Shown: piece after piece, positions 1 through 64,000 of the stretch
Layout of the letters: each line of letters opens with the position of its first letter
Numbering within the stretch: position 1 is the first letter of the stretch
Source: Escherichia phage vB_EcoS_HdK1
Reading direction: 5' to 3' (one strand)
Sequence record: MK373794.1
DNA length: 64,000 bases
Program-made: the position numbers and the translations under genes
The notes under the pieces: generated by a model
Databases searched by the model: none
What the model was told of the DNA's origin: nothing
Seen by the model: only the letters and a program-made list of their open reading frames with translations

Positions 1-105
1 TTTATATAAATACACACATATACACATTTTTACCTTATTTTTCATGCACTTACCTCCTTTCATTTCGTATATTAAGCGACAATATACGAGCAATATAAGA
101 AATAT

Positions 106-119
106 TTGTTGCGCAACAA
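106..119. repeat. Perfect 14-bp palindrome TTGTTGCGCAACAA in the non-coding control region (second copy at 60798..60811)
   Basis: Read directly from the sequence; lies in the ~1.07-kb non-coding region spanning 60336..60692 and 1..678. Confidence 0.6.
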
Positions 120-617
120 CGAGGCGCTCACAAGCTCGCGCACGCGCATAATGCGGGCACGCGGTCTAACACAAAAGAAAATTGAATTGCAAGCGATTTT
201 TGCTGAGGTAACTCTCGAAGCGAAAGCGATTTGCGAGTTTGAAATTTTGTAGCCCGAAAACGATTCTATTTTATGGTATAAATGTCGGATTTTTCGGTGA
301 AAGGTGGCTTTTCGGTGAGGTTGGGTGGCTGGGATCGGTGTAACTGGTAGCCCATAAAGCGAAAATAGCCGCGAAAACGGGGCACGCAGCGCGATTAAAT
401 GGTTGGATCAGTGTAAGGGTGGCGGTGAGGGGGCGAAAATGCCGCAAAATCGCTTACAGGGATGCAGGGAGTGGGCCGCTGTAAGGGCGTATAAGGCGAT
501 TAAATTGGAGTCTATGGTAATGTATGGAAGATGGATTTAGGCTCTTAGAGCGCGAATGGTGGAGCTATGGGTGAGGAATATGTGGTCAGCAGGGTAGCGC
601 GGGAGGTTATGCAGGTA

Positions 618-660
618 CAAAAACGAAAGCGCCCCGTTGGACTTCAACAGGGCGCGGATT
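618..660 (-). terminator. Rho-independent terminator ending the leftward early operon
   Basis: GC-rich inverted repeat GCGCCC..GGGCGC directly downstream of the stop of the 679..927 gene; on the minus strand it is followed by a T-rich tract. Confidence 0.55.
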
Positions 661-678
661 GTATAATGCTTTTAGAAG

Positions 679-927
679 TTATTTACTAGTTAATAATACC
701 GCCCAGGTATTATCTGGAAGCGTACCAACTCCGAGTATCTTAAACTGAAGCGACTTGTTCTGCATGTTGTAGTTGTCGAGTAACTCCTGGGCAGCCGCAG
801 CAGCGTTCGCTTCACCGTTCAGGTTGTAGTCGTTTGCAGTTATTGCACACATACCGAGACCGACCGCTTTGAAGCGCATACCTTTGGATTGAGTCGGTGC
901 AAGTGCTTTAACATGGATAGCGTTCAT
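679..927 (-). CDS. Hypothetical early protein, 82 aa (paralog family A)
   Basis: ORF track; shares an AAAA(Q/E)EL..F(K/E)ILG/SGG..P(D)..(W/Y)A pattern with the 1458..1703 product. Confidence 0.5.
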   Translation of the reverse strand: MNAIHVKALAPTQSKGMRFKAVGLGMCAITANDYNLNGEANAAAAAQELLDNYNMQNKSLQFKILGVGTLPDNTWAVLLTSK

Positions 928-956
928 ATTATTTATCTCCGTTACAATTTGAAAGG

Positions 957-1220
957 TTAGCAGTTTTTTAACAGGTTGATGAAGCCCACCAGCGTGGACG
1001 CTGTTGCAACCAGGCGGCCCATAGTATGCAGTTCCGCGTAAACTTTACCGTCGTCAAACACAGTTAAATAAACGTTAAGACCATTGCAACGGACGCGATA
1101 TTTGCGCGAGTTATTACCAAAAGTTTCCAGCTCTGCGGTGATAGTCGCAAGATTAGCTATACGTTTGCCGATAATGCGGCGAGTGATAGTGGACTGGTTT
1201 AATACTGTAGACATAATCAT
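957..1220 (-). CDS. Hypothetical early protein, 87 aa (paralog family B)
   Basis: ORF track; N-terminal motif STITRRIIGKRI matches SQITKRIIGKRL of the 2529..2835 product; AGAGG ribosome-binding site upstream. Confidence 0.5.
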   Translation of the reverse strand: MIMSTVLNQSTITRRIIGKRIANLATITAELETFGNNSRKYRVRCNGLNVYLTVFDDGKVYAELHTMGRLVATASTLVGFINLLKNC

Positions 1221-1245
1221 TTCCTCTGTTAACTATGCGAAGTGC

Positions 1246-1274
1246 ATATTATTGCCCACTGTTACTATGGGCAA
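1246..1274 (-). promoter_or_regulatory. Sigma70-like promoter (minus strand: -35 TTGCCC, 17-bp spacer, -10 TAATAT) overlapped by an inverted repeat (candidate operator)
   Basis: Hexamers and spacing read from the reverse complement; inverted repeat TTGCCCA-N9-TGGGCAA at 1252..1274 covers the -35 box and spacer; lies 26 bp upstream of the 957..1220 start. Confidence 0.45.
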
Positions 1275-1282
1275 TGTATATG

Positions 1283-1447
1283 TCACTCAGCGGACACATA
1301 TTCTAACGCTTCTGATAGTGTAGCGAAGTAACCATCGCTCACCAGATTAATAGCGTACTCAAGTTGATCGCGGGTCAGGTTGCGAAACTTGTTACGGATG
1401 TGATAGCAACGACCGCGATAAATAACCTGGAAATAGTTGCGTTCCAT
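1283..1447 (-). CDS. Hypothetical small protein, 54 aa
   Basis: Internal ATG of the 1283..1603 track ORF preceded by AAGGGG; the longer track ORF would overlap the neighbouring gene. Confidence 0.4.
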   Translation of the reverse strand: MERNYFQVIYRGRCYHIRNKFRNLTRDQLEYAINLVSDGYFATLSEALEYVSAE

Positions 1448-1457
1448 AATTATCCCC

Positions 1458-1703
1458 TTATGCAACGATGAACGCGTAACCGCTTTGATCCGGGAGTTCA
1501 CCACCGGAAAGAATTTCAAACTCAACGCCCGCTTTATCGCTGAACTTTTTGATAAGCTCTTCCGCTGCGGCGCGGTGGTTGCCGTAAACACCAAGATCGT
1601 CACGCCACGTGATAGTCAAGGAGCCGTTCCAACCTGTTGCTTTTACGCGCGGGTTACGGGTGGCAGTCGGGTTCATGAATTTTGTGATGATAGCTTGAGC
1701 CAT
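1458..1703 (-). CDS. Hypothetical early protein, 81 aa (paralog family A)
   Basis: ORF track; paralogous to the 679..927 product. Confidence 0.5.
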   Translation of the reverse strand: MAQAIITKFMNPTATRNPRVKATGWNGSLTITWRDDLGVYGNHRAAAEELIKKFSDKAGVEFEILSGGELPDQSGYAFIVA

Positions 1704-1708
1704 GATAA

Positions 1709-1894
1709 TTACTCCGGTAAAATTACAGTGACGTTAATATTTGCAAGGCGAGCGCACTCGCGGAAACCTTTTACATAAGCATCCATTTCGTCATAGGATG
1801 CGAAAGTTGCGTCCGGGACTGGTCCGTTGTTAATATTCACGCAATATTCGTGTTCGTCCAGGTCAACCCAACAAGTCAGAACGATAGTTTCCAT
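1709..1894 (-). CDS. Hypothetical small protein, about 61 aa
   Basis: Internal ATG (METIVL..) preceded by GGAGGG; acidic, Cys-containing. Confidence 0.4.
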   Translation of the reverse strand: METIVLTCWVDLDEHEYCVNINNGPVPDATFASYDEMDAYVKGFRECARLANINVTVILPE

Positions 1895-1972
1895 ATTATT
1901 TGCCCTCCGTATAATACAGACCCGCAACTATTGGAGCTCCGAAAACTAAGAAAGCTAATAAATAGAACATAA

Positions 1973-2452
1973 TTAGTTACCCCCTTTATTGTTGAGCCCG
2001 TTGAATTTACGCCATGCGTAGAATTCAATCGTTGCATTATTAATATTCCAACCATTAGCTTTCGCAAGGTCACGGACGTTACCAATAGTTGGCACACCAT
2101 CAGGCAACATATTATCCAGGGCATTCCAAACGTCTGCGCATTTACCTTTAATCGGGCGACGAACCCCGTTGCGCGTTTCGCTGCGCGTTTTGCTCTTGGC
2201 TGGAGCGACCGGAGCTTGTTGTGTGGTCACTTCCACGACAGTCGCTTTATCAGCTTCCACCAGATCGCTAGCTGCCTTATTAACCGCGCTTTCGCTGTAC
2301 CAGTAGCGACCACCGTCTTCGTGCGGTTCCTGGTGAATAAAGCTATTTGCTGTCGCAGTGTCCACATCCAGAACCTTTTTTAAGGCACGGCGAGCGTTAG
2401 ACATAGTGGCGAAGAAGCGAGCGTCTTTTGCTACGCGAGTGATAGTAACCAT
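1973..2452 (-). CDS. Hypothetical early protein, about 159 aa
   Basis: ORF track; start placed at the ATG preceded by GGAGAT; no recognisable catalytic motif. Confidence 0.45.
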   Translation of the reverse strand: MVTITRVAKDARFFATMSNARRALKKVLDVDTATANSFIHQEPHEDGGRYWYSESAVNKAASDLVEADKATVVEVTTQQAPVAPAKSKTRSETRNGVRRPIKGKCADVWNALDNMLPDGVPTIGNVRDLAKANGWNINNATIEFYAWRKFNGLNNKGGN

Positions 2453-2492
2453 TGTGAATATCTCCATGTTGTTCTAGCGGATTGCTAGTGGG

Positions 2493-2513
2493 AGCCCACT
2501 GTTACAATGGGCA
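2493..2513. repeat. Second copy of the conserved inverted-repeat element GCCCACTGTTAC(A/T)ATGGGCAA
   Basis: Near-identical to 1252..1274; both sit in intergenic gaps between leftward early genes. Confidence 0.55.
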
Positions 2514-2528
2514 ACCATTAGCACGCTA

Positions 2529-2835
2529 TTATTGTTGAATAGCTTTATCTATCATTGCGATGAAGCAGAACACAGACCAAAGGCTATTCGCTTGGCATAC
2601 TGCGCGACCATACATTACGCTATAAGAGCTGACAGTACCGTCCTCGTTAATGCGAATATATAACGCGGTGCTGGAATACTTTTCGTTGCCCGGGAGCATT
2701 ACTAAATACTCGTCGAAACCCCAATCCCCGTCGACTTTTTCCGCAGTAAGGCCCAGTTGGTGCAGTCGCTTGCCAATAATGCGCTTAGTAATCTGAGATT
2801 GGGACATGGAACGCGGTAAGTAGATAATGGACATA
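2529..2835 (-). CDS. Hypothetical early protein, about 102 aa (paralog family B)
   Basis: ORF track; start placed at the ATG preceded by AAGGGAG; paralogous to the 957..1220 product. Confidence 0.5.
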
Positions 2836-2909
2836 ATGCAATCTCCCTTCGGGTGAGGCGGGCGCGGAACCCGTGTCCCGCTTAACAACCCCCTTAACCC
2901 TACACAGTT

Positions 2910-2938
2910 ATAGTATGACAACGGGGTATCAGATGCAA
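2910..2938 (-). promoter_or_regulatory. Sigma70-like early promoter for the leftward operon (minus strand: -35 TTGCAT, 17 bp, -10 TACTAT)
   Basis: Hexamers and spacing read from the reverse complement, about 75 bp upstream of the first leftward gene. Confidence 0.4.
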
Positions 2939-3014
2939 CTATTATCTGCAATATTTTAGAACTTTTTTAGTTGTGTTTCATAATAATAACATCCGGGACT
3001 ATGCGGTAGATGGT

Positions 3015-3088
3015 GTGCCGGAAATACCAGGTAGCGCGAGCGTGCCGAAAATACCAGGTAACAGCACGCGCCGAACATACCAGGTAGC
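3015..3088. repeat. Three tandem ~27-bp iteron-like repeats (core ATACCAGGTA) followed by an AT-rich tract; candidate origin or protein-binding array (second copy 63707..63780)
   Basis: GTGCCGGAAATACCAGGTAGC / GTGCCGAAAATACCAGGTAAC / CGCCGAACATACCAGGTAGC read directly; AT-rich stretch at about 3130..3230. Confidence 0.55.
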
Positions 3089-3476
3089 ACATACATAGAC
3101 AGCACATAGTGGGCAGGTGGATAGTAACAGATGCAATTATACTGGACGGTACAGTATAGTCATGTAATAGATAGCATACTAATTAAATAAAAAATAATAA
3201 CGCGTGTAACAATAAACAACGTTACAGTAGAGCGCGCAACAGTCACATGACGTAACAATCACCTCACTGACGATCACGGGACGTTATAGTAACGCCGCGG
3301 GGCGGCTCTTAGATCTCTGCCAAGGATTCTAGACGTAAACATTGAATCGCCACTAGACTATTTACATCACAACCTCACTCCTCACACAATAATACATAGA
3401 ATTTAAATCCGTATATAAATACTCGAGATAGTATCTACATATTCGAGGATGAGTGCTCAATCATTGTAGGTTATAA

Positions 3477-3956
3477 ATGCGTATCAATTGGTGTGATTAT
3501 TTCTCTTACGAAGATGGTAGACTTTACTGGAAGGCCAGTAGAGGAAGAATACGAGTAGGTTCAGAAGCCGGAAGCGAGGACCAACAAGGTTACATTGTGG
3601 TCAGGTTAAACGGGAAAGATTATAAAGCCCACCGCATCATTTGGGAAATGCACTATGGGCCGATACCAGAAGGAATGGAAGTTGACCACATTTGGCATAA
3701 CCGAAAAGATAACCGGATTGAGAATCTGCGGTTAGTGACGCGTACAGGTAATGGGCGTAATCAGTCTAAATTTGCGACAAATACATCAGGTGTAACTGGT
3801 GTGAATTGGAATAGCCGGGCTGGTAAATGGAGAGCGGAAATTTATGTTGATGGAAAGCATATATCTCTTGGTTTATTCACAATCTTTAATGATGCTGTCT
3901 TAGCGCGTAAATCGGCCGAGGCTAAGTATGGTTTCCATAAAAATCATGGCGAGTGA
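3477..3956 (+). CDS. HNH endonuclease with a C-terminal AP2-like DNA-binding domain (homing-endonuclease type)
   Basis: HNH motif region AHRIIWEMHYGPIPEGMEVDHIWHNRKDNRIENLRLV, then a GVTGV..W.A.I pattern typical of AP2 domains. Confidence 0.8.
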   Translation: MRINWCDYFSYEDGRLYWKASRGRIRVGSEAGSEDQQGYIVVRLNGKDYKAHRIIWEMHYGPIPEGMEVDHIWHNRKDNRIENLRLVTRTGNGRNQSKFATNTSGVTGVNWNSRAGKWRAEIYVDGKHISLGLFTIFNDAVLARKSAEAKYGFHKNHGE

Positions 3957-4016
3957 GCATGTTAATCAACTTGCGTATCCTGTTATAGTTATTCCGTTAA
4001 CGTTAAAGGGGTTTAT

Positions 4017-4382
4017 ATGAACGAGAATATAGTTAAAGCCTGGTCTATCTTACGACCACAGCTGAAAGACGATCATGTCGCTTTTGTTTTATGTCCTGCT
4101 AACGAATATCGCCGGAAGCTCGAAGAAGTGTTGCGCGAAGATCCTGAGTTCGTTCGCTGTGTGCAACTGTCGCGCGAGTCATCTGTGGTACAGTTTGATC
4201 GTTTCCATCTTCGTTTGGTTTCTCATCACAGAGCATCGTATGAAGACACTGTTATTCGTACGAGTGGCTTTCATTGCGATATTGCAATTCTTGACTGCAA
4301 ACTGGACATTGGGCAGAAACAGGATTTATATAATCTCGCTCGTGAACGTCATGGTGAATTGTTAATTGTGGAAGTGCAATAA
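4017..4382 (+). CDS. Hypothetical protein, 121 aa
   Basis: ORF track; AAAGGGG ribosome-binding site; stop/start coupled to the next gene. Confidence 0.45.
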   Translation: MNENIVKAWSILRPQLKDDHVAFVLCPANEYRRKLEEVLREDPEFVRCVQLSRESSVVQFDRFHLRLVSHHRASYEDTVIRTSGFHCDIAILDCKLDIGQKQDLYNLARERHGELLIVEVQ

Positions 4383-4720
4383 TGGCCAAAGATATCGTTA
4401 TTCCGAAAATGTATTGTCAGCTCCGTGATACTTTATTACAGAGCGGCTGGATTATTAGTCACAGCGATGTAAATGACACTTATATCGTTCTTATACCACC
4501 TGAAGGAACGATATCTTGCATTTTGCACTATATGCCCGAAGCAAAGACGGTTTATCCGAACGGGTCGTTCTTGCTTCGTCTGCGCTCCGACACATGGAAG
4601 ATCCAGACTGATACCTGTGCAATTGACGAGAATACCAGTAAAGAGTTTATTCGCAAGCTAACTCAGCTGAATAAAATCTACGAGCATGTTAAATTTGATT
4701 TGTTTAAGGAAGTGTTCTAA
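4382..4720 (+). CDS. Hypothetical protein, 112 aa
   Basis: ORF track; start/stop overlap coupling. Confidence 0.45.
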   Translation: MAKDIVIPKMYCQLRDTLLQSGWIISHSDVNDTYIVLIPPEGTISCILHYMPEAKTVYPNGSFLLRLRSDTWKIQTDTCAIDENTSKEFIRKLTQLNKIYEHVKFDLFKEVF

Positions 4721-5160
4721 TGGTTACTATTAACGATCGCATCACACATAAAACTCAGCCGACAATGATGTCTTGCATGGCAGCCTGTTTGGCTATGCTT
4801 CTTGACAGGGATGTTGAAGAGGTTGACAACGAATTCAGCCTAGACTACGTTCGTGGGTATATTGATGTTGCTACTTATCTATATCGACAAGGTATCTTTG
4901 CACAGCCACATATCACTGCCGGTATGCACCAAATATATCCAGGGCGCTTGTATCTTGCGACTGTACCTTCTTTGCAGTTACCTGGGCTTTTCCATCAGAT
5001 CATTATTGACGCTCGTTTTGACGGTGTAACCGTATACGATCCAGCTAAAGGTCTGGAAGGGAAACAATATTATTCCTATGACCACATTGCAGAAGAAAAC
5101 GAGCTGGCGTATCCTTTGCGGTCTTTCTTGATTGATTACGAAATTATATTACCGGAGTGA
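4720..5160 (+). CDS. Putative papain-like cysteine peptidase (C39-like)
   Basis: N-terminal Q-x5-C-x-A-A-C-L-A-M-L pattern (QPTMMSCMAACLAMLL) resembles the catalytic Gln/Cys signature of C39 peptidases; downstream His in a hydrophobic context (GLFHQIIID). Confidence 0.45.
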   Translation: MVTINDRITHKTQPTMMSCMAACLAMLLDRDVEEVDNEFSLDYVRGYIDVATYLYRQGIFAQPHITAGMHQIYPGRLYLATVPSLQLPGLFHQIIIDARFDGVTVYDPAKGLEGKQYYSYDHIAEENELAYPLRSFLIDYEIILPE

Positions 5161-5163
5161 TTC

Positions 5164-5517
5164 ATGAGCTTGCAACGTTTTGACAATGCAGAACTCGCGT
5201 GTGAATTTGCAAAGCGCAAGTTCGCTAAAACAGGTACGCCGCGATGCGTGCACGCGGCTATTGGGCAAAATGGGGCAAAGTATTGGTACGTTGGTACAGT
5301 AGCTCAGATCAAGCGAAGATTCGCGACTACGCTCGAAATGCGCCGGCTTGGGTCCCCTACACTTGTACGAAACAGGCACTTGGATAAAGAGGAAATTTAT
5401 CAATTTCTCAGAAATTACACTGGTAAAGAGAATAGATTTCAGGTTGCAGCGAAAGAGTTTAATATTGGTCTTTCCACTGCTTATAAAATTTATCACATAT
5501 ATGGGCGTTTAATATGA
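5164..5517 (+). CDS. Hypothetical protein with a C-terminal helix-turn-helix-like segment
   Basis: Segment AAKEFNIGLSTAYKIY fits an HTH pattern. Confidence 0.35.
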   Translation: MSLQRFDNAELACEFAKRKFAKTGTPRCVHAAIGQNGAKYWYVGTVAQIKRRFATTLEMRRLGSPTLVRNRHLDKEEIYQFLRNYTGKENRFQVAAKEFNIGLSTAYKIYHIYGRLI

Positions 5518-6017
5518 CCGCAATTGCTTATCGTAATGGGATATTAGCTGTAGATCGACAGGTTACATGGGGTAATATTGCAACGACTACGAATAAAGTT
5601 CATACTATCAGTATTCCAGGGATTGGTCTGTGTCTTGTTGCCATGTCTGGTAAACTACGTGCTGTAGATGACATTGTAGAACATTTACAAACTACGTCAC
5701 GTGGACGCAAAGAACCTTTCTCAGATTTAAACCCAGATTCGCGTTATGGTATTGCTGTGACGCAGGAACTTGTCGTATATCCTATCTACGGGGATGGTAA
5801 ATTAGGTCTACCGGACACTAACGAATTTATTGCGGAAGGTAGTGCGTTTGAGTTCTTGATGGGTGCAATGGCGGGAGGTTGCACCGCCGAAGAGGCTGTA
5901 CGACTGGCGTGCGTATACTGCGACAGTTGTGGTCAAGGGGTTAAGTTCTATGACGTAGCTTATACTCTAAAGTGGCGCAGTGTAAAATCGAGGAGAAACC
6001 ATTTTGAAGAAGCCTAA
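5514..6017 (+). CDS. Putative Ntn-hydrolase peptidase (HslV/proteasome-like)
   Basis: N-terminus MTAIAYRNGILAVDRQVTWGN parallels the HslV N-terminus with Thr directly after the initiator Met; G-rich hydrophobic cores follow. Confidence 0.4.
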   Translation: MTAIAYRNGILAVDRQVTWGNIATTTNKVHTISIPGIGLCLVAMSGKLRAVDDIVEHLQTTSRGRKEPFSDLNPDSRYGIAVTQELVVYPIYGDGKLGLPDTNEFIAEGSAFEFLMGAMAGGCTAEEAVRLACVYCDSCGQGVKFYDVAYTLKWRSVKSRRNHFEEA

Positions 6018-6195
6018 GACTGGTCTGTTCCTTTGTGTTGGTGGACCTTTTGACGGTAAGCGTATACGCTTAACAACATCAGATTTGTATCCAAGTTCTT
6101 CCGTTTTCTCTGTTCCATCCTATAAAAACGGTGAGAAGGGGAAATACGTCTGGAATGATGAAATTCGAAACAGTGTAATCTGGAGAACATCGTGA
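6004..6195 (+). CDS. Hypothetical small protein, 63 aa
   Basis: ORF track (TTG start). Confidence 0.3.
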   Translation: MKKPKTGLFLCVGGPFDGKRIRLTTSDLYPSSSVFSVPSYKNGEKGKYVWNDEIRNSVIWRTS

Positions 6196-6419
6196 GTGAT
6201 TCTACAAATGCGCAATTAGCCGCTGCAAGAGTGTATATGCGCGGAGCTGCCGCTGAGATTGATGCTTTGCCACAATTTGAAAAGCATGTACAGCAACTCG
6301 AAGATAAATTTAAGACTCTTAAAGATCTAGGGGATACGAAAGATGCTATAGCCTTTCTTCTTGCTATCCAATACTTGTCTATGGGGGTTGGTGACAAAGT
6401 ATGTTCCTTAGAAGAATAA
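6192..6419 (+). CDS. Hypothetical small protein, 75 aa
   Basis: ORF track (GTG start). Confidence 0.3.
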   Translation: MSDSTNAQLAAARVYMRGAAAEIDALPQFEKHVQQLEDKFKTLKDLGDTKDAIAFLLAIQYLSMGVGDKVCSLEE

Positions 6420-6931
6420 TTGGTATTGTTGCACCTTGGATACCACTTGTCATAATTGTTATTCTAGCCAACTGGGCTTATGACAATGCCATAGAATCAG
6501 CTAGAAAGGAGGGTTTCGATGCCGGTGTGTCGTACCAAAAAGAAACTCAGAAAGCGGTTGATTTCGAGGAGGAGAAACGAAGAGCGTATGAGAAAGACAC
6601 TATCGAACGTCAGTACAGATCTCGTATTGAATCTTTGGTTGCGATCTTAATAATTATCGCGCTACTAATGACAGGTTGCACAACGAAATCGCAACCGTCC
6701 GTAAGTACCTCGGTGACGCTACCGGCCCTCAGCCCGACAGCAAGACAACCGCCCAGATCGCCCGTGTGCTCACCGAGCTGTATTCAGAAAGCGTCACAGA
6801 ATACAGACAAGTGGCAGAAGAGGCTGAAAAGTATCGTATTGCCGGCGAGCAGTGCGAACTACAGTATGATGCAATGCGAAATCCGCGTAAAGAAAAGTGA
6901 TAAACTGCAAAGTCCTTGCCGGGTTGCGTAA
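6401..6931 (+). CDS. Candidate spanin locus: N-terminal transmembrane protein (i-spanin-like) whose frame also carries an internal lipobox and Pro-rich segment (o-spanin-like)
   Basis: N-terminal TMD IIGIVAPWIPLVIIVILA, charged helical region, then LLMTGC lipobox followed by a Pro/Cys-rich tail; sits directly upstream of the endolysin-like and holin genes. Confidence 0.4.
   Translation: MFLRRIIGIVAPWIPLVIIVILANWAYDNAIESARKEGFDAGVSYQKETQKAVDFEEEKRRAYEKDTIERQYRSRIESLVAILIIIALLMTGCTTKSQPSVSTSVTLPALSPTARQPPRSPVCSPSCIQKASQNTDKWQKRLKSIVLPASSANYSMMQCEIRVKKSDKLQSPCRVA
6676..6900 (+). CDS. Embedded alternate-frame ORF with coiled-coil character (possible C-terminal part of the i-spanin)
   Basis: Charged helical sequence lying wholly inside 6401..6931 in another frame; this frame is open from 6631. 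Confidence 0.3.
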   Translation: MHNEIATVRKYLGDATGPQPDSKTTAQIARVLTELYSESVTEYRQVAEEAEKYRIAGEQCELQYDAMRNPRKEK

Positions 6932-7022
6932 CTAAACGTTCAATCTTAATTGCACATAATTGATTGTGTACATGTGATAATTCAACTATGCTCTATTCGG
7001 TTTAACTGAATGGAGCTTTTTT

Positions 7023-7457
7023 ATGACTGTGCAACCACGAGGTATCCGGAATAACAATCCGGGAAATATTCGTTGGGGTGATAATTGGAAAGGTCTTGTT
7101 CCTGAAAACAAACGGACTGACCGTTCCTTCTGTCAATTTATCGATGTAAAATACGGTATTCGCGCCATTGCGCGTATTCTACTAAACTACCGCAACCGCG
7201 AAGGAATGAAACGTGTCGGAAACAAAGGGATTGACACTGTACGGGAGATTATTTCGCGCTGGGCTCCGCCGAATGAAAATAACACTGAAGCCTATATTCA
7301 ATCTGTGGCTAAGGCTTGTGGTGTTGGTGCAGAACAGCCGATTTCAGTGACCGATGATAAAATCATGCTTGCAATCGTGAAAGCGATTATCAAACATGAG
7401 AACGGTGTGCAACCTTATTCTGATGAAGTTTTGCTCGCGGGTATTCACATGGCATAG
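7023..7457 (+). CDS. Putative endolysin (peptidoglycan hydrolase), 144 aa
   Basis: Conserved N-terminal GIRNNNPGNIRWGDNWKG motif; position between the spanin candidate and the holin; GGAG ribosome-binding site. Confidence 0.5.
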   Translation: MTVQPRGIRNNNPGNIRWGDNWKGLVPENKRTDRSFCQFIDVKYGIRAIARILLNYRNREGMKRVGNKGIDTVREIISRWAPPNENNTEAYIQSVAKACGVGAEQPISVTDDKIMLAIVKAIIKHENGVQPYSDEVLLAGIHMA

Positions 7458-7470
7458 TAAGAGGTTATAA

Positions 7471-7779
7471 GTGTCGCCGAACTGGGATTGGAATATAGTT
7501 TTTATTCTCACTGCCATTGCGATGGTAGGGGGTTCCCTTGGCTACGCTGCAAGAACCCATGATGCTAAAGAAAGGTTCAGACTTAGTGTCTTCATTCAAG
7601 AGGGTGCTTTTTCTGCATTCTTTGGTTTCTTGATAGGTGTAATTAACGTGGAACATGGTGTCTCACTGGGGCTCAGTGGGGCGTTCATAGGCGTGTTATC
7701 TTGGTCCGGTTCAAGAACCATGCTAAAGTTTCTACGGAGAAAGACAGAAGCATGTGACCGAGAAAAGGAAAGAGGTTGA
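7471..7779 (+). CDS. Putative holin, 102 aa
   Basis: Small protein with at least two hydrophobic helices and a charged C-terminus, adjacent to the endolysin-like gene. Confidence 0.55.
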   Translation: MSPNWDWNIVFILTAIAMVGGSLGYAARTHDAKERFRLSVFIQEGAFSAFFGFLIGVINVEHGVSLGLSGAFIGVLSWSGSRTMLKFLRRKTEACDREKERG

Positions 7780-8018
7780 TTATGCGTCACTTCATCAATG
7801 ATCTTCTTATATTGTGTAAGAAACCGCGATTGCTTTTCATCTATATGATGATTGGACTTGCACAAATTGGAGTCAGTGCTATCGCCATTGATCAGATGCA
7901 CAAGAAACACAGGGCAAACCTGCAACCTTCAACACCACCTGTTTATGTGGTCAATAAGGTTGAACAAATCAAACAAGACATCCGGGAGATAACGTACATT
8001 CCTAAAGTTGAAATGTAG
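7776..8018 (+). CDS. Small membrane protein, 80 aa (possible antiholin or lysis regulator)
   Basis: Single hydrophobic helix; translationally coupled to the holin. Confidence 0.4.
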   Translation: MIMRHFINDLLILCKKPRLLFIYMMIGLAQIGVSAIAIDQMHKKHRANLQPSTPPVYVVNKVEQIKQDIREITYIPKVEM

Positions 8019-8033
8019 ATTGGTTTATAAGTA

Positions 8034-8071
8034 AAGCCCGCTCCTTGAATTTATATCGAGCGGGCTTTTTA
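8034..8071 (+). terminator. Rho-independent terminator after the lysis cassette
   Basis: AGCCCGCTC..GAGCGGGCT stem followed by TTTTT. Confidence 0.65.
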
Positions 8072-8101
8072 TTGACATTTGCTATAACCCTTGCAATTAA
8101 T
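8072..8101 (+). promoter_or_regulatory. Possible sigma70-like promoter upstream of the terminase genes (TTGACA, 18 bp, ATTAAT)
   Basis: Consensus -35 hexamer directly after the terminator; weak -10. Confidence 0.3.
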
Positions 8102-8147
8102 TAATCCACCGCTTATATTCGTGTCAAGAATCGACAGGAGTAACGTT

Positions 8148-8699
8148 ATGGTAAAGCCTATTCTACCTTGGACACGTAGCATTGAATACGAAGCCGATCT
8201 CACTAAAGAAGAGATGGCTATACGTGACTCTGTCGTTGAAGAATATCTGTTCGATTATGATTGGGTTAATGCGTGTAAACGTGTAGGCATGAGCTCCGCA
8301 ATGGCGTTTGATTATGCTAAACGTTTTCAGGATGATAGCTATTGCCAAAGACGAATTAAAGAACTTCAACAGCAGAAAGCAAGAAGTGCTCAACGTGACA
8401 GCAAATATGAAATAGAACAAGAGCGCCAGCGCATCATTGAAGGTCTTAGATTTGAATCCACTTATCGTGGTCCTGGATCTTCTCAAGCTGCTCGTGTTGC
8501 TGCATATAAACAATTATGTAGCATCTTTGGATTTGAAGCTCCTAAGCAACAGAAGATGGATGTTGGTGTATCTACTGGTGTTATGCTGGTTCCTATGGTT
8601 GGTTCTATGGATGATTGGGAAAGAGTTGCTGGGGAGTCTCAGACTAAGCTGCAAGAGGATACTTTAAATGGACTCAATGATTCAGACACCGTCCACTAA
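8148..8699 (+). CDS. terS: Terminase small subunit (putative)
   Basis: About 183-aa gene immediately upstream of and overlapping the large terminase; CAGGAG ribosome-binding site. Confidence 0.55.
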   Translation: MVKPILPWTRSIEYEADLTKEEMAIRDSVVEEYLFDYDWVNACKRVGMSSAMAFDYAKRFQDDSYCQRRIKELQQQKARSAQRDSKYEIEQERQRIIEGLRFESTYRGPGSSQAARVAAYKQLCSIFGFEAPKQQKMDVGVSTGVMLVPMVGSMDDWERVAGESQTKLQEDTLNGLNDSDTVH

Positions 8700-10266
8700 G
8701 GTAGTATGGAAACCACATCCAGGATCTCAGGTACTGGCACTGAGTTGTCCAGCGGATGAGATTTTATATCATGGTACTCGTGGCCCTGGAAAGACCGATG
8801 CCCAGTTGATGCGTTTTCGTCGTTATGTTGGCATGGGGTATGGTAAACACTGGCGCGGTATCATTTTTGACCGAGAATACAAAAACTTAGATGACTTAGT
8901 TGCAAAGTCACAGCGTTGGTTTCCTGAATTTAATGATGGTTGTAAATTCTTATCTTCCAAGTCAGATTATAAATGGGTATGGCCTAGCGGCGAAGAACTA
9001 ATGTTCCGTGTTGCTAAAAAGCCTAAGGATTACTGGCTGTACCACGGTCAGGAATTTCCATTTATTGGATGGAACGAATTAACTAAATATCCCGATAGTG
9101 GGCTTTATGAAGCAATGAAGTCTTGTAACCGTACATCCTTTGTTGCAGAAGAAAACCCGATAATTATTGACGGTGACGTGTATCAGAGAACTGGGCGTCT
9201 TGTGCTTGTTCAACCGGACCATGAATACGCAATGCAGTTCATACTACCACCTTTGCCGTTGCAGATCTTTTCTACGACTAACCCATTTGGGGTTGGACAT
9301 AACTGGGTCAAGAAATATTTTATTAACTCCTGTCCTCTTGGGTCCATGAAGAAGGAAGTAACAAACGTCTTCAACCCGCGTACACAGAAACGGGAAGACG
9401 TAGTTCGAACTCGCTGCCATATATTTGGTTCGTATCGAGAGAACCGCAACTTGACACCCGAGTATGTTGCGCAGCTTGTAAACATTGACGATCCTAACCT
9501 CCGTATGGCATGGCTCGGTGGTAGCTGGGATATTACGTCAGGTGGAATGTTCGACGACCTGTGGCGCCAGAATATACATGTGGTCAAACCATTTCCAATA
9601 CCTCACTCCTGGAGAATTGATAGATCATTTGACTGGGGCTCAAGTAAACCGTTTTCTGTCGGTTGGTGGGCAAGAAGTGATGGTAGCGATATCGTGTATC
9701 CAAATGGGCGTCGTGTACGAACAGTACGAGGTGACTTATTTAGGATCATGGAGTGGTATGGTACTAACGGGAAACCGAACGAAGGTTTAAGATTATTGGA
9801 TTCTGAAATTGCTCGTGGTATCATCGTCAGGGAAATTGAAGCTGGTTTATACGGTCGCGTAGTTCCAGGCCCTGCTGATAACAGCATTTGGGACGTTAAG
9901 GATGGTAACAGTACCGCAGCAACAATGTCTAAACCAATAACCATCAATGGTCGGTCTTATCCAGGTGTACAGTGGATTCGAAGTGATAAATCTCCTGGAT
10001 CTCGTAAAGCAGGTTGGAAACGAATGCGGGAATATTTAGCTGCTTCAATTCCGGATCCTAAGGTTGCCGCTTTACGTGAAAGACCTTCTATGTTTATTTT
10101 TGACAACTGTCATCACTTTATAGATCTTGTTCCAACTCTTGCCAGAGACGAAGATGATCTTGATGATGTCGATACTGATTCTGAAGACCACATTGCTGAC
10201 GAAGCTCGTTATCGCGTAGCCAACGAAGCACGTGGCGGTAGTATCGGTAAGACTGTGGGGACATAA
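8668..10266 (+). CDS. terL: Terminase large subunit
   Basis: 532 aa; N-terminal ATPase region with HGTRGPGKTD Walker A-like motif; C-terminal nuclease-type acidic residues; synteny with portal. Confidence 0.85.
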   Translation: MDSMIQTPSTKVVWKPHPGSQVLALSCPADEILYHGTRGPGKTDAQLMRFRRYVGMGYGKHWRGIIFDREYKNLDDLVAKSQRWFPEFNDGCKFLSSKSDYKWVWPSGEELMFRVAKKPKDYWLYHGQEFPFIGWNELTKYPDSGLYEAMKSCNRTSFVAEENPIIIDGDVYQRTGRLVLVQPDHEYAMQFILPPLPLQIFSTTNPFGVGHNWVKKYFINSCPLGSMKKEVTNVFNPRTQKREDVVRTRCHIFGSYRENRNLTPEYVAQLVNIDDPNLRMAWLGGSWDITSGGMFDDLWRQNIHVVKPFPIPHSWRIDRSFDWGSSKPFSVGWWARSDGSDIVYPNGRRVRTVRGDLFRIMEWYGTNGKPNEGLRLLDSEIARGIIVREIEAGLYGRVVPGPADNSIWDVKDGNSTAATMSKPITINGRSYPGVQWIRSDKSPGSRKAGWKRMREYLAASIPDPKVAALRERPSMFIFDNCHHFIDLVPTLARDEDDLDDVDTDSEDHIADEARYRVANEARGGSIGKTVGT

Positions 10267-10278
10267 GGAGTTCAACAG

Positions 10279-11805
10279 ATGGCCATTTCTTCGGTTCATC
10301 CTAAATATTTACAGTTTAGTGCATTATGGTTGAAGATGCGGGACTGTTTCCTTGGAGCTGACCACGTTAAGGCTCAAGGTACTTTGTATCTTCCACCGAC
10401 ACCTGCTATGCGTTATGACGGTATGAAACCAGGCGAAGATGGCTATATCCGTTACAACGATTATAAAGACCGTGCAGTGTTCCCGGAGTATGTCGCTGAT
10501 GCAGTAGTTAATCACAGTGGTATGCTTCATAGTAAGTCAGCTATTATTCAGTTGCCTGCTGCAATGGAACCCCTTCGTCAATCTGCTACCAGCAAGCGCG
10601 AAGGTTTAGATCAGCTATTACGCCGCATAAACGAGCTACAGCTACGCGATGGTCGTCTTGGCCTTCTGTTGGAGCTGCCAGCGGGAAGTACCCGTGACAC
10701 GCTCCCGTACATTGCGGTATACGAGGCGTTAAGTATACGAAACTGGGACGACGGTGAGGATGATCTTGGTTCACTTAACCTTAACCTAGTTGTTCTGGAT
10801 GAGTCCAAAGAAGTAATGGACAAGACTTCATTTGATTGGACTTATAAAGTTCAATACCGAGTTCTTGTTCTTGGAAGCGCCAATGTAGATGAACCATCAG
10901 ATAGCGGTTACGTGTATGGGCAGTACATGACAGAACTGCTTCCTGGTGAAGATGACGAACCAGAAGAGGTGAGCTCTGACGTTGTAGTTCCTCAATATAA
11001 AGGTACTCCGCTTGAGCAGATACCTTTCGTATTTTGTAACGCTATGGACTTAGTCCCAGAACCAGATAAACCACCGCTACTCGCATTAGCAAACAGATGT
11101 ATTTCCATTTATCAGGGTGAAGCTGATTATCGACAGGCTTTGTTTATGCAGAGCCAGGATACGCTGGTTGTTCGTGGTGGTATTACGAACAGTGACGCAG
11201 TTGATGATAAAGCTCCTGTTCGTGTCGGTGCTGGTGCTCGTATTGATGTATCTCCGGACGGTGATGCCAAATACATTGGTACTAACTCGCAAGGTCTACC
11301 GGAGCAACGTAAAGCACTTGAAGCTGACCATAAAGACGCTCAGACCCGTTCCGGGCATTTAACCAGTGCAGAAAGTGCTTCTCAAGAGTCCGGCGACGCA
11401 CTGGAAACACGTCTTATCACTAAGACTGCTTCATTAGTTGGTATTGCTAAGACTGGTGCTGCTGCGTTAGAAAAAATCCTTCGTATTTGCGCTATATGGA
11501 TGGGATTAAATCCAGACGAAGTTAAAGTTACACCTAACCTTGACTTCAGCAAAGCTAATATTGAAGGCCAGGAATTGGTGCAGGTGCAGACTGCCAAGAA
11601 TCTTGGTGCTCCGTTATGTGCTGAGTCTATGCACAACTGGTTGCAGGATAAGGGGATGACCTCTTTGACGTTTGAAGAGGAGATGAAACGGCTTGAGGAA
11701 GAGCGCAAAGAATACCCGTTCCTTTTACCTCAAGTTAAAAACGATCAGAACCAGATCCAGCAAACAACTGGAGAACAGACGGGGAATGAAAACGCCGCTA
11801 AGTAA
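10279..11805 (+). CDS. Portal protein
   Basis: 508 aa, directly downstream of the large terminase; AAGGAG ribosome-binding site. Confidence 0.75.
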   Translation: MAISSVHPKYLQFSALWLKMRDCFLGADHVKAQGTLYLPPTPAMRYDGMKPGEDGYIRYNDYKDRAVFPEYVADAVVNHSGMLHSKSAIIQLPAAMEPLRQSATSKREGLDQLLRRINELQLRDGRLGLLLELPAGSTRDTLPYIAVYEALSIRNWDDGEDDLGSLNLNLVVLDESKEVMDKTSFDWTYKVQYRVLVLGSANVDEPSDSGYVYGQYMTELLPGEDDEPEEVSSDVVVPQYKGTPLEQIPFVFCNAMDLVPEPDKPPLLALANRCISIYQGEADYRQALFMQSQDTLVVRGGITNSDAVDDKAPVRVGAGARIDVSPDGDAKYIGTNSQGLPEQRKALEADHKDAQTRSGHLTSAESASQESGDALETRLITKTASLVGIAKTGAAALEKILRICAIWMGLNPDEVKVTPNLDFSKANIEGQELVQVQTAKNLGAPLCAESMHNWLQDKGMTSLTFEEEMKRLEEERKEYPFLLPQVKNDQNQIQQTTGEQTGNENAAK

Positions 11806-11877
11806 AGGCGTGCAACGTAAAGCAAAAGCCAAGAGTAAAAAATAGTTGCTTCATTCTTAATGATGTATTAGTCTTTA

Positions 11878-11909
11878 TAGCGCGGTAGAACGGTCTATCG
11901 CGCTTTTTA
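11878..11909 (+). terminator. Hairpin plus T-run after the portal gene (terminator or attenuator)
   Basis: AGCGCG..CGCGCT stem followed by TTTTT. Confidence 0.5.
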
Positions 11910-11936
11910 GTGGAACGGTCCACAATGGAGAATTTT

Positions 11937-12815
11937 ATGAACAAATATCACATTCATCTAGCGGTAGCTTATTCCGCTGGCTTCTTCCAGTCCATGCCTC
12001 GTTTTGGTGCATTGGAACTTGAATATACTTCTGAGGATGAAATCCCGGAAAACGCTCGTGAGTATTATTCCCAAGAAGGTGATAAGTGGATCCTCACTGG
12101 TGTAAAGGGTGGCGGCAAACAGAATATTGACAGGTTGCAATCCGCACTTGAAAAAGAACGCAACGATCATAAAGCGGTTAAGAGTAAGCTAAGTAAGCTG
12201 AACGGACGTGATATTGACGAACTCTTGCAGCGCGACGCTGAATATGAAGAGCTTAAACTGCGTGCGGATAAAGTTGATGATGAAAAGTTGGAGCAGATCA
12301 TTAACGTGCGAATCCGTAACAAGTTGACTCCGCTTGAGCGTGAACGTGACGAGCTGAAAAACAAACTTTCCACCTATGAGAAGCAAGTGGAAGAGCTGAC
12401 CACAAAAGAGAAGAACCGCATCGTTAAGACCGCTCTGAGCAAGGCTGCAATGTCTGCTAAAGTGATCACGGAAGCTATCGACGATGTGGAACTGATTGGT
12501 TCTCGTTTGTTTGAGCTCACCGAAGACGGTCAGGTTGTAACACGCGACGGTGTGGGTGTAACTCCGGGCATCACTCCAGAAATGTGGTTACAGGACATTC
12601 AGGATAAGAAACCTCACTGGTTCCCTGGAAACGTTGGCGGTGGTGCTGGTGGCTCCCGTACTCCTGGCGCGGCTGGTAAGAACCCGTGGAGTGCTGACGG
12701 TTGGAACCTTACTGAACAGGGTAAAATTCTTCGTGAAAATCCTGAAAAAGCAGGCCGTCTGGCAGCCATGGTTGGCGTGGACTTGAAGCGTCCAGTACGT
12801 CCAGTTAAAAAATAA
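11937..12815 (+). CDS. Putative scaffolding protein
   Basis: Charged, coiled-coil-like, Gly/Pro-rich C-terminus; between portal and major capsid; start placed at the ATG preceded by GGAG. Confidence 0.5.
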   Translation: MNKYHIHLAVAYSAGFFQSMPRFGALELEYTSEDEIPENAREYYSQEGDKWILTGVKGGGKQNIDRLQSALEKERNDHKAVKSKLSKLNGRDIDELLQRDAEYEELKLRADKVDDEKLEQIINVRIRNKLTPLERERDELKNKLSTYEKQVEELTTKEKNRIVKTALSKAAMSAKVITEAIDDVELIGSRLFELTEDGQVVTRDGVGVTPGITPEMWLQDIQDKKPHWFPGNVGGGAGGSRTPGAAGKNPWSADGWNLTEQGKILRENPEKAGRLAAMVGVDLKRPVRPVKK

Positions 12816-12822
12816 TAAAATT

Positions 12823-12871
12823 TGTTGACACTCCCTCCGGTTGGTGCTAGTTTTACATCAACCGGAGCACG
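12823..12871 (+). promoter_or_regulatory. TTGACA hexamer plus 9-bp stem-loop upstream of the major capsid gene
   Basis: Inverted repeat CTCCGGTTG..CAACCGGAG at 12833..12871. Confidence 0.35.
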
Positions 12872-12953
12872 GGCTCCGATCAATCAAGGATTATTGGAGC
12901 CTCCCACGGCGGTAGAGTTCCAAAGTAAATCGATTAACTTTGCGGAGACTACC

Positions 12954-14071
12954 ATGTCTAAAATTCTGTCAGCTCCGATGCTTAATTTGCGAGCTACCAA
13001 TTCAATTCTTCTGTCTGCTGTTCGTCGTGGTGCAATCACTGAACTTGCAGATGTTATCGTTCCAGAGATCTTCGTACCGTATGTGCAGAACCGCACAACT
13101 GAAAAGTCCCGACTGATCCAGTCTGGTGCTATTGAGATTTCTGAGCGTCTTAACGCTGCATTGATGGGTGAAGGTACTACCTTTAACCAGCGTTTCTTCA
13201 AAGATCTGGATCGTGACGAAGAAAACGTTTCAAGCGCAAGCGATTCAACCGATTCTACTCCTGGTGGTATCAAATCTGGGCGTGAAATTCAGATCCGTCT
13301 GTCCCGTAACCATTCCTGGGGTTCTGCGGACCTGCTGGACAGCCTGATCTCCCCGGACCCGCTGGATGCTATCATTAACTTAGTGGCAAGCTACCGTCAG
13401 AGCCGTCTGCAACGTGCATTCGTTGCAACTGTCAGTGGTGTGTTTGCTATGAACGCCGCTGCTCTCCGGTTGGTTCCGGTGATAAGAAGTCTACCCATGT
13501 TCAGAACGATATGACCCATGATATCTCTGGTTCATCCTTCACTGATGGTGTGACTAACTTCAACCCGGCCGGTGTTATCCTGGCGGCTGGTACTATGGGT
13601 GACTCCCTGAACGACCTGTCCATGATGATGGTTCACAGTGTGGTTTACCAGCGTATGCAGCTGATGAACCTGATCGACTTCATCCCGGATGCCCGTGCTG
13701 AAGTAATGATCCCAACTTACATGGGCCGTGAAGTTATCGTTGATGATATGATGCCTCACGATAGCGGTAAGTACGAAACCTGGCTGGTCGGTCGTCGTGG
13801 TGCATTCCAGTTAGGTGTTGGTTCACCGAAAGTTCCTGTTGAAACTGAACGTAAACCTGCGTCCTACAAAGGTGGCGGTTCTGAAATCCTGTTCCACCGC
13901 TGGGAAAACATCATTCACCCTGTCGGTCACGCATGGGTTGGTACTGCTGCTGAAGGTGGCCCGGATAACGCCGCTCTGAAGACTGCTGCCAACTGGGCTC
14001 GTGTATTCCCTGAGCGTAAACAGATTAAGATTGCTCGCCCTGATCACTCGCGAACACGCTTAATGCTTTAG
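12954..14071 (+). CDS. Major capsid protein, split into two frames by an apparent frameshift near 13455..13510
   Basis: Track ORFs 12822..13514 and 13511..14071 are contiguous in different frames; alternate frame reads VGSGDKKSTHVQNDMTHD across the junction; position after scaffold; flanked by terminators. Confidence 0.7.
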
Positions 14072-14083
14072 CCATGTAATTAA

Positions 14084-14107
14084 AGGGGCCTATATGGTCC
14101 CTTTTTT
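14084..14107 (+). terminator. Terminator-like hairpin after the capsid gene
   Basis: GGGGCC..GGTCCC stem followed by TTTTTT. Confidence 0.5.
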
Positions 14108-14120
14108 GTTAGGAGGAAAC

Positions 14121-14555
14121 ATGCGTTATCAACGTCATTCAAGACATCGTCGTTATGTACGTCATGAACGTCACGGTTCAGATGCAACACCTAAAGCGAA
14201 GATTAAGACTGTAGGTAAAGTTCAGTATTCAGCTGATGGTGAAAGTGGTTGGCAAGATACAATCCCTGAAGGTCTTATGAAAGTAAGTACACCACTGACT
14301 TTCTACATTCGTGCTAAAGAAGTAGATCCAGAGGATGATGGTTCTTATATCTACAAGTTTGAAATTGCTGCTGGAACTGGTGATGCGTTGTCCCTTCAAA
14401 ATACGGACGTCAACAAAGCAAAAATCTCTGGTACGGCTCCAGAAGGTATGCTGAGTAAAACGTTCAGTGTGAACTGTACTGTTGAAGACAGTTATGGGAC
14501 AGAAGTTACGGGAACTGCATTAACGCAAGCCTGGTCTGCAGCTTCCGAAGTATAA
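14121..14555 (+). CDS. Putative virion protein with Arg/His-rich N-terminus and beta-rich (Ig-like) C-terminal region; possible head decoration protein
   Basis: AGGAGG ribosome-binding site; followed by a strong terminator; composition typical of Ig-like decoration domains. Confidence 0.4.
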   Translation: MRYQRHSRHRRYVRHERHGSDATPKAKIKTVGKVQYSADGESGWQDTIPEGLMKVSTPLTFYIRAKEVDPEDDGSYIYKFEIAAGTGDALSLQNTDVNKAKISGTAPEGMLSKTFSVNCTVEDSYGTEVTGTALTQAWSAASEV

Positions 14556-14579
14556 ACGTTAAATTGCTAGATGTTTTAA

Positions 14580-14615
14580 AGGGTGTTACACTTCGCTTGT
14601 AACACCTTTTATTTT
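14580..14615 (+). terminator. Rho-independent terminator
   Basis: GGTGTTACA..TGTAACACC stem followed by TTTTATTTT. Confidence 0.7.
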
Positions 14616-14625
14616 GAGGAATGAA

Positions 14626-15298
14626 TGATGAAAGACAAGATCATTGAAGGGCTTCGTAAACTCAACGTTGAGAATGACAATCATTGGACTGCCGATGGCC
14701 TGCCTAAAATTGAAGCATTGAAGTTTACAGTTGGCCCGTCCGTCACGCGAGAAGATGTCAATTCTGTTGCGCCTGGGTTCACTCGTTTCAAATCCTGTAA
14801 TTGAGGACGTCGAACATGAAGAAAAGCATGACACTTCCTCATTGCAGGAAACCGAACAGACGGAAGTTGTTGCAGATACCGACAATGCACAATATGAGTC
14901 CTTATCTAAGGCTGAAGCAGATAAGGAAACTGTTAACGGTAAATCGATTGTCACTACGCGAGTAGCTTTAGAAGTCAACGTGAGCGATGCAGTTAAAGCA
15001 ATGCTCAAAGATATTCCAGATATTGACTTTGACACTGTTTCTGTGGAAGAGCTTAAAGAATATGAAAAAGTTCTTTTCGGAACAAGTCAACGCAGACAAC
15101 CAGATGTTATCTGCAATGCACGAACTTGTTGAATCTCGTGCTAAACTGTACGCAAAAGTCAACACTGAAATTGAACGTCGTAAGCCTAAGACCGAGCTGG
15201 CTCACACGTTAGCATCTTTCCGCGATCAGATGGCACAAATCCCACATGTAGTCAATCAGCCTCGTATGGTTGTTCGTAACGGTATTCGCACTCGTTAA
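14626..15298 (+). CDS. Hypothetical structural protein, fragmented by two apparent frameshifts (near 14790 and 15075)
   Basis: Three consecutive frames each read as plausible protein (MMKDKIIEGL.., ..NPVIEDVEHE.., ..EQVNADNQML..); the second junction lies in a GAAAAAGTTCTTTTC homopolymer context. Confidence 0.4.
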
Positions 15299-15306
15299 GG
15301 TGACAT

Positions 15307-15636
15307 ATGGCATTTCGAACAGACAAAAAGTTCTTGTTTCATATGATGCAACGTAACAGACGTCGTCGAGATGCCACGTTGAACCCTGTAAGCGGTGTCC
15401 TGGGGTGGGTAACGCCGCCCCCGTCGACAGGTGTGGTAGATACCGATTACGTTACAACGTGGCAGAATGGACAAACACCTTACGTTGTACAGGTCTTTAA
15501 AGATAAAGAATTGGTCTCACAGAATCAGTCTGATCTGCAGACCTTCACAATTAACGAATCGTCTGCTGCAAGGTATGACATTAAAATTATAAGTGCAGAC
15601 GGTCAGATTCTTAATGGTACAATAGATATTGCCTGA
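15307..15636 (+). CDS. Hypothetical structural protein, 109 aa
   Basis: ORF track; within the head-tail joining region. Confidence 0.4.
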   Translation: MAFRTDKKFLFHMMQRNRRRRDATLNPVSGVLGWVTPPPSTGVVDTDYVTTWQNGQTPYVVQVFKDKELVSQNQSDLQTFTINESSAARYDIKIISADGQILNGTIDIA

Positions 15637-15642
15637 GGTGCA

Positions 15643-16148
15643 TATGACTGTAACTATCATTGTTGAAGATGGGTCTTGTGTACCTAACGCAAATAGCTAT
15701 ATTGATGTCGAATATGCTACGCAATATTTAGAAGACCGTGGATTTACTGTTCCGGGCGGAAGATAAGTTGAAACCTATGCTTATCAACGCAATGGATTTT
15801 ATGGAAAGTCTTAATCGCTATAAGGGTAAGCGCACCAACCAGGATCAGGAACTACAGTTCCCGCGCAGCGGCTTATACAGCGACGGTGTAGAGATTCCAG
15901 GTAATACCATACCCGTAGCAATTAAGCGAGCACAGGCCCAACTGGTCGCGGATACGGTGCAGAGCGGTAAGCCATTATTAAGTAACAGTACCAATTATGC
16001 ACTGAAAAAACGTATTCTTGGACCGCTGACGCTTGAATATGCAGTTGGTCAGAGTGCTGTATTAGAAAGTGCGACACCACACCCGCGTTTCTGGGCTTTG
16101 ATTAATGACTACCTGCGAAGCTCTAGCTCACAAGGAGTAATGCGATGA
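15643..16148 (+). CDS. Putative head-tail adaptor/connector protein, with an apparent frameshift near 15765
   Basis: Short N-terminal frame (MTVTIIVEDGS..) continues in the frame of track ORF 15738..16148; junction at the CCGGGCGG run. Confidence 0.4.
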
Positions 16149-16519
16149 CAATTGCTTCAGAATTTATTGCAATGGCACATGAGATGTTGAACGACCAAGA
16201 AATTGGTTTTGATGGAACACTCATTGTTAAAGTAAAAGAAGATGGAAGTGAATCAAAGCCTTGGGCTCCCACTTTTAAAGAACAAGAAATACCACTGCGT
16301 TTGTTCTATGACGAGCAGTCAAAGACTAGCGTAAACGGTAGTATAGTTCTTCAAGGTGAAAAGGTCTTTATCACTTACGAACCGGACGGTATTAGTCTGG
16401 AAGATTGCATTGGTTTTAAATTTATTGACCACAAAGGGCGCTCGTTCGTTGTTAATGCAGTTGAGCCTATCGGTGCGGGTGGAACTACAATCATTAGTTA
16501 CGTTAAAGTTGGTTCCTAA
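16145..16519 (+). CDS. Head-tail joining protein (putative)
   Basis: ORF track; overlapping-coupled small genes between capsid and tail modules. Confidence 0.4.
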   Translation: MTIASEFIAMAHEMLNDQEIGFDGTLIVKVKEDGSESKPWAPTFKEQEIPLRLFYDEQSKTSVNGSIVLQGEKVFITYEPDGISLEDCIGFKFIDHKGRSFVVNAVEPIGAGGTTIISYVKVGS

Positions 16520-16938
16520 TGGCTAAGAAGAGCTTCCGTGATCAGTTTACCAGTGCTCGATTAAGAGCTATGCAAAAAGCCGCAGGTGAGGTAAAACAAA
16601 GACTTTATGGCTTCGTTAGTGCTGTTGTTGATGACACTCCTGTTAAGGACGGTGAATTACGCGGAAGTTGGCAGATACAGAAATCACCCGACCTTATTGA
16701 GGACAATCTGCCGGAAGACCCGTCCGGAGCTGCTACGAAACAAAGATTGTTTACTATAATAAGATATCTCCCAATCCATCAAGATTGGGATATTTATTTT
16801 GGTAACGGTAAGCCTTATGCTCAGAAGATCGAATATGAAGGTTACAGTAAGCAGGCGCCTAACGGGATGTTGCGTAAGAACATCGCAAGAGGTGGACAAG
16901 CATTCAGTGGATTTAAACTTGGGAGCTTTGATAAATGA
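16519..16938 (+). CDS. Head-tail joining or tail completion protein (putative)
   Basis: ORF track; synteny. Confidence 0.4.
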   Translation: MAKKSFRDQFTSARLRAMQKAAGEVKQRLYGFVSAVVDDTPVKDGELRGSWQIQKSPDLIEDNLPEDPSGAATKQRLFTIIRYLPIHQDWDIYFGNGKPYAQKIEYEGYSKQAPNGMLRKNIARGGQAFSGFKLGSFDK

Positions 16939-17402
16939 TCCCGTATCCGTTTCATTGGGTAGAAGATACCCTGAAATCACACTTAGTGAATAACTATGCT
17001 GAAATGTCACACGCTATGGCGTGGAAGAACTTGACATTTGATGCCAGCGGCTTTAAAGTGTGGTTAAAGATTATCAATACCCCATCCAGTGAAGATCCTG
17101 TAACGTTAGGCCCTTATGGCGATAATGAAATGCGTGGGTTTTTACAGATTGGTATATATTCACAGTTGAATATCGGTATTGAAGAATCTAACGCTGTTCT
17201 TGGGCATGTGAGTAAAATCTTTAGTGTGCCAAGACAGCTCCAGGCACCGGACGGCTGCATGTTAAGACTGACAAGAAAGACGTTTTCCCAGGGCGGGCAG
17301 ACGTCAATTGCAGACTTCACTCGCGGTGGTGTTGAAGGTGTTTGGGATGCTCAATATGTAACAATCTACTGGCTCGCACGTGAGCCTAAACAGAGGATAT
17401 AA
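16935..17402 (+). CDS. Tail completion/terminator protein (putative)
   Basis: ORF track; immediately upstream of the major tail protein. Confidence 0.4.
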   Translation: MIPYPFHWVEDTLKSHLVNNYAEMSHAMAWKNLTFDASGFKVWLKIINTPSSEDPVTLGPYGDNEMRGFLQIGIYSQLNIGIEESNAVLGHVSKIFSVPRQLQAPDGCMLRLTRKTFSQGGQTSIADFTRGGVEGVWDAQYVTIYWLAREPKQRI

Positions 17403-17404
17403 CG

Positions 17405-18586
17405 ATGGCTGAAGGTTCACGTTATAGTAGCTATTACATCAAAGAACAGACCTCCGGTGTCACTCCGTCTAGCGGAACTCTGAAGGTCTTTCGTGCTACT
17501 AAATCGGGTCTTGATATTAAAGTCGCTACTCTGCAATCTGAAGAAATTCGAGATGACGCGGAAGTGGCGGATTTCCGTCTTGGTGCTCGTCACGTAGAAG
17601 GTACAGCAACGGGTGAATTGTCTTATGAGACATTTGACGACCTGTTGGGTGGTGCATTACGTGGTACGTTTGCGGGAGAAGCGTTGACCGCAAGTATCGA
17701 GCGCCAATCTTTTACCTTTATTGACTATAACGCAGATATTCCGGATTTCCCGTATACCATCTATCGTGGTTGTGAAGTTAACAGTCTTGCAATTACTGTA
17801 AGTGCTGAAGCTATCACCAGCGTGGAATTCGGTATCGTTGGTCGTACAATGGAACAGGCTGCTACCCTGCCGTCTGGTCTAAGTAAAGGTACTCGTACGA
17901 CTACGTCACCTATGGATGGCTTCTCTGGTAAGCTAACTATGGGCGATGTGTCTGTTGATGTTATCACTGAGATGGCTATTAACATTGAGAACGGCATCGA
18001 GCCTCGTTTCGTTGTTGGTTCCAAGTTCTCTATCAAGCCAAGCTCTAAACGTCGTCAGATCAGTGGTACACTGACCGCCTACTACGAAGATAACAAACTG
18101 CGTAGTAAATTCCTGAACGAACAGGAAAGCGACCTAACTATCGACATCCTGGACGGAACTACTGGTGCTGGTTATCGTTTCAGTATGCCTCGTATCAAGA
18201 TTACGGAAGCTCCGCGTCCGATCGATGGTGAAGGCGATATCATGCTGAACATGAGTTATACTGGTCTGTTGGACCAAGACGAAGGTTACAGCATTCGTAT
18301 TACTAAACTTCCTCCGATGTCTTTCACGACCGATCTTACAGGAAACAAGACTATCACTAAAGGACAAACACTAACCCTTTCAGTTGTGGTCAAAGGTGGC
18401 GAAGAACCTTATACCTATGTATGGAAGAAAGGTGGTGTTGTTATTCCGGAAGCTAAACAAGCGACATACACTAAATCTAACGCACAAGAGGTGGATGCCG
18501 GTCAGTATGTATGTGAAGTAACAGATTCACATGGTCGTACTATACCGAGCACACCTTGCCTTGTTGCTGTTAATCCTGGTGAGTGA
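17405..18586 (+). CDS. Major tail protein with C-terminal Ig-like domain
   Basis: 393 aa; position upstream of the chaperone pair and tape measure; C-terminal Ig-like pattern (..YTYVWKKGGVVIPEAKQATY..GQYVCEVTDSHG..); followed by a terminator. Confidence 0.7.
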   Translation: MAEGSRYSSYYIKEQTSGVTPSSGTLKVFRATKSGLDIKVATLQSEEIRDDAEVADFRLGARHVEGTATGELSYETFDDLLGGALRGTFAGEALTASIERQSFTFIDYNADIPDFPYTIYRGCEVNSLAITVSAEAITSVEFGIVGRTMEQAATLPSGLSKGTRTTTSPMDGFSGKLTMGDVSVDVITEMAINIENGIEPRFVVGSKFSIKPSSKRRQISGTLTAYYEDNKLRSKFLNEQESDLTIDILDGTTGAGYRFSMPRIKITEAPRPIDGEGDIMLNMSYTGLLDQDEGYSIRITKLPPMSFTTDLTGNKTITKGQTLTLSVVVKGGEEPYTYVWKKGGVVIPEAKQATYTKSNAQEVDAGQYVCEVTDSHGRTIPSTPCLVAVNPGE

Positions 18587-18591
18587 TTGGA

Positions 18592-18613
18592 ACGGGGTGC
18601 AAACCCCGTTTTA
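18592..18613 (+). terminator. Terminator-like hairpin after the major tail gene
   Basis: CGGGG..CCCCG stem followed by TTTT. Confidence 0.55.
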
Positions 18614-18626
18614 TTAAGGAACGATT

Positions 18627-19055
18627 ATGTCTTCAGAAAACAAACAAGTATCCACTGAAGTTGCAAAGAAAGCTGTTGGTACATCTTTCCGTGACTTTAA
18701 CTTGAAAAAGAAATTAGAGAACGCTCCGCTGCTGCATTACCCGCTTGTTTTTCCAGGACAGGGCGATACAGGTCACTGGTTGAAAATTCGCAACCGCCAC
18801 AGCGAAGAATTTCGTCAAGCAGATTTAAAAGCACAACGTCAGATCAGTGCGCTTGTCGTTGCCAACGGATCTTTTGAAAAGATTGATAAGGACATGCTCG
18901 ACGATATCAATATGCGAGCGTTCTGTAAGTTGGTTGCTTCGTGGAGCTTCGAAGAAGAATGCAACGAAGACAATCTTCTTGAATTCTTTGATAATAACCC
19001 GTTTGCGTATGACGACATCAACCGTCTGGCAGCGCAAGATTCCCTTTTTTTCTAA
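18627..19055 (+). CDS. Tail assembly chaperone (G-like)
   Basis: 142-aa acidic protein between major tail and tape measure genes; ends at a slippery T TTT TTC heptamer. Confidence 0.65.
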   Translation: MSSENKQVSTEVAKKAVGTSFRDFNLKKKLENAPLLHYPLVFPGQGDTGHWLKIRNRHSEEFRQADLKAQRQISALVVANGSFEKIDKDMLDDINMRAFCKLVASWSFEEECNEDNLLEFFDNNPFAYDDINRLAAQDSLFF

Positions 19056-19447
19056 GATCCCGCGAAAAGCTAATTGATCACTTACTGCTCGAATGGCAAT
19101 TGCACAGTTGCCCGCCGGGCAGTAAGACTCCAACAATTAAACATCTCCAGCACGTTAAAAAAGTCACTGGTAAGACTCCCTCCTTACTAGCAAAGTACGA
19201 ATCCAGCTCCGTACCACACGAACTCAGATACATTTACAAGTTATTTCTTGACTTTTATAATGGTGATAAATTCAGTTACAGCGAATTTAACGCCTGGCAA
19301 GATTATATAGGTGTAGAACTTGATTTCAGAGAGCGTGAACTAATTCGGGCCAGATTTGTCTTGAACGGCAAGCATTTGATATTAGGCGTCAACAAGAACT
19401 TATGCAACACGCTCAGACCAATAATAAAGGAGGTAAATAATGGCTGA
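19046..19447 (+). CDS. -1 frameshift extension of the tail assembly chaperone (GT-like fusion product)
   Basis: The -1 frame is open from 19013 through the chaperone stop to 19447; slippery heptamer T TTT TTC at 19046..19052; the extension overlaps the tape measure start. Confidence 0.5.
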   Translation, partial: FFLRSREKLIDHLLLEWQLHSCPPGSKTPTIKHLQHVKKVTGKTPSLLAKYESSSVPHELRYIYKLFLDFYNGDKFSYSEFNAWQDYIGVELDFRERELIRARFVLNGKHLILGVNKNLCNTLRPIIKEVNNG

Positions 19448-22400
19448 TGCAGCTGACATCGTCATTAGAGTCCGTGCTGAAGGTATTCAGAATGCTGAAA
19501 CAGCACTGCGACGCTTGCAAGCGGCAGGTGTAAGAGTTGAGACTGTCAGCTCGCGTATGGAGAATGGTTTTCACCGTGCGGCTACAAGTGCTGACGCGTT
19601 CCATCATGCCATTAGTGCAATCTATACGGTAATGACTGTAACCACACTGACATCCTACGTCGGTGGGCTTGCTAAGTTATCGGATGCGTGGCTGGACGTT
19701 ACTAACAAACTGGCTAACGCCAACTCTGCAAACGAGCAGATGGTTGATATTCAAGAGCGAGTATTTGGTATCGCTCAAAGAACTCGTACGAGCCTGGAAG
19801 CTACGTCAACTCTTTATGCTCGTATGGAACGTTCACTGAACCAGTACGGTGTGACTGGTAAACAGGTCGCTCAGATCACTGAAACAATTAACAAGGCAAT
19901 GATTGTTTCTGGTGCAACCACTGCGGAATCCACTGCTGCTATTATCCAGTTCTCACAGGGTCTGCAATCTGGTGTGTTACGTGGGGACGAATTCCGTTCT
20001 GTAATGGAACAAGCTCCTCGTCTTGGTAAGATGATTGCAGATGGTCTTGGTGTTGGTACTGCTGGTCTACGCCAGATGGCTAACACTGGACAATTAACCG
20101 CTGATGTTGTTATTAACTCCATCTCTAAAGCTGCATCAACTATTGACGATGAGTTTAATCGTACAATACCAACGTTCTCTCAGCGAATGGAGATTGCGAA
20201 TAACAACTTAATTAAATTCGCGGGGAACGTCAACCTCGGTACAAACTGTGGTCAATTCAATGGGTGCTGTCATTGAAACTGCTACAGACCACCTCACCTT
20301 GCTGTCTAATGTCGCAATCGGTGTTGCTGCTATTGTTGGCGGTCGAATGATTACTGCACTGGCTGCACAGATTGCGGCATTCATAAAGCTCAACGCGATA
20401 CAAGCAAGTAGCTCGGCCATAAACATTAAGACTATTGATGGTATCACAAGATCCGCAGTAGCTCGATATAATGAAGCACAAGCAACGTTAGCACAGGTTG
20501 CAGCCGAGCGCACCAAGATTCAGGCAGCATTGCAAGCCAACCAAACGTATTATAAAGGTATAGCGACACTCAACGCATACATGCAGAATACGCGGCAGGT
20601 GCGCGAAGCTACGGAAGCGGTTGCTATTGCCCAGACTACCATGCAGGCGCGTATGTCTGCCGCGACCGTAGCGTCCCGTGTGCTTACTGTCACCATGACA
20701 GGACTGCGGACGGTAATGGGCTTGATGGGTGGACCTGTAGGTGTGGTCACATTGGCTGCTGCCGCATGGTTCATGTGGAGTCAAAATAGCAAACAAGCTG
20801 TCCAGGATGCACAGAACCTTGCTTCCTCCCAAGAAGATTTAAAGAACAAGTTAAAAGAAACAACTCTTGAACAGCAACGAGCTCTTAGTGTTCAGTTGCA
20901 ACGTGCCGCTATTACGTTGGACGAACAGATTGCCTCTGAAAACAGGGAGTTGGCTGAATTAAAGAACCGTCTTAGCACAGTAACGCGCTATCAAGCTGAA
21001 GCAACTGAAGGAACAAGCGAGTATAACCGACTCACTAAAGACCGTAAGGAATTAGAAGGTGATGTCGCTATTAAGATTGGTGAAATATCCACTCTTGAGC
21101 AAAAAGCACAACAGATTAAATCTAATTTAACGACTGTACTGAACAATTTAACTGCTGCTGTAATGGGTCACACCGATGCACTCAAAGCAGAAAACGAGCA
21201 GTTATCTATTAATATCAGTTCTGCTGCCGGTCGTTCGAAGGAGCTAGTTAGTGCAATCCAAGCTCAGAATAATGAGCTCGATGTTGCTCAATTGAAGATG
21301 TCTGGTCATGCACGACAAGCAAGCATCTTAAAAGATGCTCAGACAGCTCTTGGTAAGAAGTATAAAGAAAACGAATCGTTCATCCAAGAATTATATTAGC
21401 GGTCACGCTGACGCAACTGCTGTATTAACGGATGAGCAACGAGGACTGGTTGAATTTATCAACTTGTCTGGAAAGAACTATGACGCTCAGAAGAAGATCC
21501 ATGAACAGCAAGAAAAAGAACGTCAGAGTAAGAAAGACAATAAAGCTGCCATACGCTATGCTGAACAATGGGATAAAGCATATGAACGCGTAGAAGCGCG
21601 TGGTGCTACTGGTTTACAGCGTCTTAACTTACAGCAAGAAGCTGAAGTTCGTGCTATTCGTGATAAAGCTGAACGAGCTAAAGCATCTGAAGAAGAATTA
21701 CAGAATGCCTTACTGGCTATTCAACGTAAGTACGATCTGAAACGTGCAGAACTGGCAGAGCAGTACAAGCCAGGCGTTGCAATGGTGCGTGCGTACAAAG
21801 AAGCCCAGCAAGAAATAAATCAGTTGCTTGAAGCTGGTTTATTGACAGAGCAACAGGCATATACGGCTAGATTGAATTTGCAGGCGGATTATTATACAAA
21901 ACGTGCGCAAATGCAATCTGAATTGAACCCCGCTGGACAAGCTGCTGATCAAGAAGCTGCTGAACTTGCAACACTTAAATCCCAGTATGAAACAGCGATT
22001 GAATTAGCTACTGGTAAGGAAGAGCAACTAACCGCTATCAAAGAGAACTATGAGCGCATACGACACGACATTCAGTTGAAGTACGCTCAGAAGCAGATGC
22101 TCGCACAGAACCAGACGGCAATGGCTTACATTGAAAGTCTGAGCTCTATGGCTGGATCAATGACCACAATTATGGCGGCTGCTGGCGATGATGCTAGTGG
22201 TGCTTACAGGGTTATGTTCGCACTGTCTAAATCGTTCAGTATTGCTCAGTCGATGTTAAGTATTACTACCGCACTGTCGCAGGTGTTAGCAGATCCGACA
22301 GCATTGACACCGATGCAAAAGATGGCCAACTACGCGACTATTGCAGCCGCTGGTGCTAACATTATTTCGACATTATCCAGTGTCGCCCTTACTGGTATGG

Positions 22401-22702
22401 CTCACGATGGTATAGCCAACGTTCCAGAAGAGGGTACGTGGCTTCTGAATAAAGGTGAACGAGTTCTTAGTCCCCAACAGAACGCGGACTTTACTAACTT
22501 TATGAAGGGTCAATCAAATACTGGCAATAATTCGGGTGGGGGTGTTATCATTAACCAGAACTTTAACATCCAGGGTAATGGTGATGCAGCTTTGAAAAGC
22601 GCAGTTCAACAAGCTGCGAGAGATGGCGCCCAGCAAGGTTATAACATGGTACTCCAAGACTTTGCTAACCGTGGATCAATTAGAAAATTAGCGTTGGGGT
22701 AA
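19440..22702 (+). CDS. Tape measure protein, fragmented into three frames by apparent frameshifts near 20240 and 21390
   Basis: Three contiguous track ORFs (19440..20276, 20248..21399, 21335..22702), all Ala/Gln-rich and helical; about 1087 aa combined, located between chaperone and distal tail genes. Confidence 0.75.
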
Positions 22703-22704
22703 AG

Positions 22705-23295
22705 ATGGCGATATTAACCTGGCCTGAAGCCTTAAGACCTTCTACGATGGACTGGGATCTCGTATCTAACTCTGTAAAATTTACAAGCCCCTTCAACGGG
22801 GCTTCACAGGTTGTAGGATATCCAGGATCACGTTGGAAGGCGAGTCTTAAATTTAATAACTTGGACGATTGGGAATCCAGAAAGCTGGAAGTCCTTATCG
22901 CTAAGTTGGACGGCATGGTTGGCATGATAAAGTTACACGACTTCGGTAGATGGGGACGTCCACCAGTTGGGACACCTGTGGTCAAAGGAGCAAATAATAC
23001 CGGGACACAGATACAGTCAAGAGGTTGGCTCGCTAAACGCCTTGTTCTACAAGAAGGTGATTACATTACTGTCAACAACGAACTCAAACTTGTTACGGAA
23101 GATGTATGGAGCGACGCGAGTGGCCTTGCTACGGTGTACTTTGCACCTATGTTAAGAAATGTCCCACCTGACGGAGCTAAGATAGAGACTGAAAACCCAT
23201 TTGGATTGTTTCGTTTATCCGATAACACAAATGGCGTGTCCCGTCAACCTGCATTCAATAACTCGTTCACGTTAGAGTTTGAGGAGACTTTTTAA
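22705..23295 (+). CDS. Minor/distal tail protein (putative)
   Basis: ORF track; synteny directly after the tape measure. Confidence 0.5.
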   Translation: MAILTWPEALRPSTMDWDLVSNSVKFTSPFNGASQVVGYPGSRWKASLKFNNLDDWESRKLEVLIAKLDGMVGMIKLHDFGRWGRPPVGTPVVKGANNTGTQIQSRGWLAKRLVLQEGDYITVNNELKLVTEDVWSDASGLATVYFAPMLRNVPPDGAKIETENPFGLFRLSDNTNGVSRQPAFNNSFTLEFEETF

Positions 23296-23880
23296 ATGAT
23301 ATTTAGTCCGTTCAGTGACTCTTTATTGGACTCTATGGAACAACCTAGCGTCACGATGATAATTGCAGTTGCAATTTATTTTGATTCAGGAACAACGAGA
23401 GTCCATTCTGGTACTGGAGTATTATCCATTGATGGCCAGACATTCGTTGGTGTCGGTAATCTTGGTGATGTAGGTGGTGTCACGGAAGAGAATACTACCA
23501 GTGCAAGTACGATGTCTCTTACATTAAGTGGACTTGATATGACACTTGTTGGGCAGACACTCAATGAAAACTGCGTAGGACGCGATGTGAAATGTTATAT
23601 CGCTACTATGGATGAAAGAGGGCAAGTGACTAACGCTAACGTCCTTTTTGAAGGTTTTATTAGTGATACTGCAATGCAAGCTGGCACAACAAACGCTATC
23701 ACATATACGGTGTCAAATATATTTGAAAAGTGGTCTTCCGGTATACCGGATCGTTATACGGATGAAAGCCAACAGCGATTACATCCAGGAGACCGCTTCT
23801 TTAGATATGTTGCACAGATGGCGGAGCGTTCAATTTATTGGGGAAGTAAAAAAGATGCACCAGGATTCAACTACAATTAA
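23296..23880 (+). CDS. Minor tail protein (putative)
   Basis: ORF track; synteny. Confidence 0.5.
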   Translation: MIFSPFSDSLLDSMEQPSVTMIIAVAIYFDSGTTRVHSGTGVLSIDGQTFVGVGNLGDVGGVTEENTTSASTMSLTLSGLDMTLVGQTLNENCVGRDVKCYIATMDERGQVTNANVLFEGFISDTAMQAGTTNAITYTVSNIFEKWSSGIPDRYTDESQQRLHPGDRFFRYVAQMAERSIYWGSKKDAPGFNYN

Positions 23881-24289
23881 GATTCCAGGTTGGCAGACAC
23901 GCTTGCTAACCACAGTTAACTCCCTCAAAGAAGTTCCTTTCCAATGGGGTCAAAATGATTGCTGCATCTTTGCTGCTAAGTGTATTGATGCTCAATATGG
24001 TACAAAGATTGCGGATGAAGTTATCGGTCAATATGACTCCGAGATTAGCTGTAAACGCTTTATGCTAAAACGAGTCAAAGACACATCCTTAGCAATGGTT
24101 CTGGACTCATTCTTACCAGTTCGTGTAGACAGAAAGTTTGCTCAACGCGGTGACGTAGTGACATTTAACGGGGATCTTGGCTTAACTGCTGGGGTACTGT
24201 GGACAGGTTGCATCTGGGCGATGGGCCCGAATGGTGTTGTTACCTTTAAACTGGCGGACGTCGAAATCACAGACGCGTGGAGGGTGTAA
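23855..24289 (+). CDS. Tail assembly protein (lambda K-like, possible NlpC/P60-type Cys peptidase fold)
   Basis: In-frame ATG at 23855 within track ORF 23648..24289; contains WGQNDCCIFAAKCI; directly upstream of the J-like gene. Confidence 0.4.
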   Translation: MHQDSTTIKIPGWQTRLLTTVNSLKEVPFQWGQNDCCIFAAKCIDAQYGTKIADEVIGQYDSEISCKRFMLKRVKDTSLAMVLDSFLPVRVDRKFAQRGDVVTFNGDLGLTAGVLWTGCIWAMGPNGVVTFKLADVEITDAWRV

Positions 24290-27200
24290 ATGCCACCAGC
24301 AATAATTGGAGCTGTAGTTGCTATCGGGGCAGCGGCTGGCGCAGCGGCAGGTATTATCACAGCCACTACCGCGCTTGTGATTGGTATTGCTGCCAGTGCT
24401 GCTGGAGCTCTACTTACAAAAACTCAGAGCTATAACTTTGACTCCTATACACCTCAGAGCGAGCGTAAACAGGTTATTCGTGCCGCCGCTGCATCTAGAA
24501 CTGTGATTTATGGGACAACTGTGTCTAGTGGTGTTCTTGTATTTGCAGAAGAAGAACCAGGAGTACAAGATCCAGATAAACACGGTGAGAACTACGAGAA
24601 GTTGACTCTTGTATTGGCGTTAGCCGGACACGAACTGACAGAAGTAGGACAAGTGTGGTTAGGGGACGATCCAATAGGTACTTATGCTGGAAACGCATCC
24701 TATAAGGTATACAACAACCCTACTACGGTCAGTCAAGACATGTTAAATCGTTGCCCATCATGGAAAAGGGACATGATTGGTAAAGGTATCTGCTGGATGC
24801 AATTGAATCTAGTATATGATTCACAGAAGTTTCCAGCTGGGCTTCCTAATGTCAAATGTGTTAAGAAGGGGAGAAAAGTTCTAGACCCTAGAACTGGTCA
24901 GATGGTGTTTAGCAATAATGCCGCCCTTGTGATTTTGGACTATCTTCGAGTGTATCTTAAACGCGGAGACGATTCAATTCTTTGGGACCAGTTCAAAGAG
25001 GCCGCTAACATATGTGATGAAAGAGTTAAGAACGCGGATGACACGTTTGAATCCCGGTATACTATCAACGGGGAATTTGACATGGATGAAGCACCTTCCA
25101 AGATCCTGGAAGACATGCTTGACGCTTGCGGTGGGGAGTTGACTTATATCGGCGGTAAGCATGGTATCCTAGTAGGTGCATATTACGGGCCTCCTGAATT
25201 AACTCTGGATACGAGTTGCATTGCTGGTGACATTAAAATCACACCAGAGACAGCTTTTAAAGATCGAACTAATACAATCACAGGTACTTACATCGATCCT
25301 CTGCAAAACTATCAAGAAGCAGACTTCCCGTCTGTAAGTGTTTCTGAATGGGTACAACAAGACGGTCAAGAGATTACACAAGACGTCGATTATCGTTTTG
25401 TCACAAGCCCATATCAGGCTCAACGTCTAGCTAACTTGACGTTGAAACGCAAACGTATTGGTCGTTCCATCGAGATACCATGTAACATGCGTGGGTATCG
25501 TTTCCGTCCAGGTATGTATGTCTACGTTGACATTCCTAATATTGGAATGAACAAAGTAGAGATGCGTGTTATTAAGTGGCAGTTTGATCCGAAAGGTGGT
25601 GTCACTGTAACTGTACGTCAAGACTTCCCGGACTTATGGGACGATGCAATTGGCAAACCTGTAGAGCGACCAGATCTAGTGGATTTGCCTACTGGTGGCG
25701 CTATGCAACCTCAGAACCTACAATATGAAGTCTTACAAATTAGCGACGTTGTACAGGGTGTTCTGTCGTGGCAAAATATAATGGCTGTAGCCTACAACAA
25801 CGTAGTAATTAAGAAAGATGGTACTACCGTATTGACGGTGCAAGTACCGGGCCAGAGCACGCGGATTACGGGGCTTATTCGCGGCGCTTATACAGCACAT
25901 GTGAAAGCTGTGGCGTATACCGGCGCAACAAGTCCAGAAGCGTATCTTGAATTCAATATTCAAGCACCTTCCGCTCCTACGTCTGTTGAAGTGACGCAAG
26001 GCTACTTCGCAGTAACATTGAAACCAAAATCTGCAGATCTAGCTAACGTTAGTACACAATATGATTTCTGGACGTCCGGTGAAACAAGATTACCATCCGC
26101 CGCTGTAGACGTTGTAGAACGACAGGCCACCCGTGCTGGTATGGGCACAACGTGGACTTCAGAGGGGTTGCTTAATGACCACACTTATTACTGGTACGTG
26201 CGGGCAATTAATGCTTTTGGTTCTTCTTCATTTGTAGAGGTGGCTGCAAGATGCTTCACAGATGCTGCTGGCCTTATTCCGCAAATTGACACAGAGTTCA
26301 AAGGTACTAACACCTATAAAGAACTTATGGCTGAGATTGGAAGCGTCAGCGATGGTGTCAAGAGTTATGTGGACGACCAAATTGAAACCTCTGAAGGGCG
26401 CTTAACTCAAACAATAGATACAGTGCAACAATCTGTAGTTCTTGTTGACGGTAAAGTGCAGCAACAAGGCGTCACAATCAATGAACAGGGGCAGTTAATA
26501 GATGCTCAAGGTAAGTTAATTGAGACAAACGGCCAACAGATTAATGTGGTCAAAGCTACCGTACAGGAAGTCAGTAAGTCCGTTGTGGATCTTGAAGGTA
26601 ACGTCAACGCTCAGTGGGGTGCCAAGATCCAGGTGGATAGTAAAGGTCAAAAATACGTTGCCGGTATTCAGTTAGGTATGGAAGGTTCCGGTGGAGCTAT
26701 CCAATCTTACTTTATGGTCAACGCCAACAACTTTGCTATCTATAACCCAACTAACAGCACAGCGGATTTAGCATTTGCAGTTAAAAACGGTCAAGTGTTC
26801 ATGAAGGCAGCGTTCATTGAGAACGGTTCTATTGATAATGCTAAGATCGGTAACTATATTCAATCTAACAACTATGTAGCTGGTTCTGCAGGCTGGAAGT
26901 TGAATAAAGCTGGGGATGCTGAACTGAATAATGTTGTCGTGAGGGGTACGGTATATGCCACAAACGGTAGATTCACAGGCGAGATACAAGCAACTAGTGG
27001 GACATTTAAAGGTACAGTTGAAGCAAGTAGATTTATCGGGGATGTAGTCGCAATCTATACTTTCCCAGATATATTAAGTATAGGTACGGATATTTCCGGT
27101 GAGCAATATAAAGTATACACTTATAATGACTCGTCATCCTCCCCACAAGCAAGATCTGTTGTATTTGATTGTATAGTGAGAACTACAAATACTACAAATG

Positions 27201-27418
27201 GATATAAATTAAAACTAACATTAGCAGGTCAATATAGGGAATATGTATTCTATCAAACTAATACTATGATTCCTATAAAATTCGGAGTAAGTGGAGTTAC
27301 AACACGTAGTATACAACTGATTCTGGATACAGATAGGGGTAGTGGTACACATATAGATATAATAGCACCGACATTAACAATAGGGAGAGCTAGTGGTACT
27401 TTCACTGTAAGTGGATAA
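24290..27418 (+). CDS. Tail tip / central fibre protein (lambda J-like) with hydrophobic N-terminal segment and FN3-like repeats
   Basis: 1042 aa; hydrophobic Gly/Ala-rich N-terminus; FN3-like segment (..YYWYVRAINAFGSS..); synteny. Confidence 0.75.
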   Translation: MPPAIIGAVVAIGAAAGAAAGIITATTALVIGIAASAAGALLTKTQSYNFDSYTPQSERKQVIRAAAASRTVIYGTTVSSGVLVFAEEEPGVQDPDKHGENYEKLTLVLALAGHELTEVGQVWLGDDPIGTYAGNASYKVYNNPTTVSQDMLNRCPSWKRDMIGKGICWMQLNLVYDSQKFPAGLPNVKCVKKGRKVLDPRTGQMVFSNNAALVILDYLRVYLKRGDDSILWDQFKEAANICDERVKNADDTFESRYTINGEFDMDEAPSKILEDMLDACGGELTYIGGKHGILVGAYYGPPELTLDTSCIAGDIKITPETAFKDRTNTITGTYIDPLQNYQEADFPSVSVSEWVQQDGQEITQDVDYRFVTSPYQAQRLANLTLKRKRIGRSIEIPCNMRGYRFRPGMYVYVDIPNIGMNKVEMRVIKWQFDPKGGVTVTVRQDFPDLWDDAIGKPVERPDLVDLPTGGAMQPQNLQYEVLQISDVVQGVLSWQNIMAVAYNNVVIKKDGTTVLTVQVPGQSTRITGLIRGAYTAHVKAVAYTGATSPEAYLEFNIQAPSAPTSVEVTQGYFAVTLKPKSADLANVSTQYDFWTSGETRLPSAAVDVVERQATRAGMGTTWTSEGLLNDHTYYWYVRAINAFGSSSFVEVAARCFTDAAGLIPQIDTEFKGTNTYKELMAEIGSVSDGVKSYVDDQIETSEGRLTQTIDTVQQSVVLVDGKVQQQGVTINEQGQLIDAQGKLIETNGQQINVVKATVQEVSKSVVDLEGNVNAQWGAKIQVDSKGQKYVAGIQLGMEGSGGAIQSYFMVNANNFAIYNPTNSTADLAFAVKNGQVFMKAAFIENGSIDNAKIGNYIQSNNYVAGSAGWKLNKAGDAELNNVVVRGTVYATNGRFTGEIQATSGTFKGTVEASRFIGDVVAIYTFPDILSIGTDISGEQYKVYTYNDSSSSPQARSVVFDCIVRTTNTTNGYKLKLTLAGQYREYVFYQTNTMIPIKFGVSGVTTRSIQLILDTDRGSGTHIDIIAPTLTIGRASGTFTVSG

Positions 27419-27423
27419 AAAAT

Positions 27424-27447
27424 AGGCGCTCTATCGAGCGCCTATAA
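27424..27447. terminator. Bidirectional terminator between the convergent J-like gene and the minus-strand secreted-protein gene
   Basis: Perfect 8-bp inverted repeat AGGCGCTC..GAGCGCCT with A/T-rich flanks on both sides. Confidence 0.6.
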
Positions 27448-27448
27448 T

Positions 27449-27739
27449 TTATTTACAACCTTCAGACCAACCAATACGGTTCATAGCCGGTGAGCAATCA
27501 GGTTTGACTTTTTTACCTTTCATCCACTCAGCTTTAGCTTTACCAGCGGTAGTACCTTCGTAGATGGAAGTCTGGTGCTCAATGTTACTTACTCCACCAG
27601 TATGCCCGCCTAATGATGAACCACTACCAGGACCACCAGCTCCACCATTACCTGGACCACCAGTACCACCGGAAGGACCAGTCGCGTAAGCAAAAGTAGC
27701 AGTCATAGAAAGGATAATGGCGCAGATTAAAGTCTTCAT
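27449..27739 (-). CDS. Secreted Gly-rich small protein with signal peptide; opposite-strand insert in the tail module (candidate superinfection-exclusion or moron protein)
   Basis: N-terminus MKTLICAIILSMTATFAYA with AYA cleavage context; Gly-rich segment; two C-terminal Cys; AAGGAG ribosome-binding site. Confidence 0.5.
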   Translation of the reverse strand: MKTLICAIILSMTATFAYATGPSGGTGGPGNGGAGGPGSGSSLGGHTGGVSNIEHQTSIYEGTTAGKAKAEWMKGKKVKPDCSPAMNRIGWSEGCK

Positions 27740-27767
27740 TTCGAACTCCTTTATGTTTGTGTGTAAC

Positions 27768-27796
27768 AACTATATAGGGATATAATTTAAGATGTA
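27768..27796 (-). promoter_or_regulatory. Sigma70-like promoter for the secreted-protein gene (minus strand: -35 TTACAT, 17 bp, -10 TATAGT)
   Basis: Hexamers and spacing read from the reverse complement. Confidence 0.4.
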
Positions 27797-27825
27797 AACC
27801 CCGATCTTATATAAGGGCACAACTC

Positions 27826-30800
27826 ATGGCAATTCGTTTACAAGGTATTTTAGTTGATGGATTGAATAAACCAATCGTCAACGCAAACGTGTTCTTACTT
27901 GCACGAAGCAATACTATTGTAGTTCTAGGTGGAAGTAAAGCGGTATTTAAGACTGATTCGCAAGGTGCTTACGACGTCACAGTGAACACCGGCCACTATG
28001 TGGTTATCATTGGGCCAGAAGGTAAGGAACCGTATAAAGCGGGTGACATTGTAATCTATGCGGATAGCCAGAACGGTTCACTTAACGCATATCTTACTAA
28101 ATGGGCTCCAGAAGAAACCACACCTGAAATACTTCAGGGAAATAAAGCAACTGGTGTCTAACTCTGAGCAATTTGCATTGCAGGCGTCTGAATCCGCTGC
28201 TAATGCTAAGAAGAGTGAGCTTAACGCAGAGACAAGTAAAAACTCTGCTGCAACGGATGCAGCGTCAGCTCTGCTGTCAAAACAGGAATCTGCTGCTAGT
28301 GCGTCTTCCGCATTGCAATCCAAGAACGCTGCGGCTGGTTCTGCTACATCAGCTCAACAAGCTCTTACTGCTGTGCAAGGACTCAAGGCTGAAGTCCAGC
28401 AATTAAAAACCGACACGCAGCATATTAAAGAAGAGGGTGTCGCTGAAGTAACAGCTCTCAAGAATGCTGCAACTACTTCGGCCAACAATGCTAAAGCATC
28501 AGAAACTGCATCTGCTAATAATGCGACTTTGGCTGATACTAAAGCAAAGGAAGCGTCTGTAAGTGCAACCACCGCTAATCAAGCGAAAGTAGCTGCTGAG
28601 GCAGCAAAGGCCGCATCCGAAGCAAGTGCAGTTGAGTCCGCTACTTCTGCCGGTAAATCGCAGACCGCAGCTAATGCAGCTAAGGCAAGTGAGACGGTTG
28701 CAACACAGAAGGCAGCTTCGGCGTCTACGTCTGAAACTAATGCGGCAGCTTCCGCTCAGACTGCGACTAACAAAGCTGGTGAGTCCGCCGCTAGTGCTAC
28801 CGCAGCTAAGGCAAGCGAAACTAATGCTAAAACTTCAGAAACTAATGCTGGTACATCAGCTGGAAGATCTGAGTCTGCTGCTTTACGCTCAGAAGCTGCT
28901 GCCCAACGTGCGGAAGACATTGCTGATGCAATTGGTCTTGAAGATGCAACTTTAACTGTTAAAGGTATCGTTCGTCTTAGCAATGATACTAACAGCACTG
29001 CTGAAAACCTGGCAGCTACGCCAAAGGCTGTTAAAACAGTCATGGACGTTGCTAATACTAAAGCTCCGTCAAATAGTCCTGTTCTAACTGGCGTACCAAC
29101 GGCACCAACTCCAGCACCTGAAGTTAATAACAATCAGATTGCCACAACTCAGTTTGTACACCAAATTATAAGCGCACTGATTGGTGATGCACCAGACGCG
29201 TTAAACACTCTGAAAGAGTTAGCTGACGCTCTTGGTGATGATCCGAATTTTGCAACGACGATAACCACACTTATTAACAGTAAGTTGGCTAAAGATCAAA
29301 ATGGTGCTGACATTCCTAATAAGCAACTGTTCATTGATAACGTTGGTCTACGTGAGACTGTCAACTTAGCTCTCGGTGCATTGAAGAAGAACCAAAACGG
29401 TGCAGATATACCGGATAAAGGTGTCTTCCTTAATAACATCAATGCTGCCAGCAAGACGGATATGGCCGCCAAGAAAGGTATGAGATATACTGTGGTCAAT
29501 GCCCCAGCGGGAGTTGAAGCAGGTAAGTTTTATCCTGTTGCGATTCGTCGTTCTTCTGGATTCAGCAGTGAATTAGCATCCAGGGTGACAATAAGTACAG
29601 GTTCAAGAACGGGAAACCATAGGTTGAACAACTGCGAGTTCAATGGTTTTGTTATGACTGGTGGTTGGACTGACAGGGGACGTTATGCTTATGGAATGTT
29701 CCACGCATATACTGCAAATGAACGTGCTATTCATTCCATTCTGATGAGTAATAAAGATGATGATCTGTGCTCTGTGTTCTATGTCGAAGGTGAAGCGTTC
29801 CCTATCTCTGTATATGTAGAAGAAGGTTTATCTGTTGTTGCACCATCTGCCGACTATGTTGTCGGACAAACGACTTACAAATGGGGTGCTACAGACCCTG
29901 GAACAGAATGCGTGGCCGCTGAAACTGTACTTAATTTCTCCAATGGTAGAGGATTCTATAGTTCGCACGCACTCCTCACAAATGCGGATATTAGTGGCAA
30001 TAAAATTTACGCCAACGGTGAAATCGTAGCTCGCGGTGAGAATCAAGTTCGCATGATTGGTGGGGACTACGGTGCGTTATGGCGTAACGACGGTGCCAAG
30101 ACCTATCTCTTATTTACCGCTAAAGGCGATCAATACGGTGGTTGGAACGATTTAAGACCATTTATGATTGATAACGCTACTGGTGAGTTTACCATCGGTA
30201 CTAAATTGAACGCCGGTCAAGGTGTGAATGGTAACGCATCCAGTGCTACTAAGTTACAAACAGCGCGTAAAATTGGTGGCGCCTCATTTGATGGTACTGC
30301 TGACGTCAATCTTCCAGGCGTTAACATTCAGGGTAATCAGAACACAACTGGTAATGCGGCAACTGCCACCAAACTACAGACAGCACGTAGGATTGCCAAT
30401 GTGCCTTTTGATGGTAGTGGCGATATATCGATTCCAGCTAGAAACGTGAATGCGTTTGCGTTAGGTTTGACTCAAATAGTACAAGATCCAGAAGATGGAA
30501 ATCTATCTAATGGTGTACCTTGGAATGCTATAACCGGTGTTTACAGACAACAAGGTATAGGAGCCTCTAATATTGTTGCTCATTTTTGTGATGGTGGTGG
30601 TTCAACACCTTCTTTGCAGATAAGAGCTATGTATAGGAATGGTGGTCTTTGGTATCGTACATCACGTGATGGTTATGGTTTTGAAGAAAACTGGGATCAA
30701 ATTTACACTAAAAAGAACCCGCCTCCGGCTGGCGAAACCTTACCTGTAGGTGTTCCATTACCGTGGCCCACGGATACACCTCCGTCCGGTTATATTGTAA

Positions 30801-31492
30801 TGCAGGGTCAACCCTTCGATAAAGCTGCATACCCGAAACTTGCTGCTGCATACCCGTCGGGTGTACTTCCAGACATGCGTGGTCAAACTATCAAAGGTAA
30901 ACCAGCAAGCGGTCGTGACGTACTTTCTACAGAAGCTGATGGTGTGAAATCACATACTCACACTGCGTCTACTGCATCTGTCGATCTTGGAAGCAAGACA
31001 ACTTCTAGCTTTGATTATGGTACTAAAGGGACAAGTAGTTTCGACTACGGTACTAAGACGAGTAATAATACTGGTGCGCATACACATGGTATTAGCGGAA
31101 CAGCAAATAGTGCAGGTGGGCACCAACACCATAGTTCTGGACCATATGCGAATTCTAGTGATAGTGATCTCTTTCCTAACGGTTATACCCAGGTTTCAGT
31201 CACAAACAAACCAGTTGTACCACGGCAAGGTGGCGCAGGTATGACCCGTGTATCAGGGAAGACATCATCAGATGGAGCACATACCCACTCGTTATCCGGT
31301 AGTGCCGCAAGCGCAGGTGCTCACGCACACACTGTTGGTATTGGTGCTCACACACACTCAGTCGGTATTGGTGCTCATAGTCATACAGTCGCTTTAGGTT
31401 CACACAGCCACGGTGTTACAGTTAACGCAACTGGTAACACGGAAAACACCGTTAAGAACGTTGCATTCAACTATATTGTGAGGGCTGCTTAA
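27826..31492 (+). CDS. Side tail fibre protein, with an apparent frameshift near 28150..28160
   Basis: Track ORFs 27826..28161 and 28058..31492 are contiguous in different frames; Ala/Ser-rich N-terminal region; C-terminus with repeated His-x-His segments ([16 protein letters not shown]..). Confidence 0.75.
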
Positions 31493-32071
31493 TGTCTTTT
31501 GAAATGAGTAATGAAGACCAGACTGTAACTGTGTACGACTACTCCAATGATACGGGGCGAATATGTGGGAACCCGTGAAGCGTATGTGGTGGCCAACACA
31601 GGTCTTCCAGCATGTTGTACTGATATGGAGCCTCCAGTGGCTCCAGAAAATCATGTGGCAGTATTTAGACCGGAAAGTCAGGTATGGATTCTGCGTGAAG
31701 ACCATCGAGGGAAAGTTGTATATGATAAAGATACAGGACTTCCTTTAGTGATAACCACAATAGGATCTCTTCCGGATAATGTAACCTATATTGCTCCCGA
31801 TGGTGAACACATGAAGTGGAACGGCGATATGTGGGTAAACGATCCGGACGCACAACATGCTAAGTCGGTTGCGGATGCAGCACAACATAAAACGGATCTT
31901 CTTAATTTAGCAGATTATAAAATCAGTATTCTGCAGGATGCTGTGACTTATAATCTAGCTACTGACGAAGAAAGTTCGATGCTTGACTCCTGGAGAAAGT
32001 TTCGCGTACTTGTCAACCGTATAAACGAAAACAATCCACAGAATATTATCTGGCCTGAGTCTCCAGAATAA
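31492..32071 (+). CDS. Tail fibre assembly protein (Tfa-like chaperone), with an apparent frameshift near 31555
   Basis: ATG overlapping the fibre stop (TAATG); N-terminal frame [22 protein letters not shown] continues in the frame of track ORF 31547..32071. Confidence 0.65.
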
Positions 32072-32110
32072 TACCTGTCGTAGTGACCTCCATTAGCTTG
32101 ATATAAATAA

Positions 32111-32154
32111 TTATCCGCTGTAAGTCCAACGACCAGCGGATAATTTTTATTTTC
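32111..32154 (+). terminator. Rho-independent terminator after the fibre/Tfa operon
   Basis: Perfect 10-bp stem TTATCCGCTG..CAGCGGATAA followed by an 11-nt T-rich run. Confidence 0.75.
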
Positions 32155-32265
32155 AATATTTACAAATCATTTTTACGCTTTACCTTGTGATTCCCCACTT
32201 TTGCTATATGCTTGCTCTGTAACGTAAGAGTTACATCAATTTAACAATCTAAATGGGGAATCCAT

Positions 32266-32979
32266 ATGTCTGACATGACTCTTATTCCGGGCGGTTTGGG
32301 TGGCGGTTTCGGTGGTGAAGCTGGCGCAGCGGCCGTTGGCGGTGGTATCGGTGGCTTAATCGGTTCGTGGATCGGAAATGGTTGGGGTGGCAATGTCGGT
32401 TGGGGTGGTCGCGGCGGTTGGGGTGGTGGTGTCGGTGAAGTCCAGGCTTCCGTAGATACTAACGCAATTCTGCAAGCCATCAATAACGGCAACCTGCAAA
32501 ACATCCAGGGCCAGAACGGTACTAACCTGACTGTCGAACGTTCTGCGGCGTCCACCTTCAACGGTATTACTCAACAGAACACTCAGAACATGCTGGCTTC
32601 CGTTCAGGGCTTTGCTGGTCTGAACACTGAAATTCGCACTGGTACAGCGTCTGTCGTAGCTGCTGTCAATGCTGCGGATGTAAACGCGTTGAACCGTTCC
32701 TTCCAAGCTCAGTTAGCTGCTCAGGAATGTTGCTGCGAGACCAACCTGAACATCGAACGTCAAGCGAACGAAACCCGTGGCCTGATCCGCGATCAGTTTG
32801 CTCAGTCTCAGGCTGTTCTGATCTGTGATCTGAAATCTCAGTTGCAGGAAGCTCGCTTTGCGAACTCCCAGCTTCATCAGACCGCTCAGATCGATTGTAA
32901 GATCAATCAGGTTGCACAGCTCGTTAACTTCAAACTGCCAACTCCTCCGACTCCGCCGACTGGTTGTTGTGGTTGCTAA
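32266..32979 (+). CDS. Gly-rich, Gln/Asn-rich protein with C-terminal Cys cluster (..PTGCCGC); unknown function
   Basis: 237 aa; N-terminal 60 aa dominated by GG/GW repeats; ECCCE and CCGC motifs; own upstream region and terminators on both sides. Confidence 0.5.
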   Translation: MSDMTLIPGGLGGGFGGEAGAAAVGGGIGGLIGSWIGNGWGGNVGWGGRGGWGGGVGEVQASVDTNAILQAINNGNLQNIQGQNGTNLTVERSAASTFNGITQQNTQNMLASVQGFAGLNTEIRTGTASVVAAVNAADVNALNRSFQAQLAAQECCCETNLNIERQANETRGLIRDQFAQSQAVLICDLKSQLQEARFANSQLHQTAQIDCKINQVAQLVNFKLPTPPTPPTGCCGC

Positions 32980-33001
32980 GATCCTAAAGTGTGGTCAACT
33001 A

Positions 33002-33025
33002 AACGCCTCTCACGGGGCGTTTTTA
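33002..33025 (+). terminator. Terminator-like hairpin after the Gly-rich gene
   Basis: AACGCC..GGCGTT stem followed by TTTTT. Confidence 0.5.
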
Positions 33026-33041
33026 AAAAGAGGTCAGACAT

Positions 33042-33407
33042 ATGGGTCACATTAAATTAGCAACATTTGCGTTACCACATATCCGTCTTCCAATGATTGC
33101 TTTACCGCATCTGGTTTACAAGACGGGTGAGCACCATACAGAGGAGCATCACGAACATGATAAACTTCATGCTAGAGATCATGAATCTATGGCAGTTATG
33201 GAAGATGTGCATGAGCGGATGGAACAACCTCCGTCAACTTGGGCGGCGTACAGTAGCAAGTCCGGCGGTATGATGTCAATTGTCGAAATGGAGTATCGTG
33301 AACTGATGGAAAAGAAAGCTGAAGGTTCACATACTGGTGTAGAAAAAGAACTAACTGATCTTGCTGCCGCTTGTATTTGTGCGCTCAAGAAAATGAAAGC
33401 GAAGTAA
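33042..33407 (+). CDS. Hypothetical protein, His/Glu-rich; possible all-alpha NTP-pyrophosphohydrolase-like (MazG-like) fold
   Basis: Clustered acidic residues (EMEYRELMEKKAEG..EKELTDLAAA) resemble MazG-type metal-binding helices; weak. Confidence 0.3.
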   Translation: MGHIKLATFALPHIRLPMIALPHLVYKTGEHHTEEHHEHDKLHARDHESMAVMEDVHERMEQPPSTWAAYSSKSGGMMSIVEMEYRELMEKKAEGSHTGVEKELTDLAAACICALKKMKAK

Positions 33408-33423
33408 AAGATAGGAAGCCGAC

Positions 33424-33972
33424 ATGCAGAACATAAACAATGGTATGGGCGTTACTCAATTCAACGGTATGAAACCGAAAAGCTCCATCAGCGTTGGCGG
33501 CGTTGAATGGGCGTTACGTCGGGACGCTACCGATTCAACGACTGCATTTCCGCACCAAAAGGTCAGCTGGCTAAATGCTGGTTGCGAACCTATGGCAGAT
33601 GGTCGGGTTCATTATTGTTGGATAATGGGTGTGATACCACCAACGCCAGGTACTATCGAACGTCCAGTGAATGTGATGTATGTTGGCTTCCACCAGTTTA
33701 AGATCACAATAGCTCCGAACTCCATTAGCCAATCCGATCTTGATCGTATGCACGTATATGTGAGCGATAATTCTGACTTTGCAGGTGAATTCGTAAGTAA
33801 GTTCTTAGGTCTGGAACCCGCGCAGCCTGTAGAATCCCGTGAGAGCATTAGCCCATGGCCACCAACGATAGATCAGAGCGTGTTACACGCGAATCCGCAG
33901 ACTCCAGAACCTCAGGCACAACCTCAACCGCAAACTGTGGTTAAGCCAGAGCAGAAAGGTGAAGTTAAATGA
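33424..33972 (+). CDS. Hypothetical protein, 182 aa, Pro/Gln-rich C-terminus
   Basis: ORF track. Confidence 0.4.
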   Translation: MQNINNGMGVTQFNGMKPKSSISVGGVEWALRRDATDSTTAFPHQKVSWLNAGCEPMADGRVHYCWIMGVIPPTPGTIERPVNVMYVGFHQFKITIAPNSISQSDLDRMHVYVSDNSDFAGEFVSKFLGLEPAQPVESRESISPWPPTIDQSVLHANPQTPEPQAQPQPQTVVKPEQKGEVK

Positions 33973-34238
33973 CGAAGAACGAAGGTATTGATAAAGTAGT
34001 TCAGCAACTGGCAATACGTGCCCACGTTGTAGTAGACGAAGGTCATTCCGAATTAGACATCCTAAAGTCCGCTTTCAATGACTTCAAATCCATGGGCTCT
34101 TTAACTGGTATTATGTCAGTGATGAGCTCAGGTAAATTAACTCAGCAACAAGTTGATGTTGCGCAACGTATTGCTGTAAAGGTCTTGGCTGTGCTAGGCA
34201 TCCAAGAATCAAATAAAAAACAAGAAAAAGAAGAATAA
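33969..34238 (+). CDS. Hypothetical protein, 89 aa
   Basis: ORF track; last gene of the rightward block. Confidence 0.4.
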   Translation: MTKNEGIDKVVQQLAIRAHVVVDEGHSELDILKSAFNDFKSMGSLTGIMSVMSSGKLTQQQVDVAQRIAVKVLAVLGIQESNKKQEKEE

Positions 34239-34274
34239 GCAGAGGCAACGTGCGGCATTTTGGGGCATTTTATT

Positions 34275-34307
34275 GTGGGCCAGTATAAACGTATTGGCCC
34301 ACTTTTT
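34275..34307. terminator. Terminator between the convergent rightward block and leftward replication block
   Basis: GTGGGCCA..TGGCCCAC stem followed by TTTTT, between two convergent gene ends. Confidence 0.6.
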
Positions 34308-34308
34308 A

Positions 34309-36282
34309 TTAAGCGGCGTATGCGAGTTTTTCCAGCAATTTTTCCGCTTTAGCTATGTACACTTCGTGGTTGAGATCTGGCGGTAACTGGTCAGTGAGTT
34401 CCATCATAGGTTTACCCCCTGCTGTTTTACCGACACGACCGCCACTCTTGACTATCAATATCTCAGGTACTTCCTCTTTCGTATAGTACCAACGAACGAC
34501 TTTACCTAATGGTTCATTATTCCATGCAGCACCACCATTAGCAGTCTTGATACAAACAAACTTACGAATGTCCTGACACTCTGTGATGGTTTTGGCAATT
34601 GGTGTACCGTCACGAAGAAGGTTAACCACAGCATCCATAATGATCTCGCCTTCCGCGTTCTTAGCTAGACCAGTCTCGGCAAACCAACCTTTACGCTTGG
34701 CTTTACCATCTGCTTTGATTGCAACGTAGTTGTTAACGTTTGCAGAGTTAAGGCGCAGGTACTGGTTCAACTCCATTTCAAAGCCAGTTGTTTCTTCCCA
34801 CCACTTGATGATATCAGTCATTAATTGCTTCTTAGCTTTGCAAGGTTTAATAACAATACCATCCGTGTTAGCACTGACGACCTGAATACCATTAAGCTCC
34901 AGTGTCTCAATGAGCATAAGCAGAGCTAACTGTCCTGTCAGCGTAGTCTGAATAATAAGATGCGGTGCATACAGAATAGAGAACGGTGAACCGAACTTAC
35001 CATAAGAGCCGTTGATAACGATCTTAAGAGTTTGTGCAGTCTTATCGTCATGAGCCATCTTGGCTGCAATACGTCGTTCTACGATCTTAACGAAGATATC
35101 GATAAAGCGCGGGCCCAGGTGTTCAGGATACAGTTGCTGGTTAATGATACAGATCGGGTAGTATGACGTTACGTCAGCATCCCACATCTCTTCATCTTCA
35201 GATGGTACAATCTCCATTAACTCTTCGCAGGAGTGCAGACCACCGATACCCATGTTGTAAGTTGTCTGGTTGATTGTAAACTTCAAAGAGTTCATTGTAG
35301 ATGGTTGCTTAATTTTACCATCTTCTGCGACTCGGAAGTAACTATCAAGCACAACCTGAAATACGGACTTCATTAGTGGCGTTTGGAAACCTAACCACAC
35401 TGGAGGATTGTACCTAAAGGTTCTGCCGACTTCCACCATACCCTTCTGAGGTACGAAGCCCAACATTTCCTTCATTTCGTGACGGATTACAGCTTCTGCA
35501 ATCTGTGCATCTGATTTAGAGCGAAGGTCCACTTTGTACTCTTCACTCATAATCTCACGTAGATGGATCTGCTCTTCCAGTGAGTTAAACAGAGCCATTG
35601 TTGTATCAAGGTCGTTAATACAGTAGAAGCGCACAATAGCAATCTGTTCTACGGATAACGCCCAATGTGGTGGGAATGGTAAGTCCTGGAGCTTCTGCAT
35701 GTGCATACGGCCACCATACAGCTTCAACGAACCGAAGCCAGGAGCTACCTCTTGAACGTCAATGTGGTCAATCCAAAACTGTTTTACACCAAAACTGTTA
35801 AGAATGTCCCACGGAGCCCACTCTTCCTGGATCATCCTGTCACTTGCTTCTTTCAGCTTGTCAACAGTCAGACCAGCAATGGCAAGGAATGTCATCGTAT
35901 TATCGTAGTTTCTTGAGTTGAAACCAACAGTACGAAAGTTCTTCATTATCCATTCATATTTTTCCGTGTCAAGTGTCTGACCGGCAGTCATTTCTAGATA
36001 ATAGACCTTACCAAACTTAACCCCTTTAAACGCCACAAGAAAATAGTTCTTATAACATTCGATATCGTATACGAACGTTTCTTGTGCAAAATACATCTCC
36101 ACTAATTCACCGTCTGTCATACGCGGATCATTAGCTGCAAAACGCATTGCTGCATCAAGACCTGGAAGGTAGTCCGGACGCTCCCATACTCTTTCAACTG
36201 GTTGACGTTTTACTTTCTGTTTCTTCTCTTTCTTAGCGGGAGGTAAATCCTCCCAAAAGAAACCAATAGCATCTTTTCTCAT
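34309..36282 (-). CDS. DNA polymerase (family B-like polymerase motifs, no obvious exonuclease domain)
   Basis: 657 aa; motif-like segments DADVTSYYP, K..INGSYGKFG and VSANTDGI. Confidence 0.7.
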   Translation of the reverse strand: MRKDAIGFFWEDLPPAKKEKKQKVKRQPVERVWERPDYLPGLDAAMRFAANDPRMTDGELVEMYFAQETFVYDIECYKNYFLVAFKGVKFGKVYYLEMTAGQTLDTEKYEWIMKNFRTVGFNSRNYDNTMTFLAIAGLTVDKLKEASDRMIQEEWAPWDILNSFGVKQFWIDHIDVQEVAPGFGSLKLYGGRMHMQKLQDLPFPPHWALSVEQIAIVRFYCINDLDTTMALFNSLEEQIHLREIMSEEYKVDLRSKSDAQIAEAVIRHEMKEMLGFVPQKGMVEVGRTFRYNPPVWLGFQTPLMKSVFQVVLDSYFRVAEDGKIKQPSTMNSLKFTINQTTYNMGIGGLHSCEELMEIVPSEDEEMWDADVTSYYPICIINQQLYPEHLGPRFIDIFVKIVERRIAAKMAHDDKTAQTLKIVINGSYGKFGSPFSILYAPHLIIQTTLTGQLALLMLIETLELNGIQVVSANTDGIVIKPCKAKKQLMTDIIKWWEETTGFEMELNQYLRLNSANVNNYVAIKADGKAKRKGWFAETGLAKNAEGEIIMDAVVNLLRDGTPIAKTITECQDIRKFVCIKTANGGAAWNNEPLGKVVRWYYTKEEVPEILIVKSGGRVGKTAGGKPMMELTDQLPPDLNHEVYIAKAEKLLEKLAYAA

Positions 36283-37271
36283 AGACGAAATCCTACAATT
36301 ACCCCACGTAGATTTTCACCATAAAAAATAATAGGAGTTGAAAGACCCCTTTCGTCCTTGTCATTGAAACGAGAAGCATCCCAATCCGTTGCAAGTCCTT
36401 TCAACTGCATAATAAGATCTATATTATACACGCCAATTGACTTAGATTCACGGAACATTGCACTAGCACCATCCAACTCGTTGTAATGTGTGCGTACAAC
36501 ACCATTTTCCATGTAAATACGCCCATCCCGCTCACAGAACGGTTTTATCTTTTCTAAGCAATTAAAAAGCTCAGTATCAAGCGTATAAACGTTGGACCCC
36601 TTTTCTGTACGTTCAATTATCTTATCAATATTAGGCCACTTTAATTCCAGCAATTGTGTACGCAACCAGCAACCGTCTTCGTAGTGGAATGTCATGCTGG
36701 TATCTGTACACTGAATTCTTACTGGTGGCTTTTTAATACGCAATAATTCTTTGATGGCCATACGTGGCACAACACAATCCACAGGGAATACAGCACCGAA
36801 CCAATATTGTATAATACTAGCGTTGTTGGTCGCGTACATGCTGCCCTGTTTTACCAGCACGCCGCAAGACCACGGGCGGGAAGCATCGTCGCTTATAAAT
36901 GGCGTTACGCGGCTTAAACCGTTGAGAAAAAGCTGACCGTCTATTTCGTGAATTGTTCCTTCTGGCTCTACGTGTGCAGTTGGTTTCTGAAGAGTATCCA
37001 CACTGACCTTAAAGCCACCAGACTTAATGCTCAACTTACCGTTCGCTAACATTGTCATTTGTACAGCTTCGTCACATGCTGCAATAGCCTTCAACATTGG
37101 TTCAGCTTTAGGAGTACAGTCAATATTCAGCGGCACTGGACTACACAATGAAATAGTTCCGTTAAACCCGCGCACAGTACCGTCAACAATACGGAAGTGA
37201 GTTAAACCTTCCTGAAGTTCTTTCTTAGCTACAGAACCCTGAACAAACTTTAAAGCATCAAGTAAATCCAT
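36279..37271 (-). CDS. Possible sliding-clamp-like processivity factor
   Basis: 330 aa, translationally coupled to the polymerase; residue spacing loosely parallels beta-clamp N-terminal conservation. Confidence 0.35.
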   Translation of the reverse strand: MDLLDALKFVQGSVAKKELQEGLTHFRIVDGTVRGFNGTISLCSPVPLNIDCTPKAEPMLKAIAACDEAVQMTMLANGKLSIKSGGFKVSVDTLQKPTAHVEPEGTIHEIDGQLFLNGLSRVTPFISDDASRPWSCGVLVKQGSMYATNNASIIQYWFGAVFPVDCVVPRMAIKELLRIKKPPVRIQCTDTSMTFHYEDGCWLRTQLLELKWPNIDKIIERTEKGSNVYTLDTELFNCLEKIKPFCERDGRIYMENGVVRTHYNELDGASAMFRESKSIGVYNIDLIMQLKGLATDWDASRFNDKDERGLSTPIIFYGENLRGVIVGFRL

Positions 37272-38234
37272 AAGTAACCTTATTCGTCAAATAAATCCTG
37301 GAGGCGTTCGTTGAACTTCCCATTGTGGTTAGCAAGAATCATAGCGTTGACCACACCATACGCCCATAAATTATATGCAGCGCGTGATTCGTATATCGTT
37401 GAAAGTCGTTCGTATGTGAAACCTGACTCCTCTAAGTAGCGGTAGAACGTTATTTTGTTCTATTTCTGAAAGATTACAGATATGTTGTCCTTGATAGTGG
37501 CGTGACGGTGATTTTTCGGATACCTGCATTGGGCCCCACTTTGGAGTTTCAATAGCACCAAACGCCGCAGATTGAATCCAGGAGGATGAGTCACAGGAGT
37601 ACCACGGGTAACGCTCCATAAGCGGACGGGACGTAATACCAAAACCATGTACTTTAATCTTAGCGCGTCCACTACCGTCTACAAGGTGTTTATCCCATAC
37701 CCTGTCCAACCATACCTGGAGTTGTTGTGTACTCGCTCCAACAAGACCACCAAGAGTGATGTATTCATAATTTCGCACATAATGGTCCAGGTATTCAAAA
37801 GGTTCGCCGGCGTGGAAGCATGGTAAAGGTCTTACACCCCTGGCTTCCATCTCTTCCTGGTTGCGCCACGTTTGAAGTGGATCCCCGATACCATCGAGTA
37901 CAGAAGCCATAAGCGAACCATCTTCTACACGAATAATATCTATGTTTCGTTGGATGTAATCACAGTATTCTTTAACCGATAACGTAACTCCCAAAGTGTA
38001 AGCTGAGAACGCCCCGGAGTCGAGGAATATCTTGGCCCCATCGGCACGCATGGCATCAACATAGGATTGTTTTCCAACGTAGTGCCAGGATTCAAGAATG
38101 TTTGGAATATTCTCGACAACACGTTTTTCTTGTTCGTTGAGTTTAACATAGCGGTTCATTCCTGGTTTATAGCTGTTCGTATATACGGCAGCCATATAAA
38201 TCTGAAAGGTATAGTTGATATCTTGTCTGTGCAT
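37265..38234 (-). CDS. dpdA: DpdA-like 7-deazaguanine DNA transglycosylase (TGT-like fold), with an apparent frameshift near 37440
   Basis: TGT-like fold assigned from overall pattern (KIFLDSGAFS, VHGFG); the C-terminus of track ORF 37371..38234 reads as junk, while the alternate frame continues as KITFYRYLEESGFTYERLSTIYESRAAYNLWAYGVVNAMILANHNGKFNERLQDLFDE to a stop at 37265; junction at an AAAA run. Confidence 0.6.
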
Positions 38235-38303
38235 TGTTCACCTAACAAATAAGCGCCCGTAGGCGCTTATTATATTAAAGATAATGTATGATTCGCAAAT
38301 CAG

Positions 38304-38954
38304 TTACTTTTTACACGCTTCAAGAAATTCCCGACGCCATGTGTCACCAGTTACGTCCGGTAATACACCATCACCCAATGCAGTACGTCCGCGGAATGCT
38401 TTAGTGATGGTTGAGCTTCCGCATACCTGTTTAATACCGCGCGACTCCATGCACATATGTTTTGCATCGATGTAGACACACACAGCTTTCGGCTCTAAAT
38501 GGTCACGGATAGCGTCCGCAATTTGATTAGTCAGACGTTCTTGGACTTGCAAACGTCGAGCAAAAGCATCAACCACACGAGATAACTTACTAAGGCCAAC
38601 AATTTTTCCATTCGGGACATACCCGACCACCGCATGACCAATAATAGGAGCCATATGATGCTCACAATGACTGTAGACAGGGATATCACGGACGATGACC
38701 ATTTCATCACAGTTTTCCCCACCATCCTCAAACGTTTTGAACAGGGATGCAATATCGACAGAATAACCCCCGAACCACGTTTCAAATGCTTTAGCGACGC
38801 GCAATGGAGTTTCAACTAGACCTTCACGCAAGTCATCGCCACCTTCAATCAACTTTAAAATCTTTTCGATACTGTGCGAAATTTCTGCTCGGTTTGTCAT
38901 CTTTGTAAATTCATTCATGGTTTGCAGTTTCCTTGTGTGGTCAATTATTTGCAA
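38304..38954 (-). CDS. folE: GTP cyclohydrolase I (FolE)
   Basis: Signature CEHH (..YSHCEHHMAPI..) and flanking conserved segments. Confidence 0.85.
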   Translation of the reverse strand: MQIIDHTRKLQTMNEFTKMTNRAEISHSIEKILKLIEGGDDLREGLVETPLRVAKAFETWFGGYSVDIASLFKTFEDGGENCDEMVIVRDIPVYSHCEHHMAPIIGHAVVGYVPNGKIVGLSKLSRVVDAFARRLQVQERLTNQIADAIRDHLEPKAVCVYIDAKHMCMESRGIKQVCGSSTITKAFRGRTALGDGVLPDVTGDTWRREFLEACKK

Positions 38955-39481
38955 TAGTTAACATGGCATTTAGATGTTTCTTCAATGGTACATTCTACCA
39001 GTTCAACACCATATTGGTCAAGCAGTTGAGGACCAATTACGTCAACCATATATGCAGCTAAGTTTTCCGCAGTTGGGTTGAATGGTAAAGCTACCAAAGA
39101 ATTAAAGAAAGGATCATAATCTTCATCCGTCACTAAATTGTTCTCGCGCGCAAACTTAGTCGATGCAACAACAATGAGCGAATTAATCAGGCTGTCTTGT
39201 TCCCAATGCAGGAACTTATGATCCCAATTATCTTCCAGCCACTGGCAGAGCGTAGTTTTAACCACACTAAAGTCGATAACGCGGCCTACATCGTCCAGGG
39301 ATCCTTCTAAAGCAAATCCACTTACAGACTTAACGTAACCTTCCGACAATGTTTTCTTTGGTGCGACTTTAAAATGGAACTTATAGTTGTGACCATGAAG
39401 ATGGCGACATTTGCTTTCGTGACCTACAACACGATGACCAGCGCAAATCTCGTGTGTGAAACGAATAACAGTGTAACCCAT
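38945..39481 (-). CDS. queD: 6-carboxy-5,6,7,8-tetrahydropterin synthase (QueD)
   Basis: C-x3-H-G-H motif (CRHLHGHNY) characteristic of the QueD family. Confidence 0.7.
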   Translation of the reverse strand: MGYTVIRFTHEICAGHRVVGHESKCRHLHGHNYKFHFKVAPKKTLSEGYVKSVSGFALEGSLDDVGRVIDFSVVKTTLCQWLEDNWDHKFLHWEQDSLINSLIVVASTKFARENNLVTDEDYDPFFNSLVALPFNPTAENLAAYMVDVIGPQLLDQYGVELVECTIEETSKCHVNYCK

Positions 39482-39483
39482 TT

Positions 39484-40900
39484 TTATTCCTCGTTTTCGT
39501 ATTTAATAACTTCTTGTGCGTTATTAATATTAAACGCAGTCCGGCGCATCATGCAAGGGCCACAAGTACCGCAATGCAAATCCCCGTTACGGTAACAGCT
39601 CCAGGTGTGCTCCAACGGGGCCCCTAAACGCAGACCTGTAGCGACAATCTCGTGCTTCATTAAGTTACCTACAGGCATGAGCACTTCAACGCGCTTACCG
39701 TCCCCTACAGCGAACGGTAACACCTGATTAAAGCGATTAATAAACTCAGGTTCGTTGTCCGGATAGGCTCCAGCTTCTTCTAGGTTGTTACCAAGAACAA
39801 TATAGTCGAAACCGTTAGCTTCTGCGTATGCAGTAGCAACAGAAAGCATCACAAGGTTACGAGCTGGAACCCATTCATGCGCGAACTCAGCGCCTTCTTC
39901 ACCGCCCGCAATTGCAGCATCTTGGTCAAATAACGGGCTATCTTTTTTATCGTAAATTGGGATTGGGAATTCAACTAATGGAACTTCCATCACTTCCGCA
40001 ATTTTACGAATAGCCTTCAACTCGTTAGTTTCTGCACGACAACCATACTGGAAGTTAATTAGAGTGACATCTAAACCATTGGACTTACACATTTGAGCTG
40101 CTACTGTGCTGTCCATACCACCACTGGCGACAACTAACGCACGTTGAGTTTGCTTATTTGGAATAAGATCAACTTCATTACATACATCAGTGGATGTGAC
40201 CACATTACATGAATAAGGCTTCAGCATTTGCTTAATAGCGCGTGTTGGTAGCATGTCTTCCTGGCTGGCGAAATACATACCAGTATCAGTCTTACCAATC
40301 CAGATTGGACGATAATTACATGCTGTAAACACACATCCCGGAAAGGAATCATGTGTCGCAAGGATTGCGAAGCTACCTTTTAATTTGCGAACAACTTCAT
40401 GAAACACACTGTACAGGTAATTAAAGTCAGACAAACACATTTCATCTGCTGAAAGTGTACATTCCGCTAACTGTTCAACAATCGCAGCACTATCAATCTT
40501 AGTCTGTAGGGCATAGGTACGAAGGTCTTTATCGTTCGCAATAGTACCGTTATGAACAATAGTCCAACCATCCATATGATACGGTTGCTGGTCCCACTCA
40601 TTCTTGTCAACGACCCACTCTGTAGTCGGTTCAGCGCGAGCGTTACCAATCATTGTGAAGCTACCAATAGCTCCAGCATGAGATACAATGCGCCCAACTT
40701 TAACAAGACGTTCCAGCGATGTTTTCTTACCGACACTAACAATACGTTGCGGGTGCATACTGTGGTCACCATGCGTAAAGCGTACACCAAGACCATCACG
40801 ACCACGGTTGATACTAGCTTTAATAAGATCCTCAATGTCGTTACGGATAATAAGACTTTCAGGTTGACCGTTAGTAATAACACCAAAGATAGAGCACATA
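39484..40900 (-). CDS. queC: Glutamine amidotransferase (class II, N-terminal Cys) fused to 7-cyano-7-deazaguanine synthase (Gat-QueC)
   Basis: MCSIFG N-terminus typical of Ntn amidotransferases (start placed at the Met-Cys preceded by AAGGAAGG); QueC PP-loop SGGMDS and C-terminal Zn cluster C..CGTCGPC. Confidence 0.8.
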
Positions 40901-41647
40901 TTATTTACCTTCCTTAACCATTTCAATTTCACGCTCAACGGATGCAATAATATCGTTGAGGTCTTCCAGTAAGTCTTTATGACCGCGCTCACCCGCACAC
41001 AGCACTTTCTTCAGTGCATGTTGCATGGGCCCACTGGTTACATTGAATGCTTTAATTACGTCGTACACGTCAACCCATACATCAATTTCAATTGGGCTAC
41101 CATTAATGTCATGGGATTCAAAAGTTTTAATTTTGCGCATATATTTATTCGGACGTGGAGCTTTAATCTCCTGGATACAACCCTTGTCGATAAACGTTTC
41201 TTTAATAAATACTTCAGGATTACCTTCTTTGTCACGATCAACGTTAAAGACATTCGTAAGTAGATCGTCCATGATACTGGTTAATTTCTGAGTAGACGTC
41301 GTATGCTTCACGGTATTCACTTCCTCTTCTGCTTTCTGACTTCTTCTGGCAGAAGTATTGATACGCCATTTGTAAAGTGCATTACGTGGAGGCGTTACAT
41401 GCGTGTTGTAGACCGTCTTTAAGTTCATAAGATCGTGTCCATCCATACCTTCAACAAAGACAGTGAGTGCAGGGCAACTATCGTTCAGAACATCCACCAT
41501 ATACCCTTCTCGAATCACAGATGCAAGAGCTGCATGGGACGCAGCCTGAGAAACTGTGGTTACATAATGTTTTACAAATCCGTCTTCATCAAACAGACAC
41601 TGGTTCAACACATTTTCTGGAACGATTTCACCGAGTAAACTGAACAT
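40901..41647 (-). CDS. Hypothetical protein embedded in the 7-deazaguanine cluster
   Basis: 248 aa, tightly packed between the Gat-QueC and QueE genes on the same strand; no motif assigned. Confidence 0.45.
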   Translation of the reverse strand: MFSLLGEIVPENVLNQCLFDEDGFVKHYVTTVSQAASHAALASVIREGYMVDVLNDSCPALTVFVEGMDGHDLMNLKTVYNTHVTPPRNALYKWRINTSARRSQKAEEEVNTVKHTTSTQKLTSIMDDLLTNVFNVDRDKEGNPEVFIKETFIDKGCIQEIKAPRPNKYMRKIKTFESHDINGSPIEIDVWVDVYDVIKAFNVTSGPMQHALKKVLCAGERGHKDLLEDLNDIIASVEREIEMVKEGK

Positions 41648-41720
41648 ACTTATTCATAATAACCTACCTTATTAGTTGAACATACCATGTCTTCTAGCGT
41701 GTGCGTGAGTATGTATAGCT

Positions 41721-42509
41721 TCACTCTACACCTAAATATTTGTGGATCTGCAATTGCACGATGTAATTGTGCTTCATTGCATATTTAACGACAGCTTGAG
41801 CGTTTGCTTTATTAGCATCGTCGTCCTGTTCATCCATAGGTTGAAGATAAATCTTACCTTTAAAGTGTACAGGCGGACGTGCGATAAATGGTGTCGCACG
41901 GTGATCCAGTGCCTGCAACGGTAAACCATCTTCCTCGTTGACGTTTCCGCTTTTCATTACATATTTGAAAGCATCCGCTCGAGCGGAAACGCTAGGGTGA
42001 ACCTTTGCTGCCTTAGGACTACATACTACCACACAGTTATAGTTGAGTTCACGCGGGATAGGCATAGTTCCGTTAGTTTCAACCTGTACGCGATAACCTT
42101 TCATATCAATAAGGTAATTGATAAAATTAGCAACTTCAGGTTGACGGAAAGGTTCTCCGCCAGTAATGACAACTAAGTTAGTCTTGGCTTCACCAGTAAC
42201 ACGGACAATCTCTTGCCAGATGTCACCGTGATTCATCTTCTTACGATTGGACGTGTAGTTTGTATCACATCCTGGGCATTGCAAATTACAACCAGCTAAT
42301 CGAACAAACACGGCAGGTTGACCACAAAACGGGCCTTCGCCTTGAATGGTATGAAAAATGGAATGCACGTCAAGAATACCACGTTCACGAACTAACTTCT
42401 CAGGTTCCTGAGTATTAATAATTTTCATATGATTTCCAAATTTGGCTTGAGCCCAGTGGTGGGCGATAATGGCTTGTGCAAACATTTGAACCTCGGGGTA
42501 AGATAACAA
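41721..42509 (-). CDS. queE: 7-carboxy-7-deazaguanine synthase (QueE, radical SAM)
   Basis: Motif RLAGCNLQCPGCDTNYT matches the QueE Cys-x3-Cys-x2-Cys-type iron-sulfur cluster signature. Confidence 0.8.
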   Translation of the reverse strand: MLSYPEVQMFAQAIIAHHWAQAKFGNHMKIINTQEPEKLVRERGILDVHSIFHTIQGEGPFCGQPAVFVRLAGCNLQCPGCDTNYTSNRKKMNHGDIWQEIVRVTGEAKTNLVVITGGEPFRQPEVANFINYLIDMKGYRVQVETNGTMPIPRELNYNCVVVCSPKAAKVHPSVSARADAFKYVMKSGNVNEEDGLPLQALDHRATPFIARPPVHFKGKIYLQPMDEQDDDANKANAQAVVKYAMKHNYIVQLQIHKYLGVE

Positions 42510-42548
42510 AGGGGCAGTAAATGCCCCTTCTGAGTTTCCGAAGTATCT

Positions 42549-43379
42549 ACAGATTACTCTGCAGTTTTCTGAGACGGAATTTCTACGTTAGCGGCCGCTT
42601 GTGCAATATTAGCAGGTACTGGAACGGATACGCGACCAGTAATGCCCATGTATTTCTTCCAGCGAGCGTATTCCGCTTTAACGTTGGCTTCGTTCAGGCC
42701 TTTGTCCAGTGCAACAGGCCAGAACGTAGCTGATCGGTGCAGTCTGCCCCAGCTCCAGGGTCACAGCGTCAAAGATATCCCATGCAGCACGGCACAGAGT
42801 ACCAACACCAGGCTTGCGAATACCGTTCTGTTCAGGCTCTTTCTTAGCTTCGCGTTCTGCTGCTTTACGAGCACGCTCTTCGTCCTGCAGACGTTTCTTC
42901 TCAGCGCGTTGTGCGTCACGTTTCGCTTTTTCAGCGGCCTTAGTGGCTTCGCGGGCAGCGGATACACGACCTTTAACATCTTTCAGAGTGGATTCAATGG
43001 AGGAAACCAGATCTTCAGATGCTGCAACGGCAGTTTTCAGCTGATCGTTGTCTTTAACTTTACGTGCTGCCGCTTTAACAGCTTTCAGACCTTCTTTAGC
43101 GGTCTTCAGCTGAGCGGTAACTACGCCTTCAACTGCTTTAACTTCGTCCAGCAATGAACCTTCGTTCAGGGTCGCGAACTGTTCTTTAACAGCGGACGTA
43201 GCACCTTCGATCACATTGTAACCGGCAGTGGCTTCGTTCATTGCGGCGTCAACTTTAGCCTGCAATTCACGTGCTGCTTTTTCTTCAGCTTCACGTTTTT
43301 TCTTTGCTTCAGCTTCTTTTGCTGCTTTCTTTGCTGCTTCTTCTGCTTCCAGTTGTTCTGGAGTTTTCTCTTTAGCCAT
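42549..43379 (-). CDS. Lys/Ala/Glu-rich protein (histone-like N-terminus), with an apparent frameshift near 42725
   Basis: Track ORF 42678..43379; an alternate frame continues plausibly (..ALDKGLNEANVKAEYARWKKYMGITGRV..) to a stop near 42549. Confidence 0.4.
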
Positions 43380-43475
43380 GATTTAAATCCTCACAGTGTG
43401 GTTATTGGTTGTGAACTACGTTCTAAGTGGTTGCACTATAACCCCTCTAAAAGAACTATGCAATATTTTAGTTAA

Positions 43476-44199
43476 TTAATTTAAGCCACGTTCTTTTACC
43501 CAGACCCCTAATGTATTACTTGATGTATTACGCTTCACACCTTGTGCCTCTAAACGATCCATCATTTGTTTTCTAAGCTGAAGGATTTCCTTCTTGTCAC
43601 GAGGTTCACCAGCTTCTTTCCACATTTCGTCAGCAACAGCGAAAATAATATCGCGAGTGCCGGCTGTACGCGACGTTGCGGCACGTTTTTCGTTTGCCGG
43701 TGTGCTAGTACCTTGCCGCTCTCTTGTCGGTGTCCATGCCCCTTGTATGCCCATATTTGTTTGTACGGTTGGGCCGTCAATGATGGCGGATTCCAATGAA
43801 CTATCATTCCGTACTTGAATATTAGGCTCCTCCCCCAAATCTGGAACAGAGCTGCCTTCGCGGTACATGCACTCACCCTCTTTATTACTAGCAATTGCCC
43901 AGTCCGCTTGTTCAGCCACATCCGCATCTATTACTGTCTCCGGTATTTCATTTAAAAAGTAATGGATGATCTTACTGATCATTTTCTTTGGATATAAAGC
44001 ACCTTGCTTATTACCCGTTAAGTTGATGTACAAAAGCTGCATTTGCACATCATCAAACTCTTTATACAGTTCTTCAACTTCTAACGGGAAAGAACTACAG
44101 AACTTTCGCTACAGCATAGAATTCCATACTCATGAAGACGTTGAAAGTTTGGATGTTTGGCTAATACCTGCATCCGATCGTAATCAATTAAGACGTACA
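43476..44199 (-). CDS. Hypothetical protein, with an apparent frameshift near 44090
   Basis: Track ORFs 44081..44278 (MYVLIDYDRMQV..) and 43476..44048 join across a frame change. Confidence 0.35.
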
Positions 44200-44201
44200 T
44201 A

Positions 44202-44441
44202 TTAATCCTTCCACCATTCGGGCCCACAATACATTCCACGTAGTTCTTCACGCATGTAATTTTCAAACTCGTCTTCAATATTGATTACTTGACTTTCGTG
44301 AAAAACTGCTACACCATGAATAAATCGTTTAGCTCTTTCTCCTTTAATTACACCGTAACCTAACGCCTCCCACTCTTTAAAAGTCTTCCATTCACCATCT
44401 TCCGGTGAATAGTCGTCACTTCTAAACGTCATCTTTGCCAT
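44202..44441 (-). CDS. Hypothetical protein, about 80 aa
   Basis: Internal start MAKMTF of track ORF 44202..44609, avoiding overlap with the helicase. Confidence 0.4.
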   Translation of the reverse strand: MAKMTFRSDDYSPEDGEWKTFKEWEALGYGVIKGERAKRFIHGVAVFHESQVINIEDEFENYMREELRGMYCGPEWWKD

Positions 44442-44448
44442 ATAAGCC

Positions 44449-46452
44449 TCAAAACGGAATGTCGTCATCAAAGTCTGGTGGTAGTTCTTTACCGTTACCA
44501 GTAAGAATAGGTTGATTAGACGTAGAATGCAATACTGTCGTACGGGAATCAGTCTGCTCATCTTCATCAAACTTATTCGTATAACTTCCACCAAACTGGG
44601 ACAGACCATTCATTGCTGCAATTTGTACAACCGGACGTTCGTTTGTTGCTTCTTTCTTACCGAATTCACTACCATCATAGCAACTATTCAACACTTCGGG
44701 GAACTTACCCTTCAAGTTGACATATATGTGCGTCGGTACACGAAGCTGGCTGACCACATTGAGTGCTTCGTCAATGTTAGCTGGGATTGCCAAGCTGCAA
44801 TGCTCGCGCCACCAGTTACGCGCTTTCTTACCTGCAAAGCCGGTATGGAACAGGCAAATATATTGTTGAATAGTTTGTGAGCCACAAAGATAGTCCACGC
44901 GAAGTGTCGGTGGCTTAGAACGGTCACCCCTGTTCTCGTGGCGGTAGTAACTCACCATATCAACTTTCAATACCTCAGTGACTGGTAAATCATTCTTGAT
45001 AATAGCTTTCGTACTAGCACTCGCCATTAGTTTCTTCTCAAAAGTAAACTCATGACCGCAATAACCAGCACGGCACGCTTTATTATTCGTAATGGTATAA
45101 CCTAATCCTTGCAGATAGAGTATTTCTTCATGTGACATGCTACTTGTGTCGAATGGTTTTAACCCACCACAGAAGCGAACTGACGCATGGTTCCATGTTT
45201 TACATATTGGGCATTCCTTAACAGGTGCAGCGGATTTTCCTTTCTGCCCTGGACGCTTAGGAATAACAGGGTCATTAATAGGCCCAAGGCGCCTTGTGTT
45301 ACCTGCATAATCCAATACAAGACAGTTCTGTTTATGCGAAGCGGAGATAGCTTGCAAACGACCCTCTGTTGTGGTCAAATCAAAACCATCTGCATAATCA
45401 GGTCGTGTACCACGTCCAAGCATCTGAACCCACAAACGGGAAGATTGAGATGGTCGCATACCAATTATCAAGTCAAGTCCTGGATGGTCAAAGCCTGTCG
45501 TTAATACGTTGTTGTTTGCTATTGCCTGTAAACGACCAGCTTTAAAATCAATAAGATACTGGTCACGCAAGGCTTTCGGTGTATCACCAGTTACAACTTC
45601 ACAACTAATACCGCGCTCGTTGAGGTAGTCCTTGACATCTTTTGCATGGTCTACACCAGCACAAAAGACAAGCCAACTCATTCTATTCTCTTCTTCCGCA
45701 ATACTAATCGCATCATCTAATAAATGGCGAGTTACATCAGGATCGTTTACAACCTTTTGAAGCTCACTTTCAATGAACTCACCGCCTCGAGTATGAACAC
45801 CACTTACATCATACTCTTTCTTTGTTTTACGTGGTACTAACGGAACAAGATAACCCTCATCAATGAACCAGTTGAAGCACTCTACGGTACATGCGTTAAA
45901 TACGATTTCATCAAATAAAGCATTAGGCGCATAATCATCTTTGATAATAGAACCAAAACCAAGACGCCAACTCGTAGCAGTAAGACCGATAATCTTTAGA
46001 TATGGATTCTTTTCACGAATGTGCGCAAAGAACTTCTGGTAACTTGTTTGTTGATTTGGGCTAATAAGGTCACATTCGTCAACTATAATAATATCAACGT
46101 CCTCAAAGTATTTAGCTTGTTTTGCAACAGACTGAATACCCGCGAACGTTATCATTGCGTTCTTATCTTTGCGGCCCATACCAGCACTATAAATACCAGT
46201 CGGTGCTTCAGGCCACAACTTCTTAAATTTATCGTGGTTCTGGTCTATCAATTCTTTTACGTGAGTAATTACCATCATGCGGGTACTACCCCAATTATCG
46301 TGAATTGTCTTTAATAGACCAGCAATTACAAGGGACTTACCAGTCCCTGTAGGCAACAAGATAACAGGATTTCCTGACTTTTCACCATGCTTGATGAAAT
46401 AGCGCAATGTACTGTTTACAGCTTCTTGCTGATAATCACGTAGTTTGAACAT
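44449..46452 (-). CDS. Superfamily-2 DNA helicase (DEAD/DEAH-type) with C-terminal Cys-rich region
   Basis: Walker A LLPTGTGKS, motif II IIVDECD, SAT-like TATSWR; C-terminal zinc-finger-like Cys pairs. Confidence 0.8.
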   Translation of the reverse strand: MFKLRDYQQEAVNSTLRYFIKHGEKSGNPVILLPTGTGKSLVIAGLLKTIHDNWGSTRMMVITHVKELIDQNHDKFKKLWPEAPTGIYSAGMGRKDKNAMITFAGIQSVAKQAKYFEDVDIIIVDECDLISPNQQTSYQKFFAHIREKNPYLKIIGLTATSWRLGFGSIIKDDYAPNALFDEIVFNACTVECFNWFIDEGYLVPLVPRKTKKEYDVSGVHTRGGEFIESELQKVVNDPDVTRHLLDDAISIAEEENRMSWLVFCAGVDHAKDVKDYLNERGISCEVVTGDTPKALRDQYLIDFKAGRLQAIANNNVLTTGFDHPGLDLIIGMRPSQSSRLWVQMLGRGTRPDYADGFDLTTTEGRLQAISASHKQNCLVLDYAGNTRRLGPINDPVIPKRPGQKGKSAAPVKECPICKTWNHASVRFCGGLKPFDTSSMSHEEILYLQGLGYTITNNKACRAGYCGHEFTFEKKLMASASTKAIIKNDLPVTEVLKVDMVSYYRHENRGDRSKPPTLRVDYLCGSQTIQQYICLFHTGFAGKKARNWWREHCSLAIPANIDEALNVVSQLRVPTHIYVNLKGKFPEVLNSCYDGSEFGKKEATNERPVVQIAAMNGLSQFGGSYTNKFDEDEQTDSRTTVLHSTSNQPILTGNGKELPPDFDDDIPF

Positions 46453-47403
46453 TTACTCACCGTAATAATCTGCTGCTTCGTATTGACCACATGCTGCCAT
46501 TTGATCTTCCTTCGTTAACACACCTTCGGTTCCATCGGTGATGTATGCAGTAGCAGAAGCTACTTTGATTGCGCATCTCCAGGTTCCATCTTCAAGCGGA
46601 TAAGAGTGCTTACAGGTGCGGCAGTTAACTTCAGGCATTTTGTTGTTATGGCACACCGCTTTGTGGTCACACCATTTGCATTTATAGTAAGATTTACTTT
46701 CATTGATCTTAGGTGGTGGGCATTCCGCCAGTGCAATTACAAATCCACGGTCTTTGTAGCGTTCTGCTGTTTCTTTATCAAACGGTACAAGCTCTGCCCA
46801 AATCTCGTCCGTGTTCTTATTAACTGCAATATAAAGAGCGGCTGGGAGTCCATAATACAACATGTATTCCTGCATCTGAACATAGTGCTCCCATTTGGAT
46901 TCCATCACACCATTAACGACAAGTTTCTTGAACGAATCGTTATTGTGCGTTTTCATCTCCGTTAAGATTGGTGTAGAAGGTTGTGGCATGTCAGGACAAC
47001 CAATGACAATACCATCTATCGCGGAACCAAAGTGCCCGTTGAGATAGCTGACTCTATACTGGCTGCCATTTTCGTCTTGTTGGATGACTTGCATACCGGC
47101 GGTAAGTAATAAGGCCACGAAGCGACCTTCTTCAAGATGCCCGCGATTGAATAGACGTAAGGTCTTACCGTTAAAGTGTGGTTTTGTTGCCCATCGCCAT
47201 CCGTAGAAGATTGCTCTGCTACACTCCTGCCCGATAAGACTAATCCCAAGATGCGAACGGAATCCGCCATCCCCCTCTCGATATGCGTCTTCAATATGCG
47301 GTAATACTTTTCCGAGCCATACTCTGTAAGCGGATCCTTGATCTCGTTCAATACAGTCATTGAATAACTCCATTGTCTTAGTAGCAGGATAAAAATGTGG
47401 CAT
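46453..47403 (-). CDS. PD-(D/E)XK exonuclease (Cas4/RecB-like) with C-terminal Cys cluster
   Basis: Acidic/Lys nuclease-core pattern and a C-terminal CKWC..C..C..C cluster typical of Cas4-like Fe-S nucleases. Confidence 0.5.
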   Translation of the reverse strand: MPHFYPATKTMELFNDCIERDQGSAYRVWLGKVLPHIEDAYREGDGGFRSHLGISLIGQECSRAIFYGWRWATKPHFNGKTLRLFNRGHLEEGRFVALLLTAGMQVIQQDENGSQYRVSYLNGHFGSAIDGIVIGCPDMPQPSTPILTEMKTHNNDSFKKLVVNGVMESKWEHYVQMQEYMLYYGLPAALYIAVNKNTDEIWAELVPFDKETAERYKDRGFVIALAECPPPKINESKSYYKCKWCDHKAVCHNNKMPEVNCRTCKHSYPLEDGTWRCAIKVASATAYITDGTEGVLTKEDQMAACGQYEAADYYGE

Positions 47404-47465
47404 ATCATAATCCTATATAGAAAAATAAAGCTCCCGGAGGAGCTTTATTATAACATGATTTTTAA

Positions 47466-48386
47466 TTACTGTGCAGCGTCATCGCCTTCGGTGGAACGTT
47501 TCCACGGTGGAGTCTTGGTCTGAGCTGCTTTAGCGATATCGTCCTGGACTTCAGGTTCTGCATGGTTAGCAGTACCAGTGTTCTGAGCTTGAGTTTGCGG
47601 TTGCTCCGCTCCAGGCTGTACCTGCTGAGTTGCCCAGTTAGGCTGCTGTGTGGCTTGTTGCTGCGGCTGCTGCGCACCAGTAGCCCACGGTTGAGATTGT
47701 GCCGCGCTGTTAAAATCAACTGTTCCAGACTGCTGCTGTTGCTGTACCGGCTGCTGCGGCTGTTGTTGCTGCTGCGGCTGCTGGAACCCCTGAGTCTGAG
47801 GTTGTTGCTGCTGTTGCTGCGGCTGCTGCCCAAATGCGCCCGGGAAACCCTGCTGCGGTTGCTGCTGTTGTTGCTGAGCACCACCGAACGCACCGCCACC
47901 AAATGCTGGGGATTGTGCTGCCGCTGCCGGAGTTGATTTAGGCAGGTTAGCCATATCCGCCTTAGTTGCGTATACAACACCTTCCATATTATCAATTGCT
48001 TGATAAATCTGAGGTTCGTTGTTTGGCTCATAGCCGGGTTGCTGACGAACTTTCACTTTCAGGTTAAACGGGATACCGTGCAGTTGTTCAGTATCGTTCC
48101 AGACTGGAACTTTAACAGCACGAGACAGCTCTGCCAGTTCTTCCATTGCAATCTGTACAGCGACAGGGTTCGCGTTCTTGACGTTGTAACCGCCAAACAT
48201 TACACGACCAGCAAAATCACCCTGCATAATCTTAAACTGAAGATTCAGACGCGCACCGCCTGGAGTTTTAGTCGGTTTGATTTCAGAGTTTACAATCTGA
48301 ACAACATACCAACCAGCGGGCATCAAGCTGTTGTGTTGACGCTCTGCGTGTTGTCCAGCGTTAAATTGCATTCCTAAACCGGCCAT
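47466..48386 (-). CDS. Putative ssDNA-binding / recombination-associated protein with long Gln/Pro-rich low-complexity C-terminal region
   Basis: Structured N-terminal ~130 aa; then repeated Q and P with an acidic tail; adjacent to the Sak4-like ATPase. Confidence 0.45.
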   Translation of the reverse strand: MAGLGMQFNAGQHAERQHNSLMPAGWYVVQIVNSEIKPTKTPGGARLNLQFKIMQGDFAGRVMFGGYNVKNANPVAVQIAMEELAELSRAVKVPVWNDTEQLHGIPFNLKVKVRQQPGYEPNNEPQIYQAIDNMEGVVYATKADMANLPKSTPAAAAQSPAFGGGAFGGAQQQQQQPQQGFPGAFGQQPQQQQQQPQTQGFQQPQQQQQPQQPVQQQQQSGTVDFNSAAQSQPWATGAQQPQQQATQQPNWATQQVQPGAEQPQTQAQNTGTANHAEPEVQDDIAKAAQTKTPPWKRSTEGDDAAQ

Positions 48387-48407
48387 TATTGTACCCCTTT
48401 GATTTTG

Positions 48408-49136
48408 TTAATGATTGCACCGAGATGTGGATATTCCATCTGTTCTAACGAACGAACCAGAACGATCTTTACATACATTTGACAGATCTGGTCTTGTCAG
48501 CAGATAACGAAAATCTGCTTGAGTATTTTGGTCTTTACCAACACTAATCTTGAACACTTCGTCAAAAAAGTATGGTAATTCTGGACCTAATTTTGCACCA
48601 GGCATAGAAGGACCATAAGACGTAATACCTGTTAACTCGTCCTTATTACGGGACATTTTAGCTGCCATGTATACGTTAAGTCCAGGGATATCTCGAAAAG
48701 CACGAACCAACGTTTGCATCTTCTCAATGAGATCCCCATAAGCCTGACGCGGATCCTTTACAGTACGCTTCGCATTGTTAAGGCACTTTTCAGCAATCTC
48801 AGTAAGTGAATCCAGCGCAAGAGATTGAAAGCGCGGTAAACCATCTTCACCTACAGGATTGTTTGCAGGATTAGTTGCCCAAACATAAGCCTGCTCCACA
48901 TCCTGGATATTTTCAACCGTGATGGTTGGAATATCGTAACAGATATCTGGTCTGTTTTCACCAAACACACGAGCAATGTTATTCGGTGTTAAAGACAGAA
49001 GCCCAGACTCTGCAGAAATCAGCAACGGTCTTGGAAGAGTTGCTGTAAGCATGGTCTTACCCATACCGGATTCACCATACACAAGCATCTTGACACCAGT
49101 GTCCAAAACTGCCTGCGCGGTAGTTGTAAATTGCAT
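48408..49136 (-). CDS. RecA-like / AAA ATPase (Sak4-like recombination protein)
   Basis: N-terminal Walker A VYGESGMGKT; size of about 240 aa. Confidence 0.55.
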   Translation of the reverse strand: MQFTTTAQAVLDTGVKMLVYGESGMGKTMLTATLPRPLLISAESGLLSLTPNNIARVFGENRPDICYDIPTITVENIQDVEQAYVWATNPANNPVGEDGLPRFQSLALDSLTEIAEKCLNNAKRTVKDPRQAYGDLIEKMQTLVRAFRDIPGLNVYMAAKMSRNKDELTGITSYGPSMPGAKLGPELPYFFDEVFKISVGKDQNTQADFRYLLTRPDLSNVCKDRSGSFVRTDGISTSRCNH

Positions 49137-49200
49137 AAGTTGTTCCTTGTGTGGTTACGGTTGCAATACTAGGACCTAATTAACCTGAATGCAAACGTGA

Positions 49201-50145
49201 TTATTCACTAATATCTGTTGGATCACGGAAACTTTGATGCGTAGGAATACGCAATTTGTCTTTCATACCGTGAGCAAAGAATTTCCATTTAGAAATCTTC
49301 CCAATGAATTCATCAGGATGCTCAAAATAATATTTACGTTCTTCGTGCGTAAGACGACCAGCACCTACACGCATCTCTTGCCCGACTTCAATAAGATCTT
49401 CAAGGCCTTCTGGTACTGTAAGCACACGTACATCAAATGAGCCGACCATACCATTTGGAACCATATTAGCTTGATGGCTTGAACGATAAGTCTGCCCTAA
49501 CTCATTAATCTGGGCTTCATTCCCATTGGTGCAACCTTCGATAATACGAATGATCTCACCTTCACCATCAGTGAAACGCTTAATGCGGAGATAACCGCCT
49601 TCACGCTGCGTACTACGACCCCATTTATATTTCGCTTCAAGGTCACGAATAATAACACCTTCGTATCCCATATCGAGCCAAATATTTTCCCACTCCAAGA
49701 GTTCTTGTTCGTTGTTGACCACATACAGTGGCACAAGTTTCACGTCCATTAACTCACCGTTAGCGTGGCATTCGTCCACGTACTTCTTGAGCATGTCATA
49801 ACGCTCTTTGTACGGTAGATGTGCAACATTCGGTTCGCATAAATCGAACACATGCCACGTCCAAACGTATTCAGCTTCGATTTTAGATGTTGCACTACTT
49901 GTCTTGCGACATAAATCAAAGTCTGTTTCGTCCCCAACGGCAAGCTCACCGTCCATACCATCATAGATGGGAGATCCAAATACCTTTGCGACCTGCTTAT
50001 TTGCAAAAGATTTAAGACTTCGTCCAACAAGCTCCCCAAACGGTTTCATCCCACGAACGCCGTCAATTTTAGGCATGATACCTACAGGGTATTTCTGTTT
50101 AGCTGAATCCCAATCTGTTGCTAGATAAGGTTTAAATCGAGCCAT
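49201..50145 (-). CDS. ATP-dependent DNA ligase
   Basis: Motif I KIDGVRG (K-x-D-G-x-R), motif IV-like EGVIIRD, motif V-like YLRIKR. Confidence 0.8.
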   Translation of the reverse strand: MARFKPYLATDWDSAKQKYPVGIMPKIDGVRGMKPFGELVGRSLKSFANKQVAKVFGSPIYDGMDGELAVGDETDFDLCRKTSSATSKIEAEYVWTWHVFDLCEPNVAHLPYKERYDMLKKYVDECHANGELMDVKLVPLYVVNNEQELLEWENIWLDMGYEGVIIRDLEAKYKWGRSTQREGGYLRIKRFTDGEGEIIRIIEGCTNGNEAQINELGQTYRSSHQANMVPNGMVGSFDVRVLTVPEGLEDLIEVGQEMRVGAGRLTHEERKYYFEHPDEFIGKISKWKFFAHGMKDKLRIPTHQSFRDPTDISE

Positions 50146-50722
50146 TGAAATTTACCTTTGTGTGTTCCCGAACAAGAAGTTTTAACTTCCTAACCCAAGA
50201 TTGCTGTTTCTCAATGTTAACTTTCTTCGGTTTAGGAATAACGGATTTTGCTGTATCTACTTTTAATTTATCGTAGTCCATGCGTCGTCTACCTGTTCGC
50301 ATGTGCATACCCGCAATTTCATCGCACTTGTCTTGTGCAAGACTACGGGGATCCATCCTACCCGAATGACCTTTAACATGACGGAATTGGAAACTAAGCC
50401 TATTCTCGACAATAGTATCCATGAACCATTTATATACTTGCTGTTCTTCTCCTCTCGGTGGACGTTTACCTTCGAACATATGGATTGCTGCTTTGCAATC
50501 CGTCTGGAATAATATAACGTCGTTTGTGTAGATAAGTCCAGCTTCTATGCCGTGATATAAACCGTTAGCTACTGCAATACATTCAACTACGGTATTATCT
50601 GTGTGACCATGTGCAGGGCCACCAAAAGCCTTCTTACCCCGTTTGGAGGCTACCCAAATCCCATAGCCTCCACATTTAGTACGGTGACAAAACGACGCAT
50701 CCGATATTATCGTGATGAGCAT
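50132..50722 (-). CDS. Ribonuclease H
   Basis: Pattern ..TDNTVVECIAVANGL.. and HVKGHSG resembling RNase HI conserved segments. Confidence 0.7.
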   Translation of the reverse strand: MLITIISDASFCHRTKCGGYGIWVASKRGKKAFGGPAHGHTDNTVVECIAVANGLYHGIEAGLIYTNDVILFQTDCKAAIHMFEGKRPPRGEEQQVYKWFMDTIVENRLSFQFRHVKGHSGRMDPRSLAQDKCDEIAGMHMRTGRRRMDYDKLKVDTAKSVIPKPKKVNIEKQQSWVRKLKLLVREHTKVNFNGSI

Positions 50723-51148
50723 TTAACCCTTCTTAACAGCGATCTTAACCTGTGGAGAACCTGGAGTTGTGGTCACACATTCATCAAAGATTGCCAACTG
50801 TTCCGGTGTTAACTGACGGTATTTAGCAACTCGAAGTTCTACTTTAGTTTCAGTAACTTCGTTGACGTCAACTCCAGCTTTTACAAGATCTGGAAGGATT
50901 TGACTAAAGATAGCCTTATCAACTTTACGAGTATAAGGTTGAGTAACAACAAGATCGTCACCTGTATCAAGTTTGATCTTGTTAGTATTTTCATTGAGAC
51001 CATCTGGAAAGAAGACGCTAACCACACTCTGGCGCAGTGCGCGTTCTTGCGCTTGCACTTTGGTTAATTCTTCTTTCTTAGAATACCAGTTGTAAAGGAG
51101 TTCGTACTTCTGCTCTTCAGTTAAGTTCATTTCTGGTAACTGGACCAT
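50723..51148 (-). CDS. Hypothetical protein, 141 aa
   Basis: ORF track. Confidence 0.4.
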   Translation of the reverse strand: MVQLPEMNLTEEQKYELLYNWYSKKEELTKVQAQERALRQSVVSVFFPDGLNENTNKIKLDTGDDLVVTQPYTRKVDKAIFSQILPDLVKAGVDVNEVTETKVELRVAKYRQLTPEQLAIFDECVTTTPGSPQVKIAVKKG

Positions 51149-51223
51149 GTTATTGCCCTCGTTGTTTGCTAATAGGGGTATAATACTTAGAATTAAATTC
51201 CTTGTAAATACCCCTAAATATGA

Positions 51224-51742
51224 TTACAACTTACCAGTAGAACCAAAACCCCCGCGGCCTGTTTCTTCTACAATACCAGAAACAATGCGCGTACGAACCA
51301 ACTCCACAAGACGTGCCTGTGCAATACGTTCGCCAACCTGGACTGTGTAAGGTTCACAAGAGTCGTTATGTAGACGTATTTTCAACTCATCACGGTAATC
51401 ATGATCGATGATACCAGTACAGTTACCTAAACGAATCCCGTGTTTAAACCCGTGACCGCTACGTGAATAAACTTCCAGGCCATAACCATGAGGGATCTGT
51501 AGCTTAATACCCGTGCTGAACGTATACGCACGACCTGCATAGATAGTTACGGGCTCTGGTTCATCCGCATAGATATCAAAGCACATAGAACCTGGAGTGG
51601 CAAATCGTGGCATTTGAGCAGTGTCCGTAAGGAGCTCCACGATTAGCTGTTGCACAGCGCCATCTTGAACCGCAATAGTACCTTTGACAGTTACATCTTT
51701 GATAATATTAGACATATCGCCTTTGTTAGTCATGTTTTTCAC
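51224..51742 (-). CDS. dut: dUTP diphosphatase (dUTPase)
   Basis: Motifs RSGHGFKHG, GIIDHDYRDE, GERIAQ and C-terminal RGGFGSTG. Confidence 0.85.
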   Translation of the reverse strand: MKNMTNKGDMSNIIKDVTVKGTIAVQDGAVQQLIVELLTDTAQMPRFATPGSMCFDIYADEPEPVTIYAGRAYTFSTGIKLQIPHGYGLEVYSRSGHGFKHGIRLGNCTGIIDHDYRDELKIRLHNDSCEPYTVQVGERIAQARLVELVRTRIVSGIVEETGRGGFGSTGKL

Positions 51743-51881
51743 TCTCTTTATCGGACAGACGTTGTTCCCACTGTTGCTTTAACTGATAATAACGATAAGC
51801 GTCCTCACCAGTTTCAGCTTCCCGTTGCATACGTTCACACCATTGAACGGGACTTTCCTCACTACTCACTTCTTACACCTC

Positions 51882-52343
51882 CTAAGCGTGGCCGTTTCTC
51901 TTAATGTATTCGTAAGCATGTGATTTAAAGATCATTCGAAAATCTTCCAGGGATATTTCACATCTTGGGGGATCTTCTTTGTGATGTTTCGCTTCATCAG
52001 CGAAAAGCATGATAGGGTTCATATACAGGACTACGCGCCAGGACTTTTTATTTTGACGGTACATAAGAACTGGAAACTTGTCTGCTTCCAATGCACTCTT
52101 AACACACTGCGCCCACCATGTGTTAATTGATAGCTGCTCCTGTCGTTTAACTTCTACCGCATAGAAACAGGTATTTGTGATATCACAACCACCTACAGCA
52201 CTCTGATTCTGGTTACGTTGTGCTATGGGCTTTTCTGGATAAGTCATTCCAAGAGCGGCGTAAACTTCTTCGTAGATATCATTAAAGAATTTACAAATTT
52301 CACGCTCACCTGTTTGACCTTTAGTACGAGGATTAGCTCCCAT
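51882..52343 (-). CDS. Putative PD-(D/E)XK-type nuclease (possible Holliday-junction resolvase)
   Basis: Pattern KGQTGERE ... DITNTCFYAVEVKR; start placed at the ATG preceded by GGAG. Confidence 0.4.
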   Translation of the reverse strand: MGANPRTKGQTGEREICKFFNDIYEEVYAALGMTYPEKPIAQRNQNQSAVGGCDITNTCFYAVEVKRQEQLSINTWWAQCVKSALEADKFPVLMYRQNKKSWRVVLYMNPIMLFADEAKHHKEDPPRCEISLEDFRMIFKSHAYEYIKRNGHA

Positions 52344-52528
52344 GTTATAAATCTCCATCCAAAAAATAGGGGTACACAAGTACCCCCGAAAGCGAAGCAT
52401 ATAATAGATAATAACATGTCAGCGAGAGGCAGCCTTCGAAAAGGGGTAATCTACCAACCACTCTCGCAAATAATGTTAACCTGTTTACGTGTTTGATTAC
52501 AATACACGAATTCGTCAGAATTCACAGG

Positions 52529-52804
52529 TCATACCGTACATTTTTGCCAATGGCCCATAGAAAATGACAGCGAAGTGCAGACAACTTCCAACCCGTCATC
52601 ATCACGTACCACGGGCAAAGCTAGGCCGCTGCGGGCGTTATGTACAGTGCGGTGTACTCTATACACAGAGTTATGCGTAAAGCGCCGCGTGTTCGCGTTT
52701 GTGCAGCGTAATAACGATCCGATATGCACAAGTGGAGCAGGCATAGTAAAACCAATCATTAGATCCTTCTCTTTCTTATTAGGCTGGCGTACAGTTACAT
52801 TCAT
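52529..52804 (-). CDS. Hypothetical protein, 91 aa
   Basis: ORF track. Confidence 0.35.
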   Translation of the reverse strand: MNVTVRQPNKKEKDLMIGFTMPAPLVHIGSLLRCTNANTRRFTHNSVYRVHRTVHNARSGLALPVVRDDDGLEVVCTSLSFSMGHWQKCTV

Positions 52805-52979
52805 TGTGTCGTCCCCTCATTTAAAGATTCCAGGCGCCCACCTAACAAAATGAGCGATTTAATTTGATGCGGTTTCTTACCAAGATGTTCAGCAATGTGG
52901 TTATAAGTAAAACCTTTCTCCCGCATACGATAAGCAGTAATGGCGGCATTGCGATTGCGGATATCGGTTTTCTTACTCA
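52800..52979 (-). CDS. Small HTH DNA-binding protein (Ner/Nlp-like), 59 aa; below the ORF-track size cutoff
   Basis: Manual translation MSKKTDIRNRNAAITAYRMREKGFTYNHIAEHLGKKPHQIKSLILLGGRLESLNEGTTQ; HTH-like core. Confidence 0.3.
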
Positions 52980-53285
52980 TGGTAAACTAGCTCCCCTTAA
53001 TTTAGCTTCAATACGATTAATTAGCATCGACATACTACGATCTGCAACCATATGATGCGGTTCGTAGTAACCATATGCCCAATAGTTTACCTCTTGCCCA
53101 CAATGATTACAATTAATCTTTGACTCGCATACAGGCGAATAGTAGCCATCCACTTGATCTACGACAATCTCTGTAAACTCAGTGTGACCACACTTTGGGC
53201 ATCGTATGCACTTCATTTTCTTGTCGTAGTTTGAGCGAAAAGTATAAGGCTTCCACCCTAACACCTTGTATATTTTGCTAGGCAT
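52977..53285 (-). CDS. Zinc-ribbon protein, 102 aa
   Basis: Two C-x2-C pairs (CIRCPKCGH ... CNHCGQ). Confidence 0.4.
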   Translation of the reverse strand: MPSKIYKVLGWKPYTFRSNYDKKMKCIRCPKCGHTEFTEIVVDQVDGYYSPVCESKINCNHCGQEVNYWAYGYYEPHHMVADRSMSMLINRIEAKLRGASLP

Positions 53286-53509
53286 TAGTGTAGATTCTCT
53301 TTAGGTTGTTCTTCGCTCGTCATAAGGTGAGCTAATACGCTACATGTGTTTGATTTCTGCCAGGCTTTCTCAATTTCATCTAGCGAGGATTCTGGTTTAC
53401 ATAAGCGATAGGCTTCCATGAAGGAATTCTGGGCTGCTTCAATGATTGCCAAAGACACCAACACTCTTTCGTCTATCATTGTCATCATTTCTTCACATTT
53501 ATCACACAT
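53285..53509 (-). CDS. Hypothetical protein, 74 aa
   Basis: ORF track. Confidence 0.35.
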   Translation of the reverse strand: MCDKCEEMMTMIDERVLVSLAIIEAAQNSFMEAYRLCKPESSLDEIEKAWQKSNTCSVLAHLMTSEEQPKENLH

Positions 53510-53526
53510 ATTATTTCTCCAGTGTC

Positions 53527-53748
53527 CTAATCATCAATTAATGTGATATCATCCACAAAAAATAAGCTATCGTTCTGGATACATTTACGTCGATTGATAA
53601 TATCGTCGACATTGTAGTCCATCAAGGAAGGGTACTCGACCTCATCCTTCATACAAGGCCCATACACACTCAGACCCAACTCAGCCAAATGTTGCATGAA
53701 TCCTTCAAGAGATTTTTTAGTATAAATTGTCGTTTTTAATTTACCCAT
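53527..53748 (-). CDS. Hypothetical protein, about 73 aa
   Basis: Internal ATG (MGKLKTT..) preceded by AAGGAG. Confidence 0.4.
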   Translation of the reverse strand: MGKLKTTIYTKKSLEGFMQHLAELGLSVYGPCMKDEVEYPSLMDYNVDDIINRRKCIQNDSLFFVDDITLIDD

Positions 53749-53783
53749 CGCCCACTCCTTAAATCTTAATGGTAAACTGGAAG

Positions 53784-53981
53784 TTAAAAGAACGTACCAG
53801 TTAACACATACAGCACAGCGTCGCGCAGTGTTGGTAACAAAGGTGAACAATTAGGAACGCTGTAGAATTTACGTGATCCCACTTTAACACTCACTATTGT
53901 AATAGAACGTTTATTGCGCTCTACTGCGTAGAGACCACCACCGAGACGACGGACTTTATATAGAGGTTGATGCTTTTGCAT
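53784..53981 (-). CDS. Hypothetical small protein, 65 aa
   Basis: ORF track. Confidence 0.3.
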   Translation of the reverse strand: MQKHQPLYKVRRLGGGLYAVERNKRSITIVSVKVGSRKFYSVPNCSPLLPTLRDAVLYVLTGTFF

Positions 53982-53998
53982 GTTTTAACTCCTTTCTT

Positions 53999-54277
53999 TT
54001 ATTTGCTGACACGTATGGCTCTACCTGTTAAGAAGGTGTATCCACAGTGCCGCATTAAGTCACGTTCTTCTATTACACTTCGTAACTGGCGTGACAGCGT
54101 TTCATAGTAAGGACGGACTTCGTTCTTACTTATAGCTAAAGCATAGGCGAACAGTTGTTCCGAGTCAATACGATTAGACTTGATTCTTTTGATCGCCTGC
54201 TCAATTCCTGGGAACTCCTCATCCTGGTATAGAGCACCGTACACAATTTTAATAGCTGCTAGATTGTAACTGGACAT
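53999..54277 (-). CDS. Hypothetical protein, 92 aa
   Basis: ORF track. Confidence 0.4.
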   Translation of the reverse strand: MSSYNLAAIKIVYGALYQDEEFPGIEQAIKRIKSNRIDSEQLFAYALAISKNEVRPYYETLSRQLRSVIEERDLMRHCGYTFLTGRAIRVSK

Positions 54278-54312
54278 TTGACCCTCGGACGTAAAATAAT
54301 TCTTGATACCTA

Positions 54313-54340
54313 TTGCATTCCTAAGGAAATGCTCTATAGT
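54313..54340 (+). promoter_or_regulatory. Sigma70-like promoter (TTGCAT, 16 bp, TATAGT) for the plus-strand moron
   Basis: Near-consensus hexamers about 35 bp upstream of the 54376 start codon. Confidence 0.45.
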
Positions 54341-54375
54341 ATGTATTATACAGTTTGTAAGCGGAGGAACACAAA

Positions 54376-54606
54376 ATGACTCACCAAGATCTTATAAAAA
54401 GAAACATCAGAACTGCAATGAACAAGTCAGAGGAATTCTCACATAACTGTACTGATGGTACTCATAAAATTAGATACGAATATATGGGATCCTCAACTGT
54501 GGTTAAGTTTGAGAAAGATGAGTATCACGTTGGAGATTTTTCAACACCAGATTACGACGAGATGTTTGAATACGTTGTATGTGGGTTCTTAAAATTGCAC
54601 GAATAA
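54376..54606 (+). CDS. Hypothetical small protein, 76 aa; lone plus-strand gene inside the leftward replication block (moron-like)
   Basis: GGAGG ribosome-binding site, own promoter and own terminator; opposite orientation to all neighbours. Confidence 0.45.
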   Translation: MTHQDLIKRNIRTAMNKSEEFSHNCTDGTHKIRYEYMGSSTVVKFEKDEYHVGDFSTPDYDEMFEYVVCGFLKLHE

Positions 54607-54610
54607 TATA

Positions 54611-54636
54611 ATGGGCGCATATAGCGCCCATTTTTT
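54611..54636. terminator. Terminator after the plus-strand moron (also downstream of the primase-like gene end)
   Basis: ATGGGCGC..GCGCCCAT stem followed by TTTTTT. Confidence 0.6.
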
Positions 54637-57201
54637 ATAACTTAATAACTTCGTTCATTCTCTCAATATCTACCAAATAACACTTCATTCTCGGTGGTGT
54701 AAACTCTGCGCCGAAGAAATTTGAAAAGTCCATTGGCCTCATCTCGGTAAGAACTTCCATAGACATCAAACCATAGATTGTATTGTCTATGACCTGTAGG
54801 ATGTTGTCATTTCTTGTCTGTTTAAAAGCCTTGAACTGGCGACATACTGTGCATAGATCACTCCTTGTGACAATAAATGCGTCCTTAAACATGGGAAACC
54901 GTTTATATACACCAGCTTTAACTTCACCATCCAAGAACTTCTTAATGGAGTTCAGCATTATCTTCTCACGACTTGTACTGTCCGTAGAACCAATCTGCCC
55001 ACTGTTACGCTTCTCTAAGAAACGCTCGTTACCCTGATCGATAAATGACTCAGCCCAACGATAATGTTCCATAGTGACAACAGGACGCTCACTGTTATCT
55101 GCAACAGCAAGAAGAGAAGCTATACGCAATACCTTCAACGCCTTCCTTGTGTACATCTGACGAATTACTTCGTCTTGCACCTGCTCACCATCATTGCCGC
55201 TGTTCAGGAACTTCGCAACAATATTATCAAGATTATCAAACGCTTCGTGTACCTCTGCTTCCATTTCAACATAACACGGAGCAGTCCCTGACATAATACG
55301 CACAGCTTGTTTATAGATAGCTCCAATAGTGCGCAGTATTGCTTCTGGATATTCCAGGAGCATACTCTTATTCATCAATGGGCGGTTAGCTGTACATTCC
55401 CATGCGATAATACGGGACATGAAACCACTCGACATCATGCGGTCATCTACGTTCCCGTAAAATTCATCTGGTGTTGTTTCACCTGCAAAACTATACGCCT
55501 TAACCTTACCGCCAGCAGTCGTATTATCTTTACTAGAGTGCTTTGAACCACCAGAGAAAGCATAGAAATGCCCCTTGTCATAAAGGGAAAGCATTTCATC
55601 CATAATGTCTTTAGCTTTACCGACTTCCATCTTACCGTTACGGAAAAAATGCACCGACTTCAGTCTTATAGTTAATGGATGAGCCACAAGACATAACGGA
55701 CGTATCCATTATGACATCCTTGCGCAATGCAGCATCAGACGCATAGGTACTTGTATCCAAGACACGTTCGATACCAAATATCTGCTGACCGTCTTGACCG
55801 CCATAATTGGATACTTGAGAAAAAAAAGAATAGTTTCAATGTTGGAGCGAAACGCTTCTTTACCAATACCAGAACGTGCAATTAGTACAAAGTAGTTATT
55901 CAAACCACTTCGTGTGACTGTGTTCCACGCCTTACCGCACATACCACTAAATAAAGCAAGCGCAGACAGAATACTAATGTCTTTAATAGGCAACAAGCTC
56001 GCTTTATACATATTACGCGCAACCTCGCCCATAAAGCCCGGAGGCCAAGCCAAACCGTCTGCCTGCTCTTCAGTGTAATTACCATCTGTAGTCAACACTT
56101 CTTCAGGTGGGCGTTCTGGTGTAGTTGCTTGACGTAGTTTTTCCGTGCGCTCTATAGCTGCATTAACGTTATTCTGAACTATCTGCATAAGTCCCATAGA
56201 TTTAACATGGGCATCGTAGCGATAGTTGCGAATCATTCTATCCAGGTGGTACGGACGTTTAATTTTTTCACCAGGCATACGACGGGGAATCATCGTAACG
56301 GCTACTCATTGGTGAATACATGAATAGACGTCTTACCTGGAAATTGTACTTACTCTTAAAGCAAAGAAAGTCAATTAATGCAAATTCTGCTTCAGACTGA
56401 GAAGGGAAACAACGTTCACCGATTAGAAGTATCAACTTCTTCAGCTCTCCAACGACCCTCCCATAGCTGCTTAAACAATGTTCCGTTTTCTTGTTCGCAC
56501 AACTGAATATAGACATCCTGGTCTTCCATTGCATATGGGTCGTTACTAAAATCTTCTTCAGTAAGTTCCAGCATTTGGAAGCCATCAGACTCATTAATCT
56601 CACTCATCTCAGACATAAGTTGGATGAATGAGATTAGCGATATACCCTTCGCTTTCACTGCCTGGAGCACCAGACACAGTGCGCGGGAGTAAAGTAACAT
56701 CCCAGTGATCCCCTGTACAGATAATAAAACGATACTGGGAATACACTTCCACACCGTCACGGCGCTTACCAGCCTGAGGGGATGGAATAAATCCATGTGT
56801 GCAACCCATCACCGCTTCTGGAAATTTCCGTATAGCTATGGAAACGATTCAACAATCTTCTTATATCGCTCACCAGCAACTTTCTTTTCCATTTCAGACA
56901 TGGTATCTTTAATGTCCATGTCGATACAACAGAACGGGTCACTTGGAAGTAGATAGAAACCTAAACGCAAGTTATGACCAATCTCGTTATAATAACGAAC
57001 GCAGCGTTCAGCATCTTCAAAAGACATAAGTAAATGCAGGTTAGACGGTTTCTTATCATTACCGTCTTTACGAAGTGGGACCATATCCCCTAAATCATCG
57101 TCCCATACATAAGGTTGTTTTTCTGATGATGTACCCGGATGGAAACCGCAGACAGCCCACTGTTCGTATTGTTTAATTTCTTGAGGAAAAAGTTCCAGCA
57201 T
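54635..57201 (-). CDS. Putative bifunctional DNA primase-polymerase (AEP-type N-terminal domain plus C-terminal domain), fragmented into at least five ORFs by apparent frameshifts
   Basis: Track ORFs 54635..55687, 55709..56293, 56416..56796 and 56836..57201 plus alternate-frame readings form one continuous coding region; AEP-like motifs CIDMD and RSGDGLH; frame changes at plus-strand A6 (55645..55650) and A8 (55821..55828) runs. Confidence 0.45.
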
Positions 57202-57210
57202 GTTATTACC

Positions 57211-57447
57211 TTAAAACGTAGCGGGATTAATTTCAAATAACGAACGTGATGGTACAACATCAAAGTTGACATCTACCAGCTTAAAAGAATTCGTGTAAAC
57301 ACACCATGTACCGACTTTTTCATTAAAGACGGGCTTGTCATTATTAAATGCGTACACGCAACCATCAGAATCTGTTGCAATATATCTTGTGTCTTTTGGT
57401 ACTTCTACATCTGAACCATAATAGTGAACGATAATTAAATCTGACAT
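57211..57447 (-). CDS. Hypothetical protein, 78 aa
   Basis: ORF track. Confidence 0.4.
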   Translation of the reverse strand: MSDLIIVHYYGSDVEVPKDTRYIATDSDGCVYAFNNDKPVFNEKVGTWCVYTNSFKLVDVNFDVVPSRSLFEINPATF

Positions 57448-57520
57448 GTTATTCTCCTACGATCCATTAGGACACACATAGTATATACTGATGGATCGCA
57501 GGGGGCTAACCCCCTGCAAA

Positions 57521-57919
57521 TTATGGTACTAAGACCCAACGACAGGTGATAGGTTTACACGTTACTTGTTCTTTAGAGATAGTAATTCTGTCCCTGAACA
57601 TTATTCTCGGATAAAAGTATTGCATGTAATTATCCGAATCCGTTTTACATTGTGCATTCAATATGCGGGAGCTAACAATAAACTTTAAATCCGCCCAATC
57701 CTCCATAGAATCAGAAAAAGATAGGATACGCCCATTTCCACGAACTTTAGCCGTTGACTCAGCTGGTAGTCTGTGGTTAATATCACACGGTAAATCTAAA
57801 GCAGGTAGCTTCCCTTTGATTAATTTATCGGTATTAAAAGAGCCAATTTCTAAAGTATGAATATTCTGACCTTTAATTGGTTCTTCAAACTTAACATCAA
57901 CAACAAGTTTGACTAGCAT
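57521..57919 (-). CDS. Hypothetical protein, 132 aa
   Basis: ORF track. Confidence 0.4.
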   Translation of the reverse strand: MLVKLVVDVKFEEPIKGQNIHTLEIGSFNTDKLIKGKLPALDLPCDINHRLPAESTAKVRGNGRILSFSDSMEDWADLKFIVSSRILNAQCKTDSDNYMQYFYPRIMFRDRITISKEQVTCKPITCRWVLVP

Positions 57920-57933
57920 AGCTTACCCTATAA

Positions 57934-58203
57934 TCACCATAAAATTTCTACACTTTCAGTATCCAGCTGACTTAATGGTTGCTTATATGAGATTGTATAT
58001 CCAAATGATACCAGTTGTTCAGTTACCTTTCTCATTACAGGACGTGCATTAGGACTACCGATTTCACTATATGGCTTTTTAAATAATTTAATATGATCCC
58101 TGCCATCTAGAGATGCTTTAGTAATCCATTTATCCAAATCATCAAGATATGCACTGGTATCCAGACTTTCACTATTTGTACGGGCTTCTTGTGCTGTAAT
58201 CAC
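57934..58203 (-). CDS. Hypothetical protein, 89 aa
   Basis: ORF track. Confidence 0.4.
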   Translation of the reverse strand: MITAQEARTNSESLDTSAYLDDLDKWITKASLDGRDHIKLFKKPYSEIGSPNARPVMRKVTEQLVSFGYTISYKQPLSQLDTESVEILW

Positions 58204-58205
58204 GA

Positions 58206-58514
58206 TTATTGCTCCATAGCTTGTTTCATCAATGCGTCATAGATACGTTTCGTGCTAGACGCGTTCCACAGTTGTTCGTCTGTCTGAACTTCCTGGTTCC
58301 ATTGCTTGTCCAATAAACCTTCTTCATACGCATCTTTAATACGCTTGCACAAAGTAAGGATGTCTGTTTGAAGAATATCAATTTCTTCTTGAGTTAACGG
58401 AGCATTCTTAAATGGCTCTTTAACTACTGCAATAATTGCTTCATAAATGCTGTATGCAATGCCGCCGCAACAATGTGCCTCCCGCGCAATAGCTTCACCA
58501 ATGTCGTCTGTCAT
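58206..58514 (-). CDS. Hypothetical protein, 102 aa
   Basis: ORF track. Confidence 0.4.
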   Translation of the reverse strand: MTDDIGEAIAREAHCCGGIAYSIYEAIIAVVKEPFKNAPLTQEEIDILQTDILTLCKRIKDAYEEGLLDKQWNQEVQTDEQLWNASSTKRIYDALMKQAMEQ

Positions 58515-58546
58515 TTCACGCGGGATAATAACAGGATCTGCAAGGA

Positions 58547-58756
58547 TTAGATAGAGCGAAGAGCCTGCAACTCTTTCTCCAATTGGTCGATTCGCATATC
58601 ACGATGTCCCAACTCCGCAGCAATAGCACTTTTACTATGCAGTTGTTCGGACGTCATTGCCATAACGTGACGAGAATAAAAACCACCAGCTTTATCTAAT
58701 TCAAAAGCGTCACGCTCTTGATATAAACGCACACATTCTTTACTCATCTTTGCCAC
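58547..58756 (-). CDS. Hypothetical small protein, 69 aa
   Basis: ORF track. Confidence 0.35.
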   Translation of the reverse strand: MAKMSKECVRLYQERDAFELDKAGGFYSRHVMAMTSEQLHSKSAIAAELGHRDMRIDQLEKELQALRSI

Positions 58757-59099
58757 CTTCTTTATTCAGTTGACTACATGCTGGAGTCCATTGTCCGTTC
58801 AATGTCCGCTTAAGATCATCTTTGCGCATACGTTCGAACCATTCAGTGTGGTCATGAGGATTGTCGCTTACTTTATAGTCAATATTAACACACGTTTCTT
58901 TGAAATCCATACCTTCCAGGTCCACGTTATAACAGATATCTATTTCAATACCTGGCTCAGTTAATACCCAAAAACCATCGCCATCGATACATTCGCACCA
59001 CTGAGGCTCATTCTCGAACGCAGTTAAAGTACCGTCCTCGTCGACCGCAAGGTATTTCGCCCACACTGGAACAAACAACACTTCACCGAAGTATCGCAC
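58740..59099 (-). CDS. Hypothetical protein, 119 aa
   Basis: ORF track. Confidence 0.4.
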   Translation of the reverse strand: MRYFGEVLFVPVWAKYLAVDEDGTLTAFENEPQWCECIDGDGFWVLTEPGIEIDICYNVDLEGMDFKETCVNIDYKVSDNPHDHTEWFERMRKDDLKRTLNGQWTPACSQLNKEGGKDE

Positions 59100-59116
59100 A
59101 GCCTTCTGGAGTAAGA

Positions 59117-59446
59117 TTAATTTGCATGTTCACCTCGAAGCAGACGCTCGAGCTTCGATTTATTTTTGATAAGCTGATATTGCCGATCCACCACAAGCGC
59201 CTTCTGACGGTTACGCATAAGGTATTCGAACGCACTTTGAAAATCTTCGACTTTACCTTCATAACCTAAAGCCTTGGCGACGTGCGACACGCGATGGAAC
59301 AGAAAGTCCGCAAAGTCCATAATTTCCATCGCATTGACAATAGCGTCAAGTAAATCAGGATTTATATTCGGGTCCACCTTTTTAGCTTGTTCAAGAAGTC
59401 GCACCTTTGCTTTATATAAAGGTGAATTGCTTACTGTTTGCATCAC
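59117..59446 (-). CDS. Hypothetical protein, 109 aa
   Basis: ORF track. Confidence 0.4.
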   Translation of the reverse strand: MMQTVSNSPLYKAKVRLLEQAKKVDPNINPDLLDAIVNAMEIMDFADFLFHRVSHVAKALGYEGKVEDFQSAFEYLMRNRQKALVVDRQYQLIKNKSKLERLLRGEHAN

Positions 59447-60335
59447 TTCCTCCAGATATCACGCGATTCTTTAATACGGATGTTATACCGTATAAGTTGC
59501 TGCATAACTTTATGCAGGTCATCGAGATGCTTCCTTAAACGAAGACGTTTCTTGATAGCCCACAAGTTCTTCATATCCGTTCGTTGGAGATCCTCCCTTA
59601 AATACAATGAAAAGTCAGTCTGGTGATCTAAGATAAATTGGATACGCATCAAAGTATCCGACTTACGATAATCAGGATACCACTTAGGAAGCACATCTTG
59701 TTCGCCAATCATCTTACGCTCCAAACTGATCAATGTATTCAATGAGCTCTTGCAATTCTTGCTGTAACTGCACATTACCACTATTATTCGTCTGAAGTCT
59801 AACGAGGCGTTCCTTGATATGTGCAATGTGGTTAGTGCCCATCCGACGCTTCTGTACATCACACCAGCGAACAACACCATCTTCAATATATGCACGACGG
59901 GCTTTACCACGCGGGTATCGCAGCGGCGCCGAATTTCACACTTATCGCCCACCCACTTAAAGCCCAGGATCATAACAGCGTTACCTTCCGTATCAGGACA
60001 CACGTCAAAACAACTGTTGAACCCTTTACTGCGCATATACTCGTCGAGCGGAATCACCTTATCAGGCGACAACCATTGATACCCGAAGTAAATATCGACA
60101 GTGAACACCGTACCCAACATCGGAGCCGACCAGCACATATACATCCGCCCGTCATCCAACTTCTTGACCGCATTCGGCCCGCAACACGAGGCCAGCCGCC
60201 TTCCACGCTTTGACCACATTAATCGTGTTGTCCTGCTCCTGAAAGATTGCGTCTGCCTGCATATATGTAGGCGCGTCCCAGCCCGAACATTTCCTTTACA
60301 TGAGCATTAGTGATTTTAACCTTTTGATTGCGCAT
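59443..60335 (-). CDS. First gene of the leftward replication-block operon; hypothetical, with apparent internal frameshifts
   Basis: ATG at 60335 preceded by AGGTGAGG; protein-like reading switches frame at least twice before joining track ORF 59443..60219. Confidence 0.3.
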
Positions 60336-60414
60336 AACCTCACCTTTGATGATAATAAATCGATTAATTTTGAAATTCAGTTGCCGGTTTTATGTTTATT
60401 TTACGCAATGTGTT

Positions 60415-60545
60415 TTGCAATACAATATTGATATATTTTGTTTTTGCATTGCAATGTTTTTGTATTGCAAAAATTACAACAGTCTGAAGGTGAGAAATTG
60501 CAAATTTATAAAGATTGGTGAAAAAATGCACAATTTATAAAGATT
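60415..60545. promoter_or_regulatory. Early control region with four ATTGCAA/TTGCAAT half-site motifs (one perfect palindrome ATTGCAAT at 60448..60455) and a 14-bp direct repeat AATTTATAAAGATT (60503..60516 and 60532..60545)
   Basis: Motifs read directly from the sequence in the AT-rich region upstream of the leftward replication operon. Confidence 0.45.
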
Positions 60546-61309
60546 CAGCAATATACGAAACGGCGAAGCGAAGTGTATGAAAAATAAGGGAAAATTTCGA
60601 GAGTTGGGAGGTTTGTAGTGATTTATATTATTTATAAAGGGGTCTCGTGGGGTCGTCAGTAGACAACTCAAAAATAAAAAATCTTTATAAAATTTATATA
60701 AATACACACATATACACATTTTTACCTTATTTTTCATGCACTTACCTCCTTTCATTTCGTATATTAAGCGACAATATACGAGCAATATAAGAAATATTTG
60801 TTGCGCAACAACGAGGCGCTCACAAGCTCGCGCACGCGCATAATGCGGGCACGCGGTCTAACACAAAAGAAAATTGAATTGCAAGCGATTTTTGCTGAGG
60901 TAACTCTCGAAGCGAAAGCGATTTGCGAGTTTGAAATTTTGTAGCCCGAAAACGATTCTATTTTATGGTATAAATGTCGGATTTTTCGGTGAAAGGTGGC
61001 TTTTCGGTGAGGTTGGGTGGCTGGGATCGGTGTAACTGGTAGCCCATAAAGCGAAAATAGCCGCGAAAACGGGGCACGCAGCGCGATTAAATGGTTGGAT
61101 CAGTGTAAGGGTGGCGGTGAGGGGGCGAAAATGCCGCAAAATCGCTTACAGGGATGCAGGGAGTGGGCCGCTGTAAGGGCGTATAAGGCGATTAAATTGG
61201 AGTCTATGGTAATGTATGGAAGATGGATTTAGGCTCTTAGAGCGCGAATGGTGGAGCTATGGGTGAGGAATATGTGGTCAGCAGGGTAGCGCGGGAGGTT
61301 ATGCAGGTA

Positions 61310-61352
61310 CAAAAACGAAAGCGCCCCGTTGGACTTCAACAGGGCGCGGATT
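61310..61352 (-). terminator. Second copy of the early-operon terminator (same as 618..660)
   Basis: Within the terminal duplication. Confidence 0.55.
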
Positions 61353-61370
61353 GTATAATGCTTTTAGAAG

Positions 61371-61619
61371 TTATTTACTAGTTAATAATACCGCCCAGGT
61401 ATTATCTGGAAGCGTACCAACTCCGAGTATCTTAAACTGAAGCGACTTGTTCTGCATGTTGTAGTTGTCGAGTAACTCCTGGGCAGCCGCAGCAGCGTTC
61501 GCTTCACCGTTCAGGTTGTAGTCGTTTGCAGTTATTGCACACATACCGAGACCGACCGCTTTGAAGCGCATACCTTTGGATTGAGTCGGTGCAAGTGCTT
61601 TAACATGGATAGCGTTCAT
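61371..61619 (-). CDS. Duplicate of the 679..927 gene (paralog family A)
   Basis: Identical translation in the ORF track. Confidence 0.5.
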   Translation of the reverse strand: MNAIHVKALAPTQSKGMRFKAVGLGMCAITANDYNLNGEANAAAAAQELLDNYNMQNKSLQFKILGVGTLPDNTWAVLLTSK

Positions 61620-61648
61620 ATTATTTATCTCCGTTACAATTTGAAAGG

Positions 61649-61912
61649 TTAGCAGTTTTTTAACAGGTTGATGAAGCCCACCAGCGTGGACGCTGTTGCA
61701 ACCAGGCGGCCCATAGTATGCAGTTCCGCGTAAACTTTACCGTCGTCAAACACAGTTAAATAAACGTTAAGACCATTGCAACGGACGCGATATTTGCGCG
61801 AGTTATTACCAAAAGTTTCCAGCTCTGCGGTGATAGTCGCAAGATTAGCTATACGTTTGCCGATAATGCGGCGAGTGATAGTGGACTGGTTTAATACTGT
61901 AGACATAATCAT
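61649..61912 (-). CDS. Duplicate of the 957..1220 gene (paralog family B)
   Basis: Identical translation in the ORF track. Confidence 0.5.
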   Translation of the reverse strand: MIMSTVLNQSTITRRIIGKRIANLATITAELETFGNNSRKYRVRCNGLNVYLTVFDDGKVYAELHTMGRLVATASTLVGFINLLKNC

Positions 61913-61974
61913 TTCCTCTGTTAACTATGCGAAGTGCATATTATTGCCCACTGTTACTATGGGCAATGTATATG

Positions 61975-62139
61975 TCACTCAGCGGACACATATTCTAACG
62001 CTTCTGATAGTGTAGCGAAGTAACCATCGCTCACCAGATTAATAGCGTACTCAAGTTGATCGCGGGTCAGGTTGCGAAACTTGTTACGGATGTGATAGCA
62101 ACGACCGCGATAAATAACCTGGAAATAGTTGCGTTCCAT
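61975..62139 (-). CDS. Duplicate of the 1283..1447 gene
   Basis: Within the terminal duplication. Confidence 0.4.
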   Translation of the reverse strand: MERNYFQVIYRGRCYHIRNKFRNLTRDQLEYAINLVSDGYFATLSEALEYVSAE

Positions 62140-62149
62140 AATTATCCCC

Positions 62150-62395
62150 TTATGCAACGATGAACGCGTAACCGCTTTGATCCGGGAGTTCACCACCGGA
62201 AAGAATTTCAAACTCAACGCCCGCTTTATCGCTGAACTTTTTGATAAGCTCTTCCGCTGCGGCGCGGTGGTTGCCGTAAACACCAAGATCGTCACGCCAC
62301 GTGATAGTCAAGGAGCCGTTCCAACCTGTTGCTTTTACGCGCGGGTTACGGGTGGCAGTCGGGTTCATGAATTTTGTGATGATAGCTTGAGCCAT
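62150..62395 (-). CDS. Duplicate of the 1458..1703 gene
   Basis: Identical translation in the ORF track. Confidence 0.5.
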   Translation of the reverse strand: MAQAIITKFMNPTATRNPRVKATGWNGSLTITWRDDLGVYGNHRAAAEELIKKFSDKAGVEFEILSGGELPDQSGYAFIVA

Positions 62396-62400
62396 GATAA

Positions 62401-62586
62401 TTACTCCGGTAAAATTACAGTGACGTTAATATTTGCAAGGCGAGCGCACTCGCGGAAACCTTTTACATAAGCATCCATTTCGTCATAGGATGCGAAAGTT
62501 GCGTCCGGGACTGGTCCGTTGTTAATATTCACGCAATATTCGTGTTCGTCCAGGTCAACCCAACAAGTCAGAACGATAGTTTCCAT
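62401..62586 (-). CDS. Duplicate of the 1709..1894 gene
   Basis: Within the terminal duplication. Confidence 0.4.
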   Translation of the reverse strand: METIVLTCWVDLDEHEYCVNINNGPVPDATFASYDEMDAYVKGFRECARLANINVTVILPE

Positions 62587-62664
62587 ATTATTTGCCCTCC
62601 GTATAATACAGACCCGCAACTATTGGAGCTCCGAAAACTAAGAAAGCTAATAAATAGAACATAA

Positions 62665-63144
62665 TTAGTTACCCCCTTTATTGTTGAGCCCGTTGAATTT
62701 ACGCCATGCGTAGAATTCAATCGTTGCATTATTAATATTCCAACCATTAGCTTTCGCAAGGTCACGGACGTTACCAATAGTTGGCACACCATCAGGCAAC
62801 ATATTATCCAGGGCATTCCAAACGTCTGCGCATTTACCTTTAATCGGGCGACGAACCCCGTTGCGCGTTTCGCTGCGCGTTTTGCTCTTGGCTGGAGCGA
62901 CCGGAGCTTGTTGTGTGGTCACTTCCACGACAGTCGCTTTATCAGCTTCCACCAGATCGCTAGCTGCCTTATTAACCGCGCTTTCGCTGTACCAGTAGCG
63001 ACCACCGTCTTCGTGCGGTTCCTGGTGAATAAAGCTATTTGCTGTCGCAGTGTCCACATCCAGAACCTTTTTTAAGGCACGGCGAGCGTTAGACATAGTG
63101 GCGAAGAAGCGAGCGTCTTTTGCTACGCGAGTGATAGTAACCAT
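62665..63144 (-). CDS. Duplicate of the 1973..2452 gene
   Basis: Identical translation in the ORF track. Confidence 0.45.
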   Translation of the reverse strand: MVTITRVAKDARFFATMSNARRALKKVLDVDTATANSFIHQEPHEDGGRYWYSESAVNKAASDLVEADKATVVEVTTQQAPVAPAKSKTRSETRNGVRRPIKGKCADVWNALDNMLPDGVPTIGNVRDLAKANGWNINNATIEFYAWRKFNGLNNKGGN

Positions 63145-63220
63145 TGTGAATATCTCCATGTTGTTCTAGCGGATTGCTAGTGGGAGCCCACTGTTACAAT
63201 GGGCAACCATTAGCACGCTA

Positions 63221-63527
63221 TTATTGTTGAATAGCTTTATCTATCATTGCGATGAAGCAGAACACAGACCAAAGGCTATTCGCTTGGCATACTGCGCGAC
63301 CATACATTACGCTATAAGAGCTGACAGTACCGTCCTCGTTAATGCGAATATATAACGCGGTGCTGGAATACTTTTCGTTGCCCGGGAGCATTACTAAATA
63401 CTCGTCGAAACCCCAATCCCCGTCGACTTTTTCCGCAGTAAGGCCCAGTTGGTGCAGTCGCTTGCCAATAATGCGCTTAGTAATCTGAGATTGGGACATG
63501 GAACGCGGTAAGTAGATAATGGACATA
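63221..63527 (-). CDS. Duplicate of the 2529..2835 gene
   Basis: Identical translation in the ORF track. Confidence 0.5.
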
Positions 63528-63706
63528 ATGCAATCTCCCTTCGGGTGAGGCGGGCGCGGAACCCGTGTCCCGCTTAACAACCCCCTTAACCCTACACAGT
63601 TATAGTATGACAACGGGGTATCAGATGCAACTATTATCTGCAATATTTTAGAACTTTTTTAGTTGTGTTTCATAATAATAACATCCGGGACTATGCGGTA
63701 GATGGT

Positions 63707-63780
63707 GTGCCGGAAATACCAGGTAGCGCGAGCGTGCCGAAAATACCAGGTAACAGCACGCGCCGAACATACCAGGTAGC
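63707..63780. repeat. Second copy of the three tandem iteron-like repeats (same as 3015..3088)
   Basis: Within the terminal duplication. Confidence 0.55.
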
Positions 63781-64000
63781 ACATACATAGACAGCACATA
63801 GTGGGCAGGTGGATAGTAACAGATGCAATTATACTGGACGGTACAGTATAGTCATGTAATAGATAGCATACTAATTAAATAAAAAATAATAACGCGTGTA
63901 ACAATAAACAACGTTACAGTAGAGCGCGCAACAGTCACATGACGTAACAATCACCTCACTGACGATCACGGGACGTTATAGTAACGCCGCGGGGCGGCTC

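Follow-up and report, generated by a model that had tools for sequence, protein, structure and literature searches.

Directly behind the tail-fibre genes of Escherichia phage vB_EcoS_HdK1 (MK373794.1) there is a gene, g1, that is called 'hypothetical' in every database, yet its codon use predicts top-level expression and it carries conserved signals of its own. We asked what kind of protein it encodes and what this protein may do for the phage. The window that we analysed, a stretch of 64,000 nucleotides, belongs to a Nonagvirus genome with around 99.5-99.8% identity to JenK1 and HdSG1. In it, g1 (32266..32979, plus strand) starts with ATG and encodes 237 aa. It follows the lateral tail fibre gene (28058..31492) and directly the Caudo_TAP assembly gene (31547..32071, Pfam 1.4e-31), so the preliminary description of the locus was right to place it after the tail fibre module. 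The same description saw here a terminator-insulated cassette of a single gene. The insulation is there, whereas the gene is not alone, since it heads a conserved four-gene module, g1-g2-g3-g4. The other three genes lie past the second of the two flanking hairpins and before a strong terminator (34275..34302, a 12-bp stem plus T-run, annotated as a terminator in HdSG1), which closes the module at its convergence point with the DNA polymerase operon.

A strong intrinsic terminator in front of g1 closes the tail-fibre operon (32110..32154, plus strand). It combines an 11-bp stem, a 13-nt loop and a T-run; the stem arms ATTATCCGCTG and CAGCGGATAAT lie at 32110..32144 and are followed by TTTTTATTTT. 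In a 61-nt context its fold reaches -20.4 kcal/mol (z = -6.3), none of 200 shuffles being equally stable, and ARNOLD independently marks it in HdSG1. Behind g1, at the boundary with g2-g4, a 9-bp stem (AAACGCCTC-TCAC-GGGGCGTTT) followed by a T5 run (33001..33025, plus strand) would act as an internal terminator or attenuator; this hairpin alone is weaker (z = -1.9). A simple consensus terminator scan of the window, for which the chance expectation is high, listed neither site. The real support for both sites is evolutionary, because a hairpin plus T-run is found at both positions in divergent relatives: upstream in CAjan, KarlJaspers, JenP2-like loci and a T5-like phage, and downstream in CAjan, KarlJaspers and L012. 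The downstream hairpin is weaker and its U-run poor in L013, and a search 3' of g1 in PY100 gave no equivalent. Furthermore, hairpins also stand 3' of the Firmicutes homologue of g1.

Between the upstream terminator and g1 we could recognise a sigma-70-like promoter (32185..32212, plus strand), with a -35 box TTGTGA (32185..32190), a 16-nt spacer and a -10 box TATGCT (32207..32212), overlapped by an alternative extended -10, TGcTATATG. Read from the sequence, this candidate fits 8 of 12 consensus positions, and therefore it was not listed by our promoter scan, whose cut-off was 9 of 12. A -10-like hexamer (TATGCT, CATACT, TAGAAT, TATACT, GATACT or TAAATT) occurs 6-7 nt 5' of a conserved hairpin in 14 divergent relatives, and the T1-like versions of the promoter read TTGTCA-N16-TAGAAT. 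The hairpin itself is a stem-loop of the 5'-UTR (32218..32235, plus strand, TGTAAC-gtaaga-GTTACA), at or beside the predicted 5' end of the mRNA, which it probably stabilises. Five of its seven pairs changed on both sides, 86.7% of the cells were paired as compared with 18-49% when the partner columns were slid, and the covariation score was reached in 0 of 500 shuffles, all this in an alignment assembled by hand from hairpin-containing segments and hence biased towards structure. The idea that GTAAC-N6-GTTAC is a repeated operator was dropped, because the only exact site in the genome is that in the g1 5'-UTR. An Rfam scan returned as its sole match a sub-threshold IS009, within the tail-fibre assembly gene.

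With a codon adaptation index of 0.56 (genome median 0.29), g1 is the third of 91 ORFs and equals a portion of the major capsid gene, so that very high expression is predicted. The GC content also departs from the genome (53.5% versus 44.1%), part of the excess being due to the Gly codons.

A gene of capsid-like codon adaptation next to the fibre locus might be suspected of encoding a virion protein, that is, a fibre, whisker or decoration subunit, or else an internal or ejected protein that inserts its hydrophobic N-terminus into the membrane of the host at infection. Actually, g1 stands directly after fibre or assembly genes in four lineages (Queuovirinae, Drexlerviridae, Epseptimavirus and L013) and between head-morphogenesis and scaffold/capsid genes in L021; a long helix is predicted, and its Cys residues could cross-link after lysis. 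The distribution of the gene argues against it. In the T5-like Epseptimavirus vaffelhjerte, the fibre gene is intact and g1, which follows it, is decaying as a pseudogene. No homologue of g1-g4 exists in T1, although this phage has a tail fibre; its fibre gene abuts a terminator and the ST27 gene, whereas in KarlJaspers the module is present at the same junction, between the fibre locus and ssb. In L018 and in the Yersinia phage PY100, g1 stands by itself as an island, in PY100 with no fibre gene adjoining it, and in Firmicutes prophages the homologue lies by the integrase at the prophage end. Nearly identical copies occur in phages with unrelated capsids and tails, and the terminators and the sigma-70-like promoter insulate g1 from the late operon. 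Thus, we consider a virion role improbable; g1 is probably not a part of the virus particle. Virion proteomics is not among the results reported in the 9g paper (PMC4276943).

The same data establish that the module is accessory and horizontally mobile; a Nonagvirus and a Drexlerviridae phage share g1 at 76% identity. They also agree with the earlier suggestion of an independent, moron-type unit, to be examined by presence or absence in related genomes: besides this patchy presence, g1 has promoter-like hexamers, a covarying 5' hairpin, a terminator of its own downstream (33001..33025), and a deviant base composition in both GC and codon adaptation.

Two other early suggestions, a fibre-associated protein and a toxin or bacteriocin-like peptide, found no support. 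GenBank labels on homologues ('putative lateral tail fiber chaperone' and 'putative sugar-binding protein') and the Gly/Trp-rich N-terminus, compositionally like the translocation domains of colicins, are what speaks for a released bacteriocin-like protein or a fibre chaperone. However, we traced the chaperone label to an S74-domain fusion ORF in Bas22, where g1 survives as an N-terminally truncated fusion; g1 itself has no Caudo_TAP or S74 homology and no obligatory co-occurrence with fibres, and this phage has its own Caudo_TAP chaperone. Neither did we find in Pfam, NCBIfam or PDB any cytotoxic or pore-forming domain, the C-terminus of g1 being a 13-residue Pro/Cys tail, nor an immunity or export component beside it. 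The bacteriocin reading is further weakened because colicin-type import cannot apply in the Gram-positive (monoderm) hosts of the family. These two roles are therefore already largely refuted, and we give them hardly any credence. The BASEL papers contain no discussion of g1, and nothing of use on it came from the anthracycline, P400 and Vid5 papers.

Regarding the family, g1 belongs over its full length to PHROG 9288 (2.2e-130) and the Firmicutes homologue to PHROG 16490 (8.2e-78). The two could be linked by hhalign with 98.8% probability (E = 1.3e-16); the catalogues give them no function, no architecture and no mutual link. The remote homology search, which had also been proposed at the outset, was productive in this sense, but no match above noise was obtained for g1 in Pfam, NCBIfam, PADLOC or PDB. 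The joint family spans phages of Gram-negative and Gram-positive hosts, including Clostridia prophages, and its Firmicutes branch holds at least 8000 sequence clusters. In the Firmicutes prophages the homologue has holin/lysin on one side and the integrase on the other; a TTGACA promoter box accompanies it, and hairpins follow it. Two large repeat proteins of weak similarity to the g1 profile, P0206 and P0207, were discarded as compositional matches.

The composition of the protein is as first described, with a Gly-rich N-terminus of GG and GW repeats (residues 1-60, 45% Gly and 4 Trp), a Gln/Asn-rich middle (residues 61-224, Ala 14%, Gln 13%, Asn 12%), an ECCCE motif at residues 154-158 and a Cys-containing C-terminus, PTPPTPPTGCCGC. 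We divide it into an acidic N-tail (residues 1-18), a putative Gly-zipper membrane segment (residues 19-42), a G/W/R-rich linker (residues 43-60), a predicted helical Q/N/A-rich region (residues 65-221) that contains CCC 155-157 (codons 32728..32736) and C187, and a Pro/Thr/Cys tail (residues 225-237, 32938..32976). The zipper is a tandem GxxxG motif formed by G25, G29, G33, G37 and G41. G29 and G33 are invariant in the alignment of 18 close homologues, and G29 across all our alignments. AlphaFold2 models the monomer as disordered over residues 1-64 and as a single helix over 65-221, with pLDDT above 80 only at about 130-210 and values of 51-69 over 65-130, a shape that does not lend itself to a fold search. 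A canonical coiled coil was dropped for this region, because the family hydrophobicity profile, examined by Fourier analysis, gave no 3.5-residue (heptad) periodicity.

Is the zipper really a membrane segment? Judged by its own hydrophobicity, a classical transmembrane helix has to be rejected in g1, the segment being too Gly-rich: the best 19-residue Kyte-Doolittle mean is 1.25, under the usual 1.6, and the Hessa-scale sum is +4.8 kcal/mol, with the scale values entered by hand. The proposed membrane anchoring rests on the homologues, which carry truly hydrophobic helices at the zipper position, with Kyte-Doolittle means up to 2.24; the Firmicutes members examined have such a transmembrane helix in place of the Gly zipper. 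In the homologues the N-tail has on average 2.3 acidic against 0.5 basic residues, and no charge cluster that would fix the topology was found in it. In the PDB the zipper gave a weak compositional match to the Gly/Ala-rich core of the prion protein, at an E-value of 2.1, below significance. From these data we infer that g1 is a glycine-zipper protein of the cytoplasmic membrane, its insertion, topology and oligomerisation being predicted from the family. An outer-membrane role is excluded because there are homologues in Gram-positive phages.

As to the cysteines, to which attention had been drawn from the beginning, the internal cluster proved to be a family character and the C-terminal tail did not: CCC is kept in at least 90% of 27 divergent family members and C187 in most, whereas the Cys tail is absent from many members, tails of the CxC, GCGC or GCCGC type recurring in distant branches. 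HypB has a CxxCGC Ni site, which the Cys tails of the family resemble. Together with the His-rich neighbour g2, these residues would suit a cytoplasmic protein that binds metals or thiols (Zn, Ni, Cu, an Fe-S scaffold or a redox buffer) and self-associates through its Gly-rich N-terminus. Nevertheless, the tail is too often missing, no metal-binding family was matched, and the real transmembrane helices of the homologues argue for a membrane location, so that we regard such a role as very unlikely.

A membrane segment, a long helix and Cys residues also recall lysis proteins, such as holin T and the i-spanin Rz of lambda, which was studied by Berry, Young and co-workers and has these three features, its membrane segment being N-terminal. 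A holin-, pinholin- or spanin-like g1 would span or disrupt the envelope late in infection; its 157-residue helix would measure around 23 nm, roughly the width of the periplasm, and in L010, as in the Firmicutes prophages, g1 or its homologue is near holin and lysin genes. Like Rz, g1 is moreover predicted to be an abundant envelope protein. However, a complete lysis cassette is present elsewhere, at 6401..8018, around 25 kb from g1, with a spanin-like lipobox ORF, an endolysin and a LydA-type holin, the ORF (6401..6931) being the sole one with a lipobox in the two regions examined. No lipobox ORF, and hence no o-spanin partner, was found within or next to g1, and the partner proteins have no signal peptides. 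Its topology is likely opposite to that of Rz, and neither the location in the lysis cassette nor the restriction to diderm hosts seen in i-spanins applies to it. For a holin, g1 is also ill suited, with 237 aa, a low hydrophobicity and no adjacent endolysin. Finally, expression from a sigma-70 promoter would be untimed. A lysis accessory is therefore quite an improbable explanation. In its favour, the 9g paper found one lysis-related gene only and was unable to identify a complete lysis module (PMC4276943).

The first partner gene, g2 (33042..33407, plus strand, 121 aa, PHROG 9157), has an N-terminal half rich in His and Glu and a C-terminal half weakly like all-alpha NTP pyrophosphatases of the MazG/PRA-PH type (PDB 2p06, E = 0.017; PF01503, E = 0.016 in one member); in Bas22 it is annotated as 'putative pyrophosphatase'. 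Not every module includes it; L012-L015 have none. The most constant partner is g3 (33424..33972, plus strand, 182 aa), a cytoplasmic beta-rich protein. In Queuovirinae, Drexlerviridae and PY100, as well as in unrelated viral contigs of 40-170 kb, its gene comes just 3' of g1, with or without a g2-like gene in between. An enzymatic role was rejected for it, since its Cys and His residues vary in distant members and the family has no conserved catalytic residues. The last gene, g4 (33969..34238, plus strand, 89 aa, PHROG 7239), encodes a small protein that is helical and contains Met, its C-terminal helix being conserved. It has tblastn matches in CAjan, KarlJaspers, PY100 and L017, and an ORF of 80-90 aa that aligns weakly (11-20% identity) takes its position in L010, L012, L013 and L018.

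A membrane protein with soluble partners under its own promoter, in a mobile and optional module whose prophage copies sit at the hot spot between lysin and integrase, might suggest an abortive-infection or defence-like system. Here g1 would be a pore effector restrained by g3 and g4 (and g2), set free by a rival phage or a failed infection, and depolarising the cell. Oligomeric channels such as VacA and pinholin S21 typically carry the Gly-zipper motif, and Kim and Bowie are said to have described glycine zippers in channel formers in 2005. A T6SS effector is reported to cross membranes by a glycine zipper (PMC10240207). Against this system, none of the four proteins matched PADLOC at E-values up to 1, the highest expression would fall to the effector gene, the reverse of what most Abi effectors show, the partners of the Gram-negative and the Firmicutes modules showed no homology to each other, and g3 lacks conserved catalytic residues. 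We consider it unlikely.

The explanation that we prefer, tentatively and at somewhat less than even chances, is that g1 is an abundant, accessory, moron-like protein of the cytoplasmic membrane, a non-virion protein that leads a mobile and dispensable module and probably acts in exclusion or envelope control. According to it, the host RNA polymerase would transcribe g1 from its own sigma-70-type promoter, and the transcript would open with the conserved stem-loop and mostly stop at the hairpin 3' of g1, which would leave g1 in large excess, while a minority of read-through transcripts would supply g2-g4. The protein would be anchored in the cytoplasmic membrane, and oligomerise there, through its glycine-zipper segment. 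Its acidic N-tail, which is short, would probably face outwards, and the helical Q/N-rich region, the CCC cluster and the Pro/Cys tail would probably be cytoplasmic, within reach of g3 and g4. There, g1 would alter the membrane of the infected or lysogenic cell, and the most likely effect would be that superinfecting phages are excluded or out-competed, or that membrane integrity is controlled. Several observations weigh against a membrane-exclusion protein. The g1 segment is so Gly-rich that it could be a soluble or disordered region; very high expression of a pore-prone protein would be risky for the phage; the helical region combines a lack of heptad periodicity with low pLDDT over 65-130; the breadth of the family, with its thousands of Firmicutes clusters, is unusual, exclusion proteins being normally narrow; and the fibre-gene neighbourhood in four lineages, together with the head region of L021, keeps a virion role alive.

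HK97 gp15 is reportedly a moron-encoded inner-membrane protein of superinfection exclusion, as Cumby et al. are said to have found in 2012. With such exclusion morons (HK97 gp15, T4 Imm, P22 SieA) g1 shares a position where the tail-gene region ends, promoter-like hexamers and a terminator that serve a single gene, an optional presence, an atypical base composition, and a small product with a membrane segment, putative in g1, at its N-terminus. In contrast, there is no sequence or profile similarity to them, the g1 family is very large, crosses phyla and comes with two or three partners, g1 occurs in strictly virulent phages, and its Gly zipper, long helical region and CCC cluster are features unreported for known exclusion proteins. 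The exclusion function is our inference. Tandem GxxxG motifs are also seen in pinholin S21-68, the VacA N-terminus and the hydrophobic core of PrP, a resemblance of motif only; g1 is four times larger than a pinholin, and a helical domain of 160 residues comes after its zipper. The lambda pair rexB/rexA, where a membrane protein, expressed partly from its own promoter, is produced in excess of its cytoplasmic partner, serves inter-phage exclusion. Its gene organisation is the only thing alike, there being no homology and RexB being polytopic. A published fold switch in an F-pyocin was rejected as a parallel, since it concerns the central fibre, a different protein.

A bolder proposal, which we regard as possible and rather doubtful, is that g1 founds a very large unrecognised class of glycine-zipper phage membrane proteins, PHROG 9288 plus PHROG 16490, that includes gut Firmicutes phages as well as enterobacterial sipho- and myophages. 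Its members would be made from a transcript of their own, stabilised by the hairpin and insulated by terminators. Through the zipper and the Cys-rich helical stalk, they would build an oligomeric device, either a channel or a lattice linked by thiolates or metals, tuned by lineage-specific cytoplasmic partners; phages would thereby encode a novel type of membrane system, used for inter-phage exclusion or the control of membrane potential.

New here are the expression anatomy of g1, the structure of its module and the link between PHROG 9288 and PHROG 16490. Two misleading GenBank labels, 'lateral tail fiber chaperone' and 'sugar-binding protein', can now be corrected, and the promoter, 5' hairpin and terminator of g1 make up a compact natural cassette for what is predicted to be high expression. 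Thousands of phages carry a member of the family, abundant gut prophages among them, and their hosts are Gram-negative as well as Gram-positive bacteria. If g1 is indeed a membrane device for exclusion or membrane control, a widespread mobile part of the accessory genomes of phages would have found its explanation, and this would also bear on the competition between phages in cocktails, because BASEL Bas06 and Bas22 and many Salmonella and E. coli phages that are candidates for therapy carry g1.

The gene under study, g1, is an ORF of 237 aa at 32266..32979 (+). Its sequence agrees with the preliminary description: residues 1-60 contain 45% Gly and four Trp, the ECCCE motif occupies residues 154-158 and the C-terminus is PTPPTPPTGCCGC. 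The middle part (residues 61-224), described as Gln/Asn-rich, is rich in both residues and also in Ala. Two members of the genus Nonagvirus (subfamily Queuovirinae) are nearly identical over the region 32100..33030, Enterobacteria phage JenK1 at 99.8% and Escherichia phage vB_EcoS_HdSG1 at 99.5%; identity falls to 77-81% for JenP1, for Salmonella phage SE1 and for the Seuratvirus phages, of which CAjan is one. All records of these relatives label g1 as 'hypothetical protein'. The 64-kb window is approximately a complete phage genome plus terminal redundancy, and the same ORFs, with equal lengths and CAI values, are found at 957..2467 and 61649..63159, which agrees with the terminal repeat annotated in HdSG1.

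Two genes directly precede g1: one for the lateral tail fibre (28058..31492) and one for an assembly protein of the Caudo_TAP family (31547..32071; Pfam 1.4e-31). The latter is intact in the window (174 aa), whereas the HdSG1 annotation shows two frameshifted pieces. A sub-threshold Rfam IS009 match within it (31900..32034; 35.8 bits vs a gathering score of 117) is probably due to similarity with the tfa regions of E. coli cryptic prophages. Towards its C-terminus the fibre protein has repeated motifs of the His-x-His kind (GAHxH/HSHxV), presumably similar to the HxH repeats that bind metal in fibre tips of the T4 gp37 type.

Over its full length g1 belongs to PHROG 9288 (2.2e-130), a family catalogued with no function assigned. 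No relative was found in Pfam, NCBIfam, PADLOC or the PDB. By profile comparison PHROG 9288 could be linked to PHROG 16490. A word-indexed search gave 177 close relatives and an exhaustive profile search 126 representatives at 50% identity; we found no experimental data on any member in the literature. The family shares the N-terminus M-[SD]-D-M-x-L-x-P, the motifs ATRxLI, LCDxKxK and SQAAQT, and at least one QGFxGLNTxI repeat per member, in variable copy number. CCCxT is invariant among 76 close homologues and nearly invariant in a divergent alignment of 27 members. The C-terminal CC(GC) tail is not conserved within the Gram-negative branch; CxC or GCGC tails resembling it recur in distant branches. 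That g1 binds metal or thiols through these Cys clusters is, in our opinion, highly improbable. AlphaFold2 predicted a disordered N-terminus (residues 1-64) and one helix (65-221), with pLDDT above 80 only at about 130-210. No heptad periodicity was seen in the hydrophobicity profile of the family, and therefore we call residues 65-221 a helical region and not a proven coiled coil.

The hairpins reported on both sides of g1 were recovered. The upstream one (32110..32144; 11-bp stem plus T-run) has -20.4 kcal/mol and z = -6.3 and was independently called a terminator by ARNOLD in HdSG1, while the downstream one (33001..33025, followed by T5) is weaker taken alone (z = -1.9). A simple consensus scan, whose background rate is high, listed neither of them. 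Both are credited mainly because a hairpin plus T-run is kept at the two positions in divergent relatives. Between the upstream terminator and the start codon there is a sigma-70-like hexamer pair (TTGTGA, 32185..32190, and TATGCT, 32207..32212, with a 16-nt spacer), and downstream of TATGCT a 5' stem-loop, TGTAAC-gtaaga-GTTACA (32218..32235). We gathered the upstream regions of 28 non-identical relatives and aligned 14 representatives; in 14/14 a -10-like hexamer lies 6-7 nt upstream of the hairpin. The stem varies in a compensatory way (GTAAC/GTTAC, GTAGC/GCTAC, GTGGC/GCCAC, GTAGTC/GACTAC), with both sides changed in 5/7 pairs. Paired cells reach 86.7% vs 18-49% in slid controls and the covariation score was reached by 0/500 shuffles, in an alignment put together from hairpin-containing segments and thus biased in favour of structure. 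As a repeated operator the palindrome was rejected, because the exact site occurs once in the genome; a copy with one mismatch (GCAACATTTGCGTTAC) at 33060..33075, just inside the next gene, g2, is consistent with chance.

An mRNA with a hairpin at its extreme 5' end and a terminator hairpin at its 3' end is built in the way that is classical for stable messages with high expression, such as that of ompA. The codon usage of g1 agrees with this layout: with Sharp-Li E. coli weights its CAI is 0.56 vs a genome median of 0.29, the third of 91 ORFs and on a par with part of the capsid gene. The GC content of g1 is 53.5% vs 44.1% for the genome. The highest CAI of the genome (0.59) belongs to a function-unassigned ORF of 233 aa in the early/replication arm (42678..43379, -).

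The flanking hairpins had been taken as insulating a single gene. They stand, but g1 is not alone: it is the first of four genes, followed by g2 (33042..33407), g3 (33424..33972) and g4 (33969..34238), each a separate PHROG of unknown function, and a strong terminator at 34275..34302 closes the module. Since g1 heads a multi-gene module, the hairpin after it is best read as an attenuator, holding g1 well above g2-g4, and not as the end of the unit. The same order is found in the Seuratvirus phages CAjan and Bas22 (KurtStettler), in the Drexlerviridae phage KarlJaspers and in Yersinia phage PY100, where ORF29-32 form a plus-strand island amid minus-strand genes, far from the fibre genes. In distant viral contigs (L010-L018) the constant core is g1 and then g3, directly or via a g2-like gene, and a small ORF occupies the g4 position in all four contigs inspected (L010, L012, L013, L018). 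The N-terminal half of g2 is rich in His and Glu (HHTEEHHEHDKLHARDHE) and by its composition could bind metal; the other half is weakly similar, over two C-terminal helices, to MazG/PRA-PH-type NTP pyrophosphatases (PDB 2p06, E = 0.017; PF01503, E = 0.016). The AlphaFold2 model of g3 is confident and beta-rich, with no fold relatives found and no conserved catalytic residues across its family. None of g2, g3 and g4 has a signal peptide.

A classical transmembrane helix in g1 itself is ruled out by its weak hydrophobicity: over 19 residues the Kyte-Doolittle mean peaks at 1.25, in the segment AGAAAVGGGIGGLIGSWIG, whose Hessa-scale sum is +4.8 kcal/mol. At the homologous position the mean exceeds 1.6 in 20 of 187 family members, reaching 2.24, with segments such as GIIILILFFLIFGM and WWIIILFLFAFC. 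The spacing G25-G29-G33-G37-G41 is, as judged from the sequence, a textbook glycine zipper; it is conserved, and G29 and G33 are invariant in an alignment of 18 close homologues. This zipper would drive oligomerisation in the cytoplasmic membrane. The N-tails of the family average only 22 residues and carry more acidic than basic ones (2.3 D/E vs 0.5 K/R), and about one Arg follows the segment, so the positive-inside rule weakly favours an N-out, C-in topology, a putative arrangement that cytoplasmic partner proteins would fit. A defence-like module with g1 as its pore-forming effector is unlikely.

As proposed in the preliminary description, presence and absence were compared across related phages, and g1 proved variable: intact, absent, fused or a pseudogene. 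This Nonagvirus shares g1 at 76% identity with a phage of the Drexlerviridae, a different taxon. In T1, also of the Drexlerviridae, none of g1-g4 has a homologue, and the terminator directly adjoins the fibre gene. In the T5-like Salmonella phage vaffelhjerte (Epseptimavirus; 4540..5440 of its locus) a g1 copy lies behind an intact lateral tail fibre gene and is a pseudogene, with an in-frame TAG, CCC changed to YCC and a decayed 3' end, and in SuperGirl (5938..6217) only fragments are left. Upstream of the decaying vaffelhjerte copy one can still discern the terminator, the promoter-like hexamer and the 5' hairpin, which suggests that in T5-like phages the fibre gene and g1 moved together and g1 was later lost. 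In Bas22 (4999..6531) g1 lacks residues 1-18 and is joined in frame to an S74 intramolecular-chaperone domain, which is the source of the label 'putative lateral tail fiber chaperone'; the fusion probably arose by deletion and was tolerated on the K-12 isolation host. A role as fibre chaperone or subunit is contradicted by the vaffelhjerte pseudogene, the absence from T1 and the PY100 island. Of the earlier suggestions the moron reading is kept and the fibre-associated one is not. A virion or ejection protein, for which the adjacency of g1 to fibre or head genes in several lineages speaks, seems quite unlikely.

Homologues in Clostridia emerged from a genome scan, one of them on the complete chromosome of Anaerotruncus colihominis. 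This A. colihominis protein, a PHROG 16490 member (8.2e-78), matches the profile of the g1 family (98.8% probability, E = 1.3e-16) and has the layout of g1: acidic tail, hydrophobic helix, GW-rich linker and NGFxGVD repeats, and also CCCQT, SQAAQN and a Pro-rich tail ending in GCGC. This branch comprises at least 8000 clusters, and those listed are all labelled 'hypothetical'. In temperate prophages the g1-like gene, with a TTGACA box, a hairpin before its start codon and hairpins after its stop, lies between a holin/amidase pair and the integrase, a classical moron or lysogenic-conversion position; its neighbours there show no homology to g3 or g4. In three Firmicutes (pro)phages (L137, 7026..10080; L129, 4953..7740; L021, 5138..8127) a different conserved cluster of five uncharacterised genes surrounds the homologue. 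Its products are a P/Q-rich protein (about 155 aa, PHROG 21718), a Met/Gln-rich one (about 80 aa), the g1-like protein, one that contains Cys (about 135-155 aa) and, in prophages, a DUF7841 protein, whose position in L021 is held by a non-matching 196-aa ORF.

These Gram-positive homologues contradict a spanin, and so do the missing lipoprotein partner and a separate lysis cassette (6401..8018) with a spanin-like ORF carrying a lipobox, an endolysin (7023..7457), a LydA-type holin (7471..7779) and a small membrane ORF (7776..8018); some accessory role of g1 in lysis is very unlikely. The spanin-like locus has an unusual frame layout: the ORF 6401..6931 (+) encodes an N-terminal transmembrane helix and a helical part, followed in the same frame by a lipobox (LLMTGC) and a Pro-rich tail, while a second frame (6676..6900) encodes an Rz-like C-terminus. 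Either a frameshift relative to HdSG1_00016 or a spanin of unusual arrangement could account for this layout. The suggestion of a toxin or bacteriocin is not supported, as the toxic, immunity and export parts of a colicin-like system are all absent.

The best supported reading is therefore that g1 is an abundant, dispensable, moron-type protein of the cytoplasmic membrane. With moderate to low confidence we place its function in the envelope, most likely in the exclusion of superinfecting phages or in competition between phages. We found no earlier description of four of these features: PHROG 9288 is linked to PHROG 16490, g1 heads a module of four genes, its 5' hairpin covaries and the gene behaves as an accessory. 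The concept of a moron, or of an accessory membrane protein, is known and g1 fits it; its family is large and strange, with a function that we infer.

What the first reader, a model, noticed from the sequence alone, without database searches (positions are those of the whole stretch)
37265..42509. Phage-encoded 7-deazaguanine (archaeosine-type, dG+) DNA hypermodification cluster
Six co-directional, tightly packed genes encode a complete route from GTP to a 7-deazaguanine base plus the enzyme that inserts it into DNA: FolE (CEHH signature), QueD (C-x3-HGH), QueE (radical-SAM CNLQCPGCDT), a class-II glutamine amidotransferase fused to QueC (MCSIFG N-terminus, SGGMDS PP-loop, C-terminal Zn cluster) and a DpdA-like transglycosylase. 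By established knowledge of phage 9g-like viruses, the Gat-QueC fusion is predicted to convert preQ0 to the amidino derivative G+, and DpdA exchanges genomic guanine for the modified base, protecting the DNA from host restriction. The cluster sits next to the DNA polymerase and clamp-like genes.
Basis: partly seen in the sequence, partly recalled or inferred. Interest (0 to 1): 0.85.

Follow-up and report, generated by a model that had tools for sequence, protein, structure and literature searches.

The report
Known phage 9g-type archaeosine DNA-modification cluster

Summary
Window 37280-42485 (minus strand) carries dpdA, folE, queD, gat-queC, an unknown ORF (gp07-like) and queE, next to the clamp and DNA polymerase genes.

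The window is essentially a whole Nonagvirus genome. It is 96-98% identical to phage HdSG1, and the cluster is 96% identical in nucleotides to phage 9g gp03-gp08. Proteins are 96-100% identical to those of 9g, the phage in which dG+ DNA was discovered and these genes were tested experimentally.

Three corrections:
- Only five of the six genes have a known role.
- Published work shows DpdA inserting preQ0. Whether Gat-QueC amidates before or after insertion is still open.
- In this sequence dpdA is broken by one extra C at 37441/37442. Codons 1-264 and 265-317 each translate 100% identical to 9g DpdA, but in different frames.

The break is almost certainly a sequencing or assembly artefact. The window has about 46 frame-shifting indels relative to HdSG1, nearly all +1 homopolymer extensions. 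They also split the major capsid, tape-measure and primase-helicase genes.

Interest is low.

The parts
37443..38234 (-). dpdA, codons 1-264 (DpdA1-type DNA guanine transglycosylase)
37441..37442 (-). Extra C (CGC read as CCGC on the coding strand) that shifts the dpdA frame
   Evidence: This is a +1 insertion relative to 9g, HdSG1 and FritzHoffmann, whose dpdA genes are all 954 nt. It is one of about 46 frame-shifting indels in the window, nearly all homopolymer extensions.
37280..37441 (-). dpdA codons 265-317 plus stop, in the shifted frame
   Evidence: The 53 aa are 100% identical to 9g gp03 residues 265-317, with 3 synonymous differences in 161 nt. The region holds 14 invariant columns among 33 homologues.
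38247..38266 (-). Hairpin followed by a T-rich tail between folE and dpdA (terminator-like), preceded by a promoter-like TTGCGA-18-TATAAT at 38298-38269
   Evidence: Read directly from the sequence. HdSG1 annotates a terminator at the equivalent place. These are consensus-level matches only.
38304..38918 (-). folE, GTP cyclohydrolase I
   Evidence: PF01227 at 209 bits; TIGR00063 at 193.7, above the cut-off of 181.6. CEHH and HMCM motifs are present. It is 96.6% identical to 9g gp04.
38945..39481 (-). queD, 6-carboxytetrahydropterin synthase
   Evidence: PF01242 at 74 bits. The C-x3-HGH motif is present. It is 98.9% identical to 9g gp05.
39484..40899 (-). gat-queC, class-II glutamine amidotransferase fused to QueC (471 aa from MCSIFG)
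   Evidence: PF06508 at 190 bits (residues 286-491 of the 504-aa ORF) and GATase_7 at 29 bits. PHROG 10428 matches at E 2.9e-288. It is 97.7% identical to 9g gp06.
40901..41647 (-). gp07-like ORF of unknown function; the N-terminus is uncertain because of a +1 indel at 41637
   Evidence: It matches PHROG 18443 (unknown function) and has no Pfam or PDB match. It is 96% identical to 9g gp07. Its position between queE and gat-queC is kept in divergent contigs L006 and L007.
41721..42485 (-). queE, radical-SAM 7-carboxy-7-deazaguanine synthase
   Evidence: Radical_SAM at 42.7 bits. The top five NCBIfam hits are all QueE models, all below their cut-offs. PHROG 2076 matches at E 9.7e-70. It is 99.6% identical to 9g gp08.
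42508..42530 (-). Terminator-like hairpin upstream of queE, closing the preceding transcription unit
   Evidence: Found. HdSG1 annotates a terminator at the equivalent place.
36279..37271 (-). Sliding-clamp-like processivity factor (neighbouring gene, 8 nt after the true dpdA stop)
   Evidence: PHROG 947 at E 4.7e-82, a weak DnaN hit, and 99.1% identity to 9g gp02.
34309..36282 (-). DNA polymerase (neighbouring gene)
   Evidence: Weak B-family polymerase NCBIfam hits; 99.4% identical to 9g gp01.

Best explanation
This is the 9g-type (Nonagvirus) dG+ DNA hypermodification module.

FolE, QueD and QueE convert GTP to 7-carboxy-7-deazaguanine. The QueC half of Gat-QueC converts that to preQ0. DpdA, a TGT-fold transglycosylase, swaps a subset of guanines in duplex phage DNA for the 7-deazaguanine base after replication. 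The glutamine-amidotransferase half of Gat-QueC supplies ammonia to turn the nitrile into the formamidine of archaeosine. About a quarter of the G's end up as dG+, which blocks many type I and type II restriction enzymes.

Shown for the near-identical 9g genes: complementation by folE, queD and queE; dPreQ0 insertion by dpdA alone; dG+ formation by dpdA plus gat-queC; restriction resistance.

Inferred here: the same activities for this phage, from 96-100% protein identity and synteny. Also inferred: the single-base break in dpdA is a sequence error and the real gene is intact.

Not known: whether amidation happens before or after insertion, and what the gp07-like ORF does.
For: - Nucleotide identity to 9g is 96% over 100% of the region, with the same gene order.
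- Protein identity to 9g gp01-gp08 is 96.3-100%.
- Family profiles confirm FolE, QueD, QueC plus GATase, and radical-SAM QueE.
- Both halves of dpdA differ from 9g only by synonymous changes (31 and 3 nt), which shows purifying selection along the whole gene.
- All 120 listed DpdA homologues are 302-322 aa long.
- Frame-shifting indels are genome-wide, sit at homopolymers, and hit essential genes. 13 of 86 distinct HdSG1 CDS are split, including the major capsid, tape-measure and primase-helicase genes.
- Experimental literature on 9g: PMC6884629, PMC10516641, PMC5567051.
- Infection data for Nonagvirus phages: PMC8594841.
Against: - As written, dpdA encodes 264 native residues plus 23 out-of-frame residues. 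It lacks 53 conserved C-terminal residues. If that break were real, insertion might fail.
- DpdA has no Pfam, NCBIfam, PADLOC or PDB-sequence hit, and its model has only moderate confidence (pLDDT 64, pTM 0.65).
- The QueD, QueE and QueC equivalog models score below NCBI's curated cut-offs.
- No chemistry was measured for this particular phage.
Confidence: 0.9

Rival explanations
1. The dpdA frameshift is real. This phage carries a C-terminally truncated or inactive DpdA, makes the base, but inserts little or none of it, so its DNA is unmodified or under-modified.
For: The sequence as given has the extra C, and the ORF stops 30 codons short of the homologues' length. The lost C-terminus is highly conserved, with 14 invariant columns.
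Against: The out-of-frame C-terminal segment is still 100% identical in protein to 9g and has no stop or missense change. The same window has equivalent homopolymer insertions that break the major capsid, tape-measure, tail-fibre and primase-helicase genes, which no viable phage could tolerate together. Every related record has a 954-nt dpdA, and all 120 listed homologues are 302-322 aa.
Confidence: 0.05
2. The cluster serves tRNA rather than DNA. It would boost queuosine or archaeosine in host tRNA during infection.
For: FolE, QueD, QueE and QueC are the tRNA-queuosine precursor pathway. Database annotations call the DpdA homologue 'queuine tRNA-ribosyltransferase'.
Against: 9g dpdA did not complement E. 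coli delta-tgt, and 9g gat-queC did not restore Q in delta-queC. The two together did put dG+ into DNA (PMC6884629). The best structural match is the DNA preQ0 insertase DpdA. The gene sits beside the clamp and the polymerase.
Confidence: 0.02
3. The final product is dPreQ0, as in Seuratvirus, because the Gat domain is inactive in this phage.
For: DpdA alone inserts preQ0. Relatives with plain QueC stop at dPreQ0.
Against: Gat-QueC is full length and 97.7% identical to 9g's. It keeps the N-terminal nucleophile Cys (MCSIFG) and a GATase_7 hit above Pfam's threshold.
Confidence: 0.03

Closest known systems
Enterobacteria phage 9g dG+ cluster, gp03-gp08 (Nonagvirus nv9g; KJ419279 / NC_024146)
   Same: Same six genes in the same order and orientation, next to the same clamp and polymerase. 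Nucleotide identity is 96% and protein identity 96-100%.
   Different: There is one extra C in dpdA (probably an error) and small indels at the gp07 and QueD N-termini. The rest of the genome is closer to HdSG1.
Escherichia phage vB_EcoS_HdSG1 (MK373795, Nonagvirus)
   Same: Collinear over the whole window at 96-98% nucleotide identity, including a roughly 3.3-kb terminal repeat.
   Different: FolE (85% aa) and gp07 (82% aa) are more divergent than against 9g or SE1, which indicates mosaic exchange. HdSG1's genes are not broken by indels.
Seuratvirus phages such as CAjan (dPreQ0 DNA)
   Same: They carry DpdA, FolE, QueD and QueE beside the clamp and polymerase, and belong to the same subfamily, Queuovirinae.
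   Different: CAjan has a plain QueC of 240 aa with no Gat domain, plus a putative preQ0 transporter. Its product is dPreQ0 (32% of G) rather than dG+. Only the C-terminal domain of gp07 is shared, with gp40.
Bacterial Dpd system (DpdA/B/C and others; dPreQ0/dADG restriction-modification island)
   Same: It uses a TGT-fold DpdA that exchanges G in DNA for preQ0. Its crystal structure, 7ui4, is the best structural match.
   Different: Sequence identity is only 16%. No other Dpd proteins were detected (PADLOC gives nothing for DpdA or gp07). The end product and the biological role (phage anti-restriction versus a host system) also differ.
Archaeal Gat-QueC / ArcS / QueF-L archaeosine synthases acting on tRNA
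   Same: The chemistry is the same (preQ0 nitrile to formamidine), and so is the Gat-QueC fusion architecture.
   Different: The substrate context is tRNA position 15 after arcTGT insertion. Here the target is phage DNA, and the order of the steps is unknown.

Membership tests
Phage 9g-type dG+ DNA modification cluster (Nonagvirus) | FolE (GTP cyclohydrolase I) encoded in the cluster | tested here: met
   PF01227 at 209 bits; TIGR00063 at 193.7, above its cut-off of 181.6.
Phage 9g-type dG+ DNA modification cluster (Nonagvirus) | QueD (CPH4 synthase) | tested here: met
   PF01242 at 74.3, above its cut-off of 22.4, and the C-x3-HGH motif is present. The QueD equivalog TIGR03367 scores 63.7, below its cut-off of 89.25. 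The protein is 98.9% identical to the 9g QueD that complemented delta-queD.
Phage 9g-type dG+ DNA modification cluster (Nonagvirus) | QueE (radical-SAM CDG synthase) | tested here: met
   The CxxxCxxC motif is present and Radical_SAM scores 42.7, above its cut-off of 29.5. The five best NCBIfam hits are QueE models, all below their cut-offs. The protein is 99.6% identical to the 9g QueE that complemented delta-queE.
Phage 9g-type dG+ DNA modification cluster (Nonagvirus) | Gat-QueC fusion (Ntn-type glutamine amidotransferase plus QueC) instead of plain QueC | tested here: met
   GATase_7 scores 29.2, above its cut-off of 25; QueC PF06508 scores 190; the N-terminus is MCSIFG; the protein is 471 aa. 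It is 97.7% identical to 9g gp06.
Phage 9g-type dG+ DNA modification cluster (Nonagvirus) | DpdA1 transglycosylase with an intact reading frame | tested here: inconclusive
   Both halves are 100% identical to 9g DpdA but are separated by a +1 insertion at 37441/37442. The genome-wide pattern of homopolymer indels argues for a sequence error. The reads are not available.
Phage 9g-type dG+ DNA modification cluster (Nonagvirus) | dG+ present in virion DNA, with resistance to G-containing restriction sites | not testable with these tools
   This needs LC-MS/MS and restriction digests. It is shown for 9g only.
TGT / DpdA superfamily (for the dpdA product) | Sequence-profile match to the TGT family | tested here: not met
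   There is no Pfam, NCBIfam, PADLOC or PDB-sequence hit, even with a 33-sequence profile. Only PHROGs 887 and 7068, labelled 'queuine tRNA-ribosyltransferase', match.
TGT / DpdA superfamily (for the dpdA product) | TGT-type TIM-barrel fold | tested here: met
TGT / DpdA superfamily (for the dpdA product) | Catalytic Asp pair and the conserved His196 of DpdA | tested here: met
   D72 (LDSGAF), D215 (SCDSSSW) and H196 are invariant in 33 homologues and lie in the window's in-frame part. His196 is named in PMC6884629. Equating D72 and D215 with TGT Asp102 and Asp280 rests on my own knowledge, not on a residue-level superposition.
Bacterial Dpd restriction-modification island | Presence of DpdB, DpdC and the DpdD-K partners | tested here: not met
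   PADLOC finds only a QueC match for Gat-QueC and nothing for DpdA or gp07. The neighbouring genes are phage replication genes.

The most novel reading that the evidence does not exclude
The gp07-like ORF (40901-41647) may be an unrecognised accessory component of the G+ branch. For example, it might couple Gat-QueC to DpdA, which would bear on the open question of whether amidation comes before or after base insertion. It keeps its slot between queE and gat-queC in contigs only 36-42% identical (L006, L007). CAjan, which has plain QueC, shares only its C-terminal domain, in a different slot. Counting against this reading, that C-terminal domain occurs in more than 700 phage genomes, most of them in phage groups not known to carry que genes.
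Probability: 0.08. Interest if true: 0.45.

Novelty: already known. Interest (0 to 1): 0.08.

Why it matters
It matters little beyond annotation. The result confirms that this phage belongs to the dG+-modifying Nonagvirus group. That predicts broad resistance to type I and II restriction enzymes and possibly difficulty with cloning or sequencing its DNA.

The practical lesson concerns sequence quality. The sequence carries many homopolymer indel errors, so apparent pseudogenes in it, dpdA included, should not be read as biology.

Tried and rejected
- DpdA found nothing in Pfam, NCBIfam, PADLOC or PDB-sequence searches, whether as a single sequence or as a 33-sequence profile. Family placement had to come from PHROGs, structure prediction and near-identity to 9g.
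- gp07 has no Pfam hit at E up to 5 across 25 homologues and no PDB sequence hit. Its AF2 model is poor (pTM 0.38) and Foldseek found nothing with E at or below 0.001. Its function stays unknown. From memory I suspected a DUF3310-like domain, but no tool supported that, so I dropped it.
- An exact-sequence look-up of the window's Gat-QueC found no public contig, so the source assembly and its reads could not be traced.
- I considered that the dpdA frameshift was a real pseudogenisation or a programmed frameshift. I rejected this because of the genome-wide homopolymer indels in essential genes and the perfect conservation of the downstream frame.
- Promoter and terminator scans were no richer than shuffled sequence, so the operon structure is only suggested.
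- The two copies of the terminal repeat are 100% identical, so they give no internal estimate of the error rate.
Full report
**Anatomy**

Between 37280 and 42485 the minus strand carries six consecutive ORFs:
- dpdA, read as a 287-aa ORF at 37371-38234
- folE, 38304-38918
- queD, 38945-39481
- gat-queC, 39484-40899, starting at MCSIFG
- an unknown gp07-like ORF, 40901-41647
- queE, 41721-42485

A clamp-like gene (36279-37271) and a DNA polymerase gene (34309-36282) follow on the same strand. GC skew changes sign near 34 kb, which fits the switch to minus-strand genes.

**Family tests**

Pfam and NCBIfam confirm four families:
- FolE: 209 bits, and TIGR00063 is above its curated cut-off.
- QueD: PTPS at 74 bits.
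- Gat-QueC: QueC at 190 bits with a class-II GATase domain (GATase_7 above Pfam's threshold).
- QueE: radical SAM, and the five best NCBIfam hits are all QueE models, though each is below its cut-off.

PHROGs agrees for all of these.

DpdA is the exception. Pfam, NCBIfam, PADLOC and PDB-sequence searches give nothing, even with a 33-sequence profile. Only PHROG 887, labelled 'queuine tRNA-ribosyltransferase', matches (E 6.5e-87).

I therefore modelled a full-length homologue (P0001, 317 aa, 97% identical) with AlphaFold2. Confidence was moderate: pLDDT 64, pTM 0.65, with a good core at residues 60-215.
- Foldseek's five best PDB matches are all tRNA-guanine transglycosylases.
- Bacterial TGT (12.3), archaeosine TGT (12.1), QTRT2 (10.9) and Cap10 (10.4) follow.
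- Generic TIM barrels all score 9.0 or less.

D72, H196 and D215 are invariant among the homologues.

**Identity of the locus**

The 5.2-kb region is 96% identical over its full length to Enterobacteria phage 9g and JenK1, and 90-94% identical to about a dozen other Nonagvirus phages. Gene order is the same as 9g gp01-gp08. The whole window is collinear with phage HdSG1 at 96-98%. Its first 3,308 bases are repeated exactly at its end, which matches HdSG1's terminal repeat. Protein identities to 9g are as follows:

| Protein | Identity to 9g |
|---|---|
| DpdA | 100% (both parts) |
| QueE | 99.6% |
| QueD | 98.9% |
| Gat-QueC | 97.7% |
| FolE | 96.6% |
| gp07 | 96.3% |
| clamp | 99.1% |
| polymerase | 99.4% |

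**What is known about this system**

Phage 9g is where dG+ in DNA was first found.
- Hutinet et al. 2019 (PMC6884629) showed that 9g folE, queD and queE complement the E. coli mutants. dpdA alone puts dPreQ0 into plasmid DNA. dpdA plus gat-queC gives dG+ at up to about 18% of G, even in a delta-queC host, and only that combination confers EcoRI resistance. [quoted passage not shown]
- The 2023 NAR paper (PMC10516641) places 9g DpdA in subfamily DpdA1 and gives 25% replacement of G in the virion.
- Tsai et al. 2017 (PMC5567051) found that 71% of more than 200 type II enzymes displayed resistance on 9g DNA.
- The BASEL study (PMC8594841) reports that Nonagvirus and Seuratvirus phages resist type I and II restriction-modification systems in vivo but are sensitive to type III.

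**The dpdA frameshift**

Compared with 9g, HdSG1 and FritzHoffmann, whose dpdA genes are all 954 nt, the window has one extra C at 37441/37442: CGC is read as CCGC on the coding strand.
- Codons 1-264 translate 100% identical to 9g DpdA, despite 31 nucleotide differences.
- Codons 265-317 sit in the neighbouring frame. They are also 100% identical and end at the normal stop, 8 nt before the clamp start.
- All 120 listed homologues are 302-322 aa.
- The lost C-terminus contains 14 invariant positions.

Is the break biological? I translated all annotated HdSG1 CDS and aligned them to the window. 13 of 86 distinct genes are split between frames. They include the major capsid protein, the tape-measure protein (twice), the side tail fibre, a lysin-like protein, an AAA ATPase and the primase-helicase (several times). 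The nucleotide alignment gives about 46 net frame-shifting indels. In the central coding stretch from 13.4 to 57 kb, nearly all of them are +1 insertions in the window that lengthen a homopolymer. A phage with all of these lesions could not be viable. The pattern is that of homopolymer sequencing or assembly error. I conclude, at about 95% confidence, that dpdA is intact in the real phage.

**The sixth gene**

The gp07-like ORF has no Pfam, PDB or fold match. Full-length homologues fall into two groups: Nonagvirus (79-95% identical) and a second group at 35-42%. In two contigs of that second group the gene still sits between queE and a 468-469-aa QueC fusion. CAjan gp40 shares only the C-terminal ~80 residues (49% identity) and lies elsewhere in its cluster. 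That C-terminal domain occurs in more than 700 phage records, most of them in phage groups not known to carry que genes. A role in the pathway is possible but unsupported.

**Transcription**

A hairpin with a T-rich tail lies between folE and dpdA (38247-38266), preceded by a promoter-like site. Another terminator-like hairpin lies upstream of queE (42508-42530). HdSG1 annotates terminators at both places. This suggests two units, queE-to-folE and dpdA-clamp-polymerase. However, the scans find no more sites than in shuffled sequence.

**Verdict**

Novelty: already known. Interest is low.

Noticed in passing
whole window; e.g. 6642, 13462, 14038, 14786, 15074, 15754, 19349, 20222, 21384, 28137, 37441, 42719, 44088, 48447, 55644-56842: The window has about 46 net frame-shifting indels relative to HdSG1, nearly all +1 homopolymer extensions. 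They split 13 of 86 distinct reference CDS, including the major capsid, tape-measure, tail-fibre and primase-helicase genes. This is the signature of sequencing or assembly error, so apparent pseudogenes in this window are unreliable.
   Followed up: yes
1-3308 and 60693-64000: The two ends of the window are 100% identical over 3,308 bases, which leaves a unique length of 60,692. This matches HdSG1's annotated ~3.3-kb terminal repeat, but it could also be a wrap-around of a circular assembly.
   Followed up: partly
40901-41647 (-); L006 6001-6681; L007 1681-2325; L008 6014-6583: The gp07-like ORF of unknown function keeps its place between queE and gat-queC in contigs only 36-42% identical. 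Its C-terminal ~80-aa domain (NKYxRKIKT...DVYDVI...QHALKKVLCAGxRGHKD...) is shared with CAjan gp40 and with more than 700 other phage genomes.
   Followed up: partly
42557-43379 (-) and 43479-44200 (-): The two genes upstream of queE, homologues of 9g gp09 and gp10 (both of unknown function), are each broken by homopolymer insertions: +1 at 42719 and +2 at 44088.
   Followed up: partly
34712-34785 (+): ARAGORN calls a tRNA-Ala(TGC) that lies antisense inside the DNA polymerase gene. It is probably a false positive.
   Followed up: no
29885-31489 (+): The tail-fibre / receptor-binding ORF is only 62% identical in protein to its HdSG1 counterpart, while the flanking genes are 97-100% identical. 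This is the usual hypervariable host-range locus.
   Followed up: no
38304-38918 and 40901-41647: The cluster is mosaic. FolE is 85% identical to HdSG1 but 96.6% to 9g. gp07 is 82% identical to HdSG1 but 99.6% to Salmonella phage SE1. This suggests recombination among Nonagvirus phages.
   Followed up: partly
3330-3958 and 58400-58735: These stretches have no megablast match in HdSG1, and HdSG1_00008 has no counterpart in the window. They are small accessory-gene differences next to the terminal repeat.
   Followed up: no

Follow-up and report, generated by a model that had tools for sequence, protein, structure and literature searches.

Locus and gene organization

The locus described here holds a dpdA gene on the minus strand of Escherichia phage vB_EcoS_HdK1 (record MK373794.1). 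The next gene is the sliding clamp, with its ATG at 37269-37271, and directly upstream of dpdA on the same strand lie FolE, QueD, Gat-QueC and QueE, the genes for preQ0/G+ synthesis. The order DNA polymerase, clamp, DpdA, FolE, QueD, Gat-QueC, gp35-like, QueE is common to this DNA and to phage 9g. The window, by which we mean the whole stretch of 64,000 nucleotides that was analysed, is a Nonagvirus genome (phage 9g/JenK1-like, Queuovirinae) of 60,692 bp plus a repeat. Table 1 gives the coordinates of the features, as positions in the window.

Table 1. Features at and around dpdA and sites of frame breakage in the window
Feature	Position	Strand	Remarks
dpdA, corrected reading	37280..38234	-	955 nt in the window, including stop TAA 37280-37282
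Frame-0 ORF as written	37371..38234	-	ATG at 38234, stop 37371-37373, 287 aa
Displaced native C-terminus, 53 codons (RYLEESGF...LQDLFDE)	37283..37441	-	now in the +1 frame
Extra-base site	37441..37442	-	CC (GG on the plus strand) vs a single C in relatives; alignment column 793
AAAA run	37453..37456	-	not the indel site; relatives have A-A-G-A or equal length
TAG, last alternative-frame stop 5' of the junction	37460..37462	-	5' limit of the two-frame overlap
Hairpin AAGCGCC-TACG-GGCGCTT with T-rich tail	38268..38251	-	GC-rich, directly after the promoter-like element
Promoter-like TTGCGA-18-TATAAT	38298..38269	-	10/12 consensus matches
Rest of the predicted 7-deazaguanine (dG+) cluster: FolE, QueD, Gat-QueC, gp35-like, QueE	38304..42509	-	all unbroken in frame
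Other frame-break positions	6642; 13462-14038; 14786-15074; 15750; 19349; 20222; 21384; 28137; 31554-31770; 42719; 44088; 48447; 55650-56842; 59926-60281		
Frame-broken genes			Rz, major capsid protein, gp07 (twice), head-tail adaptor, gp15, tape measure (twice), tail fibre, tail-fibre assembly, DpdA, gp37, gp38, Sak4, primase, gp66

The closest whole genome is JenK1 (NC_029021), which is about 97% identical in nucleotide sequence and collinear over nearly all 60.7 kb; we found no independent genome at 99% identity or above, the best being JenK1 (about 97%) and IMG/VR contigs (at most 97%). JenK1 gp44 (an HNH endonuclease), gp47 and gp75 have no counterpart at the expected places in the window. 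One stretch that does not align with JenK1 (3330..3958) holds an HNH-like ORF at 3477..3956 on the plus strand, 39% identical to JenK1 gp44; the differences here and at the junction near 50130 look like gain and loss of a mobile homing endonuclease. Positions 1..3308 of the window are the same as 60693..64000, with 0 mismatches. HdSG1 has an exact terminal direct repeat of 3,363 bp over the same genes, and the repeat in the window, instead of being a wrap-around, may be a genuine long terminal repeat.

Searching the JenK1 proteins against the window with tblastn gave a single full-length HSP for each of FolE (99.5% identity), QueD (97.8%), Gat-QueC (99.4%) and QueE (100%), and judged by its sequence the cluster is of the 9g type, for 2'-deoxyarchaeosine (dG+). 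In 9g, dpdA and gat-queC have been shown experimentally to give dG+ and restriction resistance (PMC6884629), with G+ replacing about 25% of G (PMC6884629, PMC10516641). The Gat-QueC ORF called mechanically in the window (39484..40998, minus strand) has 504 aa from a GTG start; the homolog in JenK1, 9g and HdSG1 has 471 aa and corresponds to 40899..39487, and the extra 33 codons are no real extension but simply open frame further upstream, where it overlaps the gp35-like gene. A promoter-like element and a hairpin lie just upstream of the dpdA ribosome-binding site. The promoter scan found 3 such elements with 3.0 expected, so that this match is weak on its own; HdSG1 has a terminator annotated at the place homologous to the hairpin. 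The dpdA gene may thus be transcriptionally apart from FolE, QueD, Gat-QueC and QueE.

The dpdA reading frame as written and as corrected

The frame-0 ORF encodes native protein at residues 1-264 and is out of frame at residues 265-287. This tail of 23 aa, PLLRGVRFHIRTTFNDIRITRCI, has no counterpart in any homolog, in agreement with the earlier note, made from the sequence of the same DNA, which had called it junk-like. The adjacent frame is open from just past the TAG to the TAA (Table 1) and encodes ...RYLEESGFTYERLSTIYESRAAYNLWAYGVVNAMILANHNGKFNERLQDLFDE; its C-terminus is well formed, as had been claimed. The peptide quoted for it was correct over the 53 aa from RYLEESGF to DLFDE, but its first five residues (KITFY) are out of frame, and the stop, which had been placed at 37265, was 15 nt off.

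In JenK1, 9g and HdSG1 dpdA is one CDS of 954 nt and 317 aa. A base-by-base alignment of the window with these three relatives (955 nt vs 954 nt) contains 1 gap column only, at a mean column identity of 98%, and this bears out the claim that a one-base frameshift interrupts the gene. A megablast search with the dpdA region matched 19 phage records, all Queuovirinae, with JenK1 (97.1%), HdSG1 (96.7%) and 9g (96.5%) as the best; the 7 matches that were unbroken and of full coverage span 1010 nt of the record per 1011 nt of query. The match over dpdA and the clamp is split in JenP1, SE1 and SP8, where a further "hypothetical protein" and about 480 more bases separate the two genes; the window, JenK1 and 9g lack this insertion.

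With one C removed, the gene encodes a protein of 317 aa that is 317/317 identical to the DpdA of phage 9g by tblastn, and the same search found 11 records at 99% identity or above. The 9g protein (YP_009032326, "queuine tRNA-ribosyltransferase", NC_024146 3007..3960) is of the DpdA1 subfamily, and the restored protein matches PHROG 887, of the same description, with an E value of 2e-98. On these comparisons the gene belongs to the phage DpdA1 family (TGT superfamily) and, once corrected, would encode the same protein as that of 9g, which upholds its identification as DpdA in the earlier note. What sets the window dpdA apart from that of 9g is the frame-breaking extra C and 34 nucleotide differences, all of them synonymous, of which 31 come before the shift and 3 after it.

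Catalytic and pocket roles have been proposed for D63, D206, S64, F67, D105, H132, G153, G154 and F189 of the DpdA of phage CAjan (Kot et al., PMC7544227). The equivalents in the window, in 9g numbering D72, D215, S73, F76, D114, H141, G162, G163 and F198, are all present, and these nine positions are invariant in 32 close homologs. Across ten more divergent phage DpdAs most of them are invariant or nearly so (G162 and G163 nearly so), with F76 and D114 varying in one or two of the distant proteins; at F76, Streptococcus phage Dp-1 and Edwardsiella phage ZHS carry Y. The predicted model suggests a TGT-type (beta/alpha)8 barrel, although the model is mediocre (pLDDT 65) and was built from a shallow alignment (at least 70% identity). 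The structures of the superfamily, arcTGT (1IQ8), bacterial TGT (3UNT) and bacterial DpdA (7UI4), are only 10-17% identical to the phage DpdA, which is also much shorter. A Pfam scan of the restored protein returned no TGT match and one unrelated match below threshold, sequence searches of the PDB yielded nothing meaningful, whether the query was the single protein or a profile of 10 members, and Foldseek found nothing specific.

Site of the extra base

The window reads CTACCGCTAC across the junction, where the alignment has CTA-CGCTAC or CTG-CGCTAC in JenK1, 9g and HdSG1, and the indel is identical whether the window is compared with JenK1 or with HdSG1. The native protein reads ...SEIEQNNVL before the junction and RYLEESGF... 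after it. The junction had been assigned to the AAAA run near 37440. That run lies further upstream (Table 1), the doubled C being 11 nt downstream of it, and expansion of the run as the cause is ruled out by the alignment, which puts the extra base in the CC. Transcriptional slippage was also rejected, since there is no long run of A or T at the junction.

We also looked for the lesion in public data. A degenerate 27-mer of the frameshifted junction had 0 matches in IMG/VR, JGI metagenome contigs and GTDB genomes, while a 26-mer of the intact junction was found in 7 IMG/VR contigs. The 287-aa product was absent from the indexed public assemblies in a look-up of the exact product.

Conservation of the displaced C-terminus

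We aligned ten phage DpdAs from phages of Escherichia, Pseudomonas, Vibrio, Stenotrophomonas, Burkholderia, Aminobacter, Edwardsiella and Streptococcus, reaching down to 28% identity, and found that they share one C-terminal end, ...LF. The residues G271, R284, N288 and L314, all in the displaced segment, are invariant in the 10 proteins. Comparing both frames of the window with these homologs leaves the annotated tail unmatched and places the displaced C-terminus among features that the homologs share, a check that the earlier note had proposed. A search of 5.8 billion proteins returned 2713 homologs, the best 120 of which have 306-319 aa at a query coverage of 96-100%. The earlier note had also allowed for homologs ending at the same point as the window's frame; there is none among the best 120 of the 2713 or among the ten aligned phage DpdAs. 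The predicted model has four helices at residues 257-314, and the shift would cut the first of them. The CAjan DpdA (Seuratvirus, 69% identical) has the same C-terminal end.

The displaced 53 codons encode protein identical to that of 9g. The change relative to 9g is synonymous only, including at the 3 sites past the shift, which indicates that the full-length frame has been under selection. A real frameshift would keep residues 1-264, with all of the proposed catalytic residues, and exchange the last 53 residues for 23 unrelated ones; the loss of these 53 conserved residues would plausibly inactivate DpdA.

Indels across the record

The window differs from JenK1 by 33 isolated indels, 27 of which recur identically when the comparison is made with the independent genome HdSG1. 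Insertions in the window account for 27/33 and lengths that are not multiples of 3 for 31/33, and 18 of the 20 one-base insertions lengthen an existing base or run. The change from C to CC in dpdA is typical of this set. To follow the consequences for the encoded proteins, the translations of all 86 JenK1 CDS were searched against the window with tblastn, and at least 14 genes showed a change of frame (Table 1), whereas the ORFs of JenK1 are intact throughout. The displaced segments still match the JenK1 proteins at about 95-100% identity; for the tape measure, for example, the values for its three pieces are 99.2%, 99.0% and 99.5%. The primase alone has about 10 indels in 1.2 kb, including an insertion of 5 A at 55820. 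As a control, the same tblastn test on HdSG1 gave 1 frame change; it falls in the tail fibre, for which the HdSG1 annotation has two CDS.

At 31 frame-breaking indels per 60,692 bp, about 0.5 would be expected in a gene of 955 nt. The dpdA event is therefore unremarkable and needs no special explanation. A phage in which the capsid protein, the tape measure and the other listed genes were all broken would be unable to form particles. We also considered, and rejected, a defective phage in genuine decay, as the great majority of substitutions are synonymous and the protein encoded by the displaced segments is still 95-100% identical.

The one-base insertions touch GA or GGC (on the purine strand) in 15 of 20 cases, vs 8.7 expected (binomial p of about 0.005, a post hoc comparison). 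GA and GGC are the target motifs of the CAjan DpdA, and preQ0 lowers the quality of nanopore reads (PMC7544227). Modified guanines might thus have left their mark in the errors of the record, and from this an active DpdA would follow. The site in dpdA, GCGGTAG, lies outside the GA/GGC motif.

Explanations for the extra base

Our preferred reading, to which we give a probability of roughly 0.9, is that the record is a low-accuracy assembly of a Nonagvirus genome, that dpdA is intact in the real phage, and that one spurious C stands in the record. As written, the window has no unbroken dpdA ORF of full length (about 306-319 aa) that includes the conserved C-terminal helices, and we attribute this to the spurious base and not to the phage itself. 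The spurious C would push the last 53 codons of dpdA into another frame, and it would be one of about 30 single-base, mostly base-doubling insertions across the genome. We infer that the extra base arose in sequencing or assembly, not in the phage. The intact DpdA would then act as a DNA guanine transglycosylase, swapping G for preQ0, and Gat-QueC would help to turn preQ0 into dG+. The earlier note likewise held a sequencing indel to be more likely, and the many similar one-base insertions in essential genes of the record add weight to that opinion. Two observations count against an artefact: a single doubled C, not being a long homopolymer, is a less classic context for errors, and the related phage CAjan survives the knockout of dpdA (PMC6884629, PMC7544227), which makes a real mutation biologically possible.

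The first alternative is that a real and very recent one-base insertion occurred in dpdA of the phage stock, with loss of function and unmodified DNA, and that the loss was tolerated during growth on a restriction-poor laboratory host. The CAjan delta-dpdA phage, viable with its DNA unmodified and restriction-sensitive, loses only the modification and the resistance to restriction (PMC6884629, PMC7544227), and the shift removes 53 conserved residues, the four invariant ones among them, which is plausibly inactivating. The CAjan mutant is a clean engineered deletion, and the lesion in the window is a one-base insertion. Against a real insertion, about 30 indels of a similar kind stand in this record, in genes that a phage cannot do without, 0 of the 34 substitutions relative to 9g are non-synonymous, the remainder of the dG+ pathway is intact, and the variant is unique among the public contigs searched. 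Neither relaxed selection nor an independent sighting of the lesion, as would mark a pseudogene, was found (0 non-synonymous and 34 synonymous changes vs 9g), although such a test is blind to a lesion only a few generations old. We regard a real loss of function as very unlikely. To the proposition that the extra C is real, a fresh dpdA frameshift beside an intact pathway that would make the phage either a natural unmodified escape variant or one partially rescued by a +1 slip, we likewise give little credence, and a shade less.

A rescue of that kind, taken by itself, would be ribosomal recoding. A candidate +1-slip site, CUU-AGA-G, lies 9 nt downstream of the insertion (37433-37427, frame 0), where frame 0 reads CCG CUA CUU AGA GGA G. 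With the rare AGA codon next to be read, peptidyl-tRNA-Leu would move from CUU to UUA, and this +1 step would restore the native frame exactly and yield full-length DpdA with RY replaced by PL (VLPLLEESGF vs VLRYLEESGF). We take the site to resemble the CUU-AGG-C site of Ty1 and the CUU-UGA-C site of prfB. However, the two-frame arrangement occurs in no relative, so that the recoding signal is not conserved: the 19 megablast relatives and the ten aligned DpdAs are single ORFs. Nor is an upstream stimulator of the prfB type, resembling a Shine-Dalgarno sequence, evident, the re-pairing from CUU to UUA would be poor for the E. coli tRNA-Leu(GAG), and each of the at least 13 other broken genes would need a separate rescue. 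Programmed frameshifting is accordingly extremely improbable.

Finally, that the 264+23-aa protein is the true active product, a naturally shorter DpdA, can hardly be credited: all of the proposed catalytic and pocket residues (roles from PMC7544227) do lie upstream of residue 264, but no homolog ends there (best 120 of 2713), the C-terminal helices predicted by the model, with the first cut by the shift, carry residues that are invariant in phage DpdAs from Escherichia to Streptococcus hosts, and purifying selection still acts on the displaced codons as read in their native frame.

Implications for annotation and for the phage

The result is mainly one of quality control, in that the record needs polishing before annotation. 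Annotators would otherwise call a truncated DpdA and split capsid, tape-measure and primase genes, with the risk of wrongly inferring a phage that is without its anti-restriction DNA modification. The 9g-type dG+ modification cluster and its mechanism have already been published, and the interruption of dpdA is best filed as not being a real feature of the phage. Should the frameshift prove real, the phage would be nature's equivalent of the engineered CAjan delta-dpdA mutant, of modest interest for how readily such phages lose their modification in culture.

Follow-up and report, generated by a model that had tools for sequence, protein, structure and literature searches.

A conserved rightward gene with a putative head-on promoter pair in the leftward replication block of a JenK1-like Nonagvirus

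Morons are autonomous insertions made of a promoter, a gene and a terminator, a class that Juhala, Hendrix and colleagues reportedly defined in work on lambdoid phages. Overlapping promoters that face each other form another described arrangement, found in IS10 (pIN and pOUT), coliphage 186 (pR and pL) and phage P2 (Pe and Pc). The locus considered here, a single gene for a 76-aa protein that reads rightward inside a leftward block, resembles both of these in part, and its product resembles small phage proteins such as T7 Gp1.2, T7 Gp2, T4 AsiA and the anti-CRISPRs.

As in the IS10, 186 and P2 pairs, the predicted promoters lie on opposite strands, at the junction of two gene sets, and their transcripts are predicted to overlap at the 5' ends. 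Unlike those pairs, the locus has -10 boxes that stand only 3-4 bp apart, with a predicted overlap of about 10 nt against their 36-62 bp; its promoters are putative, and it has no recognisable DNA-binding repressor on either side, no integrase and no known lysogeny module. The likeness to Gp1.2, Gp2, AsiA and the anti-CRISPRs lies in small size (74-97 aa across the family), in negative charge and in a compact alpha+beta fold; further shared traits are early expression, which is likely here, and dispensability under laboratory conditions. What the locus has in common with morons is a single small gene with a sigma-70-type promoter and an intrinsic terminator, set within a unidirectional block; the gene is also lower in G+C than the genome, as are nearby early genes. 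Unlike a moron, it keeps a fixed position over deep divergence, is not patchy among close relatives, is strictly paired with a neighbouring gene and shares its terminator with a primase gene; and in a virulent phage no benefit to a host through prophage expression would be expected. The phage group has been described as virulent or pseudolysogenic (PMC4276943).

The whole stretch of DNA that was analysed, called the window below, is 64,000 nt long. Its segment 53500-55700 matches 17 phage records, all of them Nonagvirus (Queuovirinae); the closest is Enterobacteria phage JenK1 at 98.6% identity, and over the locus itself (54278-54640, 363 bp) the window and JenK1 are 100% identical. Judged by these matches, the window is a JenK1-like Nonagvirus genome, that is, the genome of an E. 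coli siphophage of the Queuovirinae. The sequence repeats with a period of 60,692 bases, positions 1-3308 recurring as 60693-64000, so the window is one genome running past its own end, and features near either end appear twice.

The preliminary description of this DNA had singled out the gene as the only rightward one in its block, and this holds among the annotated genes of its relatives. The 76-aa protein is identical (100%) to the product of JenK1 CDS AKA61097, which is the only plus-strand CDS among the block's 45 features, and the homologous gene is likewise the sole rightward CDS in the stretch examined in each of HdSG1 and 9g. The promoter hexamers, the GGAGG, the 76-aa ORF and the hairpin with T6 were each located in the sequence as claimed (Table 1).

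Table 1. Features of the locus. Coordinates are those of the window; P_R and P_L are the putative rightward and leftward promoters, and lineages are Nonagvirus and six further phage lineages.
Feature	Position	Strand	Remarks
92-aa basic helical protein gene (phrog_17339)	53999..54277	-	divergent partner; RBS GAGGG at 54282-54286 (-)
A/T-rich tract TAAAATAATTC	54295..54305	+	8-18 nt upstream of the rightward -35; tract at the same place in 7/7 lineages
P_R -35, TTGCAT	54313..54318	+	TTGCA(A/T) in 7/7 divergent lineages; invariant in 12 Nonagvirus genomes
P_R -10, TATAGT	54335..54340	+	position of TATAnT invariant in 7/7 lineages
P_L -10-like, TATAAT (inverted)	54345..54350	-	TAT..T kept in 7/7 lineages, exactly 25 nt from the ATG
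RBS, GGAGG	54363..54367	+	8 nt before the ATG; GGA invariant across lineages
P_L candidate -35, TTGTGT	54369..54374	-	adjoins the ATG of the 76-aa ORF; CAAAATG invariant in 7/7 lineages
76-aa ORF	54376..54606	+	ATG 54376, stop TAA 54604-54606; phrog_17131, homologue of 9g_00024
Bidirectional intrinsic terminator	54610..54636	both	9-bp stem, 6 G-C pairs, 5-nt loop, plus-strand T6
Primase-helicase gene, DUF3987 type	54635..57201	-	convergent; stop codon overlaps the T-run

The pattern of substitution indicates that the 76-aa ORF is a real protein-coding gene under purifying selection. Among 12 distinct Nonagvirus genomes the variable columns number 12, 14 and 35 at codon positions 1, 2 and 3, pairwise dN/dS lies between 0.06 and 0.38 with dS reaching 0.77 (against phage SE1), and alleles differ in length at one place only, through an indel of 6 nt that keeps the frame and falls within a variable loop. 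The protein matches phrog_17131 over its full length (residues 1-76 of 76, E = 2e-55), and distant members of the family match the same entry at 1e-5 to 6e-4; phrog_17131 is an already catalogued hypothetical family without functional annotation. A chance open frame with coincidental signals would fit a promoter match that, taken in a single sequence, is no better than random. The probability of this reading is negligible, as it is refuted by the codon-position pattern, the dN/dS values and the in-frame indels, by the homologues that profile searches place in the same context, and by a confident structure model. A non-coding RNA reading was also rejected because no Rfam family reached threshold; the only Rfam matches were below it and were driven by the terminator.

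Comparison across close relatives, suggested in the preliminary description as a check, found the ORF disrupted in just one of the 12 Nonagvirus genomes and intact in the other 11. The disrupted copy is that of FritzHoffmann, a plaque-forming BASEL phage, in which one additional G in the GGG run at 54486-54488 shifts the frame. Further independent frameshift alleles are present in the metagenomic contigs P0005 and P0007. The FritzHoffmann frameshift implies that the 76-aa protein is dispensable for plaque growth on E. coli K-12. The site of this frameshift recurs in P0007 on a different allele background. Two short out-of-frame ORFs are annotated at this place in the records of both FritzHoffmann (L007, 626-930) and ChristophMerian (L008, 626-915); the ORF of ChristophMerian is in fact intact, and that record is mis-annotated.

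The gene stands at the same position in all 12 Nonagvirus genomes, and six other phage lineages (K9PH25C2, L016, L017, L019, L021 and L023) have homologues of 25-40% identity in the equivalent place. A word-indexed search did not find copies beyond Nonagvirus. With tblastn, copies of about 31% identity were found in Klebsiella phage K9PH25C2 and in Ec1-ASingh; a tblastn search that started from the distant member P0043 brought in one more record, Klebsiella phage vB_Kpn2-P2, and the Klebsiella form used as query added 33 more clusters, nearly all from contigs of about 60 kb. An exhaustive search of 1.84 billion representatives with a 35-sequence profile returned no more than about twelve proteins, all small (74-97 aa), and scans of IMG/VR for distant family members gave no match. 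Wherever the context can be read (L014, L015, L016, L017/18, L019/20, L021/22 and L023) the layout is common to all lineages: a leftward gene with an N4_GP8 domain, a leftward gene of 88-108 aa, a spacer of 93-99 bp, the small rightward gene, the hairpin, and a leftward primase-helicase gene of the DUF3987 type.

This distribution bears on the idea, raised in the preliminary description, that the unit is a laterally acquired accessory gene. In its full form this is the reading of a moron whose anti-defence or host-modulation product is made regardless of the early programme. It would account for the gene's own promoter and terminator, for a product that is small and acidic like many phage inhibitors, for its dispensability in the laboratory phage FritzHoffmann, and for an ORF with 35.1% G+C in a genome with 44.0%, which puts it in the 1.3rd percentile of 231-bp windows. 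Against it, the nearby early genes at 57211-58203 are equally low, at 35-36% G+C. The same partner accompanies the gene every time, and the unit was not found in E. coli genomes, in plasmids or in other phage groups. A position conserved at such deep divergence, in every Nonagvirus genome and in six lineages beyond, argues that the gene is not a recent moron. The lateral-origin claim was not upheld: in the Nonagvirus clade the cassette is an ancestral component of the replication module, inherited by vertical descent, and not a recent insertion, and the moron reading as a whole is unlikely.

The slot that the gene occupies is older than its present occupant. The primase of the Seuratvirus Skure is related (29% identity), and directly after it a gene for a 74-aa protein reads backward (L024, 3430-3900). 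This gene has a promoter-like site of its own and a bidirectional hairpin, and its RBS context, GGAGGATTACAAAATG, is the same as that of the 76-aa gene. The encoded protein falls in phrog_22269, has an AP2-domain match below the Pfam threshold (E = 0.006) and shows no similarity to the 76-aa family that hhalign could detect (probability 0.1%). The 92-aa partner is absent from Skure, and the leftward -10 box there is preceded by a full TTGCAT -35 at 16 nt. In the Craquatrovirus PSTCR7 the primase is followed by a backward gene for an acidic 59-aa protein, with TTGCAC-17-TATATT and a hairpin, and again hhalign detected no similarity between this protein and the 76-aa family. Stenotrophomonas phage Siara has a related primase and no backward gene, and no backward gene is annotated after the primase of Vibrio phage VpKK5. 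The proteins in the Seuratvirus and Craquatrovirus slots, with no detectable similarity to the 76-aa family, suggest that the cargo was possibly exchanged at least once in the distant past, and such exchange at inter-genus range may be the one element of the moron idea that survives.

Some further observations were made in Skure. The paired inverted -10 motif, as TATGCT-GTA-AGTATA, is retained about 100 nt upstream of the 74-aa gene. The leftward operon seems to open with a hydrophobic peptide of about 24 aa, whose ORF has a good RBS and is not annotated.

The promoter of the 76-aa gene had been called near-consensus. The TTGCAT-16-TATAGT arrangement is indeed present, but the label was overstated, since P_R agrees with the sigma-70 consensus at 8 of 12 positions and TTGCAT has only its TTG in common with TTGACA. 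A score of 8/12 falls short of the scan threshold; with 9/12 as the limit, the region gives 30 sites against the 27 expected from shuffled sequence. P_R is made credible by two other observations: TTGCAW-16/17-TATAnT stands at a constant distance from the ATG in seven lineages with otherwise diverged spacers, and the same pattern occurs three times in the window against 0.4 expected. The distance between -35 and -10 is 16 nt in the window and 16-17 nt across the seven lineages. Standard sigma-70 geometry predicts a start at about 54345-54348. The A/T-rich tract upstream may be an UP-like element, and would also form part of the 5' leader of the leftward mRNA.

The hairpin with T6 that had been placed immediately after the ORF is present too, but it is not private to the ORF, as it also serves the convergent primase-helicase gene. 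It has the form AATGGGCGC-ATATA-GCGCCCATT at 54610-54632, and the T6 run covers 54631-54636. The plus-strand hairpin, with T6 as its tail, has a deltaG of -15.7 kcal/mol, and the minus-strand hairpin, with ATATTATT as its tail, one of -16.8 kcal/mol. The stop codon of the primase-helicase gene (54635-54637) lies no more than 3 nt past the hairpin and overlaps the T-run. A hairpin separates the two stop codons in 7/7 lineages, and in the HdSG1 and SP8 records it is already annotated as a terminator. As a unit of promoter, RBS, ORF and terminator the cassette is self-contained, as first described, with its motifs kept in all seven lineages.

The 76-aa protein is acidic (pI 5.4, charge -5), as are all 19 family members tested, with pI 4.0-5.4 and charges of -5 to -10. 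AlphaFold, given a 35-sequence alignment, predicted its structure with pLDDT 84 and pTM 0.68: a helix at residues 3-14, five strands, and a second helix at 60-75. The conserved positions form two clusters, NI[KR]xxMNKxE within the N-terminal helix and DYDEMF where the C-terminal helix begins, and the beta-hairpin region varies in sequence and length. Pfam gave no significant match for the protein alone or for the 19 family members, PADLOC and a PDB profile search each returned 0 matches for the protein, and with the model as query Foldseek found nothing significant in the PDB (best E = 0.5) and only the protein's own family in BFVD. The 9g record carries the remark "similar with transcription elongation factors", which none of the searches supported.

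For a moron with an anti-defence product, a likeness to characterised anti-defence or inhibitor proteins would be welcome, and none was significant by sequence or structure (Gp1.2, Acr, PsiB and others); for T7 Gp1.2 the hhalign probability was 0.1%. Searches with the 76-aa and 92-aa proteins detected no DNA-binding domain in either of them. Acidity together with the lack of a DNA-binding fold argues against a repressor and for a protein-binding role, and the 76-aa protein is most likely a protein-binding modulator. Going by co-occurrence and opposite charge alone, the prime candidate for its partner is the co-inherited basic 92-aa neighbour; the alternative is a host protein.

The genes to the left of the spacer raise the matter of a second promoter. 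Since the primase operon stops at a good terminator, the leftward genes downstream of it need a promoter of their own. The best candidate is P_L, a putative leftward promoter that would restart the downstream operon from a start at about 54337. It scores 9/12, one above P_R, but its -35 (TTGTGT, with an 18-nt spacer) is weak. The bidirectional terminator may be leaky, in which case P_L would not be strictly required, and the invariant CAAAATG could be a translation-initiation context instead of a P_L -35.

Across the seven lineages the spacer has one order: A/T-rich tract, TTGCA(A/T), 16-17 nt, TATAnT, 3-4 nt, AnnATA, 25 nt that include GGA, and CAAAATG. Read on the minus strand, the AnnATA element is TATAAT, TATAAT, TATGCT, TATAGT, TATACT, TATGCT and TATACT in the seven lineages, and the inverted -10 boxes are 4 bp apart in the window and 3 bp apart in the other lineages. 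Each predicted start falls within the -10 region of the other promoter, which would exclude the opening of both at the same time, and P_R and P_L are in this sense predicted to be face-to-face, mutually exclusive promoters.

The paired boxes could instead be one palindromic operator. The corresponding reading is that the cassette encodes a DNA-binding regulator, Cro- or Cox-like, which acts on the TATAnT/AnnATA element and balances both promoters. A divergent gene pair with overlapping promoter elements and a central near-palindrome would suit such a protein, and so would the near-invariance of the spacer: just 3 of its 98 columns are variable within Nonagvirus, whereas the genes on either side vary at 25-53% of their third codon positions, which implies that the entire spacer is constrained, beyond the needs of the hexamers themselves. 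The weak, sub-threshold AP2 likeness of the Seuratvirus slot protein and the pseudolysogeny-like behaviour of phage 9g (PMC4276943) point the same way. What weighs against a regulator is the acidity of every family member, and also the manner in which the element varies. The half-sites change independently and keep only the -10 consensus positions, and since the positions that define a -10 box are fixed and the inner bases are free, two separate -10 elements fit better than one symmetric operator. We consider the regulator very unlikely.

The same spacer figures bear on another reading, in which the locus works mainly in cis: the promoter and terminator would insulate the leftward operons or activate a nearby origin, and the ORF would be secondary cargo. 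Within Nonagvirus 3% of spacer columns vary against 29% of ORF columns, frameshifts are tolerated in the ORF while the spacer stays intact, and in three genera the slot holds proteins that have no detectable similarity to each other; the locus is A+T-rich and adjoins the primase-helicase gene. Set against this, the protein is under purifying selection, with NIKRxMNKxExYS and DYDEMF kept across lineages at 25% identity, and Siara has the related primase without a backward gene. Cumulative GC skew is featureless at 54.3 kb and has its extremes at about 34 kb and about 60 kb, which are changes of gene orientation, and no iterons or repeat arrays were found. A mainly cis-acting role is improbable to much the same degree as the regulator, and a replication origin at the 76-aa locus is unsupported, as GC skew tracks gene orientation only and iterons were not found.

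An origin, or the main divergent early and late promoters, would more plausibly lie at 60501-60692. The composition shifts abruptly there (31% G+C, GC skew +0.40), where the leftward and rightward blocks diverge, and the minimum of cumulative GC skew falls in this segment. According to the genome paper on phage 9g (PMC4276943), which does not discuss the 76-aa ORF, transcription falls into two large regions whose divergent promoters lie at the end of the genome. A literature search found no paper that names the ORF, its locus tags or transcript maps of Nonagvirus. Elsewhere in the leftward block, a promoter-like TTGCAT-17-TATAGT lies at 43435-43463 on the minus strand, inside a 96-bp intergenic gap, and terminator-like hairpins lie on the same strand at 52387-52368, 47449-47424 and 42530-42508. 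This site and these hairpins suggest that several sigma-70 operons in series, and not a single long transcript, make up the "early region".

The divergent neighbour is as constant as the gene itself. The 76-aa gene and the partner gene co-occur in the same 20 phage records, and the partner proteins of the seven lineages are all homologous (phmmer E 8e-33 to 1e-15) and basic or neutral. The 92-aa protein is predicted to be all-helical; its AlphaFold model, made from a 5-sequence alignment, has pLDDT 49 and is unusable. Several GenBank and RefSeq records, and PHROGs, call this protein a "protease" or a "putative cysteine protease (calpain)". The label was rejected as unsupported, the Pfam and PDB profile matches being spurious.

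Next to the partner gene, a 65-aa ORF at 53784-53981 on the minus strand matches Pfam PF25713, "Bacteriophage N4 DNA replication inhibitor" gp8, above the curated cut-off (E = 1.5e-18). It is called "hypothetical" in all Nonagvirus records examined, and three of the divergent lineages, L016, L019 and L021, have a PF25713 domain at the same position. On the other side of the cassette, the primase-helicase gene is one 2,550-bp ORF in JenK1, HdSG1 and other relatives. In the window about ten small indels, spread from about 55640 to 56880 and several of them in homopolymer runs, break it up and leave four ORFs, of 350, 194, 126 and 121 aa. These indels look like sequencing or assembly errors, or else mark a degraded copy.

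The reading we favour, tentatively and with slightly less than even confidence, is an ancestral, independently transcribed cassette in which P_R competes with P_L and the acidic product binds another protein. Host sigma-70 RNA polymerase would initiate at P_R (54313-54340), probably early in infection, and the resulting mRNA of about 290 nt would be translated into the 76-aa acidic protein. This transcript would end at the hairpin that also stops the oncoming primase-helicase transcript. On the other strand P_L would restart the next leftward operon, which encodes the 92-aa basic protein, the N4-gp8-like putative inhibitor of host replication and further small genes. Only one of the facing polymerases could be bound at a time, so that initiation at the cassette would compete with initiation at the operon, and the acidic protein would act through binding, either to the 92-aa neighbour or to a host protein.

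A broader version of the favoured competition between P_R and P_L, which we think quite unlikely, is that Queuovirinae-like siphophages share a conserved backward-gene slot whose head-on promoters form an exclusive toggle, with the acidic protein on one side and the operon for the basic protein and the gp8-like protein on the other. If true, the toggle would act as a switch in development or in the takeover of the host, a kind of control not known from virulent phages, and it would offer a possible basis for the metastable pseudolysogeny of phage 9g.

Nonagviruses are models for 7-deazaguanine DNA modification and part of the BASEL collection. A backward gene that is fixed through deep divergence, with a constant partner, a near-invariant control region and a gp8-like inhibitor gene nearby, marks this locus as a candidate regulatory node. 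Should the promoters prove not to be exclusive, the gene would encode one more small phage protein without an assigned function. If they are mutually exclusive, the locus would be a compact natural case of promoter competition controlling a lytic programme, and the acidic protein would be a candidate for a new inhibitor or modulator.

Follow-up and report, generated by a model that had tools for sequence, protein, structure and literature searches.

A primase-helicase gene in a Nonagvirus genome record, split into apparent fragments very probably by insertion errors

Near one end of a genome record of Escherichia phage vB_EcoS_HdK1 (MK373794.1; the whole stretch analyzed, 64,000 nucleotides, is referred to here as the window), pieces of what looks like a single primase are spread over short open reading frames (ORFs) on the minus strand. 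An earlier note, made from the letters alone, listed among these an ORF of 121 aa starting at the ATG at 57201, which carries CCIDMD, and one of 58 aa, which carries RSGDGLH, with further minus-strand ORFs of 67, 126, 111, 194 and 350 aa. It proposed that at least five such fragments join into one coding region of about 850 aa for a primase-polymerase, provided that frame changes at poly-A runs are allowed. The locus raises the question of whether one gene is present, what its product does, and whether the gene is broken in the phage or only in the sequence.

The window is a complete, wrapped Nonagvirus genome (Queuovirinae; an E. coli siphovirus resembling 9g and JenK1); positions 1..3308 are identical to 60693..64000, so that one genome unit measures 60,692 bp. 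The genome of JenK1 is colinear with it, and gene order agrees throughout. A megablast search of 54400..57400 against the phage collection returned 17 records, all Nonagvirus, with 100% query cover and 92–97% identity; in Nonagvirus records the region is annotated 'DNA primase/helicase'. The closest of these, JenK1, is 97.0% identical in nucleotides over the gene, and its AKA61098.1 (2550 nt, 849 aa, one coding sequence (CDS)) is the orthologue of the single-copy gene in the window:

54635..57201, minus strand: primase-helicase gene, 2567 nt in the window; ATG at 57201..57199, stop codon at 54635..54637.

The gene is thus already known as the annotated primase/helicase of Nonagvirus phages. 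A single CDS of 2550 nt is also found in HdSG1, SP8, ESCO3, JenP1, FritzHoffmann, BRET and PD328, and a single ORF in IMG/VR contigs. When the SF2 helicase of the window, which is intact, was looked up as an exact protein, five other assemblies came up (88–98% identical); in four independent assemblies with an identical SF2 helicase protein, the primase is called as an 849-residue product with intact neighbors. The assembly collection has no record of the first fragment's 121-aa product. No near-identical clean twin was found in the phage collection, in IMG/VR or by the exact-protein look-up; the closest relative found is ~97% identical.

Pairwise and multiple alignments with the JenK1 gene place eight insertions and no deletions in the window copy. 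Seven of the insertions shift the frame and one, of 6 nt, is in frame. They are given here with plus-strand coordinates, as BLAST placed them:

56842: +1, plus-strand AA to AAA (coding strand GTTCC to GTTTCC, ~56842-56844).
56778: +1, coding-strand C run CCC to CCCC (~56778-56781).
56687: +6, in frame (~56687-56692), a duplicated TTACT and a further C, adding 'LL'.
56622: +1, coding-strand C to CC (~56622-56623).
56423: +1, coding-strand A to AA (~56423-56424).
56284: +1, coding-strand CCC to CCCC (~56284-56287).
55820: +5, plus-strand A3 to A8 at 55820..55827 (coding strand T3 to T8).
55644: +1, plus-strand A5 to A6 (coding strand T5 to T6, ~55644-55649).

In 12 relatives whose 2550-nt gene is intact, none of the eight sites carries the insertion, and the T5 to T6 change, present in Salmonella phage SE1, is the sole insertion common to another record; the comparison covered ten aligned relatives, among them JenK1, HdSG1, SP8, ESCO3, JenP1, FritzHoffmann, BRET, PD328 and 9g, and five IMG/VR contigs. 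A 29-mer containing the T8 run has no exact match in IMG/VR, whereas its T3 form occurs in five contigs. The earlier note's minimum of five fragments was correct as such but low, as the frameshifting insertions delimit eight segments, distributed over three frames and none with a stop in its own reading frame:

56845..57201, minus strand: segment 1, frame 0, 119 aa (MLELFPQ...KKIVES), with AEP motif I CIDMD at 56914..56928.
56782..56844, minus strand: segment 2, frame +1, 20 aa, beginning at a +1 insertion, with AEP motif II SRSGDGLH at 56799..56822.
56624..56781, minus strand: segment 3, frame +2, 52 aa (PQAGKRRDGVEVYSQYRFIICTG...), beginning at a +1 insertion and holding the in-frame +6.
56425..56623, minus strand: segment 4, frame 0 again, 66 aa (QLMSEMSEINES...), beginning at a +1 insertion.
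56288..56424, minus strand: segment 5, frame +1, 45 aa, beginning at a +1 insertion; helical-bundle region, with FPSQSEAEFAL at 56376..56408.
55828..56287, minus strand: segment 6, frame +2, 153 aa, beginning at a +1 insertion; linker helix and start of the ATPase, with P-loop ARSGIGKE at 55856..55879.
55650..55827, minus strand: segment 7, frame +1, 59 aa, beginning at the +5 insertion.
54635..55649, minus strand: segment 8, frame +2, 337 aa and the stop codon, beginning at the T5 to T6 change; rest of the DUF3987 AAA+ domain and a C-terminal helical, winged-helix-like region.

The two AEP motifs do lie in different ORFs and frames, as the note had described, and the intervals that it singled out for resequencing (55640..55830 and 56290..56840) come within a few bases of all seven frameshift sites. 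Its attribution of the frame changes to poly-A runs holds for two or three of the seven (55644, 55820 and 56842), the others being at G runs or at a single G or T.

Deletion of the seven frameshifting insertions yields one uninterrupted ORF of 2556 nt and 851 aa rather than a set of unrelated short ORFs, which bears out the proposed single coding region of about 850 aa; with the gene present as one ORF in relatives, the agreement goes well past what chance could give. No in-frame stops are left after correction, and the indels in the gene are all insertions. Compared with JenK1, the corrected ORF has 58 codons that differ synonymously and 2 that differ non-synonymously; of 61 substitutions, 56 fall in third codon positions. 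Strong purifying selection has therefore maintained the reading frame until the present. The only amino-acid substitutions are I168V and L305M, beside the 'LL' insertion, which is probably spurious. Relative to the Nonagvirus orthologues (JenK1 AKA61098.1, HdSG1 QBQ81083.1, ESCO3, JenP1, BRET and FritzHoffmann/Bas20; PHROG 3022), the corrected product has 851 rather than 849 aa; they share its neighbors, 92–97% nucleotide identity and, after correction, 97% amino-acid identity, but not the eight insertions, seven of them frameshifting, of the window copy.

The insertions in this gene are not isolated. In well-aligned context, the genome as a whole carries 32 insertions versus 7 deletions; all 22 single-base insertions duplicate a neighboring base, and those of 2–5 nt are local duplications. 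Flow-based or single-molecule reads that have been insufficiently polished typically show base duplication with such an insertion bias. When the JenK1 CDSs are mapped onto the window, 17 of 54 are broken, including those for a tail fibre and QueD as well as the following:

12954..14063: major capsid protein, with frameshifts at, for example, 13465 and 14040.
19440..22702: tape measure protein, with frameshifts at, for example, 20225 and 21385.
6401..6900: lysin, with a frameshift at, for example, 6642.

A phage with broken capsid, tape measure, lysin and similar genes would be non-viable and could not be propagated. These defects, together with the fact that natural coding indels do not consist almost wholly of base-duplicating insertions, point to a sequencing or assembly artefact. 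We therefore consider it very probable, from the pattern of the indels and the comparison with relatives, that the fragmentation is such an artefact and that the gene is an ordinary primase-helicase gene. Seven spurious frameshifting insertions and one of 6 nt would have split it into eight apparent fragments as part of a genome-wide, insertion-biased, base-duplicating error pattern, and would give no sign of a split, recoded or decayed gene in the phage. In the primase gene, the public record of 9g shows a 1-nt deletion of its own and that of SE1 two 1-nt insertions, so that the gene seems to have been mis-sequenced repeatedly. Two observations fit this explanation less well. The jump from T3 to T8 exceeds what a simple homopolymer miscall usually produces. 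In addition, of the ~34 frameshifting indels in the genome, seven lie inside the primase gene within a single 1.2-kb stretch, a density ~5 times that elsewhere (binomial P 5e-4; scan permutation P ~1e-3), and this local excess goes unexplained by a uniform error model. Beside this cluster, at 55.6–56.9 kb, the errors form a second one at 13.4–15.8 kb.

The significant concentration of frameshifts in one gene speaks for the alternative that they are real and that the primase-helicase is a true pseudogene of a defective or decaying phage (for example a non-viable variant from a metagenome, or a degraded stock), and sequence alone offers no proof that the frameshifts are errors. We regard this as improbable nonetheless. 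The signature of purifying selection (58 synonymous versus 2 non-synonymous differences) is intact, the gene has neither in-frame stops nor deletions, and every event in it is a small base-duplicating insertion, in keeping with the 32:7 ratio genome-wide. Decay of the primase-helicase would, moreover, have to be accompanied by the same kind of breakage in capsid, tape measure and lysin, and would require ~30 mutations that arose independently and very recently, all of one type, with no substitutions alongside.

Programmed recoding, in which ribosomal frameshifting or transcriptional slippage at homopolymers joins the fragments or gives truncated isoforms, draws on the fact that two of the sites are long coding-strand T runs (T8 at 55820..55827 and T6 at 55644..55649) and that the T6 state recurs in the independent SE1 record. 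However, read-through of T6 stops after three codons, inside the ATPase domain, and would not give a sensible isoform; the other five shifts are at runs of 1–4 nt with no slippery heptamer. It would take seven separate shifts, effectively in both directions, the shifted states are conserved in none of the 12 relatives, all of which have the protein in one frame, and the same type of insertion breaks unrelated genes, so that recoding is very improbable. Taken singly, the fragments have weak Pfam matches or none, which might suggest a set of independent small genes, or chance ORFs with a resemblance to parts of a primase; this reading can be given practically no weight. Most of the fragments have no plausible start of their own; they are colinear and contiguous with one 849-aa orthologue at 97% nucleotide identity, and the corrected 851-aa ORF matches PHROG 3022 end to end. 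The alignment, the ORF and the PHROG match refute this last reading.

If the fragmentation is indeed an artefact of sequencing or assembly, its practical value is that of a warning, as about one-third of the genes in the window copy would be mis-annotated as fragments. Other 'split gene' findings in the window are to be read in the light of the ~34 frameshifting indels.

The corrected protein matches PHROG 3022, 'DNA primase', with an E value of 1.9e-245 over residues 2–838, and its predicted architecture is as follows:

Residues ~1-170: AEP domain of the NrS-1 prim-pol type, with a metal-binding DxD (CIDMD) and a nucleotide-binding SGDGLH.
Residues ~180-360: helical bundle and linker.
C-terminal part: AAA+ ATPase domain (DUF3987), in which the GK of the P-loop is conserved, and then a helical tail.

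By phmmer, residues 29–167 match the N300 structures of the NrS-1 primase-polymerase (E ~3e-9) with DxD and SGDGLH aligned, and a profile of 25 sequences searched against the PDB found both NrS-1 (1e-17) and the SaPI5 primase 7ola (1e-32). In an alignment of 25 homologues at 30–97% identity, the residues of the AEP motifs are invariant: D94 and D96 in motif I, in which CIDMD aligns to FIDLD of NrS-1; S127, G130, G132 and H134 in motif II, in which SRSGDGLH aligns to SPSGDGLH; and E151 in a candidate motif III stretch, GVEVYSQYRF, which aligns to LEVYESGRY. Equally invariant is the SQSEA motif downstream (S264, S266, E267 and A268), in a stretch that aligns to the SaPI5 primase 7ola. No curated Pfam AEP model scored above its gathering threshold, AEP-TOTE (PF22548) reaching 24.1 bits against a cut-off of 27, and because of this sub-threshold score the assignment to the AEP superfamily rests on the PDB and profile evidence. 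NCBIfam gave no match for the corrected protein.

The C-terminal domain that the earlier note had also mentioned is present and can be further identified as a helicase-type AAA+ ATPase. Pfam DUF3987 (PF13148) is matched over residues 564–713 of the corrected protein at 29.1 bits, against a cut-off of 27 below which the uncorrected fragments fall, and at 30.1 bits in a 97%-identical orthologue (P0001). In the P-loop, G443 and K444 are invariant in the 25 homologues, the residue after K being E and not S or T. Although phmmer and profile searches of the PDB missed the ATPase half, a fold search reached it. The AlphaFold model of P0001 (mean pLDDT 86) matches archaeal and eukaryotic MCM subunits, which are AAA+ proteins, with its C-terminal half (Foldseek E 6e-6 to 1e-4), and six NrS-1 N300 structures with its N-terminal third (7e-10 to 5e-9). 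The match to MCM is partial, with a TM score of ~0.3 normalized to the target, and fits either SF3 or SF6/MCM. A search of 5.8 billion proteins returned hundreds of single-chain homologues of 745–870 aa, most of which combine DUF3987 with PF22763, the HBD domain of NrS-1.

These sequence matches and the structural model indicate that the protein is a primase-helicase fusion, in line with the annotation in relatives, and not a primase-polymerase only. The prim-pol type of the AEP domain, as claimed at the outset, is borne out by the matches to NrS-1, and a polymerase activity may be supposed from that similarity; primer synthesis and DNA polymerase activity are known for NrS-1 only (PMC7102993, PMC8718748). 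A literature search on the Nonagvirus primase found genome descriptions only and no reports of enzymatic activity. The architecture of AEP prim-pol, helical bundle and AAA+ ATPase fits a class already described, to which NrS-1 polymerase and the SaPI Rep proteins belong. Judged from the analogy to NrS-1 polymerase and SaPI5 Rep, the protein is most likely a ring-forming, NTP-hydrolyzing translocase that unwinds DNA, with tethered AEP domains that would lay down primers during translocation.

NrS-1 polymerase, from a deep-sea vent phage (PDB 6a9w, 6k9a and 7rr3), consists of a prim-pol domain, an HBD and an SF3-like hexameric helicase (PMC7102993). It resembles the window protein in the sequence and predicted fold of the N-terminal AEP domain and in the overall order of prim-pol, helical bundle and ring-type ATPase. 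However, identity between the two is only ~20%, the residue after the P-loop K is E here versus G in NrS-1 (PMC7102993), and the C-terminal ATPase here is DUF3987, with a predicted fold nearest to MCM-type AAA+ and no match to the NrS-1 CTR. NrS-1 also differs in that its own protein serves as replicative polymerase, whereas Nonagvirus genomes carry in addition an ORF annotated as a B-family polymerase. The best PDB profile match, SaPI5 Rep from S. aureus pathogenicity islands (7ola/7om0), is likewise a multidomain primase fused to a helicase. Its match covers profile positions 4–264, that is, the AEP domain and the next helical region with the SxSEA motif, but stops short of the ATPase half, and its host element and replication strategy differ.

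The phage in the window has an ORF that is annotated 'DNA polymerase B region' in the JenK1 record.

The sites of the insertions give a hint, but only a hint, of miscalls at modified bases. Among the 22 single-base insertions, 18 lie at, or immediately beside, a G belonging to a GA or GGC motif of either strand, versus 11.9 expected from runs matched by base and length (P ~0.006 in a post hoc test), and five insertions of 2 or 5 nt (13465, 19349, 44088, 55820 and 59928) are, by eye, at such motifs as well. GA and GGC are the preQ0-modified motifs of the related phage CAjan (PMC7544227), and a FolE/QueD/QueC/QueE cluster is present in Nonagvirus genomes, including the window. It is this combination of motif bias, CAjan motifs and gene cluster that suggests miscalls at modified bases. 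A genuine link to the motifs would account for the susceptibility of 9g-like genomes to errors of this kind. The clustering in the primase gene is not accounted for by the density of GA and GGC, which is 0.148 there versus a genome mean of 0.151. A fuller version is rather unlikely; in it, a single-molecule sequencer has systematically miscalled G positions modified to 7-deazaguanine, and the primase excess reflects either a local state of the DNA or genuine hypermutation or decay of this one gene in the population sampled. If true, the modification motif of a Nonagvirus could be read from the positions of the errors, and the excess in the primase gene would mark a locally different state of the DNA, such as denser modification or a replication-origin-like structure.

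Two neighboring features complete the description of the locus:

44449..46452: SF2 helicase (ResIII/DEAD/Helicase_C), separate from the primase-helicase gene.
54610..54632: G+C-rich hairpin immediately past the primase stop codon, with a stem of nine pairs and a loop of 5 nt.

The former is the separate SF2 helicase to which the earlier note had added a primase-polymerase as a further probable part of the replication module. The hairpin lies between the primase gene and a plus-strand ORF (54376..54606) that converges on it. Judged from its sequence, it appears terminator-like in both directions, with a T run on the plus strand only and a minus-strand tail of ATATTATT; the HdSG1 and SP8 records annotate a terminator at this position.

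The disruption of the primase-helicase gene is part of a genome-wide pattern. When genes were mapped from JenK1, the closest Nonagvirus relative, 17 of 54 were found to be frameshifted in the window, including the following:

6401..6900, lysin gene
12954..14063, capsid gene
19440..22702, tape measure gene
27826..31492, tail fibre gene
38945..39482, QueD gene

Across the whole genome, insertions outnumber deletions (32 versus 7), and each of the 22 single-base insertions duplicates a neighbouring base. Other findings of fragmented genes in the window are probably products of the same insertion-biased, base-duplicating artefact of sequencing or assembly.

Frameshifting indels are unevenly spread. 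Seven fall inside 1.2 kb of the primase gene (55644..56842), and the capsid region (13465..15756) holds six insertions, five of them frameshifting, inside 2.3 kb; by contrast, stretches of 5–7 kb, such as 21385..28137 and 48447..55644, contain none or one. The density of GA/GGC motifs does not account for these clusters; local coverage might be responsible. At the level of individual sites, the G of a GA/GGC motif on either strand lies at or beside 18 of the 22 single-base insertions genome-wide, where 11.9 would be expected (P ~0.006, in a post hoc test). In the related phage CAjan, GA/GGC are the reported motifs for 7-deazaguanine (preQ0) modification (PMC7544227), and the enrichment at insertions may be the signature of miscalls at modified bases.

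The primase gene is also split by 1-nt indels in two public Nonagvirus records, those of phage 9g (L002) and Salmonella phage SE1 (L003). The 9g record carries an indel at gene position 120 and annotates the gene as products of 79 and 755 aa, and the SE1 record has indels at gene positions ~509 and ~1553 and annotates three 'DNA primase' CDSs. The window and SE1 have in common the change from T5 to T6 at window position 55649, and the other SE1 insertion lies at the spot TTACT|CC, the identical site to the in-frame 6-nt insertion in the window.

Whether the prim-pol domain could double as a polymerase depends in part on the status of one further reading frame:

34309..36282, minus strand, 657-aa ORF, counterpart of the JenK1 CDS annotated 'DNA polymerase B region'

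This ORF gave no Pfam match at E <= 0.001, so that no curated model here supports identifying it as the replicative polymerase.

Several larger differences from JenK1 seem to reflect normal variation between strains, not errors:

3429..3958, stretch without JenK1 counterpart
41681..41709, 29-nt intergenic insertion
44214..44450, stretch without JenK1 counterpart
58403..58735, stretch without JenK1 counterpart
59137, hypothetical gene with a 24-nt in-frame deletion

In JenK1, an HNH homing endonuclease gene (JenK1 41718..42248) separates the ligase and RNase H genes; it is absent from the corresponding junction in the window (~50128..50132). Since this gene is present in loci L018 and L021 and missing from L019 and L020, it represents a presence/absence polymorphism, a pattern typical of a mobile homing endonuclease. 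Finally, the window ends (1..3308 and 60693..64000) are 100% identical across 3308 bases; the window is therefore a single wrapped genome of 60,692 bp, in which any feature within 1..3308 is counted twice.
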